Shown here: positions 1-64,000 of the stretch, one piece after another
Layout of the letters: each line of letters starts with the position of its first letter
Position numbering within the stretch: the stretch's first letter is position 1
Source of the DNA: a virus
DNA length: 64,000 nt
IMG/VR virus record: IMGVR_UViG_3300034103_002265
Direction: 5' to 3' (one strand)
Made by a program: the position numbers and the translations under genes
The notes under the pieces: model-generated
Database searches by the model: none
What the model saw: only the letters and a program-made list of their open reading frames with translations
What the model was told of the DNA's origin: nothing

Positions 1-1
1 G

Positions 2-466
2 GTAGAAAATAGAATTTACATAGGTAATGGAAACATTATTAGTTTAATCTTACAAGACGAAATTCTTCACGCAGATTGGACTGCATGGATTATTAATCAA
101 GTTGTCAAAGAAGATGAAGATTTTGCTAAACTAGCAGAAGAATGTCGAGAAGAAGTTTACTCAATGTATTTAGAAGTAATCCAAGAAGAAAAATCTTGGG
201 CTGATTATTTGTTTACTAAAGGAGTAGTCATTGGTCTTAATCCTGCAATTCTAAAAGATTTTGTTGATTATACTGCATTTACTAGATTAAAAGATATTGG
301 CATCAAATATCTAGAAGAACATCCCAAGACTAATCCAATTCCGTGGTTTAATAAGCATGTAAACATTAATAAAAAACAAACGGCTTTACAAGAAAATGAG
401 AGTACAAATTACGTCATTGGTGTAATGAGTGATGTAGTCGATTATGATGTATTGCCAGATTTATAA
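2..466 (+). CDS. nrdB: Ribonucleotide reductase small subunit (NrdB/R2), C-terminal part; 5' end lies outside the window
   Basis: Frame 2 is open from position 2 into ORF 164..466. The upstream in-frame sequence reads ...IISLILQDEILHADWTAW..., resembling the E-x-x-H iron-ligand region of class Ia R2. Confidence 0.65.
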   Translation, partial: VENRIYIGNGNIISLILQDEILHADWTAWIINQVVKEDEDFAKLAEECREEVYSMYLEVIQEEKSWADYLFTKGVVIGLNPAILKDFVDYTAFTRLKDIGIKYLEEHPKTNPIPWFNKHVNINKKQTALQENESTNYVIGVMSDVVDYDVLPDL

Positions 467-480
467 GAAAAGGAATCATT

Positions 481-711
481 ATGCAGGCTATTGTATGGAG
501 TAAGTATCACTGTCCTTATTGCGATCAAGCAAAGGCGTTATTAAAACAAAAAGGTATTCCCTTTGAAGAAAGAAAAATTGGCGATGGATGGAGTAAAGAA
601 GAATTATTAGAATCTATTCCTACGGCACGAACCGTACCTCAAATTATTTTAGATGGAAAATTAATTGGAGGATTTACTGAACTTAGGAGTTTATTAAGTG
701 AGCAACAATGA
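481..711 (+). CDS. Glutaredoxin / NrdH-like redoxin
   Basis: 76 aa with a CPYC active site and thioredoxin-fold length, immediately after nrdB. Confidence 0.8.
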   Translation: MQAIVWSKYHCPYCDQAKALLKQKGIPFEERKIGDGWSKEELLESIPTARTVPQIILDGKLIGGFTELRSLLSEQQ

Positions 712-1117
712 TTTATCTTCAACCAGTTTAGATGATTTGCTCGCTGATACTATTGATATATCAACAGTTGATATGCATTCAGTTACCTTACCACCTACAC
801 CATATTACGGAAATATAACTATTGCGCCCACAACTGGTCCGTTGGGGCAATATACATACAATAATACAATTTTATCAAACGGAACTTATTCTACAACAAA
901 TCCAGGTCTACATGTTTCTGGAAACGCAGAGTTTGAAGGTGATATTAAAATCAAAGGAAAAAGCATTCTAAAATTTTTAGAAACTATTGAAAAAAGATTA
1001 GCCATATTACAACCAGATCCTGCAAAATTGGAAAAATTTGCAGCATTACGCAAGGCCTATGAACATTATAAAACATTAGAAGCCTTGTGTGATTTAGAAG
1101 AAAAGAAAGAAGATTAA
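698..1117 (+). CDS. Hypothetical protein (possible virion protein)
   Basis: ORF only; 139 aa; no recognisable motif. Confidence 0.4.
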   Translation: MSNNDLSSTSLDDLLADTIDISTVDMHSVTLPPTPYYGNITIAPTTGPLGQYTYNNTILSNGTYSTTNPGLHVSGNAEFEGDIKIKGKSILKFLETIEKRLAILQPDPAKLEKFAALRKAYEHYKTLEALCDLEEKKED

Positions 1118-1118
1118 A

Positions 1119-1406
1119 ATGTTATTTGAAAAACCAATCGCATCGGGAGATGTAGTTAGTATTAAATTAATCAGCGGTGAAGAACTCATTGCTAGATTTG
1201 AAGAGGAAACAAGTGACGTTGTCAAAGTTTCTAAACCTTTGACAGTTAGTTTAGGGCCACAGGGCCTGGGAATGATTCCTTTTGTATTCTTAGGTAATAA
1301 AGAAAAGATTACTTTAAAACAGCAACACGTTATTGCAATGATGCCGTCTAAAAAAGAAGCAGCAGATCAGTATATGCAAGGAACAACTGGGATTGCTTTA
1401 AGTTAA
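1119..1406 (+). CDS. Hypothetical protein
   Basis: ORF tightly packed behind 698..1117. Confidence 0.4.
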   Translation: MLFEKPIASGDVVSIKLISGEELIARFEEETSDVVKVSKPLTVSLGPQGLGMIPFVFLGNKEKITLKQQHVIAMMPSKKEAADQYMQGTTGIALS

Positions 1407-1427
1407 ATAATAATTTAAGGGATCACA

Positions 1428-1892
1428 ATGGCAACATATTCTATCACTTCAAACGTTACCGAAGTTAATGAAGGTGGTAGCGTTGTCTTCACAGTTAGTG
1501 TAACTGATGGCTCCACAACCACTTATGGCATTACTATTGTATCTGGAACAAGTACCTATGCAAATGCATTAGATTTTAGTGATGTATTTGGTCTTTACAA
1601 TACTGTAACTTTACCTGGGGGATTTCTTTCAGGAGTTACAACTTTTACCAAGACATTAGCCTCCAACGTTACAACACCACCCGAAGGGCCGGAATTTTTT
1701 GTTGTCCAATTAAGAGAAAATAATACCTCCGGCGCAGTATTAGCAGTATCTCAAAACATTACAGTTATAGATACGCCAGTTAGCACTGATCCAGAAAATG
1801 GAAAAATTGGCTTCGGATCATCAAACCAACCAATATTTTATTTTGATAGTAATTGGTATAAAATGACCGGAACACAAATTCAATTAACTTAA
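1428..1892 (+). CDS. Hypothetical Thr/Ser/Val-rich protein (Ig-like structural protein?)
   Basis: 154 aa ORF with RBS-like aagggatcacaATG. Confidence 0.4.
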   Translation: MATYSITSNVTEVNEGGSVVFTVSVTDGSTTTYGITIVSGTSTYANALDFSDVFGLYNTVTLPGGFLSGVTTFTKTLASNVTTPPEGPEFFVVQLRENNTSGAVLAVSQNITVIDTPVSTDPENGKIGFGSSNQPIFYFDSNWYKMTGTQIQLT

Positions 1893-1902
1893 GGAGTTTT
1901 TA

Positions 1903-2739
1903 ATGCCATACGTACCAGGTGGTGGAAGAATCAGTGACGTTTATCGTAGCGGAAACGTATATGTAAACAATGTGCCTGTTGCCCTGTGGCTTGCACCTGC
2001 TGGCAGTGCAAATTTTGTAGGAGTAGAAGATTCTCCAGTAGTAGTTGTTCCTCCAGAAGCCACTACAAAAATTACTAACCAAACAAATGCAATAATCACT
2101 GCACAGATATCAAATCCAACTGCAGAAATACCAGCATATTATAAACCAGAAGCAGCAGCCGATGGCGTTAAAGGAAATTATGCACCTGTTGATGATCAAA
2201 CAACCAGTACTGGAATCATATCGACATCTACGTCTGCGGCTGATTTAATTCCTTTCTTACAAAGAACTGTAGAAGAAGCAGGAAGAGGAATGTGGGCAGA
2301 AACTGGAATGGGCGGAAAACCTAGTAATCAAAATATTGTCGGTATTTGGAAAAGTTTAGGATATCCTTCATCCGGTCCTTGGCTTTCAGATCAAACAGCA
2401 TGGTGTATGGGATTTGTCAATTTTGCATTAAAATGTTCTGGATACAAATATGTACAAACTGCGGCCGCAGCAGCGATAACTACACAACCTGAACGATGGG
2501 GTGCAGTACAAGTTCCAAAAAATCAAGCGCAGCCTGGGGATATTGCCTTTTGGAGTTATAGACACGTTAATTTTGTGTATGAGAAAAAAGGAACAAAATT
2601 TAACTTTGTTGGAGGCAACCAATCCGGATCGTCGGCAAAAAACAATCCAAATAATGGTGATGTGACTATAAGTTGGCCAAACGGTATAGATCCAAATCAC
2701 CCAACTTGGGTCAGTTGTTGGAGACCTACCAGACTGTAA
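1903..2739 (+). CDS. Putative cell-wall hydrolase, CHAP/NlpC-like C-terminal domain
   Basis: RBS aaggag upstream. The C-terminal region contains Cys...His (WCMGFVNF...FWSYRHVNFVY), resembling CHAP-like phage lysin domains. Confidence 0.4.
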   Translation: MPYVPGGGRISDVYRSGNVYVNNVPVALWLAPAGSANFVGVEDSPVVVVPPEATTKITNQTNAIITAQISNPTAEIPAYYKPEAAADGVKGNYAPVDDQTTSTGIISTSTSAADLIPFLQRTVEEAGRGMWAETGMGGKPSNQNIVGIWKSLGYPSSGPWLSDQTAWCMGFVNFALKCSGYKYVQTAAAAAITTQPERWGAVQVPKNQAQPGDIAFWSYRHVNFVYEKKGTKFNFVGGNQSGSSAKNNPNNGDVTISWPNGIDPNHPTWVSCWRPTRL

Positions 2740-2809
2740 TTTTGGTAATTTTATAGATTGATTAAAATCTGATTTTGTAGTATACTAGTTCAACAGTAGT
2801 AGAAAGGTA

Positions 2810-3016
2810 GTGAAAATGCAAGGAAAAGTAAAGTGGTTTAACAATACCAAAGGTTTTGGATTTATTCTTCCAGATAATGAAACTGTAGATGTGTTTGCAC
2901 ATTTCAGCCAAATTCAAATGGACGGATATAAAACACTAAAGACTAATCAAATTGTAGAATTTGATCTAGTTAATGGTGAAAAAGGTAAGCAGGCTCAAAA
3001 CATTAGACCAGTGTGA
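2810..3016 (+). CDS. cspA: Cold-shock protein CspA family
   Basis: 68 aa with KGTVKWFN-like [14 protein letters not shown] and VFAHFS RNP motifs. Confidence 0.9.
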
Positions 3017-3118
3017 AAGGCGTAATCATGTATACCTACGAAGTTTGGATTAGACTCAATCCTTATCAAACTGCCCATGTTCGTGTCCAAGCCAGTGACG
3101 ATTATCAAGCAAAAATGA

Positions 3119-3661
3119 TTGCCGAGGCTCAATATGGTCAGGGTAATGTCCTCAATTGGACCAGAATTGACTGATGAAAATAAGCCAAATTCCGCAAAAG
3201 GGCGTGATAGTTTTGACATCACCCCTGGCGGAAGTCTTGTAAATTTTTTCAATAGAAATGTAACCCCTTACGCTACAGAAGCAGGGGGACCTAAATTTGA
3301 TTTGGTTCCAGTAACCAAACAAAAAGACATTATGGTCAATGTTGCTAGGCTTCATGCCCAGCAAGAATATGACCGAATAATGGAATTAGTCACGGTATTG
3401 CAAAAACAAGCAGCACAAATCAAAAGAAGGTTAGAGATAACTGATGCGGTACATGCTGCTCATTATCAATTTCAAGTTTATCATAACCAAATTTATTGGT
3501 TAGTTTACGATAGTAGAAAAAATTTTACTAGATTAGTACATCATGGTCCGACAGAATGGAGTTGTGGTCCTCCAACAGAGTATGAATATATTTGCAGAGT
3601 AAAATGGTTAGGTGATCATAGTTGGATCGAAGTTGATAACAGCGGTAATCCTGTAAATTAA
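3119..3661 (+). CDS. Hypothetical protein
   Basis: 180 aa ORF; start uncertain. Confidence 0.35.
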   Translation: MPRLNMVRVMSSIGPELTDENKPNSAKGRDSFDITPGGSLVNFFNRNVTPYATEAGGPKFDLVPVTKQKDIMVNVARLHAQQEYDRIMELVTVLQKQAAQIKRRLEITDAVHAAHYQFQVYHNQIYWLVYDSRKNFTRLVHHGPTEWSCGPPTEYEYICRVKWLGDHSWIEVDNSGNPVN

Positions 3662-3662
3662 T

Positions 3663-4832
3663 ATGAATTACGTAAATGGCCTTTATGAAGTTGAGAATCA
3701 AATTTATCTGAATAAAGTTCAAGCCATCCTTGAAGGATCAAAAAATAGATCCAAGGTAAAATGGAAATACTATGATGATATTTTTTCTAAAGCCGCTGCA
3801 AAACCAATAGAAAAAATTTCAATAGTGGAATTGTACAGACAGAGGGCCGAGCAACTTAGAGGATCATATGATTATTTGATACTAAATTATAGTGGAGGTT
3901 CGGACAGTCATAACATTCTTCAAACGTTTATCAAATATAATATCAAACTAGATGCAATTTATGTGCAGTGGCCAGAAAGTTTAATGGACAAAGGTCTATA
4001 TGTTCCTAATAGTGTTGATAAAAGTAATGCTAATTTTCATAGCGAATGGGATCTAGTTCTTAAGAAAGATTTAGAGTGGATTTCAAAAAACAAGCCTGAA
4101 ATTAAAATTGAAATCGACGATTGGGCACATAGCATAAAAGAGAAATTTTATAATGATGATCTGTTTTTGGCCAATGTTAGTAACTTGCCAAGCATTGCGA
4201 GATCTCAAAAACAAAATACTTTTTCTAAGTTTGAAACAAAGTGGGCCAGTCAAGGAAAAAAGGTAGCAAGTATTTTCGGAGTTGATAAAACAAATATAGT
4301 TTCTAGAGGTAATGAATGGTATTTCTATTTTATGGATACTGCGTTTATGGCACAACCTAATCCAGAAAATCCATATGGTCTAGAATATTTTTATCACACG
4401 CCAAAGTTTCCAGAACTAGCAGTGGTGCAGGCAAAAATGTTGATTGAATGGTATAAACAGAATCCAAAACACTTGTTTTTGGTTAAGTCTAGAAGTGAAA
4501 GAGAAATAGATGATCCAACTTATAAAAGTTGGCCTAGATCTCGTCATTATGAAGAATTTTCTCAAGTATCTGAAATTTTTAAATTTGTTTGTTATCCATT
4601 TTGGGATTTTAATAGATTTCAAGCCGATAAGCCGTTTGCTGTTCTTGATGGATTTAAAATGGGAACGCGAGCATGGGATAACATACTCACTGCGTTACCA
4701 AATTTTAAAATTGTTCAACAAAAATGGGAATATAATTGGAAATCTTATCTAAAATTGATAGATCCCGATTTTATGAGAAATAGAGACACATTGGGTGTAA
4801 TTTCATCTAGGTGGCACAGAATTTGTATATAA
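3663..4832 (+). CDS. PP-loop superfamily ATP pyrophosphatase (PAPS reductase / QueC / TilS-like fold)
   Basis: SGGSDS PP-loop motif (ILNYSGGSDSHNIL) about 75 aa from the N-terminus. Confidence 0.5.
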   Translation: MNYVNGLYEVENQIYLNKVQAILEGSKNRSKVKWKYYDDIFSKAAAKPIEKISIVELYRQRAEQLRGSYDYLILNYSGGSDSHNILQTFIKYNIKLDAIYVQWPESLMDKGLYVPNSVDKSNANFHSEWDLVLKKDLEWISKNKPEIKIEIDDWAHSIKEKFYNDDLFLANVSNLPSIARSQKQNTFSKFETKWASQGKKVASIFGVDKTNIVSRGNEWYFYFMDTAFMAQPNPENPYGLEYFYHTPKFPELAVVQAKMLIEWYKQNPKHLFLVKSRSEREIDDPTYKSWPRSRHYEEFSQVSEIFKFVCYPFWDFNRFQADKPFAVLDGFKMGTRAWDNILTALPNFKIVQQKWEYNWKSYLKLIDPDFMRNRDTLGVISSRWHRICI

Positions 4833-4937
4833 ATATTAATCTATCTGGTAGGGGTAAGGATGCATAGCAACCTGTATGAGTGTAAGACTCATAGTCTTGA
4901 CAGAGGACCTACACGCCCTACGGAGTCTGTCAAATTT

Positions 4938-5012
4938 GCGCTAGAGGCTAATTGGAATAGCAAGGGTCTCTAAAGCCCGAGATAGCAGGTTCGATCCCTG
5001 TCTAGCGCACCA
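4938..5012 (+). tRNA. tRNA with CUA anticodon (amber-reading, suppressor-type), CCA encoded
   Basis: Hand-folded cloverleaf: acceptor gcgctag/ctagcgc (7 bp), D arm gcta-attggaa-tagc, anticodon arm agggt-cTCTAaa-gcccg, V agata, T arm gcagg-ttcgatc-cctgt, discriminator A, CCA. Confidence 0.7.
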
Positions 5013-5026
5013 AATATAATTTTATT

Positions 5027-5272
5027 ATGACTACATTGGCTGAATATTTTGAAAAAAATAGACCTAAACCAGTTTGGTTTATAGGTGATAGAGTTTTCGG
5101 TCGATGGAACAAAATTCCATTTATCGGAACTGTTGGTAATGATAACGTGGTTTCTGAGGAACAAGGACCAAGAGTTAGTGTCATGTTAGATTTACCAATT
5201 AAATACGAAGATAAAATTTACAATTTAATTTTTGTAAAACAAAAAGACATTACTAAACTAAAGGAGTATTAA
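5027..5272 (+). CDS. Hypothetical protein
   Basis: 81 aa ORF directly after the tRNA. Confidence 0.4.
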   Translation: MTTLAEYFEKNRPKPVWFIGDRVFGRWNKIPFIGTVGNDNVVSEEQGPRVSVMLDLPIKYEDKIYNLIFVKQKDITKLKEY

Positions 5273-5306
5273 TATGTCGTAGATTGAATATGCTTGTAAA
5301 GATGTA

Positions 5307-5876
5307 GTGTTTCACTTTAATAAGAAGCACTTAGAAGATCAAACCATCCCAATGTGGGTGTTAAAAACTCAAGGTGAGAGTTTTTATGTCAATCATGTAG
5401 ATTGTTCAGTTCCGTGGAGTACTAAAGAAACTGTAGACAATCCGCACACTAAAGGCAGCATCAAGGTCAAAGATTGTTTATTGACCATTAACGAAGATAA
5501 CTGTGCTACAATTTCTCAACTTACTTCTGTAGATAAGATTAGACTGCGTAATCAGAAGTTAGGTATTACTCGCGTCATTGTTCTAGAAGGCAAAGATTAT
5601 TTGCGTTTTCGAGAAGCCATTAAGCAACTTAAAATCAAACATAGTCCTTTCAAAAGTATTGGTGGGGCCTGTAGTTCTAGGTTCTATATCTGTGACATCT
5701 TGGATAAGAAGCAATACACTTTGTTAAGTTTGGCCCTTAGTGATATCTCGAGTTTTAGGCCACTTATGCCAAATGAAGGGTACTATAAAGTCTACGACGA
5801 CCCAAAGTATCAAAAAGTCAACGATATCGATTTGGATGCCGTTGACTACGATGATGAAGAAGATGAAAATGCTTGA
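5307..5876 (+). CDS. Hypothetical protein with acidic C-terminus
   Basis: 189 aa ORF. Confidence 0.4.
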   Translation: MFHFNKKHLEDQTIPMWVLKTQGESFYVNHVDCSVPWSTKETVDNPHTKGSIKVKDCLLTINEDNCATISQLTSVDKIRLRNQKLGITRVIVLEGKDYLRFREAIKQLKIKHSPFKSIGGACSSRFYICDILDKKQYTLLSLALSDISSFRPLMPNEGYYKVYDDPKYQKVNDIDLDAVDYDDEEDENA

Positions 5877-5924
5877 CAAAGGTTTCGACAGCATATACAA
5901 TATTAAAAATTTCAAGAGTATATC

Positions 5925-6200
5925 ATGAGCAGTGGTAAAATATCGGAAGACCGTAAAACAATATCTTTTGAATTAAACTCCCATCAAATGGTAGGTCATT
6001 TTACACTGGCTCACATAGATGGTAACGAGTTGAACCCAGACAAGATTTACATGAAACTAGATACGCAAATCATTCACGATACTACCAATGTCAACAACAC
6101 GAATAGTATTATAATTGACAAACGATATGCAAAAGTATTATCCATCTGGTTCAAGCATGCCGCAGAATTAATGGACGAATGGTATAAAGAAGAAGATTAA
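5925..6200 (+). CDS. Hypothetical protein
   Basis: 91 aa ORF. Confidence 0.4.
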   Translation: MSSGKISEDRKTISFELNSHQMVGHFTLAHIDGNELNPDKIYMKLDTQIIHDTTNVNNTNSIIIDKRYAKVLSIWFKHAAELMDEWYKEED

Positions 6201-6225
6201 ATAAGAATATTGCTGTAAAGACCGC

Positions 6226-6465
6226 AAGGAAAGATACGACGAGAAATGAGTCTCGGACCCGGGGGCAGTGCCCGGCATCTCCACCTAAGTGTATTTGGTA
6301 TATTTAGGTGGGGATGACACAGTTTCGACGGGGCAAAGAGTAACAGAGTGGACAGCACGGTAGGCGATGACCGTAAATCAAGCAAAATTAATACTCGCAA
6401 ACGACGAAGTATTCGCAATGGCCGCTTGAGGCCTGCTGAGGTAGGAATACCAAGAAACAGAAACT
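6226..6465 (+). ncRNA. ssrA: tmRNA (ssrA), circularly permuted two-piece gene: acceptor piece upstream of coding piece. The 5' end of the acceptor piece is uncertain.
   Basis: Coding piece GGGGATGACACAGTTTCGACGGGG at 6311 closely resembles the canonical tmRNA 5' end. The tag frame GCA AAC GAC GAA GTA TTC GCA ATG GCC GCT TGA (6397..6429) encodes ANDEVFAMAA. Upstream T-arm-like ccggg-ggcagtg-cccgg plus catctcc-A-CC (6283..6296) pairs with GGGGATG including G3.U70. A terminator follows at 6470..6496. Confidence 0.7.
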
Positions 6466-6469
6466 CCAA

Positions 6470-6496
6470 AAGGCTACTTCGGTAGCCTTTTTTTTG
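6470..6496 (+). terminator. Rho-independent terminator
   Basis: aggctac-ttcg-gtagcct followed by T8. Confidence 0.8.
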
Positions 6497-6510
6497 TTAT
6501 AATAACATAG

Positions 6511-7494
6511 ATGAAAAATTTTTTCGAATTAGAACATATTTTTGTTGTGTTTCCCCCCGGGTCATCAGGGAATTTTATTTCTAATTTAATTAGAAATATA
6601 ATTTCTAATACCATGACTGAACAGCAGTTATCGTCTAGCGGAAATGCGCACCACGATCCTGGTACTGGAAATCCGTTAGGATGCAACATTTTATATCTTT
6701 ACCCTAATCATCAGTTGATAACAGATAATGACAAAATAAATTTTTATAAAAAAGATATCGAAACTAAATTTTTAAATGATTTAACTGTTAAAGTTTCTTG
6801 GACACATGATTTTTCTAATATAAGTTTTTACAAAAAGTTATTTCCAAATTGTAAAATTTTAGTAATTACCACCGAAACTCGAAAAGAAAAAATAACTGCA
6901 ATGATATTGCAAGAATTGAAAAATACTTTAGATACTCACGGGTATGTGTTTGTTGATGATGAAGAATTTCGTAAACCTTTAATTATTCGAACTGCTCGAA
7001 TGTTAAAAGAAATGTCAAATATAAAAGATATGGATTATTTGATAAAATTGCTAGACAATGGAAGATCACCTAAAAATTTTCCATTGTTTGTTTATCTTAC
7101 AATATATAGCATGATGACTTATTATGAGTTTACTAATGAAAAATACGATTTATTAGATTATTGCATAAATCCTGCTGGAACAATAACAGGAATTTGGGAT
7201 CAACAAATAATAAAAGTAATAGGACCTAAATATCAAGATTGTGTTACTGATGACTGTATCAAACTACACTTCTCTGATATTGTCACCAAAAATTCAAAAA
7301 GTTTAATAGACAGACTAGAAATACTATTAGGTATAATTTTAACAGAAAAGCAAAAAATATATGTTTCAAATTCATTAAAACAATATATTGAAAAACAAAA
7401 TCAAGAAGTTTTATCAAATCCTAAAAAATATTTCGAAACAATAAAATCACAGGCTCTTTTACGCATCCAAGAATTAAAAAACGAAACAGATTGA
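6511..7494 (+). CDS. Hypothetical protein (sulfotransferase-like fold is only a guess)
   Basis: 327 aa ORF with N-terminal FVVFPPGSSGNFISN. Confidence 0.35.
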   Translation: MKNFFELEHIFVVFPPGSSGNFISNLIRNIISNTMTEQQLSSSGNAHHDPGTGNPLGCNILYLYPNHQLITDNDKINFYKKDIETKFLNDLTVKVSWTHDFSNISFYKKLFPNCKILVITTETRKEKITAMILQELKNTLDTHGYVFVDDEEFRKPLIIRTARMLKEMSNIKDMDYLIKLLDNGRSPKNFPLFVYLTIYSMMTYYEFTNEKYDLLDYCINPAGTITGIWDQQIIKVIGPKYQDCVTDDCIKLHFSDIVTKNSKSLIDRLEILLGIILTEKQKIYVSNSLKQYIEKQNQEVLSNPKKYFETIKSQALLRIQELKNETD

Positions 7495-7543
7495 ACAGAA
7501 AACTAAGAAGTAATTAATCTTAGTAACTTTTTGAAAAGGCCCT

Positions 7544-7570
7544 ACGGGGCCTTTTCTTTTGGTAAATATT
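7544..7570 (+). terminator. Rho-independent terminator
   Basis: ggccc-tacg-gggcc followed by a T-run. Confidence 0.75.
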
Positions 7571-7591
7571 TTTTTGATTACCTTTAAAATT

Positions 7592-8866
7592 ATGAATAAA
7601 CATTTTTGTAGTGCTCCCTGGATTGGAACAACGTTCGAAACAACAGAATCATTTAAACCTTGTTGTTATATCGATAATTCAAAATTGAATATAAAAGCAA
7701 GTTCATTTGAAGAATATTATAATAGCACTGGAATTAAAAATTTAAGAAAACAATTTATAAACGGCGAAAAGCCGGATATGTGTAGAAGGTGTTGGTTATC
7801 GGAAAGCAATGATGAATCTGTTGTAGACAGTATGAGAAAAAGGATGAATATTCAAGCCAAAACTGATAAATTAATGGATAAAATATTTGAACTAACCAAT
7901 GAAGAGGGTGAGGTTTCAAAAAGTATAGTTTCGTGGGCCGATCTTCAATTTTCAAACAAGTGCAATTATAGTTGTATTATTTGTTCTCCATATAGATCAA
8001 GAAGCATAGAAAAAAAATATCTTAAAGAATATAGAATTTTATCTGGAGATATCAAAAAAATAGATCTTGAGAACGATAACGAAAGTAAAATTTTAAATTG
8101 GTTAGAAACAGAGGGATACAAAACAATTAAATTACTGGTTATAAACGGCGGCGAACCTTTTTTACAAGATGGTTTTTATAAAATGTTAGACATTTTTATG
8201 AAAAAGGGTGCAGATAAAGATTGTGTGTTATCGTTATCAACTAATGGATCAATTAGCAAATCTCCCGAAGGAAAAGATGTTATTAATGATTATTTGAAAA
8301 AATGGAATAATACAGTTAAACTTCAAATGAGCATTGATCATCATGGAAAAAAGGGAGAATTTTTAAGACCAGGGTACAGCGACGAAGTTTGGCTATCAAA
8401 CTACAATAAATTTAGCAGAGAAAAAAATATTTCTATAAGGACATCAATAGCATTATCGTTGCTCAATACTCCAACAATACACCAACTTTTTGAAATGTTT
8501 TCAAACAAATTATTACCAGAAACAATCAATTACACTCATTTAGTTCATTCTCCGGAAAGTATTTCTTTTGGTCAAATACAATTAGAAAAAAATCTATTAG
8601 ATACTTCAATAAAAAGTTTAGATGAATCCATAAGAATAATGCAAAGTTTTTCTCCAAAAAATGTAGGACTAATCGAATCCGCAAAAGATGTTTTAGTAAA
8701 AAATTTCAAAGGAAATAAATTTTACTTACCGTATTTTAGAGAAGGTATTCGAGCAATCGAAGTTAGAAAAGATTTAAATTTCTTAGATATTTTTCCAGAA
8801 CATAAACAGTTTTGGGAGTTAAGTCTGCAATCTGGAGCGTACCCAAGACCAAATTTATTAAATTGA
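7592..8866 (+). CDS. Radical SAM domain protein
   Basis: CNYSCIIC (CxxxCxxC) cluster motif plus additional Cys-rich regions. Start chosen at MNKHF, downstream of the terminator. Confidence 0.55.
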   Translation: MNKHFCSAPWIGTTFETTESFKPCCYIDNSKLNIKASSFEEYYNSTGIKNLRKQFINGEKPDMCRRCWLSESNDESVVDSMRKRMNIQAKTDKLMDKIFELTNEEGEVSKSIVSWADLQFSNKCNYSCIICSPYRSRSIEKKYLKEYRILSGDIKKIDLENDNESKILNWLETEGYKTIKLLVINGGEPFLQDGFYKMLDIFMKKGADKDCVLSLSTNGSISKSPEGKDVINDYLKKWNNTVKLQMSIDHHGKKGEFLRPGYSDEVWLSNYNKFSREKNISIRTSIALSLLNTPTIHQLFEMFSNKLLPETINYTHLVHSPESISFGQIQLEKNLLDTSIKSLDESIRIMQSFSPKNVGLIESAKDVLVKNFKGNKFYLPYFREGIRAIEVRKDLNFLDIFPEHKQFWELSLQSGAYPRPNLLN

Positions 8867-8955
8867 AATTTTAAATTTCAAATTCTATTGACTTTAATTA
8901 CAATATCTATATATAATATAGACTGACAGACAGTCATTTTTAAAGGAAATAAAAT

Positions 8956-9405
8956 ATGAAGAAATTTGCAATCGCATCAATTATGGCTTTAGCCGCAACT
9001 GCCGCTTCCGCATGGGAAGTTGGTGTTACTACTGCTCGTGACTACAGCGGAACTAATCGAAACTCTGCTGGTTTGTATCTTGGGCAGAAATATGGTATTG
9101 TAGGCGTTGGTGCAGAAATTGATCGTGCTACTCGTGGCGCTGACGATCAAAATCGCTACAGCCTAGTTGGTACAGTTGATGTTACCAAAGTGGGCCCTGC
9201 AACTGTTTTTGTAAAAGGTGCAGGATCGTACCTTGATAACCAAACCAGTGTTGACGGTTATGCAGTATCTTTGGGAGCCGGTGTTAGTGTTCCGGTTGTA
9301 AAGAACGTGACTGCAACTTTTGATGTTACTCGTCAGTATGGGCAAGATCGTGTCAGTCAGTCTGATGGAAATCGTGTTGCTGTTGGTCTAAGATATAATT
9401 TCTAA
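8956..9405 (+). CDS. Small outer-membrane beta-barrel protein (Lom/Ail/OmpX-like)
   Basis: Signal peptide MKKFAIASIMALAATAASA, alternating amphipathic strands, C-terminal ...RYNF. Confidence 0.5.
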   Translation: MKKFAIASIMALAATAASAWEVGVTTARDYSGTNRNSAGLYLGQKYGIVGVGAEIDRATRGADDQNRYSLVGTVDVTKVGPATVFVKGAGSYLDNQTSVDGYAVSLGAGVSVPVVKNVTATFDVTRQYGQDRVSQSDGNRVAVGLRYNF

Positions 9406-9427
9406 TCTATCATTAGTTTAATAAATG

Positions 9428-9454
9428 AACCCGCTTCGGCGGGTTTATTTTTTC
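9428..9454 (+). terminator. Rho-independent terminator
   Basis: acccgc-ttcg-gcgggt followed by a T-run. Confidence 0.8.
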
Positions 9455-9488
9455 TTGACTAAAAGTTATTTTGATGCAATAATAAACT

Positions 9489-9713
9489 ATGAAACTTTGT
9501 CCGGATTGTGATACTCGAGCACTGTGTTGCGACCATTGTGCATTTTATCAATTTAATGGTGATGAACACGGACGTTATACTGGAAATGGCTGGTGTCGAC
9601 TGCACAAACGATCGGAAGATCCCGGTAGCCTATGCGATGATTATTTTTGTTTTCAAATTTTAAGGAAAGATACAGATGACAATGCATCTTCATCACCCTG
9701 CTCTCAGCCTTAA
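9489..9713 (+). CDS. Hypothetical Cys-rich small protein
   Basis: 74 aa with 11 Cys. Confidence 0.35.
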   Translation: MKLCPDCDTRALCCDHCAFYQFNGDEHGRYTGNGWCRLHKRSEDPGSLCDDYFCFQILRKDTDDNASSSPCSQP

Positions 9714-10071
9714 TGGTAAGAAAAAAGGCAAACAAAAATTTCGAAATGCCGAAGAAGCACGTAAGGCACGTGAACTTTCTCACGAATGGGAACGGAAACA
9801 GGCTGAATGGAAAGCCATGAGCAAGCCCGCAGGCAATCAAAAACAAAAATCCAATACTTCGACATTAGTTCCTATTGGACCTTATATTCGAGATACTGGC
9901 CCAAAAATTCCCAGTCTCAATGGTGGCAGAGATATGAGTCCTGCAGTATTGAAACCTACTCAAATGTATACTGGTAGTAAGGTAAAAGGTATTACAGTTG
10001 TACACAAAAGTTGTTTGCAGCCTGTATTTACTAACCAAGAAGCAATTGATGCTGCTCATATGCGTAGATAA
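9676..10071 (+). CDS. Hypothetical Lys-rich protein
   Basis: 131 aa ORF. Confidence 0.35.
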   Translation: MTMHLHHPALSLNGKKKGKQKFRNAEEARKARELSHEWERKQAEWKAMSKPAGNQKQKSNTSTLVPIGPYIRDTGPKIPSLNGGRDMSPAVLKPTQMYTGSKVKGITVVHKSCLQPVFTNQEAIDAAHMRR

Positions 10072-10080
10072 ATATCATCT

Positions 10081-10476
10081 ATGAACGGAAAAATTACATT
10101 AATCACTCCCCCTGATATTTTTGAAAACGATTCAAGAAGTATTTTATTTTTGCATCTGTCCGATGAAGACCAAGAATCAGTCAGCAAATGGTTGGCACAG
10201 TCAGACATTACGGAAGATATTAATATATACTTTTACGATCATGATAAAGACCTCGATTGGTTGTTTCATGCCTTTGCTAACTGTGATTTCAAATTTATTG
10301 ATATTAGTAGATCTAAAATTGCAACCGGTGTGCTAGTAGGATATTTTTTAGGAAAGAAAAATACTTTCTATAAAATTGATAACGAAACTCAATCAGAAAT
10401 TTTTCAGTACATTAATCAAAATAGAATAACTAATATAAATTCCTTTTTAGAAAGAGCATTAAATGGCAAAAATTGA
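10081..10476 (+). CDS. Hypothetical protein
   Basis: 131 aa ORF. Confidence 0.4.
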   Translation: MNGKITLITPPDIFENDSRSILFLHLSDEDQESVSKWLAQSDITEDINIYFYDHDKDLDWLFHAFANCDFKFIDISRSKIATGVLVGYFLGKKNTFYKIDNETQSEIFQYINQNRITNINSFLERALNGKN

Positions 10477-11695
10477 TTCTAACCATGTTTGTTCATTTTG
10501 TAATAAGAGCAAAGAAGATGTTGAAAAATTGATAGTTGGTGAACAGGCTGCTATATGCAACGACTGTGTAGACCTTTGTGTTGATATTTTAAAGGACGAA
10601 AAAGTTAAAAGTTTACCAATTCAGAAAAAATTGTTAAATCCTGTAGATATTAAAGAATATCTTGATCAATATGTTATTGGCCAAGAAGAAGCAAAAATTG
10701 CCTTAAGCGTGGCAGTCAGTCAGCATTTTAAAAGAATTAATAATCCTAGCAAAGATATTGAACTAGAAAAAACCAACGTGCTGCTGTTAGGACCCACTGG
10801 TTGTGGTAAAACTATGATGGCAAGAAAGATTGCCGAATTCCTAGACTTACCGTTTGCTATCTGCGATGCTACTAGTATTACAGAAGCAGGCTATGTTGGC
10901 GACGATGTTGAAAGTATTTTAACTAGACTAATAAATGAAGCCGACGGCGATATAACAAAGGCCAGTCGTGGAATCGTTTACATAGATGAAATTGATAAAA
11001 TTTCTAAAAAAGGTGAAAATGTCAGCATCACTCGTGATGTAAGTGGTGAAGGTGTTCAGCAAGCATTGTTAAAAATGATAGAAGGTTCTGTATGCAGAGT
11101 TCCTTCATCGGGAAGGCGCAAGCATCCGGGATCTGAAGTTCAAGAAATCGATACAAGAGGAATTCTTTTTATCTGTGGCGGAGCATTTGTTGGTATTGAT
11201 GCTGTTGTTCGACAAAGAAAAGATGCAAAAAGTATTGGCTTTAGTGCTGAAATAAAAACTGATTCTGAAATTAACAACTACTACAGAGAAGTCAATACCA
11301 AGGATCTTATCAAGTATGGTTTGATCCCTGAATTTGTTGGTAGGTTTGGACTTCATATCAACGTTGATGAATTGTCAGTAAAAGAATTAGTTCGAGTATT
11401 GAAAGAACCAAGGAACAGTCTTATTAATCAGTACCAATATCTTTTTAAGTTAGATAAAATTGATCTGACATTTGATGATGAAAGTCTAGAAAGCATAGCG
11501 CAAAAAGCCAAAGAACTTAAAACCAATGCTCGTGGATTAAAAAATATTATAGAAAAGATATTGTTACCTTATCAATTTGATGCTATTAATCTTGTCGAAC
11601 GCGGATTAAATGCAATTAGGATAAGTAAAGACACAGTTGAGGGAAAGACTGCAATACTAATTTTTGATAAAAAGAAAAATGAACAAAACAAATAA
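10463..11695 (+). CDS. clpX: ATP-dependent protease ATPase subunit ClpX-like
   Basis: N-terminal C4 zinc finger (CSFCNK...CNDC), Walker A GPTGCGKT, Walker B IVYIDEIDK, ClpX-like length. Confidence 0.85.
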   Translation: MAKIDSNHVCSFCNKSKEDVEKLIVGEQAAICNDCVDLCVDILKDEKVKSLPIQKKLLNPVDIKEYLDQYVIGQEEAKIALSVAVSQHFKRINNPSKDIELEKTNVLLLGPTGCGKTMMARKIAEFLDLPFAICDATSITEAGYVGDDVESILTRLINEADGDITKASRGIVYIDEIDKISKKGENVSITRDVSGEGVQQALLKMIEGSVCRVPSSGRRKHPGSEVQEIDTRGILFICGGAFVGIDAVVRQRKDAKSIGFSAEIKTDSEINNYYREVNTKDLIKYGLIPEFVGRFGLHINVDELSVKELVRVLKEPRNSLINQYQYLFKLDKIDLTFDDESLESIAQKAKELKTNARGLKNIIEKILLPYQFDAINLVERGLNAIRISKDTVEGKTAILIFDKKKNEQNK

Positions 11696-11699
11696 ACTA

Positions 11700-11912
11700 A
11701 TGGGAAATACGGTTATTGTTGGCGACATGCCACTTAACACAGCATTAAAAAGGTTCAAGCAAAAAGTTGATGATTCTGGAGTACTTGAAGTACTTAGAAA
11801 GAAAATGCATTACGAAAAACCAACCACAACGAGAAAAAGAAAAGCAGGTGCTGCTAGAGCACGTTGGTTAAAAAAATTATCCGAACAAGAACTACCTAAA
11901 AAAATGTATTGA
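11700..11912 (+). CDS. rpsU: Ribosomal protein bS21 homolog
   Basis: MGNTVIVGDMPLNTALKRFKQKVDDSGVLEVLRKKMHYEKPTTTRKRK... aligns with E. coli S21 ([35 protein letters not shown]). Start taken at the in-frame ATG at 11700, just after the clpX stop. Confidence 0.8.
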   Translation: MGNTVIVGDMPLNTALKRFKQKVDDSGVLEVLRKKMHYEKPTTTRKRKAGAARARWLKKLSEQELPKKMY

Positions 11913-11942
11913 CAATAATGTTTTGCTATGTTAATATAAATC

Positions 11943-12473
11943 ATGGCAAAACATTTAATGATAGACATGGAGACTATGGCAGTCTCCCCGAGAGCAGTGG
12001 TCCTAACTTTGGGCGCTGTACACTTTAATCCCTGGGGTAATGGTTACAGTGATAAACTTTATTTTAAAGTAAGTCTCGATGATCAGGATGCCTTAGGCAG
12101 AGAAATTGATCCCAACACACTAGATTGGTGGGCAAAACAAGATCCAAAAATAATGGAAGAGGCATTTAGTGCTGATGATAGGATTCCATTATCCGATGCA
12201 ATGGATCAGTTCCATAAGTTTGCTTGGGGTTGCGATGCATTTTGGAGTCACGGTGCTACTTTCGACTTGATGATTATCCAAGATATCTATACACAACTTA
12301 AAAAACCGTTACCTTGGAATTATTGGCAGTTGCGGGATACTCGTACACTATTTGATCTCGGATATGATCCAGACATGCCGCAAGGCAACAAACATGATGC
12401 CCTACAAGATGCTATTCGGCAATCAGTTGGTGTACAAAATATCTATACCAAAATGAAAATAAGGGAAAAATAA
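11943..12473 (+). CDS. DEDDh 3'-5' exonuclease (DnaQ / RNase T-like)
   Basis: Exo I IDMET, ...FDL..., Exo III HDALQDA. Confidence 0.7.
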   Translation: MAKHLMIDMETMAVSPRAVVLTLGAVHFNPWGNGYSDKLYFKVSLDDQDALGREIDPNTLDWWAKQDPKIMEEAFSADDRIPLSDAMDQFHKFAWGCDAFWSHGATFDLMIIQDIYTQLKKPLPWNYWQLRDTRTLFDLGYDPDMPQGNKHDALQDAIRQSVGVQNIYTKMKIREK

Positions 12474-12727
12474 TGTTTAACTTTTTTGGTCGAACACCAC
12501 TACCTCCTCCACCTCCCCTTCTTCCAGTGGAACTTATGAATAATCAGTCTACAGAACTTTATCGAGTTGGTATAACAACTGATGGCCGAGTTGCTCTAAC
12601 TCTTATTGCCCAGCCCGGAAATACTATGACTATTACTATGACTCCAGAGTCTTGTGAGCGTATGATACGTATGCTTCGGGCTGTATATGAGGATTCGGAC
12701 GATGATCAATCTGAGATTCAGTCTTGA
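12473..12727 (+). CDS. Hypothetical protein
   Basis: 84 aa ORF with a Pro-rich N-terminus. Confidence 0.35.
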   Translation: MFNFFGRTPLPPPPPLLPVELMNNQSTELYRVGITTDGRVALTLIAQPGNTMTITMTPESCERMIRMLRAVYEDSDDDQSEIQS

Positions 12728-12977
12728 AAATCCCTGGTGGGATAGATTTGAAAACATCTATGCCACACACGGGTCAACACCATTTAAACATAAATTTTGG
12801 GAAGTTCAGTTGATGAAGAGTGACGATATTGTTACTTTTGATCTTCGTATGACTACCCGTAGAGATCATGCAGGATTTGATCTGTGGTTAGGCCTAATCG
12901 GATACGCTATTAATTTCATGATCTACGATCACAGGCACTGGAATACCGAAGAAAACAATTGGGAAAAACATGACTAA
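12687..12977 (+). CDS. Hypothetical protein
   Basis: 96 aa ORF; start uncertain. Confidence 0.3.
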   Translation: MRIRTMINLRFSLENPWWDRFENIYATHGSTPFKHKFWEVQLMKSDDIVTFDLRMTTRRDHAGFDLWLGLIGYAINFMIYDHRHWNTEENNWEKHD

Positions 12978-13212
12978 AGAACTACCAAAGCACAAAGATA
13001 AATTGGGTAGAGATTTAGAAATTGGTGATTGTGTTGTTTATCCTCAAGATAACTCTCTTGCCATTGGACTTATTAAAAAGTTTAATCCTATAATGATCAA
13101 AGTGTCTGCAATTGGAAGGCGCCGAGAACAGAATAAGTATCCCCAAGATCTTTTAAAAGTAGACGGTCCAGAAGTTAGCGTGTATTTGTTAACAAAATCA
13201 AAAAATAATTGA
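12970..13212 (+). CDS. Hypothetical protein
   Basis: 80 aa ORF. Confidence 0.35.
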   Translation: MTKELPKHKDKLGRDLEIGDCVVYPQDNSLAIGLIKKFNPIMIKVSAIGRRREQNKYPQDLLKVDGPEVSVYLLTKSKNN

Positions 13213-13245
13213 GATATTATTATAAATATCTCAAAGGACGAAAGC

Positions 13246-13500
13246 ATGAAAATGTTTATAATTATTGCTTCTGTTTGCTTGTTAGCAGGTTGTGCAACTA
13301 AAGAACAACTTTACTACGATGCTAGTAAGGCAATTAGCAAAGATACTACAGTATCTCAAGCAGCATGTTGGGCCGCAGTAGGAGAAATTGCTAAAAGTGG
13401 CGATAATGCTGTTAAAGTTGGTGCTATTGCTCTTGCTGAAAAATGTAAAGCAGAAACTATCAAATTAGAACCACCAAAAAGAAATATTTTAGGTTTTTAA
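13246..13500 (+). CDS. Small lipoprotein
   Basis: Lipobox LLAGC following a signal peptide. Confidence 0.5.
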   Translation: MKMFIIIASVCLLAGCATKEQLYYDASKAISKDTTVSQAACWAAVGEIAKSGDNAVKVGAIALAEKCKAETIKLEPPKRNILGF

Positions 13501-13636
13501 TATTTCTTATTTTTAAAAATCCTATTTCCTACATAGGAAAATACAATAGGATTTAAATAACTTTTTATTGATTTTTATTATAAGACATCTTATAATAAAT
13601 TTTGCATTTCATTTAACACACAGAAAGGAATTAAAA

Positions 13637-14176
13637 ATGAAAACAGTAGGTGATAGACTTGAATTTTTTACCGTAACCGGTGTTAATCCAGGTAGTGATC
13701 AATTTTTCGACATTACACAAAAAAGTTTTGAAGGTAAGTGGAAGGTAATTGTTTTTTATCCAAAAGATTTTACTTTTGTTTGCCCCACAGAAATCGTAGC
13801 ATATGACAAGTTGTTCCAAGATTTCGCCGATCGTGATGCAGTATTGTTAACTGGCAGCACCGACAATGAATTTTGTAAGTTGGCCTGGCAGAATGCTCAT
13901 CCTGATCTAAAGAAGATTAGGCACATTCAATTTGCTGACACACACCGTGGTGATTTCAGTCTCGCAGAACAACTAGGCGTATTTTTTAAGCCAGCGGGTG
14001 CTGCACTTCGCGCAACATTTATTGTTGACCCTGGTAATGAGATCCAACACGTTACAGTCAACAATTTGAACGTTGGTCGTAGTCCAGAAGAAACACTTCG
14101 TATTCTCGATGCGCTGCAAACTGGCGAACTCTGTGCATGTAACCGTACTGTTGGCGGCGAGACACTAGGCGGCTAA
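13637..14176 (+). CDS. Peroxiredoxin (AhpC/Prx family)
   Basis: FTFVCPTEI peroxidatic Cys motif. Start at MKTVGDR with RBS aaaggaa. Confidence 0.8.
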   Translation: MKTVGDRLEFFTVTGVNPGSDQFFDITQKSFEGKWKVIVFYPKDFTFVCPTEIVAYDKLFQDFADRDAVLLTGSTDNEFCKLAWQNAHPDLKKIRHIQFADTHRGDFSLAEQLGVFFKPAGAALRATFIVDPGNEIQHVTVNNLNVGRSPEETLRILDALQTGELCACNRTVGGETLGG

Positions 14177-14177
14177 A

Positions 14178-14789
14178 ATGTTAGAAACGATTTCTGAATT
14201 ATTTCAGGAAGCGTACAAGCGGAACTGGATTACTGCCCGAGATGGCAATGCCAGTATCCGCTGGCACGATAGGGATCACTTTTATGTTACTCCTAGTGGT
14301 ATACGTAAGCAGACCCTTCAGCCTGAAATGTTTAAAAAAATTAACCTAAATGGCGGAGTGCTGCCTTATACCGATATCAGTGCTAATTTGAAACCCAGTG
14401 GCGAACTACCTTTACACCTGGCTATTCAAAATAAAATTGACACTGAAGTTCGAGTTGTATTGCATTTTCATCCAACTTATACTGTAGCCGCAATGTATGC
14501 AGGTATTCAACTGCCGGATCTTCTCAAAGAATTTCCAGAATTGAGTCGTTATACGACAGTTGCACCTAATGTACCGTTGATCCCGCCTATTACTAAAGAA
14601 CTAGCAGATGCCTGTGTTAAAAATATCGGGTATCATCCGATCAATGGTACAGTAAAATACAATATCGTCGGTATGGATCGTCATGGTGTAGTAGCAGTTG
14701 ATACTAGTCCCTGGCGTGCATTTGAGCACATCGAGAGATTAGAACATATTTGCAAAATCGTTTTAAGTTCAAAAGGTTATCATGCTTGA
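14178..14789 (+). CDS. Class II aldolase/adducin-like domain protein
   Basis: RDGNASIRW...YVTPSG resembles the fuculose-phosphate aldolase N-terminal motif. Confidence 0.45.
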   Translation: MLETISELFQEAYKRNWITARDGNASIRWHDRDHFYVTPSGIRKQTLQPEMFKKINLNGGVLPYTDISANLKPSGELPLHLAIQNKIDTEVRVVLHFHPTYTVAAMYAGIQLPDLLKEFPELSRYTTVAPNVPLIPPITKELADACVKNIGYHPINGTVKYNIVGMDRHGVVAVDTSPWRAFEHIERLEHICKIVLSSKGYHA

Positions 14790-15195
14790 ATGTTTAATTT
14801 TAGGTGATAGTATTGCAGTAGGCACACATAAGGCTAGACCAGAATGTGTTGCCTACGCTAAGGGAGGCTGGAATAGTTGGCAATGGAATAAAGATTATCT
14901 AGCCAAAGCCGCTGGTCAACCAGCAAAGACCGTTATTATCAGTTTAGGCGCCAATGACCACAAGGGTGTAAAAACTGAACAAGAGTTACGTAAAATGCGT
15001 GAAACAATCAAAAGCGGTCGTGTATTCTGGATCGATCCGGGAAAAGATCGCAAGCCTGTGCCACATGACGCTATTGTCCGTATTGCTCAAGAATACGGCG
15101 ATATTATTCTACCTCGACCTAAGGATCATATGAGTGCCGACGGTATTCATCCTACGGGAAAGGGATATAAAATTTTAGGAGAACAAACAAAATGA
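14782..15195 (+). CDS. SGNH/GDSL hydrolase
   Basis: Blocks GDSIA, GAND and DGIHP. Confidence 0.65.
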   Translation: MLECLILGDSIAVGTHKARPECVAYAKGGWNSWQWNKDYLAKAAGQPAKTVIISLGANDHKGVKTEQELRKMRETIKSGRVFWIDPGKDRKPVPHDAIVRIAQEYGDIILPRPKDHMSADGIHPTGKGYKILGEQTK

Positions 15196-15710
15196 CAACA
15201 TGGGTTGATGCTCTTAAAGAGCAAAGCATTCCAGATTATGCCAAGGATATTAGGCTAAATTTGGACGCTGTAATTAAACGTAGCAGTCTTCCAGTCGATG
15301 AAGCCGAAACTATTGCGTTGGCTGCTGCTTTTGCAACTGGCAAAAGCGGATTCTGGACATGGTTGCATTCGCAAATATCTGATCGTAAAGAAGCCGAGGC
15401 CGCAATTACCGCTGCCAGTATCATGGCTATGAACAATGTATGGTATCCCTATGTCGAAATGGTCAATGATGAACAACTAACAGGCCTCCCTGCACAATTG
15501 CGAATGAATGCCATTGCCTCACATGGCGGAACTACTAAGGCTCGATTCGAAGCATATAGCCTTGCTGCCAGTATTGTAGGCAAATGTCATTTTTGTGTTA
15601 AGGCACATTATGATACCCTGAAGAAAGAAGGATATACTGTAGAACAACTTCGTGATATTGGTCGTATTGCTTCGGTGATCAATGCTGTGGGAAAAGTTCT
15701 GAGAGATTAA
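15192..15710 (+). CDS. AhpD-like alkylhydroperoxidase / carboxymuconolactone decarboxylase family
   Basis: CHFCVKAH (CxxCxxxH) motif. Confidence 0.7.
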   Translation: MTTWVDALKEQSIPDYAKDIRLNLDAVIKRSSLPVDEAETIALAAAFATGKSGFWTWLHSQISDRKEAEAAITAASIMAMNNVWYPYVEMVNDEQLTGLPAQLRMNAIASHGGTTKARFEAYSLAASIVGKCHFCVKAHYDTLKKEGYTVEQLRDIGRIASVINAVGKVLRD

Positions 15711-15719
15711 TTCTTAATT

Positions 15720-16640
15720 ATGGTCAAAAATAATTGGTATAGATACAGATACGATGATCAAGAATATGATCAACCAAAAACTAGTTTTGATCAAATTTTT
15801 ACAACATCAATTTTTACAAAAAATACAAAAATTTTTGATTCATACAAAGATGCCTTGCTGTTTAATGCTCGAGAGATTGTAAATGATTTTGATAATCCTA
15901 AATTTGCATTAATGCTGTCTGGAGGTTCCGATAGCGAAATTATGTTTAAGGCTTCATTGGAATCTGGTGTTAAATTTAACACTTACATATTTAGATATGA
16001 AAATGATTCAAATCTATATGACGTTGCATATGCAATAGTTTTATGTGAATCTCATGATGTAAAATACAAATTAATTGATTTCAATGCAACTAAGTTTTTT
16101 GAAACAGAAGCACTAAAATTTGCAGAATTGGCTCAAACTGATAGACCTAGAGCGTTGCCGCAACTTAAATTTATGGATTATGTAGACGAAGAATATTGTT
16201 TATATGGTCAAGGAGATATTAACTGGAAACGTATGAATCATGATGACTATTCTAAAAAAGGTCAGTGGGTACACAGTTGCAATGAACATGAAATTTCATG
16301 GGAAAAATATTTAAAAGCAACTGGTAGAAAAGGAGTTCCGTTGTGGTTTAAATACACTCCAGAACTACAATTGGCCACTGCAATGACTAACTGGTCTCAA
16401 AAATTGATCAACGATAAAATGCATGGAAAAGCAGGAACTAGTTCGTCTAAGTTAATTGGTTATCGAGAAGCGTATCCAGATATCCATTTTAGGATAAAGA
16501 AAACCGGCTTTGAAAGTTATTTAAATTTGGTCACTGAAGTAGAAAAGAAATTAATTGAGTTGAATGGGGGTTTGGTCAATAGGCAATCATATTATCGACC
16601 GGCGTTCCAATACATTTCTGAATTAAAGGGAATTGGATAA
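15720..16640 (+). CDS. PP-loop superfamily ATP pyrophosphatase, second divergent copy
   Basis: LMLSGGSDSEIMF PP-loop motif. Confidence 0.5.
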   Translation: MVKNNWYRYRYDDQEYDQPKTSFDQIFTTSIFTKNTKIFDSYKDALLFNAREIVNDFDNPKFALMLSGGSDSEIMFKASLESGVKFNTYIFRYENDSNLYDVAYAIVLCESHDVKYKLIDFNATKFFETEALKFAELAQTDRPRALPQLKFMDYVDEEYCLYGQGDINWKRMNHDDYSKKGQWVHSCNEHEISWEKYLKATGRKGVPLWFKYTPELQLATAMTNWSQKLINDKMHGKAGTSSSKLIGYREAYPDIHFRIKKTGFESYLNLVTEVEKKLIELNGGLVNRQSYYRPAFQYISELKGIG

Positions 16641-16668
16641 AATTGGACTATTTTTATTCAAATTTTTG

Positions 16669-16697
16669 TTGACAAGATAATTAAATGACTACATAAT
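16669..16697 (+). promoter_or_regulatory. sigma70-like promoter
   Basis: TTGACA, 17 nt spacer, CATAAT. It heads about 590 nt of ORF-free sequence before 17244. Confidence 0.55.
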
Positions 16698-16881
16698 ATT
16701 GTTATTAAGGCACAAAAATTTTTAGGTAAGGTTCAGCAACATTCCAAACATGGAACTGCTGGGGAGTTGGGTATAGCCGGAGGGTTCGCCCTGTGAAGGT
16801 TATACTTGAAGACAAACCAGATATGCGTGTTTCGATTTTGACGCAGAAAAATACTCAAAGTAGAAAACTTACCTGTTGATT

Positions 16882-17138
16882 CTTAGGATGAATGCAGCAA
16901 TCTAAAACATTAACGAAACCGCTTATTGCAGTAGACGGTGGCCCGGAAGGCTTTATCTAGTAGCAATACTAGACGCTTAAGGAACTGATGACACAGGGGA
17001 AAGTACCTTGTATGATGTTTGTACAGAAAAATACAATCTAGGCGACATGAATTGTATGCTAGGCTTGAGGAACTGAACCGATGTACTGGGGATGAGGTCA
17101 AGCAGAAAATAAAAACCGTTCCGATCATCCTGCTATAT
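16882..17138 (+). repeat. Member of a conserved-terminus element family (putative structured ncRNA), upstream of the vWA gene
   Basis: 5' TTAGGATGAATG-CAGCAA-TCTAAAA and 3' TCATCCTGCTATAT. The termini form a covarying stem with the other family members. Confidence 0.5.
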
Positions 17139-17243
17139 CTAGATTAGGTACAGCAATTTTTTTAATCACCATGAAAAAGACCCGAATCTGGTCGGACACC
17201 GTGATAGGCCCAATGATAACTAATCTGTTGAAAGGAAAAAGAA

Positions 17244-18647
17244 ATGAACGCATTTGTTGAAGCAGTTGAAAATGTTCAACTGGAAACTCGTACCGCAAAT
17301 GGTATGAAGTCTTTTGATTCGTCAAAGTCTGCCCTTGTTGACCTGTTCTTCTCTATCGGTGCAAGCCGTGGTAAGAACCTGAACGTACCGTTTACCAAGG
17401 CTCTCAAGCAGGACGAAACTCTGGCACTACGTCTGTTGATGTGGGCTCGTGACGTTCGTGGCGGAGCCGGTGAACGTCAAATCGTTCGCGACATTCTGTT
17501 GCATTTGGAAAAGAACTATCCAGAAGCACTGGATCGTGTGTTCGCACATATTCCAGAATTTGGTCGTTGGGACGACATGTTGGTCTTTAAGACCAAGCGT
17601 TTTAAGAATCGTGCATACACTATGATCGGTGACGCACTTCGTGCTCGTAACGGTCTGTGTGCCAAGTGGATGCCTCGTCAAGGCTCTATCGCAGTCGAAC
17701 TGCGTAACTTTTTCGGTATGAGCCCAAAGTTCTATCGTAAGAGTCTTGTGTCCTTGACCAAGGTTGTCGAACAAAACATGTGCGCTAACGATTGGACTGG
17801 TATCAACTACAGCCACGTTCCTAGCCTGGCTGCTAGCCGTTACCAAAAGGCTTTTGGCAAGCATGACCCTACAGGGTATGGTGCTTACAAGGCCGCTCTG
17901 GTCAAGGGTGATCCTAGTGTTAAGGTAAATGCAGCCGCAGTTTACCCATATGACGTTATCAAGAGCCGCCGTTTTGGTGGTGCCGATGAAGTCATCCAAG
18001 CACAATGGGATGCGCTGCCTAACTACTGCGGTGACGAACTGGTTCTGCCAGTCTGTGACGTTTCGGGCTCTATGAGTTCGCCAGTAGGTGGTAACGCTAA
18101 CTTGACCTGTATGGATGTCTGTGTCTCGCTGGGCCTATACCTAGCAGACAAGAACAAGGGTCCATTCAAGGATATGTTCCTAACTTTCTCTGAAAAGAGC
18201 AAGTTGCATATCCTTAAGGGCAATCTGCTTGACAAGTTGAACCAACTTGAAAGAGCAGAATGGGGCATGAGCACTAACCTGCACTCGGCATTTGAGGCTG
18301 TCCTCAAGTATGCCAAGGAATGGAAGGTCCCTGAAAAGCACATGCCAAAGTATCTGCTGATCATGAGTGACATGGAATTCAACCACTGCACCAAGTTCGA
18401 TGACTCTGCTATGCAGATGATCGAACGTAAGTATAAGGAAGCAGGATACAATGTTCCTAACATTGTATTTTGGAACCTAAATGCTCGTAGTGGCAACGTT
18501 CCGGTCAAGCATGACAAGCGTGGTGTGGCATTGGTCAGTGGGTTCAGCCCAAGCATCATGACTTCAATCCTAGGTGCGAAGTCTATGGATCCAACATCTG
18601 TGATGTTGGAAACCCTAAACAGCCCACGCTACAGCGTGATCGCTTAA
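17244..18647 (+). CDS. vWA (MIDAS) domain protein, DUF2828/TROVE-like, possibly Ro60-like
   Basis: DVSGSMSS (DxSxS) MIDAS motif; N-terminal ...TANGMKSF...LFFSIG...ARDVRGGAGER; 467 aa. Confidence 0.5.
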   Translation: MNAFVEAVENVQLETRTANGMKSFDSSKSALVDLFFSIGASRGKNLNVPFTKALKQDETLALRLLMWARDVRGGAGERQIVRDILLHLEKNYPEALDRVFAHIPEFGRWDDMLVFKTKRFKNRAYTMIGDALRARNGLCAKWMPRQGSIAVELRNFFGMSPKFYRKSLVSLTKVVEQNMCANDWTGINYSHVPSLAASRYQKAFGKHDPTGYGAYKAALVKGDPSVKVNAAAVYPYDVIKSRRFGGADEVIQAQWDALPNYCGDELVLPVCDVSGSMSSPVGGNANLTCMDVCVSLGLYLADKNKGPFKDMFLTFSEKSKLHILKGNLLDKLNQLERAEWGMSTNLHSAFEAVLKYAKEWKVPEKHMPKYLLIMSDMEFNHCTKFDDSAMQMIERKYKEAGYNVPNIVFWNLNARSGNVPVKHDKRGVALVSGFSPSIMTSILGAKSMDPTSVMLETLNSPRYSVIA

Positions 18648-18664
18648 ACTCGAAAGAGTTTTCC

Positions 18665-18728
18665 AAGGCCCTTAGGGGCCTTTTTTATTGTTTGGATAAA
18701 TGCCCACTTTACAGTGGGCGTTTTTTTC
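18665..18728 (+). terminator. Two tandem Rho-independent terminators
   Basis: aaggccc-ttag-gggcctt plus T-run, then gcccact-ttaca-gtgggc plus T7. Confidence 0.75.
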
Positions 18729-18792
18729 TGTATAATAAATACATACAGCAAAGAGATAGACTCTGCGCTACAACTATAGAAAGGATTTTTCT

Positions 18793-19821
18793 ATGTCTAA
18801 GAAGTACGGTACACTAGTATATATTGGCAGGTTTCAACCGGTTCATACCGCACATATTGAAACTATTCGTCGTGCCACAGAGTTGGCTCGACAAGTTGTA
18901 ATTATCGTAGGTAGTGCTAACCAACCGCGTACCTACAAGAATCCGTTTACCAGCAAAGAACGGGAAGCCATGTTGATCGGTGCTCTGCGTGGTGTTGGTG
19001 ATCCGACATGTTCAATTCACGTTGACCACAACATCGACACCATTTACAACGATCAGGCTTGGGCTACCCGTGTACAGGGTATCCATAGCAAGTATCGTGT
19101 TCTTGGTACCAAGGATGGCATTATCGGCCATGACAAGGACGAAACCACTTTCTATCTTAAAATGTTCCCGCAATGGGAGCGTGTGGATGTAGAATTGATT
19201 GAGCCACTGAACGCCACTGATATCCGCGACATTTATTTCCGTCGTGATGCTAATCTAAACTTCTTGCGTGGGGTAGTTCCGCAATCTACAATGCAGTTTC
19301 TCAATAGTTTCAAGGAAACACATGCATACGAACAAGTTGTCCGTGAACGTGAATTCATTGCGAATTATCGTAAGCAATATGAAAGTCTGCCCTATCCTCC
19401 AGTATTCGTTACTGTGGATTCAGTAGTGATTCAGAGTGGGCATGTGTTGATGATTCGTCGTCGTAGTGAACCTGGTAAGGGATTGTGGGCATTGCCTGGT
19501 GGATTCCTGAATGCTGCTAGTGACCGTAGTGTACGTGATGCTGCCATTCGTGAACTACGTGAAGAAACTGGCATCAAAGTTCCTGCTCCGGTTTTGACAG
19601 GAAGTATCAAAGATGTTAAAGTTTTTGATGCTGTGGAACGTAGTGCCAGGGGCAGGACAATCACACATGCCTTCAAGATCGTGTTGCCTGATGGCGAACT
19701 GCCTAAGGTCAAGGGACAAGATGATGCTGATCGTGCCCGTTGGGTGCCACTAGTAGATGTTAAGTCAGACGAATGTTTTGAAGATCATTGGGAAATTATT
19801 CAACATTTTGTAGGAGCCTAA
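18793..19821 (+). CDS. nadM: Bifunctional NMN adenylyltransferase / Nudix hydrolase (NadM-Nudix)
   Basis: GRFQPVHTAH nucleotidyltransferase motif and Nudix box GLWALPGGFLNAASDRSVRDAAIRELREETG. Confidence 0.85.
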   Translation: MSKKYGTLVYIGRFQPVHTAHIETIRRATELARQVVIIVGSANQPRTYKNPFTSKEREAMLIGALRGVGDPTCSIHVDHNIDTIYNDQAWATRVQGIHSKYRVLGTKDGIIGHDKDETTFYLKMFPQWERVDVELIEPLNATDIRDIYFRRDANLNFLRGVVPQSTMQFLNSFKETHAYEQVVREREFIANYRKQYESLPYPPVFVTVDSVVIQSGHVLMIRRRSEPGKGLWALPGGFLNAASDRSVRDAAIRELREETGIKVPAPVLTGSIKDVKVFDAVERSARGRTITHAFKIVLPDGELPKVKGQDDADRARWVPLVDVKSDECFEDHWEIIQHFVGA

Positions 19822-19822
19822 A

Positions 19823-20020
19823 ATGAGTGAATATAAGTTTAATTTTGCTGTCAGTGCTGAAATCTCTCCAGAAACAATCAAGGAGATGATCAAGGCTTCT
19901 GTGGAAGAACAAACCGGACGTAAGGTCAGGGATGTGATTTTCAATGTCTCCATGTCTTATGATTATCGTGATGAACCCGGATCTCCGACATTATCTGGTT
20001 GTACTGTTCATTTTGAATAA
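19823..20020 (+). CDS. Hypothetical small protein
   Basis: 65 aa ORF. Confidence 0.35.
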   Translation: MSEYKFNFAVSAEISPETIKEMIKASVEEQTGRKVRDVIFNVSMSYDYRDEPGSPTLSGCTVHFE

Positions 20021-20031
20021 GGAGTATTAAC

Positions 20032-20382
20032 ATGCCATGTAGAGATTATTATGACGATCATCCCCATCAATATTTTAAGGATGTAACTGAACCTGCCCTC
20101 AAGAAGCAAATTGCCTTTGCTGAAAGTGCCCTATGTCAAGCATTGGTAGCATTGGAGCATGTTGACAGTCTAGTAGAAACCTTAAAGCCTAAGACGGGTG
20201 ACTTCTATGATTGGATCAACTACAAGGAAGCGGGTATTACCAAATCTGAGTTAATCAAGTGGCATAAAAATCATCGTAAACTTGATGCCCAGCATAGAGA
20301 ACAAGAACGTATTAAGCAGGTACGAGAATCTGCACTGGCAAAACTCAGTGATGAAGAACGAAAGGTGTTGGGTGTAAAATGA
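20032..20382 (+). CDS. Hypothetical protein
   Basis: 116 aa ORF with RBS aaggag. Confidence 0.45.
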   Translation: MPCRDYYDDHPHQYFKDVTEPALKKQIAFAESALCQALVALEHVDSLVETLKPKTGDFYDWINYKEAGITKSELIKWHKNHRKLDAQHREQERIKQVRESALAKLSDEERKVLGVK

Positions 20383-20639
20383 ACGAACGAATTGAACAAC
20401 TTGCAGTGCGGGCCGGTGCTACCTTAGAAAAAGGATACATTGAATTGTCCGATGGACAATTTATGCTGTCTGACAATATAGACCTAGATAAAACTAACCT
20501 GGATTTGGAAAAGTTCGCCGAATTGATTGTTCGGGAATGTGTCACTACACTAGAACGGCATCATCCCTTTACCAAAGATCCAGAAGCATATTTGTATGCT
20601 ATCTCATTGATTGAGGAACATTTCGGAGTTGAAGAATGA
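20379..20639 (+). CDS. Small protein, paralog 1 of the MNERI...HFGVEE family
   Basis: Shares N-terminal MNERIEQL and C-terminal EHFGVEE with the two following ORFs. Confidence 0.5.
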   Translation: MNERIEQLAVRAGATLEKGYIELSDGQFMLSDNIDLDKTNLDLEKFAELIVRECVTTLERHHPFTKDPEAYLYAISLIEEHFGVEE

Positions 20640-20854
20640 CCAAACTTTCAGATGTTCCGCACGATAAGGTAATAGGCTTGCAGGTAATTAGCTGTAGTAC
20701 AGGTGCCAAAGGCATAGTGACTGAAGCATATAGAGACACCCGCTATATAGAAGATGATATTGATGGTTATTTTGTTCACATTGAGTGGGATAATGGTAAT
20801 ATCAGCAGGCAACGACATTATATGTTAGATCGAGTGGAGGTTATTGAGCAATGA
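20636..20854 (+). CDS. Hypothetical small protein
   Basis: 72 aa ORF between the paralogs. Confidence 0.4.
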   Translation: MTKLSDVPHDKVIGLQVISCSTGAKGIVTEAYRDTRYIEDDIDGYFVHIEWDNGNISRQRHYMLDRVEVIEQ

Positions 20855-21081
20855 ACGAACGAATTAAAGAACTGATTAATCAATGCACCTCCTATAGTGA
20901 TGGCAGCACCTGGACTTCCCGTGAAGAATTTGATAAGGAGAAGTTCGCCGAGCTTATTGTGAAAGAATGTGCCGACATTGCTCTAAAGAGTGGTAGCGTT
21001 ACTAACAAGTCTGCGGTAGCCGTCGCAGAGGCAGATAGGATCTATCACAAGATTAACGAACATTTCGGAGTTGAAGAATGA
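20851..21081 (+). CDS. Small protein, paralog 2 of the MNERI...HFGVEE family
   Basis: MNERIKELINQ...EKFAELIVKECADIA...EHFGVEE. Confidence 0.5.
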   Translation: MNERIKELINQCTSYSDGSTWTSREEFDKEKFAELIVKECADIALKSGSVTNKSAVAVAEADRIYHKINEHFGVEE

Positions 21082-21305
21082 ACGAACGAATTAAAGAATT
21101 CATTGAACAGTCCGGCGCTGGCGATGTTACTCCTCCGGGCTTTCACAAGTATCTAGCAAAATTCGCCGATATGATTGTTCAGGAATGTGTGGACATCATT
21201 CAGCGAGAATCCGAGAAAGCAATTCGCAATAATACTTATATGGGAGATGATGTTCCAGCATCAGTAACTCAATGGGCAATCAAAAAACATTTCGGAGTTG
21301 AATAA
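21078..21305 (+). CDS. Small protein, paralog 3 of the MNERI...HFGVEE family
   Basis: MNERIKEFIEQ...FADMIVQECVDII...HFGVE. Confidence 0.5.
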   Translation: MNERIKEFIEQSGAGDVTPPGFHKYLAKFADMIVQECVDIIQRESEKAIRNNTYMGDDVPASVTQWAIKKHFGVE

Positions 21306-21604
21306 TGGTTAACCCCGTCTTAAAAAGACAACGCAAATTAGAAAGGCGGTTGGCAAGAAAGCGTGAATCAGAAGTCTACTATAGCATAGATGAAATCCGT
21401 GATATCTTATCTAATCAAGATTGTAATTGTGTATTTGAACTAAATGCTCCTGAAAAACTCTTAAATCGCCTAAGCATTTATACTAAAGGTGAATGGTTTT
21501 CAAAAGAACACATAGATCAATTTAGAGAAAGTTTTAAGCAAAGTATCCTTTACTGTCTAAATTTAGGCATTGATCGCATTAATAAATCCGGAGACAAAGA
21601 ATGA
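21305..21604 (+). CDS. Hypothetical protein
   Basis: 99 aa ORF. Confidence 0.4.
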   Translation: MVNPVLKRQRKLERRLARKRESEVYYSIDEIRDILSNQDCNCVFELNAPEKLLNRLSIYTKGEWFSKEHIDQFRESFKQSILYCLNLGIDRINKSGDKE

Positions 21605-21834
21605 ACAGTCTAGTACATCGCAGTCCTCGTAAACGTGCAGAACATAATGACATATATGCCCTATCAAAAGGTGGAATTGGGCAATCTAGAATTCGTGTCT
21701 TTATAACTAGACGAGAAAAAATCAAATCTTGTCAAAAAATGAATGCTAGATATTGGTCTAAGAAAGTACAAAAATTTGTTCAGTATTGGGCGTTTGGAAA
21801 AGGTTCTAAATCAAGGAAAAAAAATGCTAACTAA
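21601..21834 (+). CDS. Hypothetical basic protein
   Basis: 77 aa ORF. Confidence 0.35.
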   Translation: MNSLVHRSPRKRAEHNDIYALSKGGIGQSRIRVFITRREKIKSCQKMNARYWSKKVQKFVQYWAFGKGSKSRKKNAN

Positions 21835-22072
21835 AACTCCTATTACAGTTGGGCGAGAAAGTTGGAGAAGCCGACTTGAATATATTCGCATTGATCAAAA
21901 GTTTTTTGCTGGACTAAAAACTAAACGACACCGTTGGCACACCCGCATTGGCCGTGTTGAAAAATATGGTACAGCCATGTCAAAAAGATATCTATACCAA
22001 AAGCGTTTGGCGGTAATTAAAACATTTCATCGTCAAGCATGGATCAACAAAAATAAGCAGGAAGAATCATGA
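21824..22072 (+). CDS. Hypothetical basic protein
   Basis: Start moved to the ATG at 21824 (RBS aaggaaaaaaaATG) within ORF 21743..22072. Confidence 0.35.
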   Translation: MLTKTPITVGRESWRSRLEYIRIDQKFFAGLKTKRHRWHTRIGRVEKYGTAMSKRYLYQKRLAVIKTFHRQAWINKNKQEES

Positions 22073-22596
22073 CACATTTTACAAATACAGAAAATCCCAT
22101 CGATTTTCCAAAGCCAGCATTGAAACATGCTAAAGGTAATCTACTTGACCTAGCGGAAGCGGGCGAGTTTGACGTTATTATTCACGGCTGTAATTGTTTC
22201 AATACCATGGGTGGAGGTATCGCCCGAGAGATTCGTGAACGATATCCCGAAGTCGCTACAGTTGATTCAAAGACAGTTAGTGGGGACTACAGCAAACTAG
22301 GTAATTGGACTAAAGAAACAGTAATTCGCAAGAATGGTTCAGTCGAGTTTATTGTTTTGAACTGCTATACCCAATATCGTGTAAGTGGTGCCCATGACGT
22401 TTTTGAATACACCGCGTTCCAGTTGATTCTACAAAAATTGGAACACTTGTATGGAAACAGAAGGATAGGCTTGCCGTACATCGGCATGGGCCTAGCCTGC
22501 GGCAACAAGGAAAGAATTATGGCAATGATTGAAGATTTTGCCAACAAGGTTTCGGCTAAAGGGGGAACAACAACTTTAGTCGAATTTGGAGGTTGA
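22069..22596 (+). CDS. Macro domain protein (ADP-ribose binding / hydrolase)
   Basis: VIIHGCNCFNTMGGGIAREI matches the macro-domain ADP-ribose-binding signature (IVNAANxxLxxGGGVxxAI). Confidence 0.7.
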   Translation: MTHFTNTENPIDFPKPALKHAKGNLLDLAEAGEFDVIIHGCNCFNTMGGGIAREIRERYPEVATVDSKTVSGDYSKLGNWTKETVIRKNGSVEFIVLNCYTQYRVSGAHDVFEYTAFQLILQKLEHLYGNRRIGLPYIGMGLACGNKERIMAMIEDFANKVSAKGGTTTLVEFGG

Positions 22597-22597
22597 T

Positions 22598-23059
22598 ATG
22601 AAAATGATTAAGGCACCTGAACCAATGCCTAACGAAGGTATTCGTGTATTTCTTGCCGGATCAATCGAAATGGGTGTCGCTGAACAATGGCAAGAGCGTC
22701 TTGCCAAAATGTTAGAAGACGCCGATTGTGTCTTAGTTAATCCACGCCGTGATGATTGGGACGCATCTTGGGTCCAATCAATCGATAATCCCCAGTTCAA
22801 CGAACAGGTAAATTGGGAACTTTGTGGTTTGGAGAATGCTCATATTGTAGTGTTTTATTTTGATCCAAATACCAAGAGTCCAATTACCTTAATGGAATTG
22901 GGTTACGTGGCAAATATGCCATGCGAAGTTGTTGTATGTTGCCCAGAAGGATTCTGGCGCAAAGGCAATGTTGACATTATCTGTGCTAGATCAGGTATGG
23001 ATACTGTGAATTCTCTTGAAGAAATCGCAGAATATGTCAAAAAGAAGTTGACACAATAA
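22598..23059 (+). CDS. Nucleoside 2-deoxyribosyltransferase-like (Rossmann, DNPH1/Rcl-like) protein
   Basis: VFLAGSIEMG...EL...HIVVFYFD pattern. Start at ATG 22598 after RBS ggagg; the ORF track starts at an upstream TTG. Confidence 0.45.
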   Translation: MKMIKAPEPMPNEGIRVFLAGSIEMGVAEQWQERLAKMLEDADCVLVNPRRDDWDASWVQSIDNPQFNEQVNWELCGLENAHIVVFYFDPNTKSPITLMELGYVANMPCEVVVCCPEGFWRKGNVDIICARSGMDTVNSLEEIAEYVKKKLTQ

Positions 23060-23133
23060 TGGTGTTGTGTTATACTAGAAACAAGTCCTAGTGATAGACA
23101 TTAGGCAATTTAACTGATAAGGAGTTTATCAAA

Positions 23134-24531
23134 ATGAAGTTAGCAAGAAACATTATCCTGAACACAGACTCATACAAGGTCTCCATGTTCAACCAATACC
23201 CACTAGGAACCACTGGTGTTTATTCGTATATCGAAAGTCGAGGGGGTCGATACGATAGAACTGTATTCTTCGGACTACAGGCTTTTATCAAGGAATACCT
23301 GCTTGAGCCCATCACTCAAGCAGACATCGAAATTGCTGAAGAAATTCTTACCGCACACGGTGAGCCCTTTAACCGCCAAGGATGGCAATACATTCTGGAT
23401 AAGCACGGTGGATTTCTCCCAGTTGTTATCCGAGCCGTCCCAGAAGGAACAGTTGTACCGGTTAAGAATGTACTTGCCACAATTGAAAACACTGACCCAG
23501 AATGCTTCTGGCTGACCACTTGGCTAGAAACTGCTCTGCTACGTGCTATTTGGTATCCAACCACTGTAGCAACACAGAGTTGGCATATTCGTCAACTTAT
23601 TCTTAACTATTTGGAGAAGACCGGTGATCCTAGCCTCATTGATTTTAAACTTCATGACTTTGGTGCTCGTGGTGTATCTAGCCTTGAGTCTGCTGGAATC
23701 GGTGGAGCGGCGCATCTCGTTAACTTTATGGGCACGGACACTATTAGTGGCGTCCTGTATGCTCGTGAATATTACAATGCTGGTGTTGCTGGCTTCAGTA
23801 TTCCTGCCGCCGAACACAGTACAATCACTAGTTGGGGTCGTGACGGGGAGGTAAAGGCATATGAAAACATGGTTAAGCAGTTTGGCCGGCCTGGGTCTAT
23901 TTTTGCAGTGGTCAGCGATAGTTATGATATTTACAACGCGGCATCAAAGCTATGGGGTGAAGAACTTCGCCAGAAGGTTATTGATAGTGGCGCTACCCTT
24001 GTCATCCGTCCTGACAGTGGCGATCCTGTTGAGGTAAATAGTAGACTAATCCAAATTTTGGATAGCAAGTTTGGGAGTACGGTAAATGCCAAGGGATTCC
24101 GAGTTCTCAATAACGTCAGGCTTATCCAAGGAGACGGGATCAACTACAACTCTATTAAGAGTATTCTCGATGCTCTTATGGCCCTTGGCTATAGTGCCGA
24201 TAATATCGCTTTTGGTATGGGCGGTGCCTTACTTCAACAAGTGGATCGCGATACTCAAAAGTTTGCTATGAAGGCTAGTTCGGTTTGTATCAATGGTCAG
24301 TGGATTTCAATTGCCAAGGACCCAGTTACTGATCCAGGCAAGAAGAGCAAGGCTGGTCGTGTTACTCTTTGGAAGAGCGGCAGTGAATTGGTCAGTTCTG
24401 CAGAACAACCACATGGTTGGTATGATCGTAGTGTAGGTGAATTCCACGAAGTGCTAGAAACTGTGTTTGAAAACGGTGTATTGGTCAAGGAAATCAACTT
24501 TGATCAAGTCCGTGCAAACAGCAGGAAATGA
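23134..24531 (+). CDS. nadV: Nicotinamide phosphoribosyltransferase (NAMPT / NadV)
   Basis: N-terminal NIILNTDSYKVSMFNQYP; 465 aa, NAMPT-like length; RBS aaggag. Confidence 0.9.
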   Translation: MKLARNIILNTDSYKVSMFNQYPLGTTGVYSYIESRGGRYDRTVFFGLQAFIKEYLLEPITQADIEIAEEILTAHGEPFNRQGWQYILDKHGGFLPVVIRAVPEGTVVPVKNVLATIENTDPECFWLTTWLETALLRAIWYPTTVATQSWHIRQLILNYLEKTGDPSLIDFKLHDFGARGVSSLESAGIGGAAHLVNFMGTDTISGVLYAREYYNAGVAGFSIPAAEHSTITSWGRDGEVKAYENMVKQFGRPGSIFAVVSDSYDIYNAASKLWGEELRQKVIDSGATLVIRPDSGDPVEVNSRLIQILDSKFGSTVNAKGFRVLNNVRLIQGDGINYNSIKSILDALMALGYSADNIAFGMGGALLQQVDRDTQKFAMKASSVCINGQWISIAKDPVTDPGKKSKAGRVTLWKSGSELVSSAEQPHGWYDRSVGEFHEVLETVFENGVLVKEINFDQVRANSRK

Positions 24532-24546
24532 ACTTAAAAAACTAAC

Positions 24547-24576
24547 AAGGGTCTTTACTGACCCTTGTTTTTTAAG
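24547..24576 (+). terminator. Rho-independent terminator
   Basis: aacaagggtc-tttact-gacccttgtt followed by T4, then a TATAAT-like box. Confidence 0.7.
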
Positions 24577-24612
24577 TATAATAATTTGTTACCAACACAC
24601 TGAAAGACATAG

Positions 24613-25689
24613 ATGACTTACTTTCTAAAATCCGGCAACCGTTTTAATGTTAGCACCAAGGAAGCAATGGACCTGCATGATGCTTTACCTGCCGGCAACT
24701 ATACTGTCAAATTTGACAAAATGGCTAACTGCTTCTACCTCGAACAGATCGAAGGATTTGAAATCAAAGGTAAAGTCTACGGTGATACTCGTAAGCGAAC
24801 ACAACGTATTCTCAACACCTTCGATGACCGTACTGCCAGCACCGGTGTCTTGCTAACTGGCGAAAAGGGCAGTGGTAAAACGCTGTTGGCTAAAATGCTT
24901 TCTATTGAAGGCGCCAAGCAAGGTATTCCCACTATCGTTATCAATGCTCCTTGGTGTGGAGATGAGTTCAATGCCTTTATGCAGATGATTGAACAGCCTA
25001 CCATCATCCTCTTCGATGAATTTGAAAAAGTCTACGATCGAGAAGATCAAGAAAAGATGCTGACTCTGCTAGACGGCGTATATCCTAGCAAGAAACTGTT
25101 TGTCTTGACCTGTAATGACAAGTGGCGTGTCAATGAGCATATGCGTAACCGTCCAGGTCGTGTCTACTACATGATGGATTATAAAGGTCTGGAACAAGAC
25201 TTTATCGTCGAATACTGCATGGATAATCTGGATGCTACTGAACACATTCCCAGCATCTGCCGTATCGCTACTCTGTTTGATCAGTTCAACTTTGACATGC
25301 TTAAAGCCATGGTCGAAGAAATGAACCGTTATGATGAAACTCCGCAAGAAGCAATGAAGATGCTGAACACTCGTCCCGAGTTCAGTGGAGAAACCAAATA
25401 TAAGGTCAGTCTACAGATCAAGGGCATTGATATTCCTGAAAAGGATGCTGACAGTGAATGGGTTGGCAATCCGCTTACTCAAAATATCGGTCTTGATTAC
25501 AAAGTTTGGGGATCTTCTACTGAAGAAGGTGTTGATCCCGACTTCGATTGGGAACGGACACATTTTGTTAATTCCGATCTTAAACAAATCGATTCACAAA
25601 CTGGTAAGTTTATTTTCATGAACAAAGATGGCCATCGTTGTGTGTTGCAAAAAGTTCAAGAACGAACTTTTCATTGGGGTGCTTTTTAA
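24613..25689 (+). CDS. AAA+ ATPase
   Basis: Walker A GEKGSGKT and Walker B ILFDEFEK. Confidence 0.6.
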   Translation: MTYFLKSGNRFNVSTKEAMDLHDALPAGNYTVKFDKMANCFYLEQIEGFEIKGKVYGDTRKRTQRILNTFDDRTASTGVLLTGEKGSGKTLLAKMLSIEGAKQGIPTIVINAPWCGDEFNAFMQMIEQPTIILFDEFEKVYDREDQEKMLTLLDGVYPSKKLFVLTCNDKWRVNEHMRNRPGRVYYMMDYKGLEQDFIVEYCMDNLDATEHIPSICRIATLFDQFNFDMLKAMVEEMNRYDETPQEAMKMLNTRPEFSGETKYKVSLQIKGIDIPEKDADSEWVGNPLTQNIGLDYKVWGSSTEEGVDPDFDWERTHFVNSDLKQIDSQTGKFIFMNKDGHRCVLQKVQERTFHWGAF

Positions 25690-25709
25690 GGAATCAGATT
25701 GGAAATACT

Positions 25710-25907
25710 ATGAAATATCAATACCCAAACTTGCCACAGAGCAAAACGAATCCACGTAACGAACCAACGGGTCACTTTACGGGCCGTTGCGGAAAATGCG
25801 GCAGCAATAACCTCTGGGATGATAACCTTACCTACGGTTGCAATAACTGTGGTAAGATTTATTGGCCAGATTCAAATCCAGCACCTCGCTTGGTTAGGAA
25901 CTGGTAA
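25710..25907 (+). CDS. Small zinc-ribbon protein
   Basis: CGKCG...CNNCG. Start at MKYQYPN within ORF 25638..25907. Confidence 0.4.
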   Translation: MKYQYPNLPQSKTNPRNEPTGHFTGRCGKCGSNNLWDDNLTYGCNNCGKIYWPDSNPAPRLVRNW

Positions 25908-25989
25908 ATAAATTTGCGGGGATGGTCCCCGCAACCGACACTCTTTAAATTAACATGGCTTTAGAGTGTAGCCAGTAAAAGGAAAGAAA

Positions 25990-26844
25990 ATGATGTATCA
26001 ATCAAAGATGGTTGCCTCCATTAAAGTAAAAGGCAAAATTCTCCGCGAATTTAAAGATACTGTATATTGCCCATTTGGCGCAGAATATACGATCCTACTT
26101 AAAAACCTCAATACAGTTCGAGCCGTTGTCAATGTATTTGTCGACGGAGAGAATGCCGTTCCTGGCGGATTGGTCATAGACCCGGGTCAATCAATTGACC
26201 TCGAGCGTTGGATTAAAAACGTCAATCTCTCCGAAGGCAATCGTTTCAAGTTTATTGAACGCACTGCTAAAATTGAACAAGGACCCCGTGGCATTAAGGA
26301 AGAGGACGGACTGATTCGCATAGAGTATCAGTTTGAAATTCCTCGACCCATATTTAACTCTCTGCAATATCCTCCAGGAGTTAGAGCAACTAAATCGGGT
26401 AAAAGTGATTATTGCTTGAATAACATATCTGCAAGTTACAATGTGGGAGGAAAACTTCGCAGCGTGGATTGGAGTAAAAACGGTGAGGCAACTATTCATG
26501 CCGCAACCGCTATGGTCAATAACTATTGTGACCAAAACAGTATCCCAACTAGTGCTTCGGTCCACGATGGTATGACTACAATGGACTGGTGTGCTAACGA
26601 GACTGGTATTACTGTGCCCGGCAGCAAGAGTGAACAGAAGTTCCAAACTACTACAGTGGGCGCACTTGATCCTATGGTGTACAACATTGTTCTACGTATC
26701 GTTGGCGATCTTGGACATAACAAACCTGTTGAACAGGCTGTTACAGTCAAACACAAACCTCGATGCGTAACCTGCGGTCACCAAAATAAACATACAGCCA
26801 AATTCTGTAGTGAATGCGGTACTGCTTTGGAAATTTTTGCATAA
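25990..26844 (+). CDS. Hypothetical protein with C-terminal zinc ribbon
   Basis: CVTCG...CSECG at the C-terminus. Confidence 0.4.
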   Translation: MMYQSKMVASIKVKGKILREFKDTVYCPFGAEYTILLKNLNTVRAVVNVFVDGENAVPGGLVIDPGQSIDLERWIKNVNLSEGNRFKFIERTAKIEQGPRGIKEEDGLIRIEYQFEIPRPIFNSLQYPPGVRATKSGKSDYCLNNISASYNVGGKLRSVDWSKNGEATIHAATAMVNNYCDQNSIPTSASVHDGMTTMDWCANETGITVPGSKSEQKFQTTTVGALDPMVYNIVLRIVGDLGHNKPVEQAVTVKHKPRCVTCGHQNKHTAKFCSECGTALEIFA

Positions 26845-26862
26845 GTCTTTTTGAATGAAGTA

Positions 26863-26892
26863 AAGCCGGTTCTTGACAGGGCCGGCTTTTTA
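26863..26892 (+). terminator. Rho-independent terminator overlapping the next promoter
   Basis: agccgg-ttcttgacagg-gccggct followed by T5. Confidence 0.7.
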
Positions 26893-26901
26893 TTGTATAA
26901 T
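26873..26901 (+). promoter_or_regulatory. sigma70-like promoter
   Basis: TTGACA, 17 nt spacer, TATAAT, embedded in the terminator hairpin. Confidence 0.6.
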
Positions 26902-26937
26902 CTATACTGTACACAGACACTACTTGGAAGGTTTCAA

Positions 26938-29091
26938 ATGATTCTAAATAATGCTCCGCAAAACGAAGCAGTTTTGTCTAACGTTGGAGAAATTGGCGAA
27001 TTTCGAATTCGCAATTCAGCCAAGGCTTTTAATATTCTTTCTAGCGGTCTTTATGCTAACAAAATTCGTGCTATCATTCGCGAATTGAGTTGCAATGCTG
27101 TAGACAGTCACAAGGCTGCAGGTAAGAAAGATGTTCCCTTTGATGTCCATCTTCCTAATCAACTAGAACCATATTTTAGCATTCGCGACTATGGCACAGG
27201 ACTAGACCATGAGCAAGTTACCAACATCTATACCACGTACTTCGAAAGTACGAAGACCTCTTCGAACGAGTTTATTGGTGCTTTGGGCCTTGGCAGTAAG
27301 TCTCCTTTTAGTTATACTGATAATTTTACTGTCACAGCCACCAAGAATAGCCGGAAGCGAATCTACACTGCGTTCATCAACGAGCACGGGGTACCCAGCA
27401 TCGCGTTGATGATGGAAGAAGAAACTTCGGATCCCGACGGTGTTGAAGTTCGATTTGCTGTCAACGATCGTTATGACTTTGATAAGTTTCGCCAAGAGGC
27501 TCGCGAGGTCTATACCTATTTTTCTTTGAGACCTGTGATCGGTGGCAATAATAGTTTTTCTTTTTACGATCCTACATACGAAAGTAAGGATATCATTCCC
27601 GGAGTTCACGCTTACCAAAATAACAAAAAGAGTGTAGCGGTTATGGGAAACATTGCATATCCCATTGCTGTTCCGGAGGCTGATACAAGTTTGGGAGAAC
27701 TTCGCAGTTTGCTCAATTGCGGTCTTGAAATTCATTTTGATATTGGCGAATTGGATTTCCAAGCCAGTAGAGAAGGCCTTAGTTATATCCCACAGACTGT
27801 TGCATCTATTAAAAAGAAATTGGTTGCATTGAATGACGTACTGGCTGAAAAGATTTCGGAAGAAGCGAATTTGATTCCTAATCTTTGGGAACGTGCGTTT
27901 TATCTGTCTAACAAAATGCATCACAAACTTTGGGTGAATGCTGTTAACAAGTATTTTGCAGATAGTAAGATTCCTACTTTGTCGCCAAATACCTATTACA
28001 AACTTTCAAAATTTAAAATTCGCACTAAAAATCTTGCAGAAAACTTTAATATTAAAGTCAGTGCATATATATGGCATGACGGTCATAAGACTATGAATAC
28101 GATCAAGCCAAGCCACGAGTATGAACATAACCAAGAAACTGGAAAATCTGAATATTTTGACGAATGGGGATTCCCTGTTGCTCAAGAAATTAATTTTGTA
28201 ATTAGCGATATTAAAATCGGTGCTGTTAGTAGGGTTAAGTATAACTATCCCCTTAATAGAAATAACAGTGGTCTTACGGTTTATGTGATTGAACCATTTG
28301 ATAAATCCAAGGCCATGTTGATCGATGAATTTTTTGAGTTGATTTATAATCCGCCTAAAAAACTTATTATCAAAGCCAGCAGCCTTGCTGAGAAGCCTCG
28401 TGCTACCTATAAGAATGTTGATATTCTTAAACTGGAAGTTCGTGGTGGATCTAATCGAAGCAATCGAGATGAAATGGTTTGGAGGAATGCAGGTAAAATT
28501 GACAGTTTTGACAATACCAAAACCTACTACTACATTCCTCTCAATGGTTACATCATGCAGGGAAAAACTAACTACTCTAATGGACGTGAACTTTACGAAG
28601 ATGTGAAGTGCCTTGCTGGTTTGTTTTCTGAGAACATTTACGGTGTACGTAAAAAAGATATCAACGATATCAAAAATAAATCTAATTGGAAAAACTTTGA
28701 AGAGCATATCTCTGCTCAACTTGCAAGCCGAGACATGAACAAACTTATGATAAGTGTTGTTCGAAATCAAATTCAAGATTCGGAAATTATCGAACTTGGA
28801 ACAGATTTTCTTGACCTGATCAGTCCAACAAGTCCTTTTAGGCTTATGATGGAATCTATTGGTAGTGTTGAGCCGTTTAGGGGTTATACTTTTAATCTTC
28901 AACGACTACTTAAGAATTTTGCTCCTGGAATAACTATTGATACTGCGGTTTTGCTGGACAAGTATCAATCTCAAGTCAATGCTGTTAATACCAGGTATCC
29001 GCTGTTGTCGTTGATTAATCGACATCGTGCAAAAAAATATGATATTGCAGAGTACATTAATCTCGTCGATGCAAAGGATATGAGCAAATGA
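26938..29091 (+). CDS. GHKL-family ATPase (Hsp90/HtpG-like Bergerat fold)
   Basis: N box RELSCNAVDS (Hsp90: ELISNASDA), G1 DYGTGLD, G2 IGALGLGSKSPFS. Start at MILNNAP after RBS ggaagg; the ORF track start at 26851 lies upstream of the promoter. Confidence 0.6.
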   Translation: MILNNAPQNEAVLSNVGEIGEFRIRNSAKAFNILSSGLYANKIRAIIRELSCNAVDSHKAAGKKDVPFDVHLPNQLEPYFSIRDYGTGLDHEQVTNIYTTYFESTKTSSNEFIGALGLGSKSPFSYTDNFTVTATKNSRKRIYTAFINEHGVPSIALMMEEETSDPDGVEVRFAVNDRYDFDKFRQEAREVYTYFSLRPVIGGNNSFSFYDPTYESKDIIPGVHAYQNNKKSVAVMGNIAYPIAVPEADTSLGELRSLLNCGLEIHFDIGELDFQASREGLSYIPQTVASIKKKLVALNDVLAEKISEEANLIPNLWERAFYLSNKMHHKLWVNAVNKYFADSKIPTLSPNTYYKLSKFKIRTKNLAENFNIKVSAYIWHDGHKTMNTIKPSHEYEHNQETGKSEYFDEWGFPVAQEINFVISDIKIGAVSRVKYNYPLNRNNSGLTVYVIEPFDKSKAMLIDEFFELIYNPPKKLIIKASSLAEKPRATYKNVDILKLEVRGGSNRSNRDEMVWRNAGKIDSFDNTKTYYYIPLNGYIMQGKTNYSNGRELYEDVKCLAGLFSENIYGVRKKDINDIKNKSNWKNFEEHISAQLASRDMNKLMISVVRNQIQDSEIIELGTDFLDLISPTSPFRLMMESIGSVEPFRGYTFNLQRLLKNFAPGITIDTAVLLDKYQSQVNAVNTRYPLLSLINRHRAKKYDIAEYINLVDAKDMSK

Positions 29092-29642
29092 TTACTGATA
29101 ATATTTTGCAAGACCTAAAAAGTTTTGAATGGCAAGAAATTATTAATAAAGGAAATCAATTAGAAGACCTTAATGATCGTCAATGGCGGTTTATGAAAGG
29201 CCTTGTGGCCGAATTGATTATCGAAAAGCATAGTGGTCCAAACGGATTGGTTTATGTAGGAGAAGATCATAAAGATTATGACTGGCCTCATCATGGGCTC
29301 ACTGTAGAACTAAAGAGCGGTCTATCTGGATCTATGTACGGGAAAAAAGGAAAAGTTCAATCCAAATTTAATATTAAATTTAATAACAGTAATGGCACTA
29401 ACAAAAAAGATAAACTCGATCCAAATGAGGTCGCAGACATTTTGTTGGTTGTTAAAAACGATGGAGCATTCGCCGTTGACAAAAATACTGTTATTTCTCG
29501 TAGTAAAAAAGGCGGAGATGGTTTTGATGTTCACCTTTATAGGTCTGATATAATTGAGATCACCGGTAAAATGTCTGTAAATAATGCAGTATCACTTGAC
29601 ATAAAGAAAAGGCTAGAAGATGCTATTAGGCAAGCAATTTAA
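29088..29642 (+). CDS. Hypothetical protein, possible PD-(D/E)xK nuclease
   Basis: VGEDHKDYDW...LTVELKSG fits a D...ExK pattern. Weak. Confidence 0.3.
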   Translation: MITDNILQDLKSFEWQEIINKGNQLEDLNDRQWRFMKGLVAELIIEKHSGPNGLVYVGEDHKDYDWPHHGLTVELKSGLSGSMYGKKGKVQSKFNIKFNNSNGTNKKDKLDPNEVADILLVVKNDGAFAVDKNTVISRSKKGGDGFDVHLYRSDIIEITGKMSVNNAVSLDIKKRLEDAIRQAI

Positions 29643-30504
29643 TGTTTACAATCAAAACTGCATAGATGGAATGCAACAACATGTAAAAGACAATTCTATA
29701 GATTTGATTTTTACAGACCCACCGTACGGAATCGACGGTGATGAACTAGATGTTCATTATCATCGAGATGAATCAAATGTTGTTCCTGGATACGTTGATG
29801 TACCATTATCTCAATATGCAGAATTTAGTAAAAATTGGATTAAAGAATGTGAACGTGTTTTACGGCCGGGGGGTTCTATTTACATTGTAAGTGGATATAC
29901 TAATCTGCATCATGTGTTAAATGCACTTCATTCAACAGATCTTAAAGAAATCAATCATATTATTGCTCGATACAGTTTTGGTGTCAGCACTAAAAATAAA
30001 TTTGTCAGCAGTCATTATCATGTGTTGTTCTGGCAAAAACCAGACAAAGGAAAACAAAAAAGAACTTTTAACTCAAATTGGAAATACACTGATCAAAAAG
30101 ACAGTTATCACGATAGGTTATCTGTACAAGAAATGCCTCGAGATTACAAGCCTGGTCAAATCAAAAATAAAAACCAGTTGAGTGAAGATTTTATAATGAA
30201 ATTTATCATGTACAGCAGCAATCGAAGTGATACAGTTCTAGATTGTTTTGGTGGCGGAATGACCACTGGAAGAACTGCACTAAGATATGGTAGAAAGTTC
30301 ATAGGGTTTGAACTTAACAAAAATGCCTATGATGCTTTTGTTCCAACACTTGATACTGTGGAAGTTCTAACAGATCCAACTCCGGTAGAACCAGATGCAG
30401 TTGAATTGGCAAAAAGAGAAAAAATGAGAGAAGGGTGGAGGAAAGATAGGCTAAAAAGAAAACAGGAAAATAATTTTGACAAACTCGTAGTAAAAAATTC
30501 TTGA
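29620..30504 (+). CDS. DNA methyltransferase, beta-class amino-MTase (N6-adenine or N4-cytosine)
   Basis: Motif IV FTDPPYG near the N-terminus and motif I DCFGGGMTTG near the C-terminus. Confidence 0.8.
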   Translation: MLLGKQFNVYNQNCIDGMQQHVKDNSIDLIFTDPPYGIDGDELDVHYHRDESNVVPGYVDVPLSQYAEFSKNWIKECERVLRPGGSIYIVSGYTNLHHVLNALHSTDLKEINHIIARYSFGVSTKNKFVSSHYHVLFWQKPDKGKQKRTFNSNWKYTDQKDSYHDRLSVQEMPRDYKPGQIKNKNQLSEDFIMKFIMYSSNRSDTVLDCFGGGMTTGRTALRYGRKFIGFELNKNAYDAFVPTLDTVEVLTDPTPVEPDAVELAKREKMREGWRKDRLKRKQENNFDKLVVKNS

Positions 30505-30556
30505 CAATCGTTCTAATCTAAGTTAAATTATTAATCATCGCAACAAGGAGTATTTT

Positions 30557-31321
30557 ATGTCTTACCCGTTCGTTATCCAAGGTAATAATGTCACTGTGGT
30601 TATCGGTAATAAACCGCATACCATTTCCAAAACTCATATCACTTATCAAAAGGTAGTTGATGCCATTAAGGCAGGTGACTGGGATCAGGTCAAAGAAGTT
30701 ATTGATCCAAAAAAGGTTGTTCTAAACTATGGTCAAGGAAATGTTTCTGTACAAGGTGAGAAACTGTTCTGGAAGGGTGAAGAACTTAACGGTGCGTTGG
30801 CAGTTCGAATGATCACAATGCTACAAGAAGGTTTTGACGTTACTCCTTTTGTTCTGTTTATGGAAAACCTTATGCAGAACCCCAGCAAGCGAGCAGTTGA
30901 TGAACTGTATGGCTTCCTGGAAAAGAACAGTCTTCCTCTAACTCCGGATGGACACTTTCTTGCCTACAAGAAAGTTCGTGAAAACTTTTTTGATGTCCAT
31001 AGCGGTACTATGGATAACAGTCCGGGTAAAATTGTTGAAATGGAACGCAACAAGGTCGACGACAACAAAGACAATACTTGTTCCACAGGTCTGCACTTTT
31101 GTGGCATGAGTTATCTTAACCATTTTGGCGGTGCTCGAACTGTTATCGTTAAGGTCAATCCTCGCGATGTAGTTAGTATCCCCAGCGACTACAATGGAGC
31201 CAAGGGTCGTACCTGTAGGTACGAAGTTATCGGAGAACTTGGTGTTGATCCAGCGGCTGCGTTTGACAAGTCTGTTCAAGAAAATGCCAATGTTCATGAA
31301 AGTGAGCCTCACGGGTATTAA
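30557..31321 (+). CDS. Hypothetical protein
   Basis: 254 aa ORF with RBS aaggag. Confidence 0.45.
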   Translation: MSYPFVIQGNNVTVVIGNKPHTISKTHITYQKVVDAIKAGDWDQVKEVIDPKKVVLNYGQGNVSVQGEKLFWKGEELNGALAVRMITMLQEGFDVTPFVLFMENLMQNPSKRAVDELYGFLEKNSLPLTPDGHFLAYKKVRENFFDVHSGTMDNSPGKIVEMERNKVDDNKDNTCSTGLHFCGMSYLNHFGGARTVIVKVNPRDVVSIPSDYNGAKGRTCRYEVIGELGVDPAAAFDKSVQENANVHESEPHGY

Positions 31322-31323
31322 TC

Positions 31324-31503
31324 ATGATTAGAGTCATACTACTGTTTTTGGTACTAACGGCTCTAATTTGGGGCGGCATTCTTGGATTTCAAAAACTCTC
31401 AGGAAAGCAGGCCCTGAACTTGACAAAGGCTGCGGTATATGCTACAATTAGTTCGTCAGTTGCAGTTGCACTGATGTTTGGTCTGGTTCTTCTTTTTTAA
31501 GGA
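31324..31503 (+). CDS. Small membrane protein (not in the ORF track; below 60 aa)
   Basis: 59 aa: MIRVILLFLVLTALIWGGILGF...VALMFGLVLLF, with two predicted TM segments. Confidence 0.35.
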
Positions 31504-31510
31504 AACAAAA

Positions 31511-31612
31511 ATGACACATAGTCAGTTGACTGTTGAAGTGTTGGGTCGTGGTGTTTATTTCTTGATGGGCGCTGTTGTAGCAACCGTCGCAATCTTTACT
31601 TTCGTTATCTAA
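31511..31612 (+). CDS. Small membrane protein (33 aa)
   Basis: MTHSQLTVEVLGRGVYFLMGAVVATVAIFTFVI. Confidence 0.3.
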   Translation: MTHSQLTVEVLGRGVYFLMGAVVATVAIFTFVI

Positions 31613-31622
31613 GGAAAATCAA

Positions 31623-32423
31623 ATGAAGCGTATTTTTACTTTTGTTGTCCTCGCCGCTGCTGTTCTTGCCACAGGTTGCACTCGCATTGAAACCGGCGAA
31701 GTCGGTGTTCGAGTCGGTTTTGACAAGCAGGTTAAACCTGGAGAACTGCTACCTGGTTCGTTCAATCAGGTACTGATTGGTGATGTTCTTACGTTCCCCG
31801 TTAAGGACGTCAATGTAACAATGGAGAATATGACTCCTGTTGCCAAAGACAATAGCACCATGAAAGATTTGGATGCTGTGGTCGTGTATAACATCAATCC
31901 TAGTCAGGTCAGTGAACTCTACGCTACTAAGAACCGTGCGTTTCATGCTACTGATAAGAGCGGTGATGTATTCCTGATGTACAACTATGTGGTGCAGAAT
32001 GCACGTAATGCTATCTACAAGGCAGCACGTAAGTATGAAGCACTGGATATGGCAGACAACCGTAGTGATATGGAAAACTTCATCAAGGATGAGATTGTTC
32101 GCAACCTTGCTGAAGAAAAGTTGGACGGCAGTATCACTATCAGTCAGGTACTGATTCGTAATGTGGTTCCCGCTGATAGTGTTGTTGCAAGTGCAAATGA
32201 CCTGGTTCGTGCTAAGAATGAACTCAAGCAGAAAGAGGTTGAGGTCAAGACTGCCGAAGCAGAATCCCGTCGGATGGCAGCACTGGCTAACAACTCAGCA
32301 CAGAGTGTCCAATTCATGCAGGCTCAGGCTATGCTGAATATTTCGGAAGGCATTAAGAACGGTAAGGTTCAAACTATCGTTGTTCCTAGTAACTTTACTG
32401 CATTGATGACTCCTCAGCGTTAA
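31623..32423 (+). CDS. SPFH/band-7 (prohibitin-like) domain lipoprotein
   Basis: Lipobox LATGC. Overall SPFH-like pattern with a C-terminal coiled coil. Confidence 0.5.
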   Translation: MKRIFTFVVLAAAVLATGCTRIETGEVGVRVGFDKQVKPGELLPGSFNQVLIGDVLTFPVKDVNVTMENMTPVAKDNSTMKDLDAVVVYNINPSQVSELYATKNRAFHATDKSGDVFLMYNYVVQNARNAIYKAARKYEALDMADNRSDMENFIKDEIVRNLAEEKLDGSITISQVLIRNVVPADSVVASANDLVRAKNELKQKEVEVKTAEAESRRMAALANNSAQSVQFMQAQAMLNISEGIKNGKVQTIVVPSNFTALMTPQR

Positions 32424-32440
32424 TTGAATAAAAACAAGAA

Positions 32441-32470
32441 AAGGGCCTTGACGGCCCTTTTCTTTTTTGC
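32441..32470 (+). terminator. Rho-independent terminator
   Basis: aagggcc-ttgac-ggccctt followed by a T-run. Confidence 0.8.
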
Positions 32471-32653
32471 TACAATAATATTATGATTGCTGCTCGCAAG
32501 ACGTGGATTCCCGGAGGGCACGAAGGTAGTCAGAGGCTTAGCAGCGGCGCCCTTAAACTACTTAACGCAGGCATTCAAAATGTCATCGACGCAGAACATG
32601 AAGAATGGTTATCCGAAAACGAAGATGACGATGTAGAGTACATCGACGAATAA

Positions 32654-33070
32654 TTATTTCAGCCAACCCAGTTTTTCACCAGCGACCTTTCTACGGTCGC
32701 TTTCTTCTTTACTGCCTGGATATCTGCTGGCCCATAATAGTACCACTGCAAAAAATATCCCCATACCTAAAGTTGCTCTCCAATTTTGTGTTGCTAGATA
32801 GAAAGTTACCAAACTCACATCCATTACAAAAAACATAAACCATTTTACTTTTGTAGGGTACACTCGACCGTCCCGCCAATTTTTGATAAACGGTCCAAAT
32901 ACTTTATGATTCAACATATAGTTATGAAACCTTTCAGAGCTTTTGGCAAAACAATAGGCTGCAATTAAACTAGGTGTGCTCCATGGTATTCCAGGAACAA
33001 CAATTCCGATATATGCAATTCCTAAAAATAAGAAACCTGCTCCCATCCATAGATATTTTTTAATGTTCAT
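32654..33070 (-). CDS. YbaN/DUF454 family inner-membrane protein
   Basis: GIVVPGIP motif and two TM hairpins. Confidence 0.55.
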   Translation of the reverse strand: MNIKKYLWMGAGFLFLGIAYIGIVVPGIPWSTPSLIAAYCFAKSSERFHNYMLNHKVFGPFIKNWRDGRVYPTKVKWFMFFVMDVSLVTFYLATQNWRATLGMGIFFAVVLLWASRYPGSKEESDRRKVAGEKLGWLK

Positions 33071-34260
33071 AATATTTCCTTTAAACTTCTTGTCAAATAA
33101 TCGATGTCTGCTTCTGTATGATTAGGAGTAGGAGTTGCTCGTAGTCGCTCAGTTCCCCAAGGCACAGTTGGATAATTTATAGGCTGAAGATAAATTCCCT
33201 TTTCATCTAATAACCAATCACTGACTAGTTTACACTTCTTAGCATCCTTGATCATTATTGGTACAATATGACTGTCATTGACTAACACATCAATTCCATG
33301 CTGTAACAGATGCTCTCTGGTATCTTGTGCAATTCTAAAAATTTTACTTCGTAGTTCTGCATGGTCTTGTACATACTTTACGCTGGCTAATGCTCCTGCA
33401 CACAACACTGGGCTCATGCTGGTACTAAAAATAAATCCTTGAGCATAACTTCTTACCATATCTACTAAATCTCTTGTACCGGCAACATAGCCTCCTTGTA
33501 CTCCAAAAGCCTTGGCTAGAGTGCCTTGTATGACGTCAACGCCGTCTATGCAATGTTGTTCTTCGCTGACTCCTGCGCCTCTTGTTCCGTATAATCCAAC
33601 CGCATGAACTTCATCAACATAAACCATAGCACCATGTAGTCTTGCAATTTCGCAGACATCGGAAATTTTTCCTTTATCTCCGTCCATACTGTATACACCT
33701 TCTAAAACTATTATAGGTTGGATATTTTCATTGAACGTTAGTAATATTTCTTTTAAATGATCTAGATCATTATGTTTCCATACAGTTACAGGGCATCCGG
33801 ATGACTTCATTCCAACAATCATAGAATTATGATTTTCGCTATCACTAATATAATGTACGTTTGGAATCATTTTTCCTAGCACAGTTAAGGTTGCTTGATT
33901 TGCTACATAGCCGCTGGTAAAAAGCAAAGCACTGGTTTTATCGTGTAGTTTAGCCAGTTCATGTTCCAATGCTACATGATAATGAGTAGTTCCCGAAATG
34001 TTTCTAGTACCACCACTTCCTGCTCCGGCTGTCTCTAATGCTGTATGCATAGCATCTATAACTATCTTATGCTGACCCATACCTAAATAATCGTTTGAAC
34101 ACCAATTGGTAATTTTTTTAATATTGTATTTTCCGTACCATATGGCTGTTGGAAAACTCCCTCGTTGACGAAGGATATCAGTAAATACTCGATAATTGCC
34201 TTCAGTTTTAAGTTTTTCCAAACTTTGAGAGATTGCATCTTGTGTTTTTGGTTTGATCAT
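33067..34260 (-). CDS. hemA: 5-aminolevulinate synthase (ALAS; alpha-oxoamine synthase family)
   Basis: GAGSGGTRNISGTTHYHVALEHELAKLH...DEVHAVGLYGTRGAG closely parallels the ALAS core. Start at MIKPK, 14 codons inside ORF 33067..34302. Confidence 0.8.
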   Translation of the reverse strand: MIKPKTQDAISQSLEKLKTEGNYRVFTDILRQRGSFPTAIWYGKYNIKKITNWCSNDYLGMGQHKIVIDAMHTALETAGAGSGGTRNISGTTHYHVALEHELAKLHDKTSALLFTSGYVANQATLTVLGKMIPNVHYISDSENHNSMIVGMKSSGCPVTVWKHNDLDHLKEILLTFNENIQPIIVLEGVYSMDGDKGKISDVCEIARLHGAMVYVDEVHAVGLYGTRGAGVSEEQHCIDGVDVIQGTLAKAFGVQGGYVAGTRDLVDMVRSYAQGFIFSTSMSPVLCAGALASVKYVQDHAELRSKIFRIAQDTREHLLQHGIDVLVNDSHIVPIMIKDAKKCKLVSDWLLDEKGIYLQPINYPTVPWGTERLRATPTPNHTEADIDYLTRSLKEIL

Positions 34261-34308
34261 AATATAGGTATTTATTGACACGCAGACAAAAAGAAAGTAC
34301 AATTACAT

Positions 34309-34569
34309 ATGAAGATAAAAAAATTAGATCGCCGAATGAAAGGATTCGGCGATTTTAAATACAAAATAACATATCGAAAAAAAACTGAAAGAACTAAATT
34401 TATAGATGCTCGAAATTGGTGTTGGACACAGTGGAATTCAAGTTCAGAATATGAACTTTGGGATACAAGTGTTAATCAACACTGGTCTTGGGTAATTGAT
34501 GAATGGGAAACAAAGATACTGCTAGCATCTGACAAAGAAGCCCAGTGGTTTACACTCAAATGGGGATAA
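34309..34569 (+). CDS. Hypothetical protein
   Basis: 86 aa ORF. Confidence 0.4.
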   Translation: MKIKKLDRRMKGFGDFKYKITYRKKTERTKFIDARNWCWTQWNSSSEYELWDTSVNQHWSWVIDEWETKILLASDKEAQWFTLKWG

Positions 34570-34571
34570 AA

Positions 34572-35420
34572 ATGAAAATTAAAATTGTATCAGATCTGCA
34601 TCTAGAATTCAGTGACATCAACATCAAAAATGATGAGGATGCTGATCTCTTGATTTTATCCGGGGACATCATGATTGCTCACGATCTTTATGAGCATCCG
34701 GAAACCAGTTATGGCATGTACAGCAATGTTAACCTTGCTGACCTCGGCCGTAGGCAACAAACTGCTCTACGTTTTAGAGATTTTCTAAAGCGGGTCAGTT
34801 TCCAATTTCCTCATGTTATCTACGTAGCAGGTAATCATGAATTCTACCATTTCAGGTGGAATCAAACGTTAGAGGTTCTTCGAAATGAATGTGCAAAGCA
34901 CCCTAACATCTATTTTTTAGAAAATGATGTTAAGGTGATCGATGATGTTACGTTTGTCGGCGGAACACTTTGGACCAACATGAACAAAGGAGATCCAATA
35001 ACTCTACATGCTGCTAGAGATATGATGAATGATTTTCGGTTGATCAGAAAGGAAGACCTAGGATTTACTAGAGTTAAACCGATTGATACTTCAGTTCGGC
35101 ATAAAAAAACTTTAGACTATGTCAAACTAATAGTCGAATTAGATCCGACTAAAAAGTATGTTGTAGTTGGACACCACAGTCCAAGTTTTTTGAGTTGCCA
35201 TGAAATGTACAAAAATGATTATCTTATGAATGGCTGCTATCACAGCGATCTCAGCGAATTCATTTTAGATCATCCACAGATCAAATTATGGACTCATGGA
35301 CATACTCATCATCCTTTTGATTATGTAATCGGTGAAACTCGTGTAATTTGTAATCCTCGTGGTTACGAAGGATACGAGCCTGACAACGGTTGGGATGTGA
35401 ACAAAATTGTTGAGGTGTGA
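34572..35420 (+). CDS. Metallophosphoesterase (calcineurin-like)
   Basis: DLH, GDIM, GNHEF and GHTHH motifs. Start at MKIKIVSDLH. Confidence 0.7.
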   Translation: MKIKIVSDLHLEFSDINIKNDEDADLLILSGDIMIAHDLYEHPETSYGMYSNVNLADLGRRQQTALRFRDFLKRVSFQFPHVIYVAGNHEFYHFRWNQTLEVLRNECAKHPNIYFLENDVKVIDDVTFVGGTLWTNMNKGDPITLHAARDMMNDFRLIRKEDLGFTRVKPIDTSVRHKKTLDYVKLIVELDPTKKYVVVGHHSPSFLSCHEMYKNDYLMNGCYHSDLSEFILDHPQIKLWTHGHTHHPFDYVIGETRVICNPRGYEGYEPDNGWDVNKIVEV

Positions 35421-35649
35421 AGGAATAGAAATGATTAATTTAGAAGCAGCAAAAATAACAGCTAAAATTGTTGGAAAAACAATTGGCGTTATAGGTTCCT
35501 ATATTTTACTTTTTTATGTGCTGTTTAGCATATTTGACTTTTACGGGATCCTTGCTGGGCTTGTTATAATTGCACTGTCTTTATCTGTTAAAGTAATTTA
35601 CGAAACAGAAAAATCAAAAATTGAGTTTAAAAATCGAATTAAAAATTGA
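35407..35649 (+). CDS. Small membrane protein
   Basis: 80 aa with one or two TM segments. Confidence 0.4.
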   Translation: MLRCEGIEMINLEAAKITAKIVGKTIGVIGSYILLFYVLFSIFDFYGILAGLVIIALSLSVKVIYETEKSKIEFKNRIKN

Positions 35650-35753
35650 CAACTTCAACAGATTCTTGTATAAATATATTTGTAGGACGCCGATAGGGTC
35701 CTACAAATGGGCAAGGTGCCCAAATTGATTCTTGCTTAAAAAGGAGAAAAACT

Positions 35754-36176
35754 ATGAATCAACTCGCACGTTTCGATACATCTGCTCTAAACAGAGCACT
35801 TATTGGATTCGACAGAATTTTTAATGATTTTGAAAATCGCTTCCAACATTCCACAACAAACTACCCACCTTACAACATAATCAAAACAGACGAGAATACG
35901 TTTGAAATTGAAGTTGCCGTTGCAGGGTTTGACCGAGAAGATATCGTCATCGAAATCGATCAAGATCAATTACGTGTTAGAGGTCAGCGCAAGCAAACAG
36001 AAGATGTAAAAGAATACCTACATCGCGGACTTGCTGCTAGAGATTTCGAGCGCACATTTACTCTTGCAGAGCATATTATTGTGGGTGAAGCAGAATTGAC
36101 CAACGGTATCCTTCGTGTTAAACTAACAAGAGAAGTTCCAGAATCACTGAAACCAAGGTTAATTTCTATTAAGTAA
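35754..36176 (+). CDS. Small heat-shock protein (Hsp20 / alpha-crystallin)
   Basis: ACD-like core ...FEIEVAVAGF...GILRVKL; RBS aaaggag. Confidence 0.85.
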   Translation: MNQLARFDTSALNRALIGFDRIFNDFENRFQHSTTNYPPYNIIKTDENTFEIEVAVAGFDREDIVIEIDQDQLRVRGQRKQTEDVKEYLHRGLAARDFERTFTLAEHIIVGEAELTNGILRVKLTREVPESLKPRLISIK

Positions 36177-36182
36177 AGTAAA

Positions 36183-36207
36183 TACGGGGAGTAATCCCCG
36201 TATTTTA
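36183..36207 (+). terminator. Rho-independent terminator
   Basis: atacgggga-gtaa-tccccgtat followed by a T-run. Confidence 0.8.
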
Positions 36208-36219
36208 AAGGATCAGACA

Positions 36220-36537
36220 ATGGCTACCGAACATATTATTGAACAAGAATCTAAGGTAATTAGAAAAAATTCCGAAAAAATTAAAGAACCAGAAAAATTT
36301 AAAGTTATCGTGTGCAACGATGATGTTACTCCTATAGAGTTTGTTGTTTCAATGCTGATTGCAATATTTAGATATAATCAAAAATCTGCACTAGATCTAA
36401 CTATGCAAATTCATCACAAAGGTAGTGCTATAGCAGGAATTTTTCGCTATGAAATTGCAGAGCAAAAAGCCATAGACGCAACCAATCTTTCTAGATCACA
36501 TGGCTGGCCTTTGATAATTAAGATAGAACAAGAATGA
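36220..36537 (+). CDS. clpS: Clp protease adaptor ClpS
   Basis: FKVIVCNDDVTPIEFVVSML...QIHHKGSAIAGIF is colinear with E. coli ClpS ([20 protein letters not shown]...AVHYQGKAICGVF). Confidence 0.85.
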   Translation: MATEHIIEQESKVIRKNSEKIKEPEKFKVIVCNDDVTPIEFVVSMLIAIFRYNQKSALDLTMQIHHKGSAIAGIFRYEIAEQKAIDATNLSRSHGWPLIIKIEQE

Positions 36538-36545
36538 GGAAATAA

Positions 36546-37091
36546 ATGGTACTAAAGGACTTGACAGCAGAAAAACATAAAGAAGCCGAGTCTACACCAT
36601 TCATGAAGGCAGTGTTTAAAAAGACACTGCCTTCGTCATTATGGGCAGACTGGACTTATCAAAAATCATTATTTTATCATGCGATAGAAGGTTCTGCAGG
36701 ATCCTGCGGGCTTTTAAATGATTTACCAGATATTCGCAGAGCATTTTATTTGTATGAAGATTTTCAGGAATTATCAAATGGAAAATTCTCAGTAGAATAT
36801 CGAAAACCTGTATTAGATTATTACTCATACATTATGAGCATTTCTAAGGAACCAAAACGTATTATGGCTCACCTTTATGTATGGCACATGGGAGATATGT
36901 TTGGCGGACAAATGATCAAAAAAATAGTACCTGGGCCACACAGAAATTTAGAATTTAAAGATATTCAAGTACTAATGACTAATATTAGAGCAAAACTAGA
37001 CGACTCGATGGCCGAAGAAGCCAACTGTGCCTTTGATTGGGCAATTAAAATGATGAGAGATTATGACAGTAATTTGGAACAACATAATTAA
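36546..37091 (+). CDS. Heme oxygenase
   Basis: N-terminal LKDLTAEKHKEAESTPFMK, and LYVWHMGDMFGGQMIKK resembling the HO motif YTRYLGDLSGGQVL. Confidence 0.75.
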   Translation: MVLKDLTAEKHKEAESTPFMKAVFKKTLPSSLWADWTYQKSLFYHAIEGSAGSCGLLNDLPDIRRAFYLYEDFQELSNGKFSVEYRKPVLDYYSYIMSISKEPKRIMAHLYVWHMGDMFGGQMIKKIVPGPHRNLEFKDIQVLMTNIRAKLDDSMAEEANCAFDWAIKMMRDYDSNLEQHN

Positions 37092-37743
37092 TTTAGCAGA
37101 AACATTAAAAGAAAAATTCTCTGCAACGGGCAATTGCTACTCAAGCGAAAAAGATAACGGATGGGATAACTATCTTTATTCTAGTAGTTTATATAGAAGA
37201 GCACATATAGAGATTGTTGATTTTAGGGAAACTCATAAAATCTACATTTTACACAGTACAATATTCCCACATTATAACGATTCTAGTCCAATATGGGGAT
37301 TTGATGCTGTGTGTGGTCCAAATAAAATAACTGGTGCTTTTCATGATTTTAGTAACGGTGGAGAAAATACTCATTTTATGATGAAATGGTTTGCGGAAGA
37401 AACTATGCATTACGGTTGGCGAAAACCTAGAGATTTACCGCCCTGGGCAAAGGCTATTTTTAGCCCAAGCATGATTGCTGCCGGTAATATACAAGAAGGC
37501 GAAGAACTTGACGATCTTTGTAAAATTGCTAATAAAAGTGTCGATTACTATTTGAGTAATGTAGGCACGACCCAAAATTGGCCCAATGACTTTCACATGG
37601 TTCAAAATAGGTATTGTCATTATCAAAAGCAAAATCCCCATGTAGTTAATAGTATGATGGCTATGGGAATACCGGAAGAAAAAATAAAAAAATTCGTAGA
37701 CGAAGTTTTGTTCCCAGAAACAAAAGAACTAAGTTATGCATAA
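37063..37743 (+). CDS. Ferredoxin-dependent bilin reductase (PcyA/PebS/PcyX family)
   Basis: Family-typical regions ...ILHSTIFPHY... and ...FDAVCGPNKITGAFHDFS... Overlaps the end of the heme oxygenase gene by 29 nt. Confidence 0.7.
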   Translation: MTVIWNNIINLAETLKEKFSATGNCYSSEKDNGWDNYLYSSSLYRRAHIEIVDFRETHKIYILHSTIFPHYNDSSPIWGFDAVCGPNKITGAFHDFSNGGENTHFMMKWFAEETMHYGWRKPRDLPPWAKAIFSPSMIAAGNIQEGEELDDLCKIANKSVDYYLSNVGTTQNWPNDFHMVQNRYCHYQKQNPHVVNSMMAMGIPEEKIKKFVDEVLFPETKELSYA

Positions 37744-37774
37744 ATATTAAACTGTTAAAAACTAGGGCATAATA

Positions 37775-38866
37775 ATGCGAGCAAAAGAATTTCTTCACGA
37801 AGTAGACGCCAATGTTGCAAAAGTTCAATCGAATATTGTAGATAAAGTTAACACTATCTTCGATATAGATGAATTAAATCAAATTTATTCGTATGTCCGT
37901 AAAATTGATTTAGGAACTGGTTTTGAGCCTATTTTTAGCAAAGATGAAGATTTAAAACAAATTCAGGGTGTACTCAGCAGATCTATCATTGATGCAAAAG
38001 CCACTTTTGAAGAAAAACTAGAATTTGCTAAAGAAATGGCAACCACTGGAATTATTGATATAAACCAGTTGTTAACTCCGGGTGTTAAACAAAATTTGCA
38101 AAGTGTTGTTAAAACTAACTTTCCCAATATATTCAAGCAAATTGCTTCCGATATCTTAAACATTTCTGGTTCTTTTTTATCGGGAACTAAAAAAACAAAT
38201 AGAGGCAAGGGAGAATTTTTCCTAGCCATTGCTAGCCCTTTTATTTCGATGGCCAAAGGAGCCGGTGATCTTGATATCAATACTGGCAAGAATTCAATGG
38301 CAATAGAAGTAAAAGCAGATTTAGGAAGATTAAAAGGAAGAAAAGGTTACGGAACAACCGACACCGCATATAGAGAGATAAAATCAAATAGCAAACTTTT
38401 TCTAAAAAACAACATAAAAGAACCAGAAGGACAGGTAAACAAGCAGCATCCAGATTTTATTGTTACTTTAGGAGCCAAATCTAATTTTTGGTCTCAGTTT
38501 GGTCCCTATTGTATTCAACATGGTGTTGATCCGGGACTGGTTTCCTCTTTTATTAAAAGTCAACTAGAAATTGTAGTACGATCGTTATATATTAATTTAG
38601 ATCGAGAATCAATGGATAGTATGCTTACATCAGTTGATGAAACAACTGGAGTAGTTGATTTTAAAGCATTATCGCCTGCTGTAAAAGTAGCAGCATTTAC
38701 TTATTATCAACAGTCAGACGGATTTGACGGTTTGTTGTTAATTAACGGTGATTCATTAAATTTTATGTACATTCCAGATGCTACAACTTTCCAGCAGTCT
38801 GCTAGATATGCTAGATTAGGTTTTGAAGTTGGACAACAAAACGGAATGCAAGTTACAATTTCTTGA
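37775..38866 (+). CDS. Hypothetical protein
   Basis: 363 aa ORF. Confidence 0.45.
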   Translation: MRAKEFLHEVDANVAKVQSNIVDKVNTIFDIDELNQIYSYVRKIDLGTGFEPIFSKDEDLKQIQGVLSRSIIDAKATFEEKLEFAKEMATTGIIDINQLLTPGVKQNLQSVVKTNFPNIFKQIASDILNISGSFLSGTKKTNRGKGEFFLAIASPFISMAKGAGDLDINTGKNSMAIEVKADLGRLKGRKGYGTTDTAYREIKSNSKLFLKNNIKEPEGQVNKQHPDFIVTLGAKSNFWSQFGPYCIQHGVDPGLVSSFIKSQLEIVVRSLYINLDRESMDSMLTSVDETTGVVDFKALSPAVKVAAFTYYQQSDGFDGLLLINGDSLNFMYIPDATTFQQSARYARLGFEVGQQNGMQVTIS

Positions 38867-38878
38867 TTAAATACGTTT

Positions 38879-39250
38879 ATGGAAATCCTTGCTCTTTTTA
38901 CATTATTGCAAATAAAGCACTACTATGCTGATTTTGTAATACAAACATATGAACAAACCGTTCGTAAGGGTATCTATAGAGATTGGGTAGGGATCAGTCA
39001 CAGCCTAGATCATTTATCGGCCACACTTTTTATCTTAATAATTTTTAATTTTTTTGTTCCTCTTTCGGTACTAGCAATTTTAAGCATCGCATTGTTTGAG
39101 TTCGTCTGCCATTATCACATTGATTGGTTCAAGGTTCATTATGGATGCAAAGATATGACCAGAGGCCTATTCTGGAACCAATTTGGATTAGATCAACTAG
39201 CACATCAATTGACATATATTTTAATGGCTTGGTATTTACTACTGTTATAA
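38879..39250 (+). CDS. Hypothetical membrane protein
   Basis: 123 aa, hydrophobic. Confidence 0.4.
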   Translation: MEILALFTLLQIKHYYADFVIQTYEQTVRKGIYRDWVGISHSLDHLSATLFILIIFNFFVPLSVLAILSIALFEFVCHYHIDWFKVHYGCKDMTRGLFWNQFGLDQLAHQLTYILMAWYLLLL

Positions 39251-39292
39251 TTTCATACAACTGCTCCTTAAATATTAAGTATAGGAGCCACT

Positions 39293-39751
39293 ATGAAATA
39301 TATTATTGTAACACTATGTATAGTCTCGAGCATGTCACATGCAGCCGAGATAGTTCATCAATTTAATAGTCCCAGTTTTTCTGGTATCGGTTTCTCCAGT
39401 CATGCATTGACAATTTACACACAGGAATTAAGTCGTAAATTATCATTGAACGCTGAAAAGAAAGCCGAACTGCTTAAAGCAGAACAAGACGCAAAAAACA
39501 CTACAATGGCTAAATTTATCTCGAATTTAGAATCGAGAGTATATAATGAATTGGCCAGACAAATTACTGAAAAACTTTTTGAAGGTACAGGAACACAGGC
39601 AACTGGAAAGTTTGCATTTAATGGTGGAAATATCGAATACAAAAAGTTAGGCAGCATTTTAGAAATTACCATTACCGACGAAAACGGTAATATTACAACT
39701 ATGACCGTACCAATTGGTGATTTTGGTTGGTTGGCACCAACAGGAGGATAA
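39293..39751 (+). CDS. csgF: Curli assembly component CsgF-like
   Basis: Signal peptide, then VHQFNSPSFSG (E. coli CsgF: TFQFRNPNFGG). Confidence 0.55.
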   Translation: MKYIIVTLCIVSSMSHAAEIVHQFNSPSFSGIGFSSHALTIYTQELSRKLSLNAEKKAELLKAEQDAKNTTMAKFISNLESRVYNELARQITEKLFEGTGTQATGKFAFNGGNIEYKKLGSILEITITDENGNITTMTVPIGDFGWLAPTGG

Positions 39752-39752
39752 T

Positions 39753-40550
39753 ATGAAAAAATTATTGTTATTAACTTCGGTGCTATTAATTACTACAGGA
39801 TGTGCATCTTTGAATTACACTGTTCAAGGATATGACGAACCTGTAGTTACAAAACCATTTGTAAAATCTGAAGAAGGATTAAAAGGGCCAGCAAATGGCC
39901 AAATACCAGTAGCAGTTTACAACTTTAGAGATATGACCGGTCAACGAAAAGCCAGCCAAACAATTGCTAGTTTAAGTTCGGCAGTTACACAAGGCGCAGA
40001 TGCTTACCTTGTTAAAAGCCTACAAGAAATTGGCGGTGGCAAATGGTTTAAAGTATTAGAACGAGGAGGTTTAGATAATCTTATTAAAGAAAGACAGTTA
40101 ATAAGACAAATGAGAGAACTATATCAAGGAAAGGATGCACAACCACTACCCCCAATGTTATTTGCTGGTATGATTCTAGAAGGAGGAATCATAGGTTATG
40201 ACAGCAATTTGTTGAGCGGAGGAACAGGCGCACGAATTCTTGGAATCGGAGCAACAACTGAATATCGTCAAGATGAAGTTACTATCAGTCTTAGAGCGGT
40301 GAGTGTAGCAACTGGTGAAGTTTTAGTTGCTATTAATACAACAAAGACTGTTATAAGTTTCCAAGATAAGGCCGGAATTTTACGTTTCTATGATGCCGGC
40401 ACTAGGGCATTAGAATTAGAAACAGGAAATGCAACAAATGAATCAATGAATAAAGCGGTACAACTTGCAATACACGAAGCGGTTGTCGCAATGATTCATA
40501 AAGGTGCAGAGAATGGCCATTGGGGCTTTAAAACAGAAGAGAAAAAATGA
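39753..40550 (+). CDS. csgG: Curli secretion channel CsgG family lipoprotein
   Basis: Lipobox ITTGC and CsgG-like body (VAVYNFRDMTGQ...GGLDNLIKERQL...GYDSNLLSGG). Start at MKKLLLL after RBS aggagg. Confidence 0.8.
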   Translation: MKKLLLLTSVLLITTGCASLNYTVQGYDEPVVTKPFVKSEEGLKGPANGQIPVAVYNFRDMTGQRKASQTIASLSSAVTQGADAYLVKSLQEIGGGKWFKVLERGGLDNLIKERQLIRQMRELYQGKDAQPLPPMLFAGMILEGGIIGYDSNLLSGGTGARILGIGATTEYRQDEVTISLRAVSVATGEVLVAINTTKTVISFQDKAGILRFYDAGTRALELETGNATNESMNKAVQLAIHEAVVAMIHKGAENGHWGFKTEEKK

Positions 40551-40718
40551 GTTGGTTTAGACGAACACCTCACTACAAGGAAGAACCAAAACATTTACCT
40601 CATAAAAAAAGAAGCCCGATGGCAGAAGAAATTATTCGACAGATAGAAGAAATTCGGTCAACATCGAATAAAAATCCTATTAATAATGATAAGGATAGAA
40701 AAAAGGAGCGAACCTAAA

Positions 40719-41393
40719 ATGTTAAGAAAGATAAAATTATCTATTCTTGCTAGCATGTTGTTTACAGGTATTGCATTTGCTGATAACTCAGTTTATATAC
40801 AGCAATCTGGAAATAGCAATACTGTTACAATTACACAAGTTGGTAGTACCAATAGAGTAGGTGCAAGTGGAATTGGAAATCAAAGCATTATTAACGGATC
40901 TAACAATAATTTGTCTGTTACTCAAACAGGAGCAGGCAATATGTTAGATTATGATGTTGTTGGTAATGGAAACACAGTTACAAAAACCGTAACTGGAGAT
41001 ACTAATCAAATCACTTTCACCTGCGGCGACGGGACAACTGGTTGTACCAATGTAACTAGCACAATGTCCTTGCAAGGAAATAATAATACAATTACAAGTA
41101 CTTTGAAAGGAAATAGTATTAATAATACATTGAATATTACAGGTGATAACAATTCAGTAACACAATCTATACTTACTAGTCTAAGTACAAGCCAAATTAC
41201 TATATTAGGTGATAGTAATCTTTTTACATCTAGTATGTCAGGTGCTGGTGCAGGTCTAGGTCATAGTTTAGTTGCTGCTGTTACTGGAACAAGCAATAAT
41301 CATTCTGTGACACAAAGTGGAACTGTTAATACCAGTGTTACTATAACAACCACAGGTAATAGCAATACTGTAACAATTAATACTGGCAATTAA
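40719..41393 (+). CDS. Curlin-repeat secreted protein (CsgA/CsgB-like amyloid subunit candidate)
   Basis: Signal peptide, then imperfect repeats of the type SGNSNTVTITQVGSTN / GSNNNLSVTQTGAGN (S-x5-Q-x-G-x-x-N). Confidence 0.6.
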   Translation: MLRKIKLSILASMLFTGIAFADNSVYIQQSGNSNTVTITQVGSTNRVGASGIGNQSIINGSNNNLSVTQTGAGNMLDYDVVGNGNTVTKTVTGDTNQITFTCGDGTTGCTNVTSTMSLQGNNNTITSTLKGNSINNTLNITGDNNSVTQSILTSLSTSQITILGDSNLFTSSMSGAGAGLGHSLVAAVTGTSNNHSVTQSGTVNTSVTITTTGNSNTVTINTGN

Positions 41394-42481
41394 TGAAATT
41401 TATTTGTTTATTATTTTTCTTTTTGTTTTCAACAAACGTATTTGCAATCGGTAAAATTACCGAAGTGCAAGGATCTGCTGTTGAAATAAAAAGAGGAAAA
41501 AACACAATTAAAGGGTCAACGGGCACAACTATCGAATCAAACGATGTTGTGTCCGTTGGATCTGCTAGTAAAATTACTATTACATTTGAAGATAGTTCAA
41601 CTGCAAAAATTTCTGAAAATAGTAAATTAATAATCGACGACTTCGTTTATGATCCCAATGGAAGAAGTAAAAGCAGTATGCGTGTTGGATTAGGAACTGT
41701 TCGAATGGCTAGTGGTGGCATCGCTAAACAAGATTCTAAAAATGTAAACATAAGAACACCTACTGCGGCAATTGCAGTTCGTGGAACAGATTTTGCAATG
41801 ACTGTAGATGAACTTGGTCGCAGTACCGTTGTACTATTGCCAACTTGCAAAAATGATCAAGATGCTCAACGAGTAGAACTTCCTGGAAATTGCACCTGTG
41901 GAAAAATTGATGTAGCGACATCTGCTGGAGTAGTTAGTATGGAAAGTCCGTTTTATGCAACGCATGTTTCTGCTGCTCAAGAAACTCCAACAATTCCGGT
42001 AAGAGTCGATCCGACAATCATGAATGTTAGCGGAGAAGGCAGTTTAAATAAACCGCATCAAGTTGCCAAAGTTGTAGCGGAACATCAAGAAAAGAAAGAA
42101 TCACACAAAGATCGAAGTAAAGCCAGTGCTGATGAACAAAAGGCTGCTAAAGATAGTGGTAAAGAAGTTGATAAGAAAAAAGCAGAATCAGAGAATGATG
42201 CTATAAAAAAGGCATCGGCTGGGGAGTTAAGTGAAATTAAAGTTGCTACAGCAGAAGAAACAAAAATAAATCCTTGTTGGCCTTTTACTAGTTGCGGAAC
42301 TGAAAAAGGATTCAATTGGTATGAACATATTGATCCTTTACGGGGCAACACAATACATGTCAGTACTCTTGAAACAAACGACAACACTACCTACAACATC
42401 AGCGTTAATAATGTTGATATCAGTCAGAAGATAGTAGGCAGTGGAACTAATCACGTTACTATACGACAATGGAACAGATAA
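41393..42481 (+). CDS. Secreted hypothetical protein
   Basis: Signal peptide MKFICLLFFFLFSTNVFA; 362 aa. Confidence 0.45.
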   Translation: MKFICLLFFFLFSTNVFAIGKITEVQGSAVEIKRGKNTIKGSTGTTIESNDVVSVGSASKITITFEDSSTAKISENSKLIIDDFVYDPNGRSKSSMRVGLGTVRMASGGIAKQDSKNVNIRTPTAAIAVRGTDFAMTVDELGRSTVVLLPTCKNDQDAQRVELPGNCTCGKIDVATSAGVVSMESPFYATHVSAAQETPTIPVRVDPTIMNVSGEGSLNKPHQVAKVVAEHQEKKESHKDRSKASADEQKAAKDSGKEVDKKKAESENDAIKKASAGELSEIKVATAEETKINPCWPFTSCGTEKGFNWYEHIDPLRGNTIHVSTLETNDNTTYNISVNNVDISQKIVGSGTNHVTIRQWNR

Positions 42482-44385
42482 TGTTTGGTGCTAGATTAAA
42501 ATATTGGTCTTACCTTTTTGTAGCAGTATTTTTATTACTTTTGAGCAAATTAACATATGCTCAAACAATTAGCAATGGATTAAATTACACTACATATCTG
42601 CCCACATCTGGCGGGTGGACTAGTCCCAACAGAGACTTATTAACACCTTTGACTTCTGGAACAGTATTAAATTTAGATTATAATTGGAACTATGTTTTAG
42701 ACAGCGGAAGAAATGATGGAGTTGTAGTTAAGTTTACAGGTTACTTTAAAGCAGACGCAGCAGGAACATACACATTTGGTATTACAGGTGACGATGGTAT
42801 TGAACTAATAATAAAAAATCAAACAGTTATAAGTTATTGGGCAGATCAAGGACCTACTCTAAGATCTGGATCAATTACTTTAGCAGCAGGAGAAGTAGTT
42901 CCTGTAACAATTTGGTTTTATGAAAACGGCGGGGGCGCTACATTAAGATGGTATCAGCAGATCAACGGAAGTTGGGTAATTGTTCCAACAACTAGTTTAG
43001 CAACTAGCGAAGCCTATTGGGGACCGCAGACTATTTCTACTGCTAATTCTAATATGGGATTCGAAACTAGTACACTACAAAATTGGACTGCTAATAGAGC
43101 AGGAACACAAAATAGTTCTAATTGGGGTTCGAGCGGAGTCGGTGCTAGTGTAGTAACAGGTATAACAAATTTTACACCAGGTGATAATAAAACATGGACT
43201 GTAACACCTTATGGCACATATATGGCTTCTTTGCAGCCCGGTCCTGGCGATGTATCATTTGATCAAATGACCATTGATCTTGGACTAACTTCTGGTGAAG
43301 TAACTGAAATTAAAAATGTTATTGCTGCTCAAGCAGCAGCAGCAGGAGGAGACCCTAATCCTACAGATGCTACATGGTTACGTAGAACAGTATCTTTAAA
43401 ATCGGGTGTTACATATACTATTGCATGGCAATATATTTCAACAGATTACGTTCCATTTAATGATGGAAGTATTATGGTACTGAGACATGCTACTGATGCT
43501 ACAAAGATACCAACACTAAACAATGAACAAAAACGATATGCTTTGTTAGGTTTTACAAATCCCAATACCGGCAATTACAGCGTAGGTAGTTATGGCGCAA
43601 CAGGATGGCAAGTTGCTGTGTTTACTGTGCCCGTTGATGGTGATTATGTTATAGGGTTTAGTTCTTTTAATTTAGGCGATACTGCACTAAGTCCTATTTT
43701 GTTAATAGATGAAATACAAGGAACAACATTACTGAACGGACAACCATTTGCTCCGGTACCACCAAATCCAGGATCTTCTAGTCCCAGTGCAGGACCAGTG
43801 TTATGTTGTGGTGGAAGTGCTAATCAATTTACAGCAAACTCTGCATTCAGTAATAGGGTAACTGGATTTATTGCGAATAATAATGTAGACAATCGAGTTA
43901 TTATTCAACAAATTGGAAATAATAACAATATTACAGTTACACAAAGTGGTAGAAAAAATTACAGTGAAATAGAAATAACAGGGTCTAATAATTCAGTAAC
44001 TACAAATCAAACTAGCAATTCTAATACTTTAGCAAACTACAGTGAATTATATATTTCTGGTAGCGGAAATACAGTTAGTTTAACGCAGTCTAGTACAGGC
44101 GGGAATAAAGGAATTTATGTAACGACAGCAGATTCAACAAATAATATAACTATAAATCAAAGTGGTTCAGGAAATCATTATTCTGAATTAAATTTACTTG
44201 GCGGAAACAAGACTGTTAATATAAATCAAAGCGGAAGTGTAGGGCATATGGCCAAGGTAGAACTAAACGGCGGGTCTACTTCTATTAATGTTACGCAATC
44301 TGGATCTACGCAACAATTTTATTCTATTACTCATAACTGTGCTCAAATAAGTTGTTCTGCCATTACAGTTACACAGGGCCAATAA
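42469..44385 (+). CDS. Secreted PA14-domain protein with C-terminal curlin-like repeats
   Basis: PA14-like GYFKADAAGTYTFGITGDDGIELIIKNQ. C-terminal repeats VTQSGRKNYSEIEITGSNNSVTTNQTSNSN...NINQSGSVGH. Confidence 0.55.
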   Translation: MEQIMFGARLKYWSYLFVAVFLLLLSKLTYAQTISNGLNYTTYLPTSGGWTSPNRDLLTPLTSGTVLNLDYNWNYVLDSGRNDGVVVKFTGYFKADAAGTYTFGITGDDGIELIIKNQTVISYWADQGPTLRSGSITLAAGEVVPVTIWFYENGGGATLRWYQQINGSWVIVPTTSLATSEAYWGPQTISTANSNMGFETSTLQNWTANRAGTQNSSNWGSSGVGASVVTGITNFTPGDNKTWTVTPYGTYMASLQPGPGDVSFDQMTIDLGLTSGEVTEIKNVIAAQAAAAGGDPNPTDATWLRRTVSLKSGVTYTIAWQYISTDYVPFNDGSIMVLRHATDATKIPTLNNEQKRYALLGFTNPNTGNYSVGSYGATGWQVAVFTVPVDGDYVIGFSSFNLGDTALSPILLIDEIQGTTLLNGQPFAPVPPNPGSSSPSAGPVLCCGGSANQFTANSAFSNRVTGFIANNNVDNRVIIQQIGNNNNITVTQSGRKNYSEIEITGSNNSVTTNQTSNSNTLANYSELYISGSGNTVSLTQSSTGGNKGIYVTTADSTNNITINQSGSGNHYSELNLLGGNKTVNINQSGSVGHMAKVELNGGSTSINVTQSGSTQQFYSITHNCAQISCSAITVTQGQ

Positions 44386-44409
44386 ATATAATTTTAAGGA
44401 GAAGCCACT

Positions 44410-44736
44410 ATGAAAAAAATAGCAGTGGCGTTCCTATTCTGCTTGACCAGCACCATAGCCAACGCCCAGGGTACTAGTGAATTTAGACAAGTTAATAAGC
44501 CAGTTGTATGTGGTCCTATAGAAACTATACTTAAACATCTTACAGGTCCCGATGTTCGAGAAATGCCCTTTTGGACAGGAAAAGACGATAGTAGGATAGG
44601 AGAATACATGGTTCTTATTAACCCCAAAGATGATACATTTACAATCATACAATTTTCAGATAAAATAGGATGTATCGTAGGTATGGGAAACAAGAACAAT
44701 TTTTTTAAAATTCAGCAAAATTTACAAAGATTGTAA
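44410..44736 (+). CDS. Small secreted protein
   Basis: Signal peptide ...TIANAQG; 108 aa. Confidence 0.4.
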   Translation: MKKIAVAFLFCLTSTIANAQGTSEFRQVNKPVVCGPIETILKHLTGPDVREMPFWTGKDDSRIGEYMVLINPKDDTFTIIQFSDKIGCIVGMGNKNNFFKIQQNLQRL

Positions 44737-44797
44737 CAGTACTGTAATCTTTCTCTGCTAATATAATTGTAAATAATTTTACAACAAGGAGAAAGAT

Positions 44798-45811
44798 ATG
44801 AAAAAGTTATTTGCATTTATTGCAGCATTTGCTCTAAGTACATTTGCATTTGCATCTGATATCACTGGAGCAGGCGCTACATTTCCCTACCCAATTTACG
44901 CTAAATGGGCAGAAGCCTATAAGAAAGCCACCGGAGTCGGTCTTAACTATCAAAGTATTGGTAGTTCAGGAGGTATCCGACAAATCAATGCTAAGACTGT
45001 GACATTTGGTGCAACAGATGCTCCAGTTAAAGGTGAAGAACTTGATCGACGCGGACAAGTTCAATTTCCTGCTATCATCGGCGGTACTGTACCGGTAGTT
45101 AACCTAGATGGATTTAAGCCAGGCGAATTGCGTATTACTGGTACGATCCTTGCAGAAGTTTTCATGGGCAACATTACAAAATGGAACGATCCAAAATTAG
45201 TTGCAATTAATCCAGGAAAGCGTTTGCCAGATCAAAATATCACTGTAATACATCGTGCGGATGGTAGTGGTACTACGTTTAATTGGACTGATTATCTAAC
45301 AGTGGTTAGTCCAGAATGGGCTCAGAGAGTGGGTCGAGGCGCTGCTGTGAAGTGGCCGGCTGCTAGTTCAGTAGGCGGTAAAGGCAATGAAGGAGTTGCT
45401 GCTAATGTAAACAGAATTAAAGGTTCTATTGGTTATGTTGAGTATGCCTACGTTAAGAAGAATAATATGAATTTCATGTTGTTACAAAACAAATCTGGTA
45501 AGTTTGTTGCTCCGGATGATGCAGCATTTGCTGCGGCTGCAGACGGCGCTGACTGGTTTTCAGTTCCGGGTATGGGTTTGAGTATTGTAGATCAAGCCAA
45601 TCCTAATGCTTGGCCAGTTAGTTCAGCAAGTTTTATTATTATGTACAAAGATCCTGTAAATAAAGAACAAAGTCGTGAAGTCTTAAAGTTTTTTGATTGG
45701 GCATTTAAAAACGGTAAACAGGCAGCATTAGAATTAGATTATGTTCCATTACCAGACAGTCTGACACAACAGATTCGACAGCGTGTTTGGACTCAAATAA
45801 ATAACAAGTAA
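44798..45811 (+). CDS. pstS: Phosphate ABC transporter substrate-binding protein PstS
   Basis: GAGATFPYPIYAKWAEAYKKATGVGLNYQSIGSSGGIRQI. Confidence 0.85.
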   Translation: MKKLFAFIAAFALSTFAFASDITGAGATFPYPIYAKWAEAYKKATGVGLNYQSIGSSGGIRQINAKTVTFGATDAPVKGEELDRRGQVQFPAIIGGTVPVVNLDGFKPGELRITGTILAEVFMGNITKWNDPKLVAINPGKRLPDQNITVIHRADGSGTTFNWTDYLTVVSPEWAQRVGRGAAVKWPAASSVGGKGNEGVAANVNRIKGSIGYVEYAYVKKNNMNFMLLQNKSGKFVAPDDAAFAAAADGADWFSVPGMGLSIVDQANPNAWPVSSASFIIMYKDPVNKEQSREVLKFFDWAFKNGKQAALELDYVPLPDSLTQQIRQRVWTQINNK

Positions 45812-45825
45812 ATCGCCTACAAAGA

Positions 45826-45880
45826 TAGAGTAGGGCTGGAATTCGTAACCAGCAGTAGGGCCGCAAGGCTCTATTTTTTT
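45826..45880 (+). terminator. Long hairpin terminator
   Basis: atagag...ctctat followed by T7. Confidence 0.6.
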
Positions 45881-45892
45881 GGTAAATAAAAG

Positions 45893-46654
45893 ATGCGAGC
45901 AACAGAGTTTATTACAGAAAAAAAACACAAAAAGCAAAAGACAAAACATGCTGCTTACGGACCGGGTCCATATGGATGGTATGGTTTTGATTCAGGATAT
46001 AGCGGTGATGGGGGCGGTATTGAAGAAAGTCAACACGATCAATCAGCAGAAAAATACCGTGAACATTTAATTAAGACATTGCCACAGATAATGAAGTTTT
46101 TTGACCAAGCCGTTAAAGGCTGGAAGCCTTCTGAGGAACAAATGATGGCTGCTATCGAAACTGCTTATACTGTAATGAAGCACACCGGAGATATAAAACA
46201 AGCAGGCCGTGCAATGATGGATGAATTAAACACTTTGCATAGAATGAGTCAGGGTCAGCAAGGTGTGGCGGAAAGTGGAAATAAAAAAGAAGCAGTTCGT
46301 CGAATACAAAAAATGTTAAACAAGAAATTTAATGCTAATTTAGATATTGATGGTATTCTAGGGCCTCTTACACTGCAATCGATAAACAAATTTATGCCTA
46401 GTGCAAAGGTGGGGCTTGCTGACGAGCCGAATAAAACTACATCTGTTCAGGGTAAAACTATTAAAAAGAAAGATATAGAGGAAAACTTTGCTGATGGTCG
46501 AAATCCTCAAGACAAAGGAGATGCAAAGCGACACGGAATTAATACCAAAGCATCTGTAAGTAGCCTACGTAAAACTGCTAAACAAGGTGGTCGTAAAGGA
46601 CAGTTAGCACATTGGTTAGCAAATATGAAAGCAGGAAGAGCCAAGGCTAAATGA
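45893..46654 (+). CDS. Protein with a peptidoglycan-binding domain
   Basis: LDIDGILGPLTLQSINKFM (PG_binding_1-like) and a Gly-rich N-terminus. Confidence 0.45.
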   Translation: MRATEFITEKKHKKQKTKHAAYGPGPYGWYGFDSGYSGDGGGIEESQHDQSAEKYREHLIKTLPQIMKFFDQAVKGWKPSEEQMMAAIETAYTVMKHTGDIKQAGRAMMDELNTLHRMSQGQQGVAESGNKKEAVRRIQKMLNKKFNANLDIDGILGPLTLQSINKFMPSAKVGLADEPNKTTSVQGKTIKKKDIEENFADGRNPQDKGDAKRHGINTKASVSSLRKTAKQGGRKGQLAHWLANMKAGRAKAK

Positions 46655-48702
46655 AAAAAATATTGTTAAACCCGTGGACAGCACTTATTACTTTGATGCT
46701 AGTTGTGGGTGTTAGATTTTTAGATCCTAGTTTTATAGAATCAGTTAGATTGCGTTATTTTGATCAATTGATTATAAGTCAACCCGAAAAGCCTGTTCCT
46801 GTACACACTGTTAATGTCGATGAAGCAGCATTAGAAAAATATGGGCAATGGCCTTTTCCTCGAAACCTATATGCAGAAATTATTAAAGAATTATACAATA
46901 GAGATGCTGGTCTTGTTGTTTTTAATGTATTAATGCCAGAAAAAGATAGATTTAATCAAGATAAAACTTTAGCAGAAACAATTAAAGAATATCCTGTAGT
47001 ATTACCTGCTCTAGGAAGCACCAAAGGAAAAAATACTGATCATGGCAGTTCAGTTCAAATTGTAGGACAAGATCCTAGTGGAAAAATTGTAGAGTATCCT
47101 GGATTAATTAATAGTGTAGATCAAATTTCTAAACTAGCACTGGGAATCGGAATTGCTAATACATTTCCAGAAATAGATGGTGTAGTGCGTAGGATGCCGT
47201 TAATCATTATTGCAGGTGGTAATGTTCATGCTGCATTAAGTTTAGAAACATTGAGAGCAGCAGGAGATGATAAAATTCAAGTAAAGATAAATGACATCGG
47301 TGTAGAAGCAGTTAGAATTCCCAGTGTTGGAAGATTTAATACAGATGACTTATCTAGAATATGGATCGATTGGGCAGCAAAACCTCAAGAACATAGTCTT
47401 GCAAATTTACCTAGAAGTTTTGATAAAGGCATAGTTGTAGTGGGTTTGAGTGCAGCAGGTTTAGTAAATCCGATAGCAACTGCTCGAGGAGAAGTTTGGC
47501 CTCAGTATTTGCAGGCCAGTGTAATGGGAACTATGCTATCTGAATCGAGTATTCAGCGTCCAGGATATGCAGATACATATGAAATAATTGCTATCATAGT
47601 AGCAGGCATAATTTTAATATTTTTAATGAGGTGGACATATGTGGGCATTGCGGCAACTGTGGTTACGATTGGTGGGGTTATTGCTGGCAGCATTTATTCT
47701 TACAGTAACTTTTCAATACTATACGACTCAACTGCCTTTGCAGTTGGCGTTGGATTGGTCGCTTTGCACGCCTACATGGTCAAGTTCGTTTCAGAATTCT
47801 TACAAAAACAACAGATCAGAAAACAGTTCCAAAGTTACCTTAGCCCCGACCTCGTAGCCAAATTGATCAAAGATCCTAGCCTATTAAAACTCGGAGGTGA
47901 AGAAAAAGAACTAAGTATCATGTTTACTGATGTTCGAGGATTTACCAGCATCAGTGAACATTATGGTAAAGATGTGCAAGGTTTAACAAAAATTATGAAT
48001 CGCTATATGACAGCGATGACTCGTAAGATTTTAGAAAATGATGGAACCCTAGACAAGTACATAGGTGATGCACAAATGGCATTCTGGAACGCTCCTTTAG
48101 ATGAAACACAACATTGTAAGGATGCAGTAAAAGCAGCATTGGAAATGTTAGATGACTTGGATAAATTTAATGATGAAATTACCAAAGAAGGTATTCCGGC
48201 TTTTGGTATGGGTCTTGGTATTAATACTGGCATTGTTGTTGTTGGTAACATGGGCAGTGAGCAACGTTTTGATTATACTTGTCTTGGCGATGCTGTCAAT
48301 CTTGCTTCCCGACTTGAAGGACAGTCTAAAAACTACGGTGTCAAAATTGTTCTGGGTCCCGTAACTGCTGAACGCTTAGGCGATGATTACTTTACACTTG
48401 AGTTAGATTGTATAGCCGTTAAGGGAAAAAAAGAAGGTGTAACAATTTATACTGTATTCCGAAATCCTAATGCAGGTTCTATACCAGAATGGATAATGGC
48501 TAAAGAGAAACATAATGAAATGTTAAAACTCTATAGACAACAAAAATGGGACAAAGCAGTTGGATTAGTTAACAAACTTCAGGGAGAATTCGATGGACAA
48601 ATGGAACACTATTATGAGTTATGGATCGAACGCATTGAAGAAATGCGTAGTGCTAACCTTCCTGGTAATTGGGACGGCGTATTCAGAGCCCAAAGCAAGT
48701 GA
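46651..48702 (+). CDS. CHASE2 sensor / class III adenylate (nucleotidyl) cyclase
   Basis: N-terminal TM plus CHASE2-like periplasmic region. Cyclase core FTDVRGFTSISE...YIGDAQMAFWNAP...GINTGIVVVGNMGS...GDAVNLASRLEG. Confidence 0.8.
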   Translation: MKKILLNPWTALITLMLVVGVRFLDPSFIESVRLRYFDQLIISQPEKPVPVHTVNVDEAALEKYGQWPFPRNLYAEIIKELYNRDAGLVVFNVLMPEKDRFNQDKTLAETIKEYPVVLPALGSTKGKNTDHGSSVQIVGQDPSGKIVEYPGLINSVDQISKLALGIGIANTFPEIDGVVRRMPLIIIAGGNVHAALSLETLRAAGDDKIQVKINDIGVEAVRIPSVGRFNTDDLSRIWIDWAAKPQEHSLANLPRSFDKGIVVVGLSAAGLVNPIATARGEVWPQYLQASVMGTMLSESSIQRPGYADTYEIIAIIVAGIILIFLMRWTYVGIAATVVTIGGVIAGSIYSYSNFSILYDSTAFAVGVGLVALHAYMVKFVSEFLQKQQIRKQFQSYLSPDLVAKLIKDPSLLKLGGEEKELSIMFTDVRGFTSISEHYGKDVQGLTKIMNRYMTAMTRKILENDGTLDKYIGDAQMAFWNAPLDETQHCKDAVKAALEMLDDLDKFNDEITKEGIPAFGMGLGINTGIVVVGNMGSEQRFDYTCLGDAVNLASRLEGQSKNYGVKIVLGPVTAERLGDDYFTLELDCIAVKGKKEGVTIYTVFRNPNAGSIPEWIMAKEKHNEMLKLYRQQKWDKAVGLVNKLQGEFDGQMEHYYELWIERIEEMRSANLPGNWDGVFRAQSK

Positions 48703-48937
48703 TAAACCTTTTAAAGTTTGTCCCGAAATAGTAACAGCAAAAGATACCCCTTGTCGAGTTTTAGGTCCTACTGTTGCCGTTGTTAGCAGAATGGAAATTG
48801 AAGATAAAAAAGACAAAGAAATAAAAGAATTAAAAGAAAAGATTAAAATACTAGAAGAAGAAATCAAATCTTTAAAAAATATTAAACCAAATGTAGATGT
48901 TGAAAAGCCTACTACAACTAGAGCAATACGAGGATGA
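48593..48937 (+). CDS. Hypothetical coiled-coil protein; start uncertain, overlaps the cyclase 3' end
   Basis: KEIKELKEKIKILEEEIKSLKN. Confidence 0.3.
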   Translation: MDKWNTIMSYGSNALKKCVVLTFLVIGTAYSEPKASDKPFKVCPEIVTAKDTPCRVLGPTVAVVSRMEIEDKKDKEIKELKEKIKILEEEIKSLKNIKPNVDVEKPTTTRAIRG

Positions 48938-49091
48938 AAAATCTTTACGAAGATTGTTGGTTCTGGTGGTTTGATGAATCGGTTAAAGTATTTTTAACGT
49001 ACTATTACTGGCCTAATTTTGTAATAGGCAATGCCGACGAATGGATTAAACTGGGCGTAACACTGAATGGAATACGCCCTATTTGTAAACC

Positions 49092-49508
49092 TTAATCACC
49101 GGAAGCGTTTTTAATTTCTTCAGCAGTGGCCTTTCTGCCCTTTGCTCCGCCAATTGATTTTTCTGATTCTAGTTGTTTCTTCTCTGCTTCACGTTTTGCT
49201 GCTTCTTCTTCTCTGCGTTTCTTAAATGGATCTTCGTTAATATCTTGTTCTGCTAGTATACGTTCTTTATCAATTGTTTTACCGCGTAATTGCAGTACAG
49301 TTTCAACTTTTTGATTTAATCTAATTAAATCGTTATCCAGCATACGTATACGATCGATTAAAGCAATTAGTGTCCCATTGGCTTGACTAATAACAGGCTT
49401 AATAACTGTAGTTACCCACTTCCATACAAAGTAGATAAAATATCCCATGCCGGCGGCACTAACAATAGGAAATCCATATTTGCCTATTAAATCTGCTACA
49501 TTATCCAT
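49092..49508 (-). CDS. Membrane-anchored coiled-coil protein (DUF948-like), paralog A
   Basis: N-terminal TM GFPIVSAAGMGYFIYFVW followed by a coiled coil. Confidence 0.45.
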   Translation of the reverse strand: MDNVADLIGKYGFPIVSAAGMGYFIYFVWKWVTTVIKPVISQANGTLIALIDRIRMLDNDLIRLNQKVETVLQLRGKTIDKERILAEQDINEDPFKKRREEEAAKREAEKKQLESEKSIGGAKGRKATAEEIKNASGD

Positions 49509-49795
49509 TAGTCTCTCCTTTGGTCAGTTTGATCTGCACGGCTGATACGAGTATAATCAGGTTGAAGACCGATGGCATGACTGATCTTTACATCGATACG
49601 TTGAACATCGTGATTCATAGTAGCAACACGACTATCTAACCCTTTAATGATTCCAGCCATACCGTTTACTGAACTTGTTACTCCGTCTAAAATAAATTTT
49701 AATGTAAGAAATACAAAATATCCTGCAGCCAGTGCTGCTGCAATGGGAAATCCTACATCTGCTACAAGTTTAAAAAAATCCATGAGGTTCTCCAA
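49508..49795 (-). CDS. Membrane-anchored protein (DUF948-like), paralog B
   Basis: N-terminal FFKLVADVGFPIAAALAAGYFVFL, similar to the neighbouring gene. Confidence 0.45.
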   Translation of the reverse strand: MENLMDFFKLVADVGFPIAAALAAGYFVFLTLKFILDGVTSSVNGMAGIIKGLDSRVATMNHDVQRIDVKISHAIGLQPDYTRISRADQTDQRRD

Positions 49796-49853
49796 TTTTA
49801 AATTATTTAATCACTTAATATTAACCAATAAATAGTACTTTAATTAAAATTGA

Positions 49854-50708
49854 ATGATAACACTTGTTTGGCAAACCAATAGAGAACTAAGTTGGGAAAC
49901 TGACTGGATAGAATTTCTATTCAACAATATCGATCATGTTACAATAACTGATTATGATTTTAAAACTGAAATAGATCAAAGTATTTTTATCTACAACAAA
50001 TATTCCTTCAACTATCATTATTTTGAAAGTCTTTACAAAAAAGGTATTAAGTTTGGATTAATACATTTAAGTGACGAATGGGGTCAAGATACTATTGATC
50101 ATTATAAATTTGCAAAATTTGTTCTGAGAAATTATTATAAAGATCTAGGACCCAATGTTTTAAATTTTCCATTAGGGTGGATGCAAACGTTCCCTCAAAA
50201 TTTAAATAGTAAAACAGTACAAGAAAGAAATTTGGTGTGGTCATTTAGTGGACATGTTGATAAAACTACAAGACCATTAATGGCAGAAAATATGTTAAAG
50301 ATAACCGGAGGCCAAGGATTTTTTAAAAAATGCGGTGAAATTTGGGGACCGTTTCAAGGGCACGCATTAAATCCTAACCAATTGGCAGACCTTTATAACA
50401 ACAGTATTTTTGTACCTTGTCCGCAAGGAAATTGCAGTATAGATAGTCTTAGAGTATGTGAAGCATTGCAGGTCGGTGCTATTCCTATTGTTGAAAAAAG
50501 CGAATATTGGAGCAAACTGTATGGTGATGATAATCCTCTAATAAAAATTTCATCATGGGATGAATCACCTACATTAATCAAAGATCTCCTCGATGATTTA
50601 GATCTGTTAGAAAATAAAAGAAAAAATATTTACGAATGGTGGAAAAATCATTGTGGTAAGGTTAAACTAGATATACAAAAATTAATTGAGAAATATTATG
50701 ATAATTGA
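49854..50708 (+). CDS. Putative glycosyltransferase (GT-B-like C-terminal motif)
   Basis: RVCEALQVGAIPIV resembles the GT1/GT4 C-terminal motif. Confidence 0.4.
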   Translation: MITLVWQTNRELSWETDWIEFLFNNIDHVTITDYDFKTEIDQSIFIYNKYSFNYHYFESLYKKGIKFGLIHLSDEWGQDTIDHYKFAKFVLRNYYKDLGPNVLNFPLGWMQTFPQNLNSKTVQERNLVWSFSGHVDKTTRPLMAENMLKITGGQGFFKKCGEIWGPFQGHALNPNQLADLYNNSIFVPCPQGNCSIDSLRVCEALQVGAIPIVEKSEYWSKLYGDDNPLIKISSWDESPTLIKDLLDDLDLLENKRKNIYEWWKNHCGKVKLDIQKLIEKYYDN

Positions 50709-51522
50709 TAATTTTTTATTTTGTAACGAATACGATATTCTAGAACTGCGTCTAGAAATTATGGGGGACTATGTTGATAAATTTGTCATTATCGAAGCAG
50801 ATACTACATTCACAGGAAATAAAAAAGATTACAATTTAGAAAAAGAATTTCATCGATTTAAAAAATGGGAAGATAAAATTCAGTATTTTAAAGTTAAAAA
50901 TACTAACATTAGGGATAGTTGGTCCAATGAAGACTGGCAAAGAGATCAATTTAGTCTCGGATGGGATAACGTAGGCAATGACGATGTTTTATTAATTAAT
51001 GATGTTGATGAAATTGTTCGTCCTGAAACTTTAGAATTTATTAAAAATACCGATTACAATTATTATTCGTTAATGATGCCTAGTAGTTATTACAAATTCA
51101 ATTACATTGATACTGCTTCTCATTATTCACCCTGGGGGAAAGCATTTCGAGGATATAAATCCAGAGGAAGTCAAATGAAAAACTTTAATGGGACTGTTAA
51201 TAAATCAATCACCTTGCATCATGCAGGTTGGCATTTTAGTTGGATAGGAAATGAAGATTTCGTTCGATACAAAAGTGTAAGTTTTAGCCACACTGAATTA
51301 AACAACGAACACATTTTAAATAATGTTAATCTAGAAAAACATATATCAGAAGGAAAAGATCATTGGAGAAATAACTCAAATTGGAAAGCAGTTAATCTTG
51401 ATGAGTATTTTCCTGAGCATATTTTAAAAAATAAAGAACGGTATCAATATTATATTCTTAATGATTCCGGAATAAAAGTACAAGATGTATACCCATATAA
51501 AATTTTAGAGGAGAAGAAATGA
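50686..51522 (+). CDS. Putative glycosyltransferase
   Basis: ORF within the sugar-modification cluster; family unclear. Confidence 0.35.
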   Translation: MRNIMIIDNFLFCNEYDILELRLEIMGDYVDKFVIIEADTTFTGNKKDYNLEKEFHRFKKWEDKIQYFKVKNTNIRDSWSNEDWQRDQFSLGWDNVGNDDVLLINDVDEIVRPETLEFIKNTDYNYYSLMMPSSYYKFNYIDTASHYSPWGKAFRGYKSRGSQMKNFNGTVNKSITLHHAGWHFSWIGNEDFVRYKSVSFSHTELNNEHILNNVNLEKHISEGKDHWRNNSNWKAVNLDEYFPEHILKNKERYQYYILNDSGIKVQDVYPYKILEEKK

Positions 51523-52118
51523 ATTCAATAGAAGAATGGTTTAATTTAAGAAAAAATACTCCAGGTGATATTAACGAACACTTAGATACACTTAGGAAAT
51601 ATGCCGAAGAATGTGATCATATAACAGAATTTGGAACAGGAGGTGTTTATAGTTCTTGGGGATTTTTAATTACAAATCCAAAAAAATTTATTACTGTAGA
51701 TATTTTAGAGCCACATGTTCGTCCTGGAGTTAAAGAAGCAGTAGAATCTGCAAAAACACTTGCCGAAAAACAAGGAATAGATTTTACTTTTTTAGTTGCA
51801 GATACCACATCTGATTCATTTGATATCGAAGAAACTGATCTCCTATTTATAGATACATATCATGTCTACGAGCACTTAAAAAAAGAATTAGAGAAATTTT
51901 CTCCTAAAGTAAAAAAATATATCATAATGCATGATACTACAACGTTTGCTTTTACTGGAGAAGTACAAGCATATAACAGTAATATAATTCCACCAAACAG
52001 ACAAAGTCCAAAAGGTCTTTGGCCGGCTGTCGAAGAATTTCTTGCATCGAACCCTCAATGGATGATACAAGAAAGATTCCATAATAATAACGGCTTGACC
52101 ATTCTCAAAAAAATTTAA
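51519..52118 (+). CDS. Putative class I SAM-dependent methyltransferase (TylF/CmcI-like)
   Basis: HITEFGTGGVYSS...FIDTYH pattern. Confidence 0.4.
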   Translation: MNSIEEWFNLRKNTPGDINEHLDTLRKYAEECDHITEFGTGGVYSSWGFLITNPKKFITVDILEPHVRPGVKEAVESAKTLAEKQGIDFTFLVADTTSDSFDIEETDLLFIDTYHVYEHLKKELEKFSPKVKKYIIMHDTTTFAFTGEVQAYNSNIIPPNRQSPKGLWPAVEEFLASNPQWMIQERFHNNNGLTILKKI

Positions 52119-52123
52119 ATATC

Positions 52124-53062
52124 TTGAAGATCTTACTTTTACGTCAGCCACAAACACCTGCAGGTTTTCCCGGGGGTATTGCCGGTGGAGCATGTTATCT
52201 AACAGACATGTTGTTTCACGGACTAAAAAAGTTGTTCGGTAACACAGTTATCGATTATGAAAGAAGTTGGTGGATGTATTCTGGTGATTTTGGTCCAGGT
52301 AAATTTGATCCTAGTATCTATTGTCCCAGAGGTTTTACAATTTATAGAACGTTAGGCGATGACAGTTCAGTTGACAGGTCAGATGTAGAACAAAAAATTA
52401 TTTCTAATTATTATGATTTAATAATATTTGGATATACACATTACGGACTAAGACCAGGATCGTGGGATCTAGTAACAAAACATTATCCCCCAAACAAGAT
52501 AGCATTTATAGATGGCGGTGATAATACAACAATTCAAAAATTTGATGCTGTAAACAAATCCATATATTTTAAACGAGAGTTAATTAGTAACGACACTGGC
52601 ATATTTCCTATAAGTTTTGCAATGCCCTCTGAAAAAATAGATACAATTGAAACTGATAAAGATAAACTTATTGCTCCAATGGATCCAAGAAATAGACTTA
52701 GTTACATATATGATGATGAAAATTCATATTACAAACAATATGCCGAAAGCATGTTTGGGGTAACTATGAAAAAGGCAGGATGGGACTGTGTACGGCATTA
52801 TGAAATAATGGCCAATAACTGTATTCCGTTATTTTTAGATATAGAAGATTGTCCAAACACAATAATGCAAACACTGCCTAAGAACGAACTAATAGATGTA
52901 ATTAGACTGACTAAGGAAAAGGGAATTGATTGGTGGATTACTGATCAAGGAAAAGATTCTTGGTATCATTTCAATGATCTAATACAAAATCATTTTAAAG
53001 AAAATTGTACCACAGAAAAATTAGCAAAGTACTTTTTAGATACCGTTAATCAATTTAAGTAG
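52124..53062 (+). CDS. Hypothetical protein
   Basis: 312 aa; ends with a TAG stop. Confidence 0.4.
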   Translation: MKILLLRQPQTPAGFPGGIAGGACYLTDMLFHGLKKLFGNTVIDYERSWWMYSGDFGPGKFDPSIYCPRGFTIYRTLGDDSSVDRSDVEQKIISNYYDLIIFGYTHYGLRPGSWDLVTKHYPPNKIAFIDGGDNTTIQKFDAVNKSIYFKRELISNDTGIFPISFAMPSEKIDTIETDKDKLIAPMDPRNRLSYIYDDENSYYKQYAESMFGVTMKKAGWDCVRHYEIMANNCIPLFLDIEDCPNTIMQTLPKNELIDVIRLTKEKGIDWWITDQGKDSWYHFNDLIQNHFKENCTTEKLAKYFLDTVNQFK

Positions 53063-53762
53063 TTCTATCCAATACTTCCTTCCAATCTACCATCTTTGCC
53101 ATTACCCAAGAATCCATATGTGTTGCATATCCGGGGATGGGAGTTATTAGTCCTCTTCTTTCTGATATAGCAGAAAACAATTGAGTGTCGTGTGTCCAGT
53201 TGTCGGTACCAAAACACCACTTGTAAAATAAGTCTTTATCTTTTAATAAAAATTGCACAGTTGATGCAAATGTCATTGTAGTAGATTCTGTAGTCCTCCA
53301 ATGAACATCGTTGGTCATAAAAATTGTAGATTGTTTATTAACATTTCCACCCCAATACTTGTCAGGATGATCATACAAACTGACATATGGAGAAATTGAC
53401 AGTCCTTGTTCTATAATTAAATCAGAACCTTCATGATGAATGTAATCATCTTCAACAAAATAAACAATTGTTGCTGGATCTAATGTACAGGCTTCTTCGA
53501 GAGAAAAAATAAAACTTCCTGCATTACTGCCAAAATTAGTTCTTTCAACATTTACATCAGGATATAATGATATTAATTTTTGATATGCGTCATCATTAAC
53601 ATTGTCAGCAACTATAGTAATGTCGTTATGTTCAGAAAATACTGTCATAAAATTTTTTAACGAAAGCCATTTATCAAACCATTCTGGCCTAACTGGTCTA
53701 TTTCTAGGCTTACCTAAATGATCGGGCATGTGCCCAAAACTTATTCTGTAATAGACCTTCAT
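53055..53762 (-). CDS. Hypothetical protein
   Basis: 235 aa ORF. Confidence 0.4.
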   Translation of the reverse strand: MKVYYRISFGHMPDHLGKPRNRPVRPEWFDKWLSLKNFMTVFSEHNDITIVADNVNDDAYQKLISLYPDVNVERTNFGSNAGSFIFSLEEACTLDPATIVYFVEDDYIHHEGSDLIIEQGLSISPYVSLYDHPDKYWGGNVNKQSTIFMTNDVHWRTTESTTMTFASTVQFLLKDKDLFYKWCFGTDNWTHDTQLFSAISERRGLITPIPGYATHMDSWVMAKMVDWKEVLDRTT

Positions 53763-54451
53763 TATTTTTTTATAACTCCAATAAAATATCCGTTATGCCA
53801 ATCACTGTTCTGTCCGGAAATTTGAGGGTGTGATTCATTGTCAGTAGTCCTAATTACAATACTGGCAAGGATTGTTGAATTTAGATTGCTAATTGCATCC
53901 ATAGTTCCTTTTCGAACAGAATTCCAATTCCAATCATCCACAATTAAAATATAAGTATCGTCTAATGCAGGTTGAGTTACTTCTATCCCATGGAATTGCT
54001 CGTGTTCTTCATGAGGTCCATCAAACAAATACACATTAAATTTTCCAATTTTAGAATAATCGACATCTCTATAATTACTTTCAATAAAATCAAATTTAAT
54101 ATTTCCAGACAATGAAGCATTTACATTTTGTTGAAATTCATTTTTTGGTCCCCCAAAATGACTCCAATTTTCTATGCATAAAACTCTACAAAAGTTATCC
54201 CACATTGCACTACAGGCTGTACTACCTTTCCAACTACCAATTTCTAAATATCTGGGATCTTTTAAACTTCCTATTAGGTTGTTAATAAAATAGCGATATT
54301 TTTTTCCGCTCATGCCATCCATGTACCTAATAAAATCTGGCAACTTGTGTTCTATAGCCAATGCTGAGAACCATGCATTAATCACTGGTTCTGTTTCCGG
54401 AAGGGTCCAGTCTCCTTCTAACGTAATTGATGTTTCTTCATTATTTGACAT
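53762..54451 (-). CDS. Class I SAM-dependent methyltransferase (TylF-like O-MTase)
   Basis: YLEIGSWKGSTACSAM motif I. Confidence 0.5.
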   Translation of the reverse strand: MSNNEETSITLEGDWTLPETEPVINAWFSALAIEHKLPDFIRYMDGMSGKKYRYFINNLIGSLKDPRYLEIGSWKGSTACSAMWDNFCRVLCIENWSHFGGPKNEFQQNVNASLSGNIKFDFIESNYRDVDYSKIGKFNVYLFDGPHEEHEQFHGIEVTQPALDDTYILIVDDWNWNSVRKGTMDAISNLNSTILASIVIRTTDNESHPQISGQNSDWHNGYFIGVIKK

Positions 54452-54467
54452 TTTTAACCTTATATTA

Positions 54468-55190
54468 TTAAGTAGGTATATGCCTACTCCACCCTATATG
54501 CTGAACTCGGCCTTCTGGTTCTAAACTTGCACACCACATACCTAATTTTTGATAATTTTCAGCATTTGTTCTTTCAATTAAGCAGCCATCTTTGACATTA
54601 AAATCTGGACCATATCTATCAGAAACTGGAGTTCTTAAACCTTTGATTTTTTTATAATCTACCAATCTTCGTAATCCAGGATTGAAACTAAAACCAAATC
54701 CCCCATCGTGTTGAATCCACGGTCTAGTTTTCCAATATGATAAAGTACCATGTTCGTCAGATAACTTATATTCCTGATCTTCAATCCAACTTCTATTAAA
54801 ATTTTCTTGCCATTGATCTCTGTGACTTCGTAAATGTACCATCAAACAATTTTCTTCTTGCTTTAAAATTCTATAACTATCTTCAATAAAATTTGGCTTA
54901 GTAAATTCCCAATCATCTTCGCAATGAAAAATGTAAGGAGTTTTAATTTTACTATATGCCCATTCAATATTGAGTAACTGTCCCCTTCTAGGTACAAGGC
55001 TATTTAACAGATTAAAAGACTTAACTGTGGGCATTAAATTTTTTACAAAACTATTATCTACAGGACCGTCTTCGACAATGATTAATTCGTCAAGTGTATT
55101 TGGCGCAAATTTTTCAAATGAAACCAAAGTTTTTTCTAAAAGATCTTGTCGACCACAACTGGTGACAACCATTGTAATTCCTAATGTCAT
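54468..55190 (-). CDS. Glycosyltransferase family 2-like (GT-A)
   Basis: VVTSCGRQDLLEKTLVSF...DELIIVEDG. Confidence 0.5.
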   Translation of the reverse strand: MTLGITMVVTSCGRQDLLEKTLVSFEKFAPNTLDELIIVEDGPVDNSFVKNLMPTVKSFNLLNSLVPRRGQLLNIEWAYSKIKTPYIFHCEDDWEFTKPNFIEDSYRILKQEENCLMVHLRSHRDQWQENFNRSWIEDQEYKLSDEHGTLSYWKTRPWIQHDGGFGFSFNPGLRRLVDYKKIKGLRTPVSDRYGPDFNVKDGCLIERTNAENYQKLGMWCASLEPEGRVQHIGWSRHIPT

Positions 55191-55197
55191 ATTTTTC

Positions 55198-55839
55198 CTA
55201 ATCTATCCAAACGGCTAATATTACACTATCCGGTTTACCTGTTTTGTTCCTAAAATCAAATAATTTATGCTTATGATGTTTAATTGGGTCAATCAAATTA
55301 TTTTGTATAGTCCAACCGGGAGTCATACCAATCGGTTTTTCTTGGATGTCCTCGATAACTAGTAATCCACCAGGACGTATTTTGGGTAGATATAACCGAT
55401 ATAATTCTTCCCATTGGTCAACACTGTGCCAGCCATCATCAACAATAATATCTACTTGAGGAAGACTGTTCGCAAATTCTGATTTATATGCATTTTGTCC
55501 TACATAAAATTTTATATTTTCACGTTGAAATACTTCGGGGATAAATTCTTCATTATACCAAATAAAATTAGTCTCTGTTTTTTGTCTTTGAATCTTACCT
55601 TGGTATGTATGATCTCGTAATTCAGTTCCAATTATTTGAGCATCGGTAAACCAATCATCCCAACATAATAATGCACCTCCCCAGGCAGATCCAATCTCTA
55701 ATAGTGTAATTGGTTTATCACGATACGGCAATAAATTTTCTTCATAGAATCCGCTAAAATAAGTGTGCAGTTCTTTGTCAGTTCCTAAGCCTGAATACTT
55801 AACTCGTTGTTGATTAGCAAGTTCTGCTAATGTGGTCAT
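55198..55839 (-). CDS. Class I SAM-dependent methyltransferase
   Basis: LLEIGSAWGGALL and GGLLVIEDI; ends with a TAG stop. Confidence 0.5.
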   Translation of the reverse strand: MTTLAELANQQRVKYSGLGTDKELHTYFSGFYEENLLPYRDKPITLLEIGSAWGGALLCWDDWFTDAQIIGTELRDHTYQGKIQRQKTETNFIWYNEEFIPEVFQRENIKFYVGQNAYKSEFANSLPQVDIIVDDGWHSVDQWEELYRLYLPKIRPGGLLVIEDIQEKPIGMTPGWTIQNNLIDPIKHHKHKLFDFRNKTGKPDSVILAVWID

Positions 55840-55944
55840 AAATTTTTCCTTGAGAATAAAATTTTAAATAAGTACTAACATATTTATAAAGTAAAAATGC
55901 TGTTAAAATTATTTTACTGACAAACAAAAATAATAAATATCACT

Positions 55945-56676
55945 ATGAGTTTTATACCGCTTTATTGTTTGACCTACAAAAGACCTGATAGAAAAGAAAG
56001 AATGACCAATCGATTCTCATATCTAGGTTTAGAATTTAATTTTGTTGAAGGCATCGATCCATTGGATCCGAGTGTAGTTCCTTCATTAGAAATAATTGAG
56101 CAAGCAAAATCTTTAGACAGATGGAAACCGCATTCTGGTTACGGATGTATGATAGGACATTTTTTGGCTCTAGAACAATTTTTAAGTAGTGGCCAAGACA
56201 TTGGAATAATCTGTGAAGATGATGTTTTAATTAGAAAAGATTTTAAAGATGAACTTCCGATAATTGTTGAAAATTTTAAAAGGCAAAAACTCGATGTGCT
56301 TATGTTAGGCTATCTTTCTATGTTCGACGATCCAGCAGAAGTAAAACATAGAAAGCCGCTAAAATCTCCAGCGTTTAGTTACCACAGGTACGATATGGAC
56401 CCAGACATTTGGGGTACTCAAATGTATATGATCAGCAGGAAACACGCACAGCATTTAATTGATAACTATGGTCTTCAAACAGATTATAGATTTAGATCTT
56501 TAGTTGATACCAACCTAGAACATTGGATAGCAGATTGTCTAATTACTAAGACTGGTAACAGAGCAATGATAAGTCCGATGATAGCAGTTGAAGAGGGTGT
56601 TGGATCGTGGCCCCCTAATCAACCAATTCACGGAACTAGTTTCAAAAAAAATTATAACCCAAATATTCATATATAA
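55945..56676 (+). CDS. Glycosyltransferase family 25-like
   Basis: N-terminal PLYCLTYKRPDRKERM resembles the GT25 I-x-V-I-N-L-x-R-R-P-D-R motif. Confidence 0.45.
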   Translation: MSFIPLYCLTYKRPDRKERMTNRFSYLGLEFNFVEGIDPLDPSVVPSLEIIEQAKSLDRWKPHSGYGCMIGHFLALEQFLSSGQDIGIICEDDVLIRKDFKDELPIIVENFKRQKLDVLMLGYLSMFDDPAEVKHRKPLKSPAFSYHRYDMDPDIWGTQMYMISRKHAQHLIDNYGLQTDYRFRSLVDTNLEHWIADCLITKTGNRAMISPMIAVEEGVGSWPPNQPIHGTSFKKNYNPNIHI

Positions 56677-56688
56677 TTAGGAGATACA

Positions 56689-57690
56689 ATGAAAATTTTT
56701 ATTACTGGTATAGCAGGATTTCTTGGTAGTCATGTGGCAAACAGAATGCTTGACCTAGGACACCAAGTAGCAGGAAATGATAACCTTATAGGCGGATACA
56801 TAGACAATGTCCCTGCTGGTGCTACTTTTTATCAGATCGATTGTTGCGACATGGATAAAATGACTGAAGCCATGAAAGGTAGTGATATTGTATTTCACGC
56901 AGCAGCAACCGCTCACGAAGGATTATCAGTTTTTAGTCCAGCATTTATCACAAGAAATATTTTCGAAGCAAGTGTTGTTACTATTAGTGCAGCAATTCAA
57001 AACAAAGTTAAAAGATTTGTCTTTTGCTCTACTATGGGACGTTATGGTAATCAACCCACTCCTTATACTGAAGAACAGCGTCCTATGCCAGAAGATCCTT
57101 ATGCTGTGGCAAAAGTTGCGGCAGAAGATGTATTGAAGATTTTAGGTGAAACACATGGAATGGAATGGAACATTGCAGTTCCACACAACATTGTTGGACC
57201 TCGACAGCGTTACGATGATCCCTTCCGTAATGTTATGAGCATTATGATTAATCGTAATTTGCAGGGGAAACCTAGCATTATCTATGGAGATGGAAGTCAA
57301 ACCCGCTGCTTTAGCAACGTATATGATTGCGTTCAATGTTTAGAAAAAATGTTATTAGACTCAAGTATTGTTAGTCAAATTATTAACATCGGCCCCGATG
57401 AAGAAACTGTAACTGTAAAAGAAGTTGCAGATCTTATATCTAAAGAATGTCAAATGACTGATCCTCACATTTTTATGCCAGAAAGACCAAGAGAATTAAA
57501 ACATGCAACTTGTTCTGCTGACAAGGCTCGACAGTTGTTAAATTACAAAACTCAAACAACTTTAGAACAAAGTATTAAACAAACAGTTGAATATATAAAA
57601 CAACGAGGAACTAAACCATTTGATTATTCATATCCATTAGAAATTCTCAATGAAAAAACTCCTAAAACTTGGTCAGAAAGATTGATTTAA
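56689..57690 (+). CDS. NAD-dependent epimerase/dehydratase (SDR family)
   Basis: GIAGFLGSH Rossmann motif and a YxxxK region. Confidence 0.7.
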   Translation: MKIFITGIAGFLGSHVANRMLDLGHQVAGNDNLIGGYIDNVPAGATFYQIDCCDMDKMTEAMKGSDIVFHAAATAHEGLSVFSPAFITRNIFEASVVTISAAIQNKVKRFVFCSTMGRYGNQPTPYTEEQRPMPEDPYAVAKVAAEDVLKILGETHGMEWNIAVPHNIVGPRQRYDDPFRNVMSIMINRNLQGKPSIIYGDGSQTRCFSNVYDCVQCLEKMLLDSSIVSQIINIGPDEETVTVKEVADLISKECQMTDPHIFMPERPRELKHATCSADKARQLLNYKTQTTLEQSIKQTVEYIKQRGTKPFDYSYPLEILNEKTPKTWSERLI

Positions 57691-58562
57691 TGAAAGCATT
57701 GTTTACTGGTGCCTTGGGGGATTTTATTGGCGCAGAATCTTTTATGACTGAGTATGAAAAAGACAGTGTAACAACCCTTCTGTGGGCTACTCGTAATAGA
57801 TCGGAAATTCAGTCAGCAATTAATCTAGAAGAAATTTTTCCTAACTTAAAAGAACAGAAAATTTTATTTGATGATTTTTGTGATGAGCGTCCGACTAGAC
57901 CTTGGCAACCAGGAGATAAATTTATTAACATACACAAAAAAGACGACCTAAATAGAATGTGTGGTCTTAATCTTAGCCAAGAAGAACTAAACAGTATCAG
58001 TGACCATAGTTTAGATGCAACTTTAGAAGGAATTTTTTCTCGAAGAAGAACATTTCAAACATCAAGAATAGCCACAAAAATGTCTTTACCAGACATTTCA
58101 AAATTTAACTTACCTAACAGATATGCGGTAATCCATCCGTGGAGTGATGCAGAAATTAATGGAAGAGAGTTTAATCAAAATGATTGGGGAGAAATTTATA
58201 AATTTTTAGAAAATAATCAAATATACGGAGTTGTAATTAATAGAAGTAAACATCATCCAGACCGGCACTCTCGCATGATCGATTTAACAAATCAAACTAG
58301 TTTACAAGAATCATTTTCTATATTAAAATCTGCTGAGTACTGCATTTTGTGTGCTAGTAGTCTAGCCACATTTGCTACTAAAATTTTTCCTAAAAATAAA
58401 ATTTGGTTAAAGGGCGGGCATGATCATATGTTTACACAGTGGGCTACCTATTTTTATCACGGTCCATTTATTCAACCAAATGAAATTATTTTTAAAAATC
58501 TATCAATTATTAACCCAATTAATAATTTTTCTAATACCGAAGGATGCGTAAGCGTTTTATGA
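57669..58562 (+). CDS. Hypothetical protein (possible GT9-like)
   Basis: N-terminal ALGDFIGAE. Confidence 0.3.
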   Translation: MVRKIDLMKALFTGALGDFIGAESFMTEYEKDSVTTLLWATRNRSEIQSAINLEEIFPNLKEQKILFDDFCDERPTRPWQPGDKFINIHKKDDLNRMCGLNLSQEELNSISDHSLDATLEGIFSRRRTFQTSRIATKMSLPDISKFNLPNRYAVIHPWSDAEINGREFNQNDWGEIYKFLENNQIYGVVINRSKHHPDRHSRMIDLTNQTSLQESFSILKSAEYCILCASSLATFATKIFPKNKIWLKGGHDHMFTQWATYFYHGPFIQPNEIIFKNLSIINPINNFSNTEGCVSVL

Positions 58563-59410
58563 CAAAAAATTTAACCATTGTTGCTGTAGACACAGCATAT
58601 CATGAACTTACAAAACAAGCATTGGATGCTGCTGTAAAAATTACAAAATCGTCTAATGTTTTGTTATTAAGTGATAAAAATTTCTTTCCAGGATCTAAGT
58701 TTGTTCAAATTGACAACATTTCTCAAAAAGAATATAATAGAATTGTTCTCAAAGAGTTAAACAACTATGTAGATACTGACCATTATATGATTGTTCAGTA
58801 CGACGGAATGCCAACTGACGAATCAAATTGGGAAGATGATTATCTAAAATATGATTACATCGGTGCTCCGTGGAATTGGTTACCAAGAAATAAAAATGTA
58901 GGAAATGGCGGATTTAGTATTCGTAGTAAAAAATTAGCAGAGATTTGTGCAAGGCCAGATGTAGTATTTGAACCAAATGATCCTTCATTCAACAGTATTG
59001 CAGAAGATGATCACATTTGTCATTACTATAAAAATTATTTAGAATCAAACGGCATTGCTTTTGCACCAACAGATTTAGCACTAAAATTTAGTGCAGAAAA
59101 TCCTGGGGGAAAATTTCCAACGTATGGATTTCATGGTACACTTTGTCTACCATATTATCTAACTGATGATCAATTAGAATTTTATATATCAAACATGCAA
59201 CCACAACAGTTCAATAGTGCAATGCAGATCAGAATAATTTTTGGTTTATACATGGCTCAAAGATACGACCACCTTGAGTTGATGATGGATGCAGGCATTA
59301 AAGTGAACCCAAACTTCAAAAATGTAGTGCTCAATCAACTGCTAAATGATCTACACTTCTTTCCAGGACTGACGGTTGGACACATAGAAGACCTCCTAAT
59401 AAATTATTGA
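58544..59410 (+). CDS. Hypothetical protein
   Basis: 288 aa ORF. Confidence 0.4.
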   Translation: MRKRFMTKNLTIVAVDTAYHELTKQALDAAVKITKSSNVLLLSDKNFFPGSKFVQIDNISQKEYNRIVLKELNNYVDTDHYMIVQYDGMPTDESNWEDDYLKYDYIGAPWNWLPRNKNVGNGGFSIRSKKLAEICARPDVVFEPNDPSFNSIAEDDHICHYYKNYLESNGIAFAPTDLALKFSAENPGGKFPTYGFHGTLCLPYYLTDDQLEFYISNMQPQQFNSAMQIRIIFGLYMAQRYDHLELMMDAGIKVNPNFKNVVLNQLLNDLHFFPGLTVGHIEDLLINY

Positions 59411-59439
59411 CCGTGGCAAAAAAGCCACAAAATCAGGGG

Positions 59440-59468
59440 TTGACAAAGAAGATAAATAAATATATAGT
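59440..59468 (+). promoter_or_regulatory. sigma70-like promoter, copy 1 of a tandem duplicated pair
   Basis: AGGGGTTGACA, 17 nt spacer, TATAGT. Confidence 0.55.
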
Positions 59469-59532
59469 AGATGACATAGGAAGTTAGGCGCTGACGAAGA
59501 CCCTACAATTTGCTCAAATTTGCAAATAGGGG

Positions 59533-59561
59533 TTGACACAGAGACTAAATAACTATACAAT
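59533..59561 (+). promoter_or_regulatory. sigma70-like promoter, copy 2
   Basis: AGGGGTTGACA, 17 nt spacer, TACAAT. Confidence 0.55.
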
Positions 59562-59780
59562 AGAGGCATGCGTTAGAAATAGCGCATAAATTTTTAAGGA
59601 AAATTGAAAGAAAATGAAAACCGTAGCGTATCAATTTAGACATTATTGTTTAGCCAAACAGGCAGGCTCGATGCCCTCTGTGTGGTTTAGCAATCTGTCA
59701 AACGATCGCACACCAGAGATTAGCCAGGGGTCCCGGAGGACCGAAGTGTAAAAGTACACTACAGAACTCCAAAGGACCCC

Positions 59781-59806
59781 AGGATTAAAAACCCTGGGGT
59801 TTTTGT
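59781..59806 (+). terminator. Rho-independent terminator
   Basis: ccccagg-attaaaaa-ccctgggg followed by T5. Confidence 0.75.
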
Positions 59807-60142
59807 TTACCGAAGGAAAATGAACAGACAGACAATTGAACAATTTTTGAATACGAGTAGAGTCTACCTTGGACAACCACTGTAGATTGCTCAAAAGTGT
59901 GATAGGGAACGCGACCCTGCTGGGCACTTAAAACATCTGGCTATTAATGAGGGCGGAGACGGGGATGAGAAGACTGTGGCGATAACACAGTTGGTAAAAA
60001 CCGTCGTAGTAAAGCATACTAACAACCACTGCCTTCGAAAGCAGAACGGGACTCATAGAGATCAGTGTGCTTTACTACACACATTCTCCTTTCCGCCCCT
60101 GACGCGGTCAAAAAGCATAGCGGAGAGTGTGTTACAAAATTC

Positions 60143-60229
60143 GGAGCCCTTTCCCGCTTGCGGTCTGTAAAATCGTAGCCATAATAAGGTGGGTGGTGGC
60201 AAGAGGTTCGATTCCTTGGGGCTCCACCA
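60143..60229 (+). pseudogene. Degenerate tRNA-like gene (Tyr-like anticodon arm; D arm missing; 25-nt variable region)
   Basis: Acceptor ggagccc/gggctcc, T arm agagg-ttcgatt-ccttg, discriminator A, CCA, internal arm gcggt-cTGTAaa-atcgt. Only 8 nt lie between the acceptor and anticodon arms. Confidence 0.35.
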
Positions 60230-60234
60230 AATTT

Positions 60235-60309
60235 GCTCTGTAAGCATTGCTGGCGATGCAGGCGCCTTGTAAGCGTCAGAACCGGGTTCGATTCCTGGAC
60301 AGAGCACCA
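60235..60309 (+). tRNA. tRNA-Thr(UGU)
   Basis: Hand-folded cloverleaf with anticodon loop ctTGTaa; CCA encoded. Confidence 0.8.
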
Positions 60310-60316
60310 GATATTT

Positions 60317-60391
60317 GCTCCGTTCGTCTATTGGTTAGGACGCTGGCCTTTCACGCCGGAAAGACGAGTTCGATTCTCGTACGGAGTACCA
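60317..60391 (+). tRNA. tRNA-Glu(UUC)
   Basis: Anticodon loop ctTTCac; D arm TTCGTCTATTGGTTAGGAC, Glu-like. Confidence 0.8.
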
Positions 60392-60397
60392 AACAAT

Positions 60398-60473
60398 GCC
60401 AACTTAGCTGATGTGGTCATAGCGGCGGTCTGAAGAACCGTGGAAGTAGGTTCGATCCCTGCAGTTGGCACCA
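60398..60473 (+). tRNA. tRNA-Phe(GAA)
   Basis: Anticodon loop ctGAAga. Confidence 0.8.
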
Positions 60474-60479
60474 AACATA

Positions 60480-60557
60480 GGTTTCATAGTTCAGCCTGGC
60501 CTAGAATAACTGCCTGTCACGCAGTAGACACGGGTTCGAATCCCGTTGGAACCGCCA
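60480..60557 (+). tRNA. tRNA-Asp(GUC)
   Basis: CTGCCTGTCACGCAG anticodon arm. Confidence 0.8.
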
Positions 60558-60559
60558 AG

Positions 60560-60626
60560 TTTTAGGATGCTTCCAGCAAATTAAATAACTTTTTATTTGA
60601 AAAAAGCAAAACAGCATCCTGTTATT
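60560..60626 (+). repeat. Conserved-terminus element, member 1
   Basis: 5' TTTAGGATGCTTCCAGCAAA ... 3' AGCATCCTGTTAT, with an 8-bp terminal inverted repeat. Confidence 0.5.
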
Positions 60627-60633
60627 TTTCATT

Positions 60634-60711
60634 CTGGGTATATTGTCAACCAGGTAGACGGCCGGGCTTGGAACTCGGAGGCTGTAGGTTCGAATCCTAC
60701 TACCCAGACCA
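60634..60711 (+). tRNA. tRNA-Pro(UGG)
   Basis: Anticodon loop ctTGGaa. Confidence 0.8.
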
Positions 60712-60720
60712 GATCATTGT

Positions 60721-60811
60721 GGAAGGTCAAATCGATTGGTGACGAAAACTGTCTTGAAAACAGCCGAGTGTTAATAACGCCTTGAGGGTTCGACTCCCTT
60801 GCCTTCCGCCA
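60721..60811 (+). tRNA. tRNA-Ser(UGA), class II
   Basis: GTCTTGAAAACAG anticodon arm; 91 nt with a long variable arm. Confidence 0.75.
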
Positions 60812-60819
60812 CAAAAATG

Positions 60820-60848
60820 TTGACAAGTTCCATTGATGGTAGCATAAT
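60820..60848 (+). promoter_or_regulatory. sigma70-like promoter
   Basis: TTGACA, 17 nt spacer, CATAAT. The predicted start site coincides with 60855. Confidence 0.55.
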
Positions 60849-60854
60849 TACTAT

Positions 60855-60968
60855 GCGACCGTGAGTGGAAACATGGCAGACCTCCAAAAATACATTGTAT
60901 GTATTGAGGGAAGGCACAAAGACCTAGTCACCGTAGCCTTGTAGGTTCGAATCCTACCGGTCGTACCA
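60855..60968 (+). ncRNA. 114-nt tRNA-like RNA (good acceptor and T arm, irregular interior)
   Basis: Acceptor gcgaccg/cggtcgt, T arm gtagg-ttcgaat-cctac, discriminator A, CCA. Interior holds hairpin aatac-attgtat-gtatt and direct repeats agacc. Confidence 0.4.
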
Positions 60969-60974
60969 GATTAT

Positions 60975-61067
60975 CGAGAGTGGGCAGGATGGTAATGCAG
61001 CGGATTGCTAATCCGTAGGTTTAGTGATGAACTAGGCCACAGGGTTCGACTCCCTGACTCTCGGCCA
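60975..61067 (+). tRNA. tRNA-Ser(GCU), class II
   Basis: Anticodon loop ttGCTaa; 93 nt. Confidence 0.75.
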
Positions 61068-61075
61068 AAGAATTT

Positions 61076-61151
61076 GCGGGTATAGTACAGTTGGTAGTAC
61101 ATCACTTTGCCAAAGTGAAGGTCACGAGTTCGAATCTCGTTACCCGCTCCA
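61076..61151 (+). tRNA. tRNA-Gly(GCC)
   Basis: Anticodon loop ttGCCaa. Confidence 0.8.
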
Positions 61152-61157
61152 AACAAT

Positions 61158-61231
61158 ATCTCCGTGGTGTAATGGCAGCATAGCAGTCTCCAAAACTGTT
61201 TGTGGGAGTTCGAGTCTCTCCGGGGATGCCA
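61158..61231 (+). tRNA. tRNA-Trp(CCA)
   Basis: Anticodon loop ctCCAaa. Confidence 0.8.
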
Positions 61232-61234
61232 AAG

Positions 61235-61308
61235 TTTTTAGGATCGATTCAGCAAACTAAAAAACTCAATCTTTCAAATTGACTAAAAAGACGATCCTGT
61301 TGTATAAT
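61235..61308 (+). repeat. Conserved-terminus element, member 2
   Basis: 5' TTTTAGGATCGATTCAGCAAA ... 3' CGATCCTGTTGTATAAT. Confidence 0.5.
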
Positions 61309-61382
61309 GGCTATGTAGCTCAATGGCAGAGCAATCGGCTGATAACCGATAGATGATGGTTCGATTCCATACTTAGCTACCA
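61309..61382 (+). tRNA. tRNA-Ile(GAU)
   Basis: Anticodon loop ctGATaa; one U.U mismatch in the acceptor stem. Confidence 0.75.
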
Positions 61383-61390
61383 ATTTCAAT

Positions 61391-61477
61391 TCCGCTCGTG
61401 GTGGCATGGCGAAACCCCCTGGCTGTTAACCAGAGAGCACGAAAGTGAGCGAGGTTCGATCCCTCGGAGCGGAGCCA
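61391..61477 (+). tRNA. tRNA-Asn(GUU) with an unusual 15-nt variable arm
   Basis: U1, G73 and loop ctGTTaa match Asn. The V region gagcac-gaaa-gtgag forms a GNRA-capped hairpin. Confidence 0.6.
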
Positions 61478-61722
61478 TATTGAAGCACATTCTACCCATC
61501 TGTGGCACGGAACGGAGTCGTCACAGAATGGCGAAAAGACCCGTTTGAGTGTGTTTCAATATGGCTAGACGATAGTTTTGAGTCCCACACAACCTAGCGT
61601 AAGGACTCACTTATGCGACTACAACAGAGTGGTTGAACCGTGGTAGTTAAACTTGACTATCGAGACAATCCATCGAGGCCTCCTAGCACCCAGGGAGGAT
61701 AGGTGGGCTGCCAGACTATATT

Positions 61723-61797
61723 GGGCTGTTAGTGATAATGGGAGCACGGGGGCCTTGCAAGTCCTAGGTAGGGGTTCGATTCCCCTACGGTCCACCA
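61723..61797 (+). tRNA. tRNA-Ala(UGC)
   Basis: Anticodon loop ctTGCaa and a G3.U70 pair. Confidence 0.85.
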
Positions 61798-61803
61798 AAC
61801 AAC

Positions 61804-61877
61804 ATCGCGTTAGACTTCTGGGAGGTCCCTAGGCTTTCAACCTAGTCAGGCGGGTTCGATCCCCGTACGCGATACCA
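61804..61877 (+). tRNA. tRNA-Glu(UUC), second copy
   Basis: Anticodon loop ctTTCaa. Confidence 0.75.
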
Positions 61878-61924
61878 TCCATGCTACCTCTGACTCCTAG
61901 AGTCGAGATGTGTGGCCTTATATT

Positions 61925-61999
61925 GCCGTTGTAGCTCTCTGGGAGGGCACTGCACTGTCGATGCATGTCAGGAGGGTTCGATTCCCTTCAGCGGCGCCA
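61925..61999 (+). tRNA. tRNA-Asp(GUC)-like, second copy
   Basis: Anticodon loop ctGTCga with a 27-43 mismatch. Confidence 0.65.
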
Positions 62000-62000
62000 A

Positions 62001-62066
62001 ATTTTAGGATGCATACAGCAAACAAAAACATACTGCAAATATGGTAAAAAACGCATCCTGTTATAT
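62001..62066 (+). repeat. Conserved-terminus element, member 3
   Basis: 5' TTTTAGGATGCATACAGCAAA ... 3' GCATCCTGTTATATTTG. Confidence 0.5.
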
Positions 62067-62068
62067 TT

Positions 62069-62143
62069 GCCTGGTTAGCTCAGAGGTAGAGCAGCGTCTT
62101 GATAAGGCGTTGGCCGCTGGTTCGATCCCAGCACTAGGCACCA
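62069..62143 (+). tRNA. tRNA-Ile(GAU), second copy
   Basis: Anticodon loop ttGATaa. Confidence 0.75.
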
Positions 62144-62151
62144 AATACTGT

Positions 62152-62225
62152 TGGGGGTTAGTTAAATGGTATAACAACGGACTTTGACTCCGTGATTATA
62201 GGTTCGATTCCTATACCCTCTGCCA
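62152..62225 (+). tRNA. tRNA-Gln(UUG)
   Basis: Starts with U1 (TGGGGGT); anticodon loop ctTTGac. Confidence 0.75.
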
Positions 62226-62236
62226 AATATTTCAAT

Positions 62237-62310
62237 GGTGTCTTTAGTGTAGTGGTAGCAAATCTGACTGTGAATCAGAAGGCGAGGGTTCGATTCCCCA
62301 AGGCACCCCA
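62237..62310 (+). tRNA. tRNA-His(GUG); the 3' end and T stem are imperfect
   Basis: Anticodon arm tctga-ctGTGaa-tcaga, C73, only 3 GC pairs in the T stem, and CCA does not fall in register. Confidence 0.6.
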
Positions 62311-62320
62311 AACAATTTAT

Positions 62321-62398
62321 GCCCGTGTAGCGCAATAGGTAGAGGCGACAGACTTAAAATCTGTAAAGGTGCGAGTTCGAATCTCGCCACGGGTACCA
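62321..62398 (+). tRNA. tRNA-Leu(UAA) with a short (6-nt) variable region
   Basis: Anticodon arm acaga-ctTAAaa-tctgt, A73, 78 nt. Confidence 0.7.
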
Positions 62399-62404
62399 AA
62401 CATT

Positions 62405-62528
62405 GCCGCTGTAGCTCAATTGGATAGAGCGCTAAAGAAGGTGATCCTGTCTTTAGGATACATACAGCAAATTTTTCAATCCACTGATAATGGAGAGGTT
62501 TCTGGTTCGAATCCAGACGGCGGCACCA
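62405..62528 (+). pseudogene. tRNA-Ile(GAU)-like gene carrying a 47-nt insertion between the D and anticodon arms
   Basis: A canonical 5' part (gccgctg-ta-gctc-aattggata-gagc) and 3' part (tcca-cTGATAa-tgga, T arm, cggcggc-A-CCA) are separated by ...GATCCTGTCTTTAGGATACATACAGCAAA..., which carries the element-family termini. Confidence 0.5.
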
Positions 62529-62534
62529 ATTAAT

Positions 62535-62609
62535 ACCACCTTCGTATAATGGACAATACTCTTGGCTACGAACTAAGAAATGTGGGTTCGATTCCTGCAG
62601 GTGGTGCCA
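62535..62609 (+). tRNA. tRNA-Arg(ACG)
   Basis: Anticodon loop ctACGaa. Confidence 0.8.
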
Positions 62610-62626
62610 ATTTTTAGGAGCACTGT

Positions 62627-62758
62627 TATGGCACATAACAAAAAAGGCAATCTTACTCGCAGTCCTCAATGGTGGAAGCATCTAAAGGATTGGAAACGTG
62701 TTTGGCATAAACAAGAACGCCAAGCGTACAAAAAAGAGATTGACAAGGCAACGAGTTG
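62627..62758 (+). CDS. Small basic protein (43 aa) within the tRNA array
   Basis: RBS aggag, then MAHNKKGNLTRSPQWWKHLKDWKRVWHKQERQAYKKEIDKATS. Confidence 0.35.
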
Positions 62759-62875
62759 ATCATAAAATATTGAAACTGAAACAAAGGAGAATGACATGAA
62801 ACGAGGTAAACTCTAGTGTCATCCTAGTACTCCGTATGGTCTAGGGTGGCACGTAAAATCAAAAAGTACGAACAC

Positions 62876-62950
62876 CCTTGCTAAACTTTGCTGGCGAAGT
62901 ACCCGGCTCTTACCCGGGAAAACAGAGTTCGATTCTCTGAGCAAGGACCA
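62876..62950 (+). tRNA. tRNA-Lys(CUU)
   Basis: Anticodon loop ctCTTac. Confidence 0.75.
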
Positions 62951-62953
62951 ATA

Positions 62954-63029
62954 CGGAGTATAGTGAAACGGTTATCACAGCAGACTTTTAATCTGCCAAT
63001 TCTGGGTTCGAATCCCAGTGCTCCGACCA
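62954..63029 (+). tRNA. tRNA-Lys(UUU)
   Basis: Anticodon loop ctTTTaa. Confidence 0.8.
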
Positions 63030-63114
63030 TATAAAAGCACATTTACAGATCCGCCCGATAGTAAGGGAGATAGCGACTAGCGTTGAAGGACTGTTTAAAA
63101 GTGTGCTTCTATAT

Positions 63115-63192
63115 GGTGATGTAGCATAGAAGGTCTGTGCGCTTCCCTCATAAGGAAGAATGGGGTCAGTTCGATTCTGACCATCACCACCA
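63115..63192 (+). tRNA. tRNA-Met(CAU) (elongator, or Ile-lysidine type)
   Basis: Anticodon loop ctCATaa; 6-nt variable region. Confidence 0.7.
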
Positions 63193-63200
63193 AACTTAAT

Positions 63201-63277
63201 GCCCTCGTAGCGCAATTGGTAGAGGCAATGGCCTTAGAAGTCATACAGTGAGAGTTCGAATCTCTCCGAGGGTACCA
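63201..63277 (+). tRNA. tRNA-Leu(UAG) with a short variable region
   Basis: Anticodon arm atggc-ctTAGaa-gtcat, A73, 77 nt. Confidence 0.7.
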
Positions 63278-63288
63278 AGAAATTAAAT

Positions 63289-63365
63289 GCCCAAGTAGCG
63301 CAATAGGTAGAGGCAACTGGCTCAAAATCAGTTTAGTGTGGGTTCGAATCCCTCCTTGGGTACCA
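63289..63365 (+). tRNA. tRNA-Leu(CAA) with a short variable region
   Basis: Anticodon arm actgg-ctCAAaa-tcagt, A73, 77 nt. Confidence 0.7.
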
Positions 63366-63370
63366 AATAT

Positions 63371-63446
63371 AGGTCTTTAGATTAGCGGCTAAATCGTCAC
63401 GTTGACATCGTGAAGACCGCTGGTTCGATTCCAGCAAGACCTACCA
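63371..63446 (+). tRNA. tRNA-Val(GAC)
   Basis: Anticodon loop ttGACat; A1-U72 pair. Confidence 0.8.
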
Positions 63447-63447
63447 G

Positions 63448-63562
63448 TTTAGGGATGACTACAGCAATCTTAAAATACTCTTACCATTCTCAAGAGGCCG
63501 GCCCGCTGGGGGTAGTGTCATGGGTTCGAGTCCCGGTTTTAGACACAGCATCCCGTTTTATT
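63448..63562 (+). repeat. Conserved-terminus element, member 5, enclosing a tRNA-like T arm
   Basis: 5' TTTAGGGATGACTACAGCAATCTTAAAA ... internal GC-rich tgggttcgagtccc T-arm-like hairpin ... 3' GCATCCCGTTTTAT. Confidence 0.5.
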
Positions 63563-63814
63563 ATTCAATGTTCGAGCTAACGCAGGAAACTGAGGAAGTT
63601 CGGGACTTGTGGCAAGTGCGTGTGGGAGATGGTACTGAATTTGAGATGAGTAAATGTCGCGGTAATCAATCCGTACAGCCATCGTCTTACCACCGTGATA
63701 TAACAAGCAACACAAACAGAACTAGGTAACACTTGCACTATTAGTTCGGGTTGTGGCGAAGATGAATGTTAGCATAGAACAGAATCCCGGCTACGGAACA
63801 TTGAATTTTTTTAT

Positions 63815-63893
63815 GCTCCTGTGGCGCAATCTGGGTAGACGCTGCGGGCTGAGAACTCGTATGTTGGAGGTTCGAATCCTCTCAGGAGCACCA
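63815..63893 (+). tRNA. tRNA-Leu(GAG) with a short variable region
   Basis: Anticodon loop ctGAGaa, A73, 79 nt. Confidence 0.65.
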
Positions 63894-63896
63894 ATT

Positions 63897-63970
63897 GCCC
63901 TATTAGTTAAATGGTATAACAGGGCCCTCGTAATGCTCAGTTAGCAGTTCGATTCTGTTATAGGGCACCA
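63897..63970 (+). tRNA. tRNA-Thr(CGU)
   Basis: Anticodon loop ctCGTaa. Confidence 0.7.
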
Positions 63971-64000
63971 AACAATAGTGAGTTGACAGAGAGGCCTATT

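Follow-up and report, generated by a model that had tools for sequence, protein, structure and literature searches.

Gene modules of the order csgF-csgG-curlin-fecR-curlin-CHASE2 adenylate cyclase are annotated in Pelagibacter phage HTVC008M and in Methylophilales phage Melnitz. Viral type VIII secretion systems (T8SS) were described in 2020-2022, in pelagimyophage MAGs (Zaragoza-Solas 2020), in HTVC023P-type podophages (Wittmers 2022) and in Melnitz (Buchholz 2022). The module kind is already known from marine SAR11 and OM43 phages. Marine versions are expressed in metatranscriptomes (PMC9599517), and freshwater fonsimyophages were reported to be devoid of the operon (Zaragoza-Solas 2020). 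Roles in matrix formation, aggregation and phage exclusion have already been speculated on in the literature.

We analysed a stretch of 64,000 nucleotides of viral DNA (IMGVR_UViG_3300034103_002265, hereafter the window). A preliminary description had placed five consecutive genes at 39293-44385, encoding, in a phage context, a CsgG/CsgF channel and two candidate amyloid cargo proteins, one of which carries a PA14 domain; the roles that it suggested agree with the earlier speculation. The five ORFs were confirmed at these coordinates, all on the + strand, and the channel and cargo assignments held at all points considered in silico. In particular, CsgG (PF03783), CsgF (PF10614) and Curlin_rpt (PF07012) were all detected over the Pfam cut-off, and the Pfam assignments of the module proteins were all above curated cut-offs (Table 1). 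Every exported component carries a signal peptide or a lipobox, as read from the sequence. The layout had to be revised in two points. The genes are not strictly consecutive, because the 56-aa orf56 overlaps the csgG stop codon (ATGA). Moreover, the module does not end at 44385, the conserved set running on to the CHASE2 adenylate cyclase.

The carrier is a large T4-like phage. It encodes rIIA (phrog_612 match, E 1e-132) and rIIB, together with 26 tRNAs and one tmRNA. An identical csgG, in the same gene order, was found on a Lake Mendota contig; the origin of the phage is freshwater, Lake Mendota. The module order recurs in HTVC008M, Melnitz and about 60 IMG/VR viral loci. As in the window, the pelagiphage and Melnitz modules lie in a T4-like myophage setting; they also lack CsgE, CsgC and CsgD, none of which was found among the scanned window ORFs. 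The CsgG proteins of HTVC008M/Melnitz-type modules are 47-49% identical to that of the window. The second curlin of HTVC008M also combines PA14 and Curlin_rpt, but the window cur2 is larger than the marine second curlin and has an additional CBM-like domain. The window further differs from the marine modules by orf56 between csgG and cur1, by pstS, orf108 and orf253 before the cyclase, and by an upstream Hsp20-ClpS-heme oxygenase-bilin reductase group that is syntenic 5′ of the module in the close clade. Podophage modules have a histidine kinase before csgF, whereas the published myophage modules and the window do not; in the window, the genes upstream of csgF are one for a membrane protein with DUF3307 and an ORF of 363 aa in which Pfam recognises no domain. 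Overall, the locus is a curli (type VIII) secretion module of the pelagiphage kind, carried by a large T4-like phage from freshwater, and we consider it rather probable that it makes fibres by the mechanism proposed below. A member from a freshwater lake may go beyond the published accounts of phage curli.

Table 1. Features of the module and of the genes inserted in it (window coordinates).
Feature	Description	Coordinates	Strand	Basis
Module	csgF-csgG-curlin (cur1)-fecR-like-curlin (cur2)-CHASE2 adenylate cyclase	39293-48702	+	Pfam
csgF	secreted CsgF-like channel cap/nucleation adaptor, 152 aa	39293..39751	+	Pfam CsgF
csgG	outer-membrane lipoprotein channel, 265 aa	39753..40550	+	Pfam CsgG
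orf56	small basic ORF, 56 aa, without signal peptide	40547..40717	+	read from sequence
cur1	secreted curlin-repeat protein, candidate fibre subunit, 224 aa (~203 aa mature)	40719..41393	+	Curlin_rpt
fecR-like	secreted FecR-domain protein, 362 aa	41393..42481	+	Pfam FecR
cur2	secreted PA14 + CBM-like beta-sandwich + curlin beta-solenoid, 634 aa	42481..44385	+	Pfam, AlphaFold model
orf108	small secreted protein	44410..44736	+	signal peptide, close-clade homologues
pstS	phosphate-binding protein, with terminator-like hairpin	44798..45875	+	PBP_like_2 E 4e-36
orf253	lineage-specific ORF; stop overlaps cyclase start	45893..46654	+	weak phrog_2649 match
Cyclase	CHASE2 membrane sensor + class III adenylate cyclase, 683 aa, conserved last module gene	46651..48702	+	Pfam

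The curli genes of E. coli and Salmonella (csgBAC-csgDEFG) share with the window the CsgG channel, the CsgF N-terminal peptide and secreted Q/N/G-repeat solenoid subunits, and in both systems there are two paralogous repeat proteins. In contrast, no CsgE, CsgC or CsgD was found among the scanned ORFs of the window, and the CsgG constriction residues differ. One subunit begins with lectin-like domains, and the module, which is carried by a lytic phage and has its genes on a single strand, also includes a FecR-like protein and a CHASE2 cyclase. CsgF matched PF10614 over the whole model (E 7e-16; score 59 bits, cut-off 25.8) as well as phrog_35372 (E 2e-37), while the BLASTP match to E. coli CsgF was weak. 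Right behind its signal peptide (cleavage SMSHA/AE, read from the sequence), the motif E-x-V-H-x-F-x-S-P-S-F-S-G-x-G is invariant in an alignment of phage and Henriciella copies. CsgF thereby keeps an N-terminal F-x-x-P-x-F-x-G peptide of the type inserting into the CsgG barrel; it is comparable to F-R-N-P-N-F-G-G of E. coli.

CsgG matched PF03783 with an E-value of 7e-50, and its residues 1-261 aligned with residues 1-256 of E. coli CsgG structures (E 2e-47). This full-length alignment, and the Curlin_rpt matches of both repeat proteins, removed the concern that the lipoprotein might group with unrelated ones and the repeats might not be curlin. The start at ATG 39753 is favoured by a preceding GGAGG ribosome-binding site, and the lipobox (LLITTG/C) places the cysteine at residue 18. 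In an alignment of 10 viral copies, 58 CsgG columns were invariant. The constriction loop is present, with E. coli Y51/N55/F56 aligning to S/S/L in the window copy and F occupying the F56 position in other viral copies. The preliminary description had asked whether CsgE might lie elsewhere in the genome. No CsgE, CsgC, CsgH or CsgD was detected with Pfam in the module, in the adjacent genes or in those remaining window ORFs that have a signal peptide. CsgE, CsgC/CsgH and CsgD have likewise been described as missing from the modules of alphaproteobacteria and pelagiphages, and are therefore not defining for the wider family.

The lack of CsgE, CsgC and CsgH homologues among the scanned ORFs and the S/S/L constriction count against fibre making. 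The missing CsgE gate and the constriction unlike that of E. coli would fit a repurposed pore, as proposed by Buchholz et al. 2022 and partly by Zaragoza-Solas et al. 2020. CsgG/CsgF would then be an outer-membrane pinholin- or secretin-like lysis timer, or a nutrient or cofactor uptake channel, and the repeat proteins would not be fibre subunits. An uptake theme would suit the FecR-like protein as well as the pstS insertion. In addition, Buchholz et al. observed that OM43 cultures did not clump when infected with Melnitz (PMC9004378), which also weighs against fibres. Nevertheless, we judge a repurposed pore to be quite improbable. CsgF, which is dispensable for pore assembly, is present in 54/54 viral loci, and the repeat proteins argue in the same direction.

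First, the curlin-type repeats claimed for the third gene were recovered in cur1 (ORF 40686-41393; PF07012 E 1e-7; score 32 bits, cut-off 20.7), which has four N/S-x5-Q-x-G-x-x-N motifs and a T/N/S/G-rich composition. The ribosome-binding site favours ATG 40719, giving 224 aa and not 235. Cur1 is 36% identical to the C-terminal repeats of Cur2 (E 3e-8). The NCBIfam matches of both proteins were weak, to CsgB and far under the CsgB cut-off. The slot between csgG and fecR is filled in all 54 viral loci, recognisably by a curlin in 36 of them, and a second curlin is detectable in 28/37; the Melnitz and HTVC008M curlin copies also match Curlin_rpt. These cargo genes count against a pore working without fibre subunits. 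Just upstream of cur1, orf56 is also predicted, with a length of 56 aa, in the gene calls of metagenome contigs; the N-terminus MSWF[KR]RTPH is kept at the same position in the close clade (loci L003, L005-L011, L013 and L062).

Second, the cur2 product (42469-44385) matched PA14 (PF07691, E 3e-17) and Curlin_rpt (E 4e-8). Depending on the metagenome gene call, cur2 starts at 42469 (638 aa) or 42481 (634 aa). The PA14 domain and the curlin repeats had been recognised beforehand in a 638-aa protein, but the eight repeats counted there are about seven in the AlphaFold model (14 strands, residues 471-619). The N/S-x5-Q-x-G-x-x-N motif is exact in three copies and accompanied by degenerate ones. 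Cur2 has the PA14 fold, and its repeats are predicted to fold as a curlin beta-solenoid, for which CsgA was the best non-PA14 structural match. The PA14 domain matches those of sugar-binding adhesins; a GDDG segment is found at residues 100-103 of the 634-aa form (FGITGDDGIELII), and the protein contains cysteine pairs. Judging from the fold only, the heads may bind sugars. In other PA14 adhesins, such as the Marinomonas MpIBP RTX adhesin and the yeast Flo/Epa flocculins, the stalk is RTX/T1SS or GPI-anchored, whereas the Cur2 stalk is a curlin beta-solenoid on the T8SS route. At least 1306 metagenomic proteins belong to the Cur2 family. Their C-terminus is conserved and their heads vary, PA14 and F5/8 type C being among the head domains.

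The structural match to CsgA argues against a repurposed pore, and lectin heads would be left unexplained by a pore alone. It also bears on whether the repeat proteins polymerise. By analogy with capped solenoid adhesins and ice-binding proteins, Cur1 and Cur2 could be exported via CsgG and stay as monomeric beta-solenoids anchored at CsgF/CsgG, without amyloid fibres. Such non-polymerising adhesins appear quite unlikely to us in view of this match, of the CsgA-like repeat regularity and Q/N/G motif conservation, and of the two paralogous repeat proteins, which mirror the CsgA/CsgB logic.

In the fibre mechanism that we propose, the host Sec and Lol/Bam machineries would insert CsgG and CsgF into the outer membrane while infection runs. 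Both curlin proteins would cross the channel unfolded and then fold extracellularly. Cur1 would polymerise into curli-like fibres, which Cur2 would enter via its solenoid, at the end or base, presenting its glycan-binding heads. With these heads on fibres, the infected cell or its debris would therefore become sticky to particular polysaccharides or cell surfaces. Since the heads differ among related phages, binding specificity is probably under selection. Candidate pay-offs are aggregation or host capture, particle attachment, and a barrier against other phages. As a point against fibres, the mechanism requires that the 610-aa Cur2, with two globular domains and cysteine pairs, stays unfolded in the periplasm for a channel of about 1 nm. 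E. coli CsgA has its secretion signal at the N-terminus. In Cur2, this place is taken by the PA14 domain, which also speaks against the fibre model.

The gene between the two curlins, previously given as a further secreted protein, does encode one (cleavage STNVFA/IG); the identity that had been missed is that of a FecR-domain protein (PF04773, E 3e-11). In the alignment, an N-terminal part of about 200 aa is conserved; it is followed by a charged linker that varies and by a C-terminal domain of about 90 aa. The cyclase matched CHASE2 (E 5e-33) and Guanylate_cyc (E 6e-21) in Pfam and phrog_35576 (E 3e-233). Its catalytic domain is closest to Cya2/CyaB, with the Lys in LDKYIGD and the Asp in RFDYTCLGD, and it also matches PycC models (best E 1e-25). 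A Pycsar anti-phage system was considered and rejected: no PADLOC model matched among the scanned genes beside the cyclase, so that no effector was seen nearby, and the CHASE2 architecture with Lys/Asp indicates an ordinary adenylate cyclase.

The FecR-like gene is present in 54/54 viral loci and the cyclase in 36/37 of those reaching far enough, the two co-occurring in nearly all. FecR-domain proteins adjoin CHASE2 sensors in bacteria: the Burkholderia BiofilmReg operon and S. meliloti cyaD1-smc02177 likewise pair a secreted FecR-domain protein with a membrane sensor having a periplasmic CHASE2, and in S. meliloti, as in the phage module, the output domain is an adenylate cyclase of class III. 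Unlike these pairs, the phage pair is split by cur2 and the inserted genes, lies inside a secretion module and is without LysM. By analogy with the bacterial neighbours, the FecR-like protein probably functions together with the cyclase as a periplasmic sensor pair, which would convert an envelope signal into cAMP; it is the gene neighbourhood that suggests a link with secretion.

The same conservation, the bacterial FecR/CHASE2 pairs, the adenylate-type Lys/Asp and the resemblance to Pycsar cyclases could also suit a module that is for signalling first. The cAMP, or other cyclic nucleotide, would reprogram host metabolism, with the T8SS parts as outer-membrane input. In S. meliloti, outer-membrane proteins act upstream of CHASE2 cyclases, which provides the analogy for such an input. 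We hold this explanation to be very unlikely. It leaves unexplained a conserved fibre-type cargo with diversifying lectin heads, it finds no nearby Pycsar effector, and the cyclase is sometimes missing in podovirus versions (PMC9599517).

Among the best 80 bacterial CsgG loci, a sole case of such an operon was found, in a Henriciella sp. MAG (contig CBFICP010000001.1, locus L069). There, csgF-csgG-curlin(504 aa)-fecR-CHASE2 cyclase form one co-directional cluster, with fecR overlapping the cyclase start, and the proteins are 34-46% identical to those of the window. The contig is chromosomal, 397 kb long, of uniform GC (0.48-0.55) and with housekeeping neighbours. In contrast to the phage modules, it is free of phage genes and has a single long curlin, with no lectin-headed curlin separating fecR from the cyclase. 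The other apparent bacterial cases, short contigs in MAG bins, are probably phage-derived. This chromosomal operon may be a second addition to the published accounts. In a wider reading, which we put forward tentatively, as a possibility, Cur2 is a modular, lectin-tipped fibre subunit with exchanged heads. All six genes would derive as a unit from an alphaproteobacterial operon of Hyphomonadaceae-like type, the lectin-headed curlin being added in phages. Heads (PA14, CBM-like, F5/8 type C and two or more unknown domains) would be swapped between related phages like receptor-binding proteins, so that each phage lineage would coat the infected cell with amyloid fibres of chosen glycan specificity, serving new-host capture, attachment to algal or particle polysaccharides, or the blocking of rival phages. 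The FecR-like protein and the cyclase would signal the state of the envelope apparatus as cAMP.

Three genes precede the cyclase in the window. The orf108 product, with a signal peptide (cleavage TIANA/QG), had no match in Pfam, PDB, NCBIfam or PHROG; its gene lies 3′ of cur2 in the close clade only, at the same position in the window and eight other close-clade loci. For pstS, no match was found between cur2 and the cyclase in the other fetched viral loci, nor among the called genes of L147. It is an insertion inside the module and not a part of it, a situation that may also be new relative to published phage-curli accounts. The terminator-like hairpin (45854-45875) is followed by a T-run. 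Finally, orf253 was without a homologue in the other viral loci; a segment weakly resembling peptidoglycan-binding domains is indicated by its weak match to the endolysin PHROG phrog_2649 (E 1e-5, residues 100-170).

The genes of the module are closely packed on the + strand between positions 39293 and 48702. Profile searches were run for CsgG, CsgF and Curlin_rpt, and every Pfam value obtained for the module genes exceeded the curated cut-off. The gene set proposed at 39293-44385 in the preliminary description was thereby confirmed, with CsgF, CsgG, Curlin_rpt (twice) and PA14 above the Pfam cut-offs. Its reading as a CsgG/CsgF export machine accompanied by two curlin-repeat cargo candidates, one of them fused to PA14, was also supported; secretion itself is what we infer from these parts. 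Signal peptides were found at the N-termini of CsgF, Cur1, Cur2, the FecR-like protein and orf108, a small protein encoded directly 3′ of cur2, and CsgG carries the lipobox LLITTG/C. Ribosome-binding sites placed the start codons of csgG and cur1 at ATG 39753 and ATG 40719. The small orf56 product, encoded between these two genes, has neither a signal peptide nor a known family, and its N-terminus MSWF[KR]RTPH is kept across the close clade.

Features of the module and of its surroundings in the window
Feature	Coordinates	Strand	Match or remark
tRNA with CUA anticodon	4938-5012		amber-suppressor type, 'Pyl' according to ARAGORN
tmRNA, permuted, two-piece	6194-6520		tag ANDEVFAMAA
Secreted 149-aa protein	8956-9405		YfaZ outer-membrane protein, E 4e-6
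Ro/TROVE-like RNA-binding protein	within 17244-24531		phrog_850, E 7e-145
NMNAT+NUDIX protein	18793-19821		NAD salvage
NAMPT	23134-24531		NAD salvage
Hsp20, ClpS, heme oxygenase, ferredoxin-dependent bilin reductase	35754-37743		consecutive genes
Upstream flanking ORF	37775-38866		begins MRAKEF
csgF	39293-39751	+	Pfam E 7e-16
csgG	39753-40550	+	Pfam E 7e-50
orf56	40547-40717	+	56 aa, basic; overlaps csgG stop codon
cur1	40719-41393	+	Pfam Curlin_rpt E 1e-7
fecR-like	41393-42481	+	Pfam FecR E 3e-11
cur2	42481-44385	+	Pfam PA14 E 3e-17, Curlin_rpt E 4e-8
pstS	44798-45875		inserted within the module
Terminator-like hairpin of pstS	45854-45875
Lineage-specific ORF	45893-46654		begins MRATEF; weak peptidoglycan-binding-like segment
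CHASE2 cyclase	46651-48702	+	Pfam CHASE2 E 5e-33, class III cyclase E 6e-21
tRNA array	60235-63970	+	26 tRNA genes

The window CsgG could be aligned over its whole length with its E. coli counterpart (E 2e-47). The constriction residues Y51, N55 and F56 of the E. coli protein align to S, S and L; a phenylalanine is found at the F56-equivalent position in other viral CsgG copies. In CsgF, the signal peptide is immediately followed by an invariant segment, E-x-V-H-x-F-x-S-P-S-F-S-G-x-G, which we take to be the counterpart of the E. coli CsgF peptide seated within the CsgG barrel. No CsgE/CsgC-type helper was found among the window ORFs scanned. For a possible role of orf108 as a CsgC-, CsgH- or CsgE-like chaperone, no supporting sequence match was found in Pfam, PDB, NCBIfam or PHROG.

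Using tblastn with CsgG, the Pelagibacter phage HTVC008M and four isolates of the Methylophilales phage Melnitz were recovered at 49% identity. In both phages the annotated order is CsgF, CsgG, a curlin-associated protein, a FecR-domain or hypothetical protein, a curlin-repeat or hypothetical protein and an adenylate/guanylate cyclase. CsgF and CsgG were described in pelagimyophages by Zaragoza-Solas et al. 2020, who proposed 'sibling capture' and reported the operon as absent from freshwater fonsimyophages. Wittmers et al. 2022 (PMC9599517) described both podo- and myo-pelagiphages with the complete gene set, in which FecR, the cyclase and fibre genes of CsgA/B type are included, and showed that the pelagiphage module is expressed and widespread. 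Curli systems encoded by phages are common in ocean waters; one paper estimates them at ~0.1% of assembled viral proteins. The hosts of such phages are described as lacking curli genes. An IMG/VR scan showed the module in 60 loci. Counting only loci of sufficient extent, CsgF and FecR were each present in 54/54 and the cyclase in 36/37, while a curlin gene was recognisable 5′ of FecR in 36/54 and 3′ of it in 28/37. Within the sub-clade L003-L013 plus L062, CsgG is 64-78% identical.

The window itself is of phage origin. It encodes rIIA (phrog_612, E 1e-132) and a ClpX-like ATPase, and metagenome contigs with an identical CsgG show rIIB and the same gene order. Bacterial contamination was ruled out by rIIA and rIIB, by the synteny with phage contigs and by PHROG families for CsgF, CsgG, FecR and the cyclase. 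A two-piece tmRNA is present in Melnitz as in the window, and the rise in GC to 0.45-0.49 at the window end is due to the tRNA array. Since one of the identical-CsgG contigs belongs to the combined assembly of Lake Mendota (JGI 3300002835; PMC5636890), the phage is assigned to freshwater. A near-identity DNA search with positions 36000-48000 gave no match among deposited phage genomes; on the sequences compared, kinship to these genomes is detectable at the protein level only. Overall, the window adds a new representative, from freshwater, to the described viral T8SS family. The presence of the module in a large freshwater phage shows that it is not peculiar to phages of marine SAR11 and OM43.

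A functional T8SS is the most economical reading of the module, and we consider it fairly probable. Host Sec, Lol and Bam would place CsgG and CsgF, and Cur1 and Cur2 would exit unfolded via the channel. Cur1 would then polymerise, and Cur2 would enter the fibre via its solenoid, displaying putative glycan-binding heads. Several observations count against a working T8SS. Melnitz cultures showed no clumping, and a pinholin- or secretin-like pore was proposed (Buchholz et al. 2022, PMC9004378). The absence of a CsgE/CsgC-type helper among the scanned ORFs and the altered constriction also weigh against it, as does the need for a 610-aa cargo containing both cysteine pairs and two globular domains to traverse the channel. 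A pore repurposed from the curli channel is an unlikely explanation of the module in our judgement. If fibres are really made by the T8SS, the stickiness of the infected-cell surface would be altered, which would bear on how often phages meet their hosts and how particles form in the plankton.

Cur1 contains four exact copies of the motif N/S-x5-Q-x-G-x-x-N. Cur2 has three exact copies within its last 165 residues, together with degenerate ones, and its repeat region shares 36% identity with that of Cur1 (E 3e-8). In an AlphaFold model of Cur2, built from 38 input sequences (mean pLDDT 79), residues 34-167 form a PA14 domain and residues 190-420 a beta-sandwich that has a helical insert. A linker modelled with low confidence follows, then a helix at 454-465 and, at 471-619, a solenoid of 14 strands. 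The middle domain was recognised by fold comparison only; PDB sequence searches with this domain, Cur1 and orf108 returned nothing useful. The family is large, with at least 1306 members in a metagenome protein collection.

The second curlin was aligned from 12 phages (the window, HTVC008M, Melnitz and nine of the fetched loci). The C-terminal solenoid, ending in NCAQxSCxAITVTQGQ, is conserved, and the N-terminal portions vary in kind. The head consists of PA14 and a CBM-like domain in the window, PA14 alone in HTVC008M, a CBM-like domain alone in L011 and L012, and a CBM-like domain with F5/8 type C in L009. L003 combines an unknown domain with a CBM-like one; the same unknown domain is joined to F5/8 type C in L006, L010 and L062, and a second unknown domain to F5/8 type C in L005 and L008. 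Melnitz has no head. Pfam detected F5/8 type C in 6/12 and PA14 in 2/12 of these proteins. The variation arises between modules with 67-78% identity in flanking genes. That Cur1 and Cur2 are adhesins which do not polymerise appears improbable to us. 'PA14' is not mentioned in Zaragoza-Solas et al. 2020 or Wittmers et al. 2022, and a literature search combining curlin with 'PA14 domain' returned one unrelated review and nothing else. The shuffling of lectin-like heads may go beyond published phage-curli descriptions. Such differences among close relatives turn a vague idea of 'aggregation' into a testable question of which glycans or cells are bound.

A periplasmic sensor pair would be formed by the FecR-like protein together with the CHASE2 cyclase. 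This proposal follows bacterial precedents: in both Burkholderia and S. meliloti, a FecR-domain protein adjoins a CHASE2 sensor. The cyclase is nearest to Cya2/CyaB-type enzymes; a Lys is found in its segment LDKYIGD and an Asp in RFDYTCLGD. In class III enzymes, a Lys/Asp pair denotes the adenylate type. Among PADLOC models, those for Pycsar PycC also matched the cyclase domain (E 1e-25 at best), and no model matched the neighbouring genes scanned; membership of a defence system was rejected, the match being read as generic class III cyclase homology. The idea that the FecR-like C-terminus (VTIRQ) docks on fibres as a curlin-like strand was dropped, its cross-clade conservation being too weak. 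A chiefly signalling role of the module is very unlikely in our view.

A published statement holds that FecR and cyclase lie outside bacterial T8SS operons. Among the best 80 bacterial CsgG loci, mostly from Sphingomonadales and other Alphaproteobacteria, both were also present on one long contig only, Henriciella sp. MAG CBFICP010000001.1 (397 kb). There, csgF and csgG are followed directly by a curlin-like gene of 504 aa, by fecR and by a CHASE2 cyclase gene (L069, 6466-12489), the last two overlapping. GC is uniform and native, and a TonB receptor, an FAA hydrolase and similar housekeeping genes lie alongside. This operon qualifies the published exclusion, and such a bacterial counterpart may go beyond published phage-curli descriptions. 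Its gene order suggests that the lectin-headed curlin was inserted between fecR and the cyclase gene in phages, and a Henriciella-type cluster is a likely evolutionary source of the viral module. The Henriciella chromosome offers more tractable genetics for asking why FecR and a CHASE2 cyclase accompany secretion genes. Five further loci (L067, L070, L073, L075 and L078), deposited within MAGs of Flavobacteriaceae, Rhodobacteraceae, Polynucleobacter and Pirellulales, were rejected as bacterial examples because their contigs are <11 kb. They carry a phage-type module, L073 and L078 also show the phage-type Hsp20-ClpS-heme oxygenase-bilin reductase synteny, and all five contigs probably come from phages and were binned with bacterial genomes.

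This four-gene block lies upstream of the module throughout the close clade (L003-L010, L013, L062, L073, L078); heme oxygenase and bilin reductase form a gene pair of pigment type, carried here by a phage. Of the T4-type late promoter TATAAATA, the window contains 5 copies, where 7.3 are expected; none lies directly upstream of the module, and the nearest is at 35669, before hsp20. Sigma-70-like sites showed no enrichment. An Rfam scan of 35000-50000 (E <= 0.1) found no RNA family; the csgG-cur1 gap is therefore not a known riboswitch. The ORFs flanking the module have near-identical starts, the NAD-salvage pair lies further upstream, and the YfaZ-like protein is a further phage-encoded envelope protein.

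Between cur2 and the cyclase gene, the window carries two insertions, pstS with its own hairpin and the lineage-specific ORF. In no other fetched module locus was pstS found at this place, and the relative L147 lacks both genes. These insertions may also go beyond published phage-curli descriptions. In marine clades (L014-L060), the same slot holds its own recurrent small ORF families, unrelated to orf108. An example of a ~160-aa family (17 loci) opens with a hydrophobic, signal-peptide-like stretch, and one of a ~95-aa family (14 loci) has a lipoprotein-like hydrophobic leader ending in Cys.

Follow-up and report, generated by a model that had tools for sequence, protein, structure and literature searches.

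Four tRNA-Leu genes in the window, the whole 64,000-nucleotide stretch of the viral record IMGVR_UViG_3300034103_002265 that was analysed, lack the long extra arm which the textbook view places on every bacterial leucine tRNA. [quoted passage not shown] The evidence below shows the structure of the genes, their membership of a wider family carried by phages and plasmids, the selection acting on the cloverleaf of that family and the retention of the nucleotides known to confer Leu identity.

Structure of the tRNA-Leu genes and the surrounding array

The original prediction described tRNAs with Leu anticodons, class I-like short variable regions and A73, and this was confirmed by ARAGORN, Rfam and covariance models at exactly the following coordinates. 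The two Ser tRNAs of the same array, which had been predicted to retain long variable (V) arms and do so, are listed first.

60721..60811, + strand: tRNA-Ser(UGA), class II, long arm kept, 91 nt (ARAGORN at relaxed threshold)
60975..61067, + strand: tRNA-Ser(GCU), class II, long arm kept, 93 nt (ARAGORN); Rfam tRNA 45.9 bits
62321..62398, + strand: tRNA-Leu(UAA), type I-like, subfamily A, 78 nt (ARAGORN); A9, V loop AAAGGU, G12.G23, G1.U72, A73, encoded CCA; Rfam tRNA 57.7 bits
63201..63277, + strand: tRNA-Leu(UAG), type I-like, subfamily A, 77 nt (ARAGORN); V loop ACAGU, G1.U72, A73, CCA; Rfam tRNA 54.7 bits
63289..63365, + strand: tRNA-Leu(CAA), type I-like, subfamily A, 77 nt (ARAGORN); V loop UUAGU, G1.U72, A73, CCA; Rfam tRNA 53.0 bits
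63815..63893, + strand: tRNA-Leu(GAG), type I-like, subfamily B, 79 nt (ARAGORN); G9, canonical G12-C23, D loop with two additional nt, V loop AUGUU, G1-C72, A73, CCA; Rfam tRNA 54.7 bits

ARAGORN, Rfam and two covariance models built for this analysis agree on a cloverleaf of 74-76 nt, CCA excluded, in all four tRNA-Leu, and both the encoded CCA and discriminator A73 are found by ARAGORN in 4/4. Each gene covers model positions 1-71 of 71 of the Rfam tRNA model RF00005, for which the gathering score is 29, and with 53.0-57.7 bits they score as well as the remaining tRNAs of the array. When parsed arm by arm, the variable loops comprise 5-6 nt and end in U48, and none of the four contains the variable stem-loop of at least 10 nt that characterises class II. 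The departure from the class II norm claimed in the original prediction is thus borne out, with 5-6-nt loops set against E. coli K-12 tRNALeu genes of 85-87 nt; the tRNALeu of phage T5 is likewise 85 nt long. Automated folding had been named as a check by which arms overlooked by eye might come to light, and a long variable arm was placed in none of the four by ARAGORN, Rfam or the covariance models. The extra arm is also absent from their single-sequence MFE folds. MFE folding returned a cloverleaf for only 1/4 of these tRNAs, and its z-scores, between -1.8 and +0.2, are unremarkable and uninformative. The structure rests instead on the covariance models and on covariation.

The core of the tRNA-Leu consists of a 3-bp D stem, an 11-13-nt D loop (NAAUNGGUAGA), A14, A15, G18G19 and a UUCGAAU T loop. 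All four have the A15/U48 pair and intact 7-nt anticodon loops with U33 and a purine at position 37, and 3/4 carry G1-U72 and, within the 3-bp D stem, a conserved G12.G23 mismatch. The UAA, UAG and CAA genes are paralogues with a D-arm motif common to them at 19/20 nt, and the GAG gene stands apart from them as a second subfamily (B). The short arm had been attributed to four independent genes; that it is a trait of the set and not an artefact holds, but the genes are not fully independent, three of them being paralogues.

The Ser(UGA) gene was missed by default ARAGORN and scores 44.4 bits with the Rfam tRNA-Sec model, which is under the gathering score of that model. It shares 85% identity with a region of Escherichia phage phiWec179 that carries no annotation, and this 91-nt match was the sole one obtained when the array was searched for near-identity against cultured phages. 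The rIIA protein of the window phage, encoded by the largest ORF (746 aa), shows at most 39% identity to any match, and the phage has no close cultured relative. A phage LeuRS gene is not present within the 64-kb window. Degenerate tRNA-like sequences occur at 60142-60229, 60855-60968, 61391-61477 and 62405-62528, and a tRNA with a CUA (amber) anticodon was also detected by ARAGORN. Leucine codons in this AT-rich phage are used in the proportions UUA 33%, UUG 19%, CUU 19%, CUA 15%, CUG 9% and CUC 5%, and the anticodons UAA, UAG, CAA and GAG are predicted to be jointly able to read all six.

Distribution of the arm-less tRNA-Leu lineage

The D-arm motif GTAGCGCAATNGGTAGAGGC has matches in at least 39 IMG/VR contigs, and all of its matches in IMG/VR are 75-80-nt tRNAs with a Leu anticodon (CAA, UAG, UAA, AAG, GAG or CAG). 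A covariance model of phage type I tRNA-Leu from which the window sequences were left out (R2) scores the window UAG, CAA, UAA and GAG genes at 90.7, 85.8, 84.2 and 65.8 bits, respectively, versus 52.1 for the next tRNA, which indicates that they belong to a type I tRNA-Leu lineage of mobile elements, found in phage and plasmid arrays. Arm-less tRNA-Leu are encoded in Felix O1-like phages (Felixounavirus/Kolesnikvirus, e.g. phiEa21-4 and vB_EcoM_LMP34), Vibrio phage KVP40 (tRNA-Leu-3), Cronobacter phage CR8, Lactobacillus phage Iacchus, Bacillus phage P59, Synechococcus phage BUCT-ZZ01 and P. putida phage NoPa, as well as in actinobacterial plasmid tRNA arrays, namely those of the B. breve megaplasmid pMP7017 and a Curtobacterium plasmid. 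The hosts spanned by the lineage include E. coli, Salmonella, Erwinia, Vibrio, Pseudomonas, Bacillus, Lactobacillus, cyanobacteria and actinobacteria. Some of the carrier phages were sequenced from 2003 onward, and the database entries for the cultured-phage and plasmid genes read plainly "tRNA-Leu", with the missing arm uncommented.

These genes share with those of the window the same D-arm architecture, a length of 74-79 nt, a 5-6-nt V loop (commonly NNAGU), A73, a usually encoded CCA and an array context with long Ser and Tyr genes. None is a near-identical relative of the window genes, the best full-length match being a Synechococcus phage gene with 80.8% identity, and the window differs in having four isoacceptors, six codons and both structural subfamilies. 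The arm-less trait is not peculiar to the window genome and marks a lineage present in many phage and plasmid arrays. In 185,579 bacterial species genomes the D-arm motif gave three matches, two of which are not tRNAs and one of which lies in a phage-like array on a 13-kb MAG contig. BLAST of one window tRNA-Leu against 5,426 E. coli genomes returned nothing at E <= 0.01, a weak result given the short query and the huge database. Outside mobile elements, the arm-less form is nearly absent.

Even among viral tRNA-Leu the arm-less form is a minority. Two sets were compared, the first selected by the motif and the second made up of viral contigs sampled without selection on arm length. In the latter, arm-agnostic set, tRNA-Leu(UAA) is long at 105 loci and short at four (4/109), and all Leu genes at these loci number 120 long and 20 short (20/140); in the motif-selected set 57/65 unique Leu sequences are short. 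The occurrence of the short arm in 4/4 window Leu genes exceeds chance. Arm loss is limited to Leu in these arrays, with Ser tRNAs long in 36/38 cases (motif-selected) and 33/33 (arm-agnostic) and Tyr tRNAs long in 14/14 and 16/16, respectively.

The cause of the arm loss may be considered apart from the decoding role. It is conceivable, though doubtful, that the loss is an adaptive counter-defence, through which phage Leu tRNAs, having shed an arm that bacterial LeuRS can do without, would escape arm-recognising immune or toxin effectors of host or phage origin, remain intact and chargeable and sustain Leu decoding while the type II tRNALeu of the host are cut or blocked; such a cause would be compatible with a normal Leu acceptor role. 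Yudelevich is said to have described, in 1971, the cleavage of host tRNALeu1 upon T-even infection. In tRNATyr the variable loop is the site of cleavage by Retron-Eco7 and Septu, which the T5 tRNATyr escapes by means of a different variable loop (PMC13096335), MenT3 requires the long variable loop of tRNASer (PMC11541572), and mobile tRNA arrays are already suspected to be anti-defence units (PMC12803027). The contrast between 39 viral contigs with the motif and a single real match among the species genomes, itself in a phage-like array, points in the same direction. However, tRNATyr and tRNASer are the targets on record, and yet it is the Ser and Tyr tRNAs of these arrays that retain the arm. 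Some arrays contain both type I and type II Leu genes (L013, L027, L029 and L038), an effector targeting the tRNALeu arm was not found in the literature searched, and no defence or anti-defence gene is linked to these tRNAs within the window. If true, counter-defence would represent a structural route by which tRNAs evade immunity, unlike the anticodon-loop substitutions reported to date, and it would predict an as yet unknown defence activity aimed at the tRNALeu arm.

Selection on the cloverleaf

An alignment of 34 distinct family sequences shows pairing in 94.3% of cells, with compensatory changes at 19/20 pairs and compensatory covariation in all four helices. This level of pairing was reached by 0/500 shuffles, and slid controls gave 31-44%. 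The nucleotides U8, A14, A15, G18, G19, U48, U54, U55, C56, A58 and A73 are invariant in the alignment. The arm-less tRNA-Leu lineage is evidently under selection.

Non-translational roles, in which the genes would be decaying pseudogenes or uncharged tRNA-like RNAs serving as decoys, primers or processing signals, are hard to reconcile with covariation in four helices and with the invariance of A73 and the universal tertiary nucleotides across phages of unrelated hosts. Degenerate tRNA-like sequences do occur in phage arrays, several of them in the window, and MFE folding is weak for 3/4 of the window tRNA-Leu, but the intact 7-nt anticodon loops, an anticodon set that covers all Leu codons and bit scores on a par with the other array tRNAs make such roles very improbable.

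Leucine identity of the tRNA bodies

A covariance model built from 12 type II tRNA-Leu only, from E. coli and phages (R1), ranks the window tRNA-Leu first to fourth in the array, with 60.0 (UAA), 56.6 (UAG), 53.9 (CAA) and 50.5 bits (GAG), followed by the Lys tRNA at 47.2 bits. As an ad-hoc isotype test, a Leu HMM with the anticodon masked and the V-arm columns deleted was scored on 486 phage tRNAs, of which ranks 1-41 are all Leu. Three of the four window tRNA-Leu, with 31.5 (UAA), 30.1 (CAA) and 29.5 bits (UAG), exceed every non-Leu tRNA among the 486 (best 24.1). The GAG tRNA is weakly Leu-specific by this sequence-only model, its 17.7 bits falling in the zone of overlap with other isotypes. 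Its D arm (GUGGCGCAAUCUGGGUAGACGC) resembles that of E. coli leuX and leuW (GUGGCGAAAU(C/U)GGUAGACGC), from which it differs at position 13 and by two extra D-loop nt. Isotype scoring, the second check that could have overturned the original prediction, therefore returned Leu-like bodies and no other isotype. These model-based tests (R1, the masked HMM and R2) took the place of the D-loop motif AAT.GGTAGA, which was dropped as a Leu marker because class I tRNAs for Gly, Phe, Met, Pro, Ile and Gln, whose D stems have 4 bp, share it.

The Leu determinants of E. coli comprise A73, A15-U48, G18G19, A20a and D/T-loop contacts, and the arm is not among them (review PMC9976931). At the level of sequence, every E. 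coli-mapped determinant is kept in the window tRNAs (A73, U8-A14, A15-U48, G18G19, A20a, U54-A58 and G19-C56). E. coli leuZ and leuU also carry G1.U72 together with A73.

Least credible of all is a recoding in which the Leu-anticodon tRNAs are charged with another amino acid and Leu codons are reassigned during infection: identity would be set by the tRNA body, since LeuRS ignores the anticodon, what sets the body apart from type II Leu is the absent arm, joined in three genes by A9 and G23, and the amber-anticodon tRNA in the window suggests that the phage may manipulate decoding, but every mapped E. coli Leu determinant is retained (including A14 and the A after U20), the body scores as Leu with the anticodon masked, determinants of other systems are not evident (G3.U70 and the long arm for SerRS are both absent), and the six Leu anticodon types found on the same body across phages are expected of Leu and not of reassignment.

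Proposed origin and charging of the arm-less tRNAs

For working Leu tRNAs charged by the host LeuRS, the reading favoured here, the ancestor would be an ordinary bacterial-type class II tRNA-Leu whose long variable stem-loop gave way to a 5-6-nt loop with U48 as its last nucleotide; a core in the style of class II is retained. The arm-less lineage travels with phage tRNA arrays and with those of some plasmids. The array would be transcribed with the CCA already encoded, the tRNAs would then be processed out, and the host leucyl-tRNA synthetase would charge the processed tRNAs. That the window tRNA-Leu are expressed, leucylated by the host enzyme and employed in translation is what we infer from their sequences. 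SerRS and bacterial TyrRS use the long variable arm, which would explain why only Leu tRNAs have lost it in these arrays.

Bacterial LeuRS, as found for the E. coli and Aquifex enzymes, reads A73 and the D/T-loop elbow with A15-U48, but neither the anticodon nor the long arm (PMC9976931), and the arm would thus be dispensable for Leu identity. E. coli LeuRS, however, reportedly failed to charge type I tRNALeu(CAA) of S. coelicolor, the sole tRNALeu of this type from a bacterium to have been tested, and charging of this tRNA required features of the leucine-specific domain of the Streptomyces LeuRS (PMC6614811). Dispensability of the arm is therefore not guaranteed for every LeuRS-tRNA pair. 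The conserved G12.G23 mismatch in the short D stem of three window tRNAs, the poor single-sequence folding and the low sequence-only Leu score of the GAG tRNA likewise count against the favoured reading.

Precedents and significance

The arm-less trait has bacterial and literature precedents (PMC6614811, PMC6582537). In S. coelicolor, a type I tRNALeu(CAA) with the 5-nt variable loop ACAGC exists alongside type II tRNALeu and has a single LeuRS to charge it (Fan et al. 2019, PMC6614811), and the type I tRNALeu of Streptomyces was published as rare. Its loop compares with ACAGU and UUAGU in the window, a likeness judged on the variable loop alone, and it differs in being a chromosomal housekeeping gene for which A73 is not an identity element. 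Mycobacterial tRNA gene clusters encode a tRNALeu(TAG) with a short variable loop, the chromosomal isoacceptor of which is long (Behra et al. 2019, PMC6582537). Here too a short-loop tRNALeu belongs to an accessory mobile cluster, which by its description is the same phenomenon as in the window genes; the setting is a bacterial genome, and the source devotes one sentence to it, with no family analysis or mechanism. A literature search yielded no paper analysing phage arm-less tRNALeu, the nearest being the Streptomyces paper and this mycobacterial sentence.

Animal mitochondrial tRNALeu, with identity resting mainly on A73 and A14 (PMC9976931), are likewise class I-like and devoid of the long arm. 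They have, however, a degenerate, AT-rich and fragile body and a dedicated mitochondrial LeuRS, whereas the phage tRNAs keep the canonical elbow (G18G19 and UUCGAAU). The nucleotides required in engineered arm-less E. coli tRNALeu (SELEX and minimalist; PMC9976931) are all conserved in the phage tRNAs; those are laboratory constructs, and in one subfamily the natural phage tRNAs carry further changes, at positions 9 and 23.

Since the lineage is widespread and precedents are known, the novelty of the window genes is lower, which leaves the correctness of the observation unaffected. For the window itself, the finding mainly means a correct annotation, as four type I tRNA-Leu genes covering six Leu codons. 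More broadly, the analysis shows a covarying and evidently selected arm-less tRNA-Leu lineage that is found widely in the tRNA arrays of phages and plasmids and has barely been discussed before. Its members offer natural substrates for the questions of how bacterial LeuRS copes without the arm, E. coli LeuRS having failed on the Streptomyces tRNA, and of whether arm loss shields phage tRNAs from arm-directed defences, both of which are open to test in Felix O1-like or KVP40-like phages.

Four leucine tRNAs with short variable loops

Twenty-eight tRNA or tmRNA genes are predicted in the window by ARAGORN, 26 of which are encoded in a dense array on the + strand (60235-63970). This array contains four tRNAs with leucine anticodons, for which the original prediction had proposed the absence of the long variable arm, together with serine tRNAs which were said to retain it.

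Leu and Ser tRNAs of the array (Leu lengths include the encoded CCA; variable loops read by arm-by-arm parse)
62321-62398, +, tRNA-Leu(UAA), 78 nt, A73, variable loop AAAGGU
63201-63277, +, tRNA-Leu(UAG), 77 nt, A73, variable loop ACAGU
63289-63365, +, tRNA-Leu(CAA), 77 nt, A73, variable loop UUAGU
63815-63893, +, tRNA-Leu(GAG), 79 nt, A73, variable loop AUGUU
60721-60811, +, tRNA-Ser(UGA), 91 nt, long arm kept
60975-61067, +, tRNA-Ser(GCU), 93 nt, long arm kept

ARAGORN, Rfam and the parse agree on all four short-armed, A73-bearing genes, which lie exactly where the original prediction had placed them, and the long arms of both Ser tRNAs are confirmed. The four Leu tRNAs match the Rfam tRNA model end to end (53-58 bits; gathering score 29), and no program placed an extra arm in any of them, single-sequence minimum free energy folding included; the latter recovered the cloverleaf in one of the four (z-scores -1.8 to +0.2) and was otherwise uninformative.

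As ARAGORN names tRNAs by the anticodon alone, the tRNA bodies were tested against type II (long-armed) references, the E. coli K-12 tRNALeu genes (85-87 nt) and the T5 tRNALeu (85 nt). The D arm of the GAG gene, GUGGCGCAAUCUGGGUAGACGC, resembles that of E. coli leuX/leuW save for position 13 and two additional loop nucleotides. The UAA, UAG and CAA genes share the D arm GUAGCGCAAUNGGUAGAGGC, with the same architecture of a 3-bp stem and 11-nt loop, but carry A9 and a mismatched G12.G23, while their G1.U72 and A73 ends are also present in E. coli leuZ and leuU. A covariance model trained on 12 type II tRNA-Leu only gives the four genes the top four scores of the array (60.0, 56.6, 53.9 and 50.5 bits), although the missing arm is penalised; the next tRNA is Lys (47.2 bits). 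A sequence-only HMM was also derived from that alignment after masking of the anticodon and deletion of the arm columns, and was scored against 486 unique phage tRNAs, among which ranks 1-41 are Leu throughout. The UAA, CAA and UAG genes reach 31.5, 30.1 and 29.5 bits against 24.1 for the top non-Leu tRNA, while the GAG gene (17.7 bits) scores within the range shared with other isotypes and is ambiguous in this test. A simple D-loop motif was dropped as a Leu marker because it is not Leu-specific. The window genes lack the arm that places bacterial tRNALeu in class II, but agree with it in every other Leu feature that could be tested, and the original interpretation is supported.

A conserved arm-less family with two subfamilies

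The 20-nt D-arm motif of the UAA, UAG and CAA genes occurs in 39 IMG/VR contigs, and all matches fall within tRNAs of 75-80 nt that carry a Leu anticodon (CAA, UAG, UAA, AAG, GAG or CAG). Leu genes at these loci are short in 70 cases and long in nine, Ser genes long in 28 and short in one, and all 13 Tyr genes are long. A model of the arm-less family, from which the window sequences were excluded, assigns the window genes 90.7, 85.8, 84.2 and 65.8 bits (next tRNA 52.1). Across 34 distinct members, pairing holds for 94.3% of helix cells, and compensatory changes are seen at 19 of 20 pairs; none of 500 shuffles was as high and slid-partner controls reached only 31-44%. U8, A14, A15, G18, G19, U48, U54, U55, C56, A58 and A73 are invariant in the alignment. 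The members of this family are tRNAs under purifying selection.

Subfamily A, including the window UAA, UAG and CAA genes, is characterised by A9, a variable loop NNAGU and frequently G.G at 12-23, while subfamily B, including the GAG gene, carries G9, a variable loop NNGUU or NUUCU and a Watson-Crick 12-23 pair. The purine-purine mismatch in the 3-bp D stem of subfamily A is found in 23 of the 34 aligned members, always with A9 (in the window at 62330-62346, 63210-63226 and 63298-63314); C12-G23 or G12-C23 is found in other members of the family. G12.G23 may be a compensating change of the tertiary core following arm loss.

Distribution

Arm-less Leu genes are also encoded by cultured phages, where the database annotation is plain tRNA-Leu and the Ser and Tyr genes measure 83-95 nt.

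Arm-less tRNA-Leu genes of cultured phages
Erwinia phage phiEa21-4, 77-78 nt
E. coli Felixounavirus LMP34, 77-79 nt
Bacillus phage P59, 77 nt
Vibrio phage KVP40, tRNA-Leu-3, 78 nt
Cronobacter phage CR8, 77-78 nt
Lactobacillus phage Iacchus, 74-76 nt
P. putida phage NoPa, 77-79 nt
Synechococcus phage BUCT-ZZ01, 78 nt, best window match (80.8% full-length)

Actinobacterial plasmid tRNA arrays (B. breve pMP7017 and a Curtobacterium plasmid) likewise contain such genes. Among 185,579 bacterial and archaeal species (one genome each) the motif has three matches only, two non-tRNA and one in a phage-like array on a 13-kb MAG contig. All tRNALeu genes of E. coli, host of Felix O1-like relatives, are type II. 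In a sample drawn by D loop and UAA anticodon loop, and so independent of arm length, tRNA-Leu(UAA) is long at 105 loci and short at four, and all Leu genes of these loci number 120 long and 20 short. The arm-less form is a minority of tRNA-Leu, so class II is indeed the norm for phage tRNA-Leu, as in T5 and as the original prediction had stated.

Charging, decoding and loss of the arm

E. coli LeuRS recognises A73, the A15-U48 pair, G18G19 and A20a, depends on the G18:U55, G19-C56 and U54:A58 contacts, and is indifferent to the anticodon and long arm, arm-deleted variants being still active (PMC9976931). All of these determinant nucleotides are conserved in the arm-less tRNAs. The most economical reading is that host LeuRS charges them. 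Leu would then be the sole class II family at liberty to shed its arm, since those of Ser and Tyr tRNAs are put to use, in agreement with the short and long counts for the three families. The Streptomyces type I tRNALeu(CAA), however, could not be charged by E. coli LeuRS and required the Streptomyces leucine-specific domain (PMC6614811); we therefore infer, rather than take as established, that the phage tRNAs are expressed and charged. Between them, the four anticodons can read each of the six Leu codons, used by the window phage as UUA 33%, UUG 19%, CUU 19%, CUA 15%, CUG 9% and CUC 5%.

Neutral loss is sufficient to explain the missing arm. That it was instead lost as a counter-defence against effectors using the variable arm appears unlikely: Retron-Eco7 and Septu cut the tRNATyr variable loop, which T5 tRNATyr escapes with an altered loop (PMC13096335), MenT3 requires the tRNASer arm (PMC11541572), the abortive-infection toxin AbiEii appears to favour class II tRNAs and tRNA arrays are already suspected as anti-defence units (PMC12803027), but the Ser and Tyr genes keep their arms, both Leu types are mixed in some arrays and the literature searched yielded no activity aimed at the arm of tRNALeu.

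Other unusual tRNAs and repeated elements

Further atypical tRNA-like sequences occur in the window array.

61391-61477, +, 87-nt 'tRNA-Asn(GUU)', long variable-arm-like insert, G73, weak D arm, unreported by the Rfam tRNA model
62405-62528, +, interrupted tRNA (Rfam match of 121 nt, 45.5 bits), Ile-GAU anticodon loop CUGAUAA, ~47-nt insert between D arm and anticodon stem, not a canonical intron position
60142-60229, +, tRNA-like, possible Tyr (GUA) anticodon loop, long variable region, degenerate D arm
60855-60968, +, tRNA-like, 114 nt, large insert

The last two have good acceptor and T arms and are missed by default ARAGORN. The Asn(GUU) gene appears to be a class II-like tRNA whose anticodon belongs to none of Leu, Ser and Tyr, and a second phage contig, L009, encodes an 89-nt Asn(GUU) (10941-11029). 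Several IMG/VR arrays with arm-less Leu genes also encode 85-95-nt Ile(UAU), Thr(UGU), Met(CAU), Lys and Cys tRNAs with long variable-region inserts (contig loci L006 7853-7944, L024 874-965, L026 5279-5369, L030 2862-2952, L039 8842-8934 and L015 3740-3834; further L023 and L027, Thr; L003 and L033, Met; L028, Lys; L034, Cys), those for Ile(UAU) directly adjoining type I Leu(CAA). Phage arrays seem to gain arms as well as losing them.

An inter-tRNA element, TTTTAGGATnnnnnCAGCAAA ... nnnnnATCCTGTTAT, with complementary ends AGGATGC/GCATCCT around 30-80 nt, is repeated at 60560-60629, 61236-61305, 62002-62068 and 63448-63563 (variant 62440-62477). The last copy surrounds a T-arm-like GGGTTCGAGTCCC, and a copy lies in the insert of the interrupted tRNA. 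Rfam gave only sub-threshold matches for this element (Dicty_Class_I_RNA), which may serve as a promoter/terminator cassette or a processing signal, or may be a small mobile element.

Phage context and relation to known tRNAs

The window (GC 33-43%) derives from an uncultured phage and encodes rIIA, NAMPT, a NadR-like NMN adenylyltransferase/Nudix protein, PstS, ClpX and many small ORFs, none of its ORFs having the size of a LeuRS; the phage recurs on metagenome contigs and no close cultured relative was found.

Additional features of the window
41393-48702, +, FecR-domain protein, PA14/curlin-repeat protein, PstS-like phosphate-binding protein and CHASE2-adenylate/guanylate cyclase, a block unusual for a phage
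17244-18647, +, ORF with DUF2828 (Pfam E 1e-24) and DUF7788 (3e-52), in a phage rich in tRNAs and tRNA-like sequences
6194-6520, +, permuted (two-piece type) tmRNA, tag ANDEVFAMAA
4938-5012, +, lone tRNA with CUA (amber-reading) anticodon, labelled Pyl by ARAGORN

In-frame TAG is absent from 49 long ORFs, but these are delimited by stops including TAG, so the count does not probe read-through.

Type I tRNALeu has been described in animal mitochondria and S. coelicolor (PMC6614811), a cluster-encoded mycobacterial tRNALeu(TAG) with a short variable loop received one sentence in Behra et al. 2019 (PMC6582537), and a 2023 review describes tRNALeu as long-armed everywhere but in animal mitochondria (PMC9976931). 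Homologous arm-less genes have been contained in GenBank phage records since KVP40, and no analysis of this phage lineage was found in the literature searched. The window genes belong to a known but under-described kind of arm-less tRNALeu, and they are of value less for the window itself than for the view of the whole family and the experiments which this opens up.
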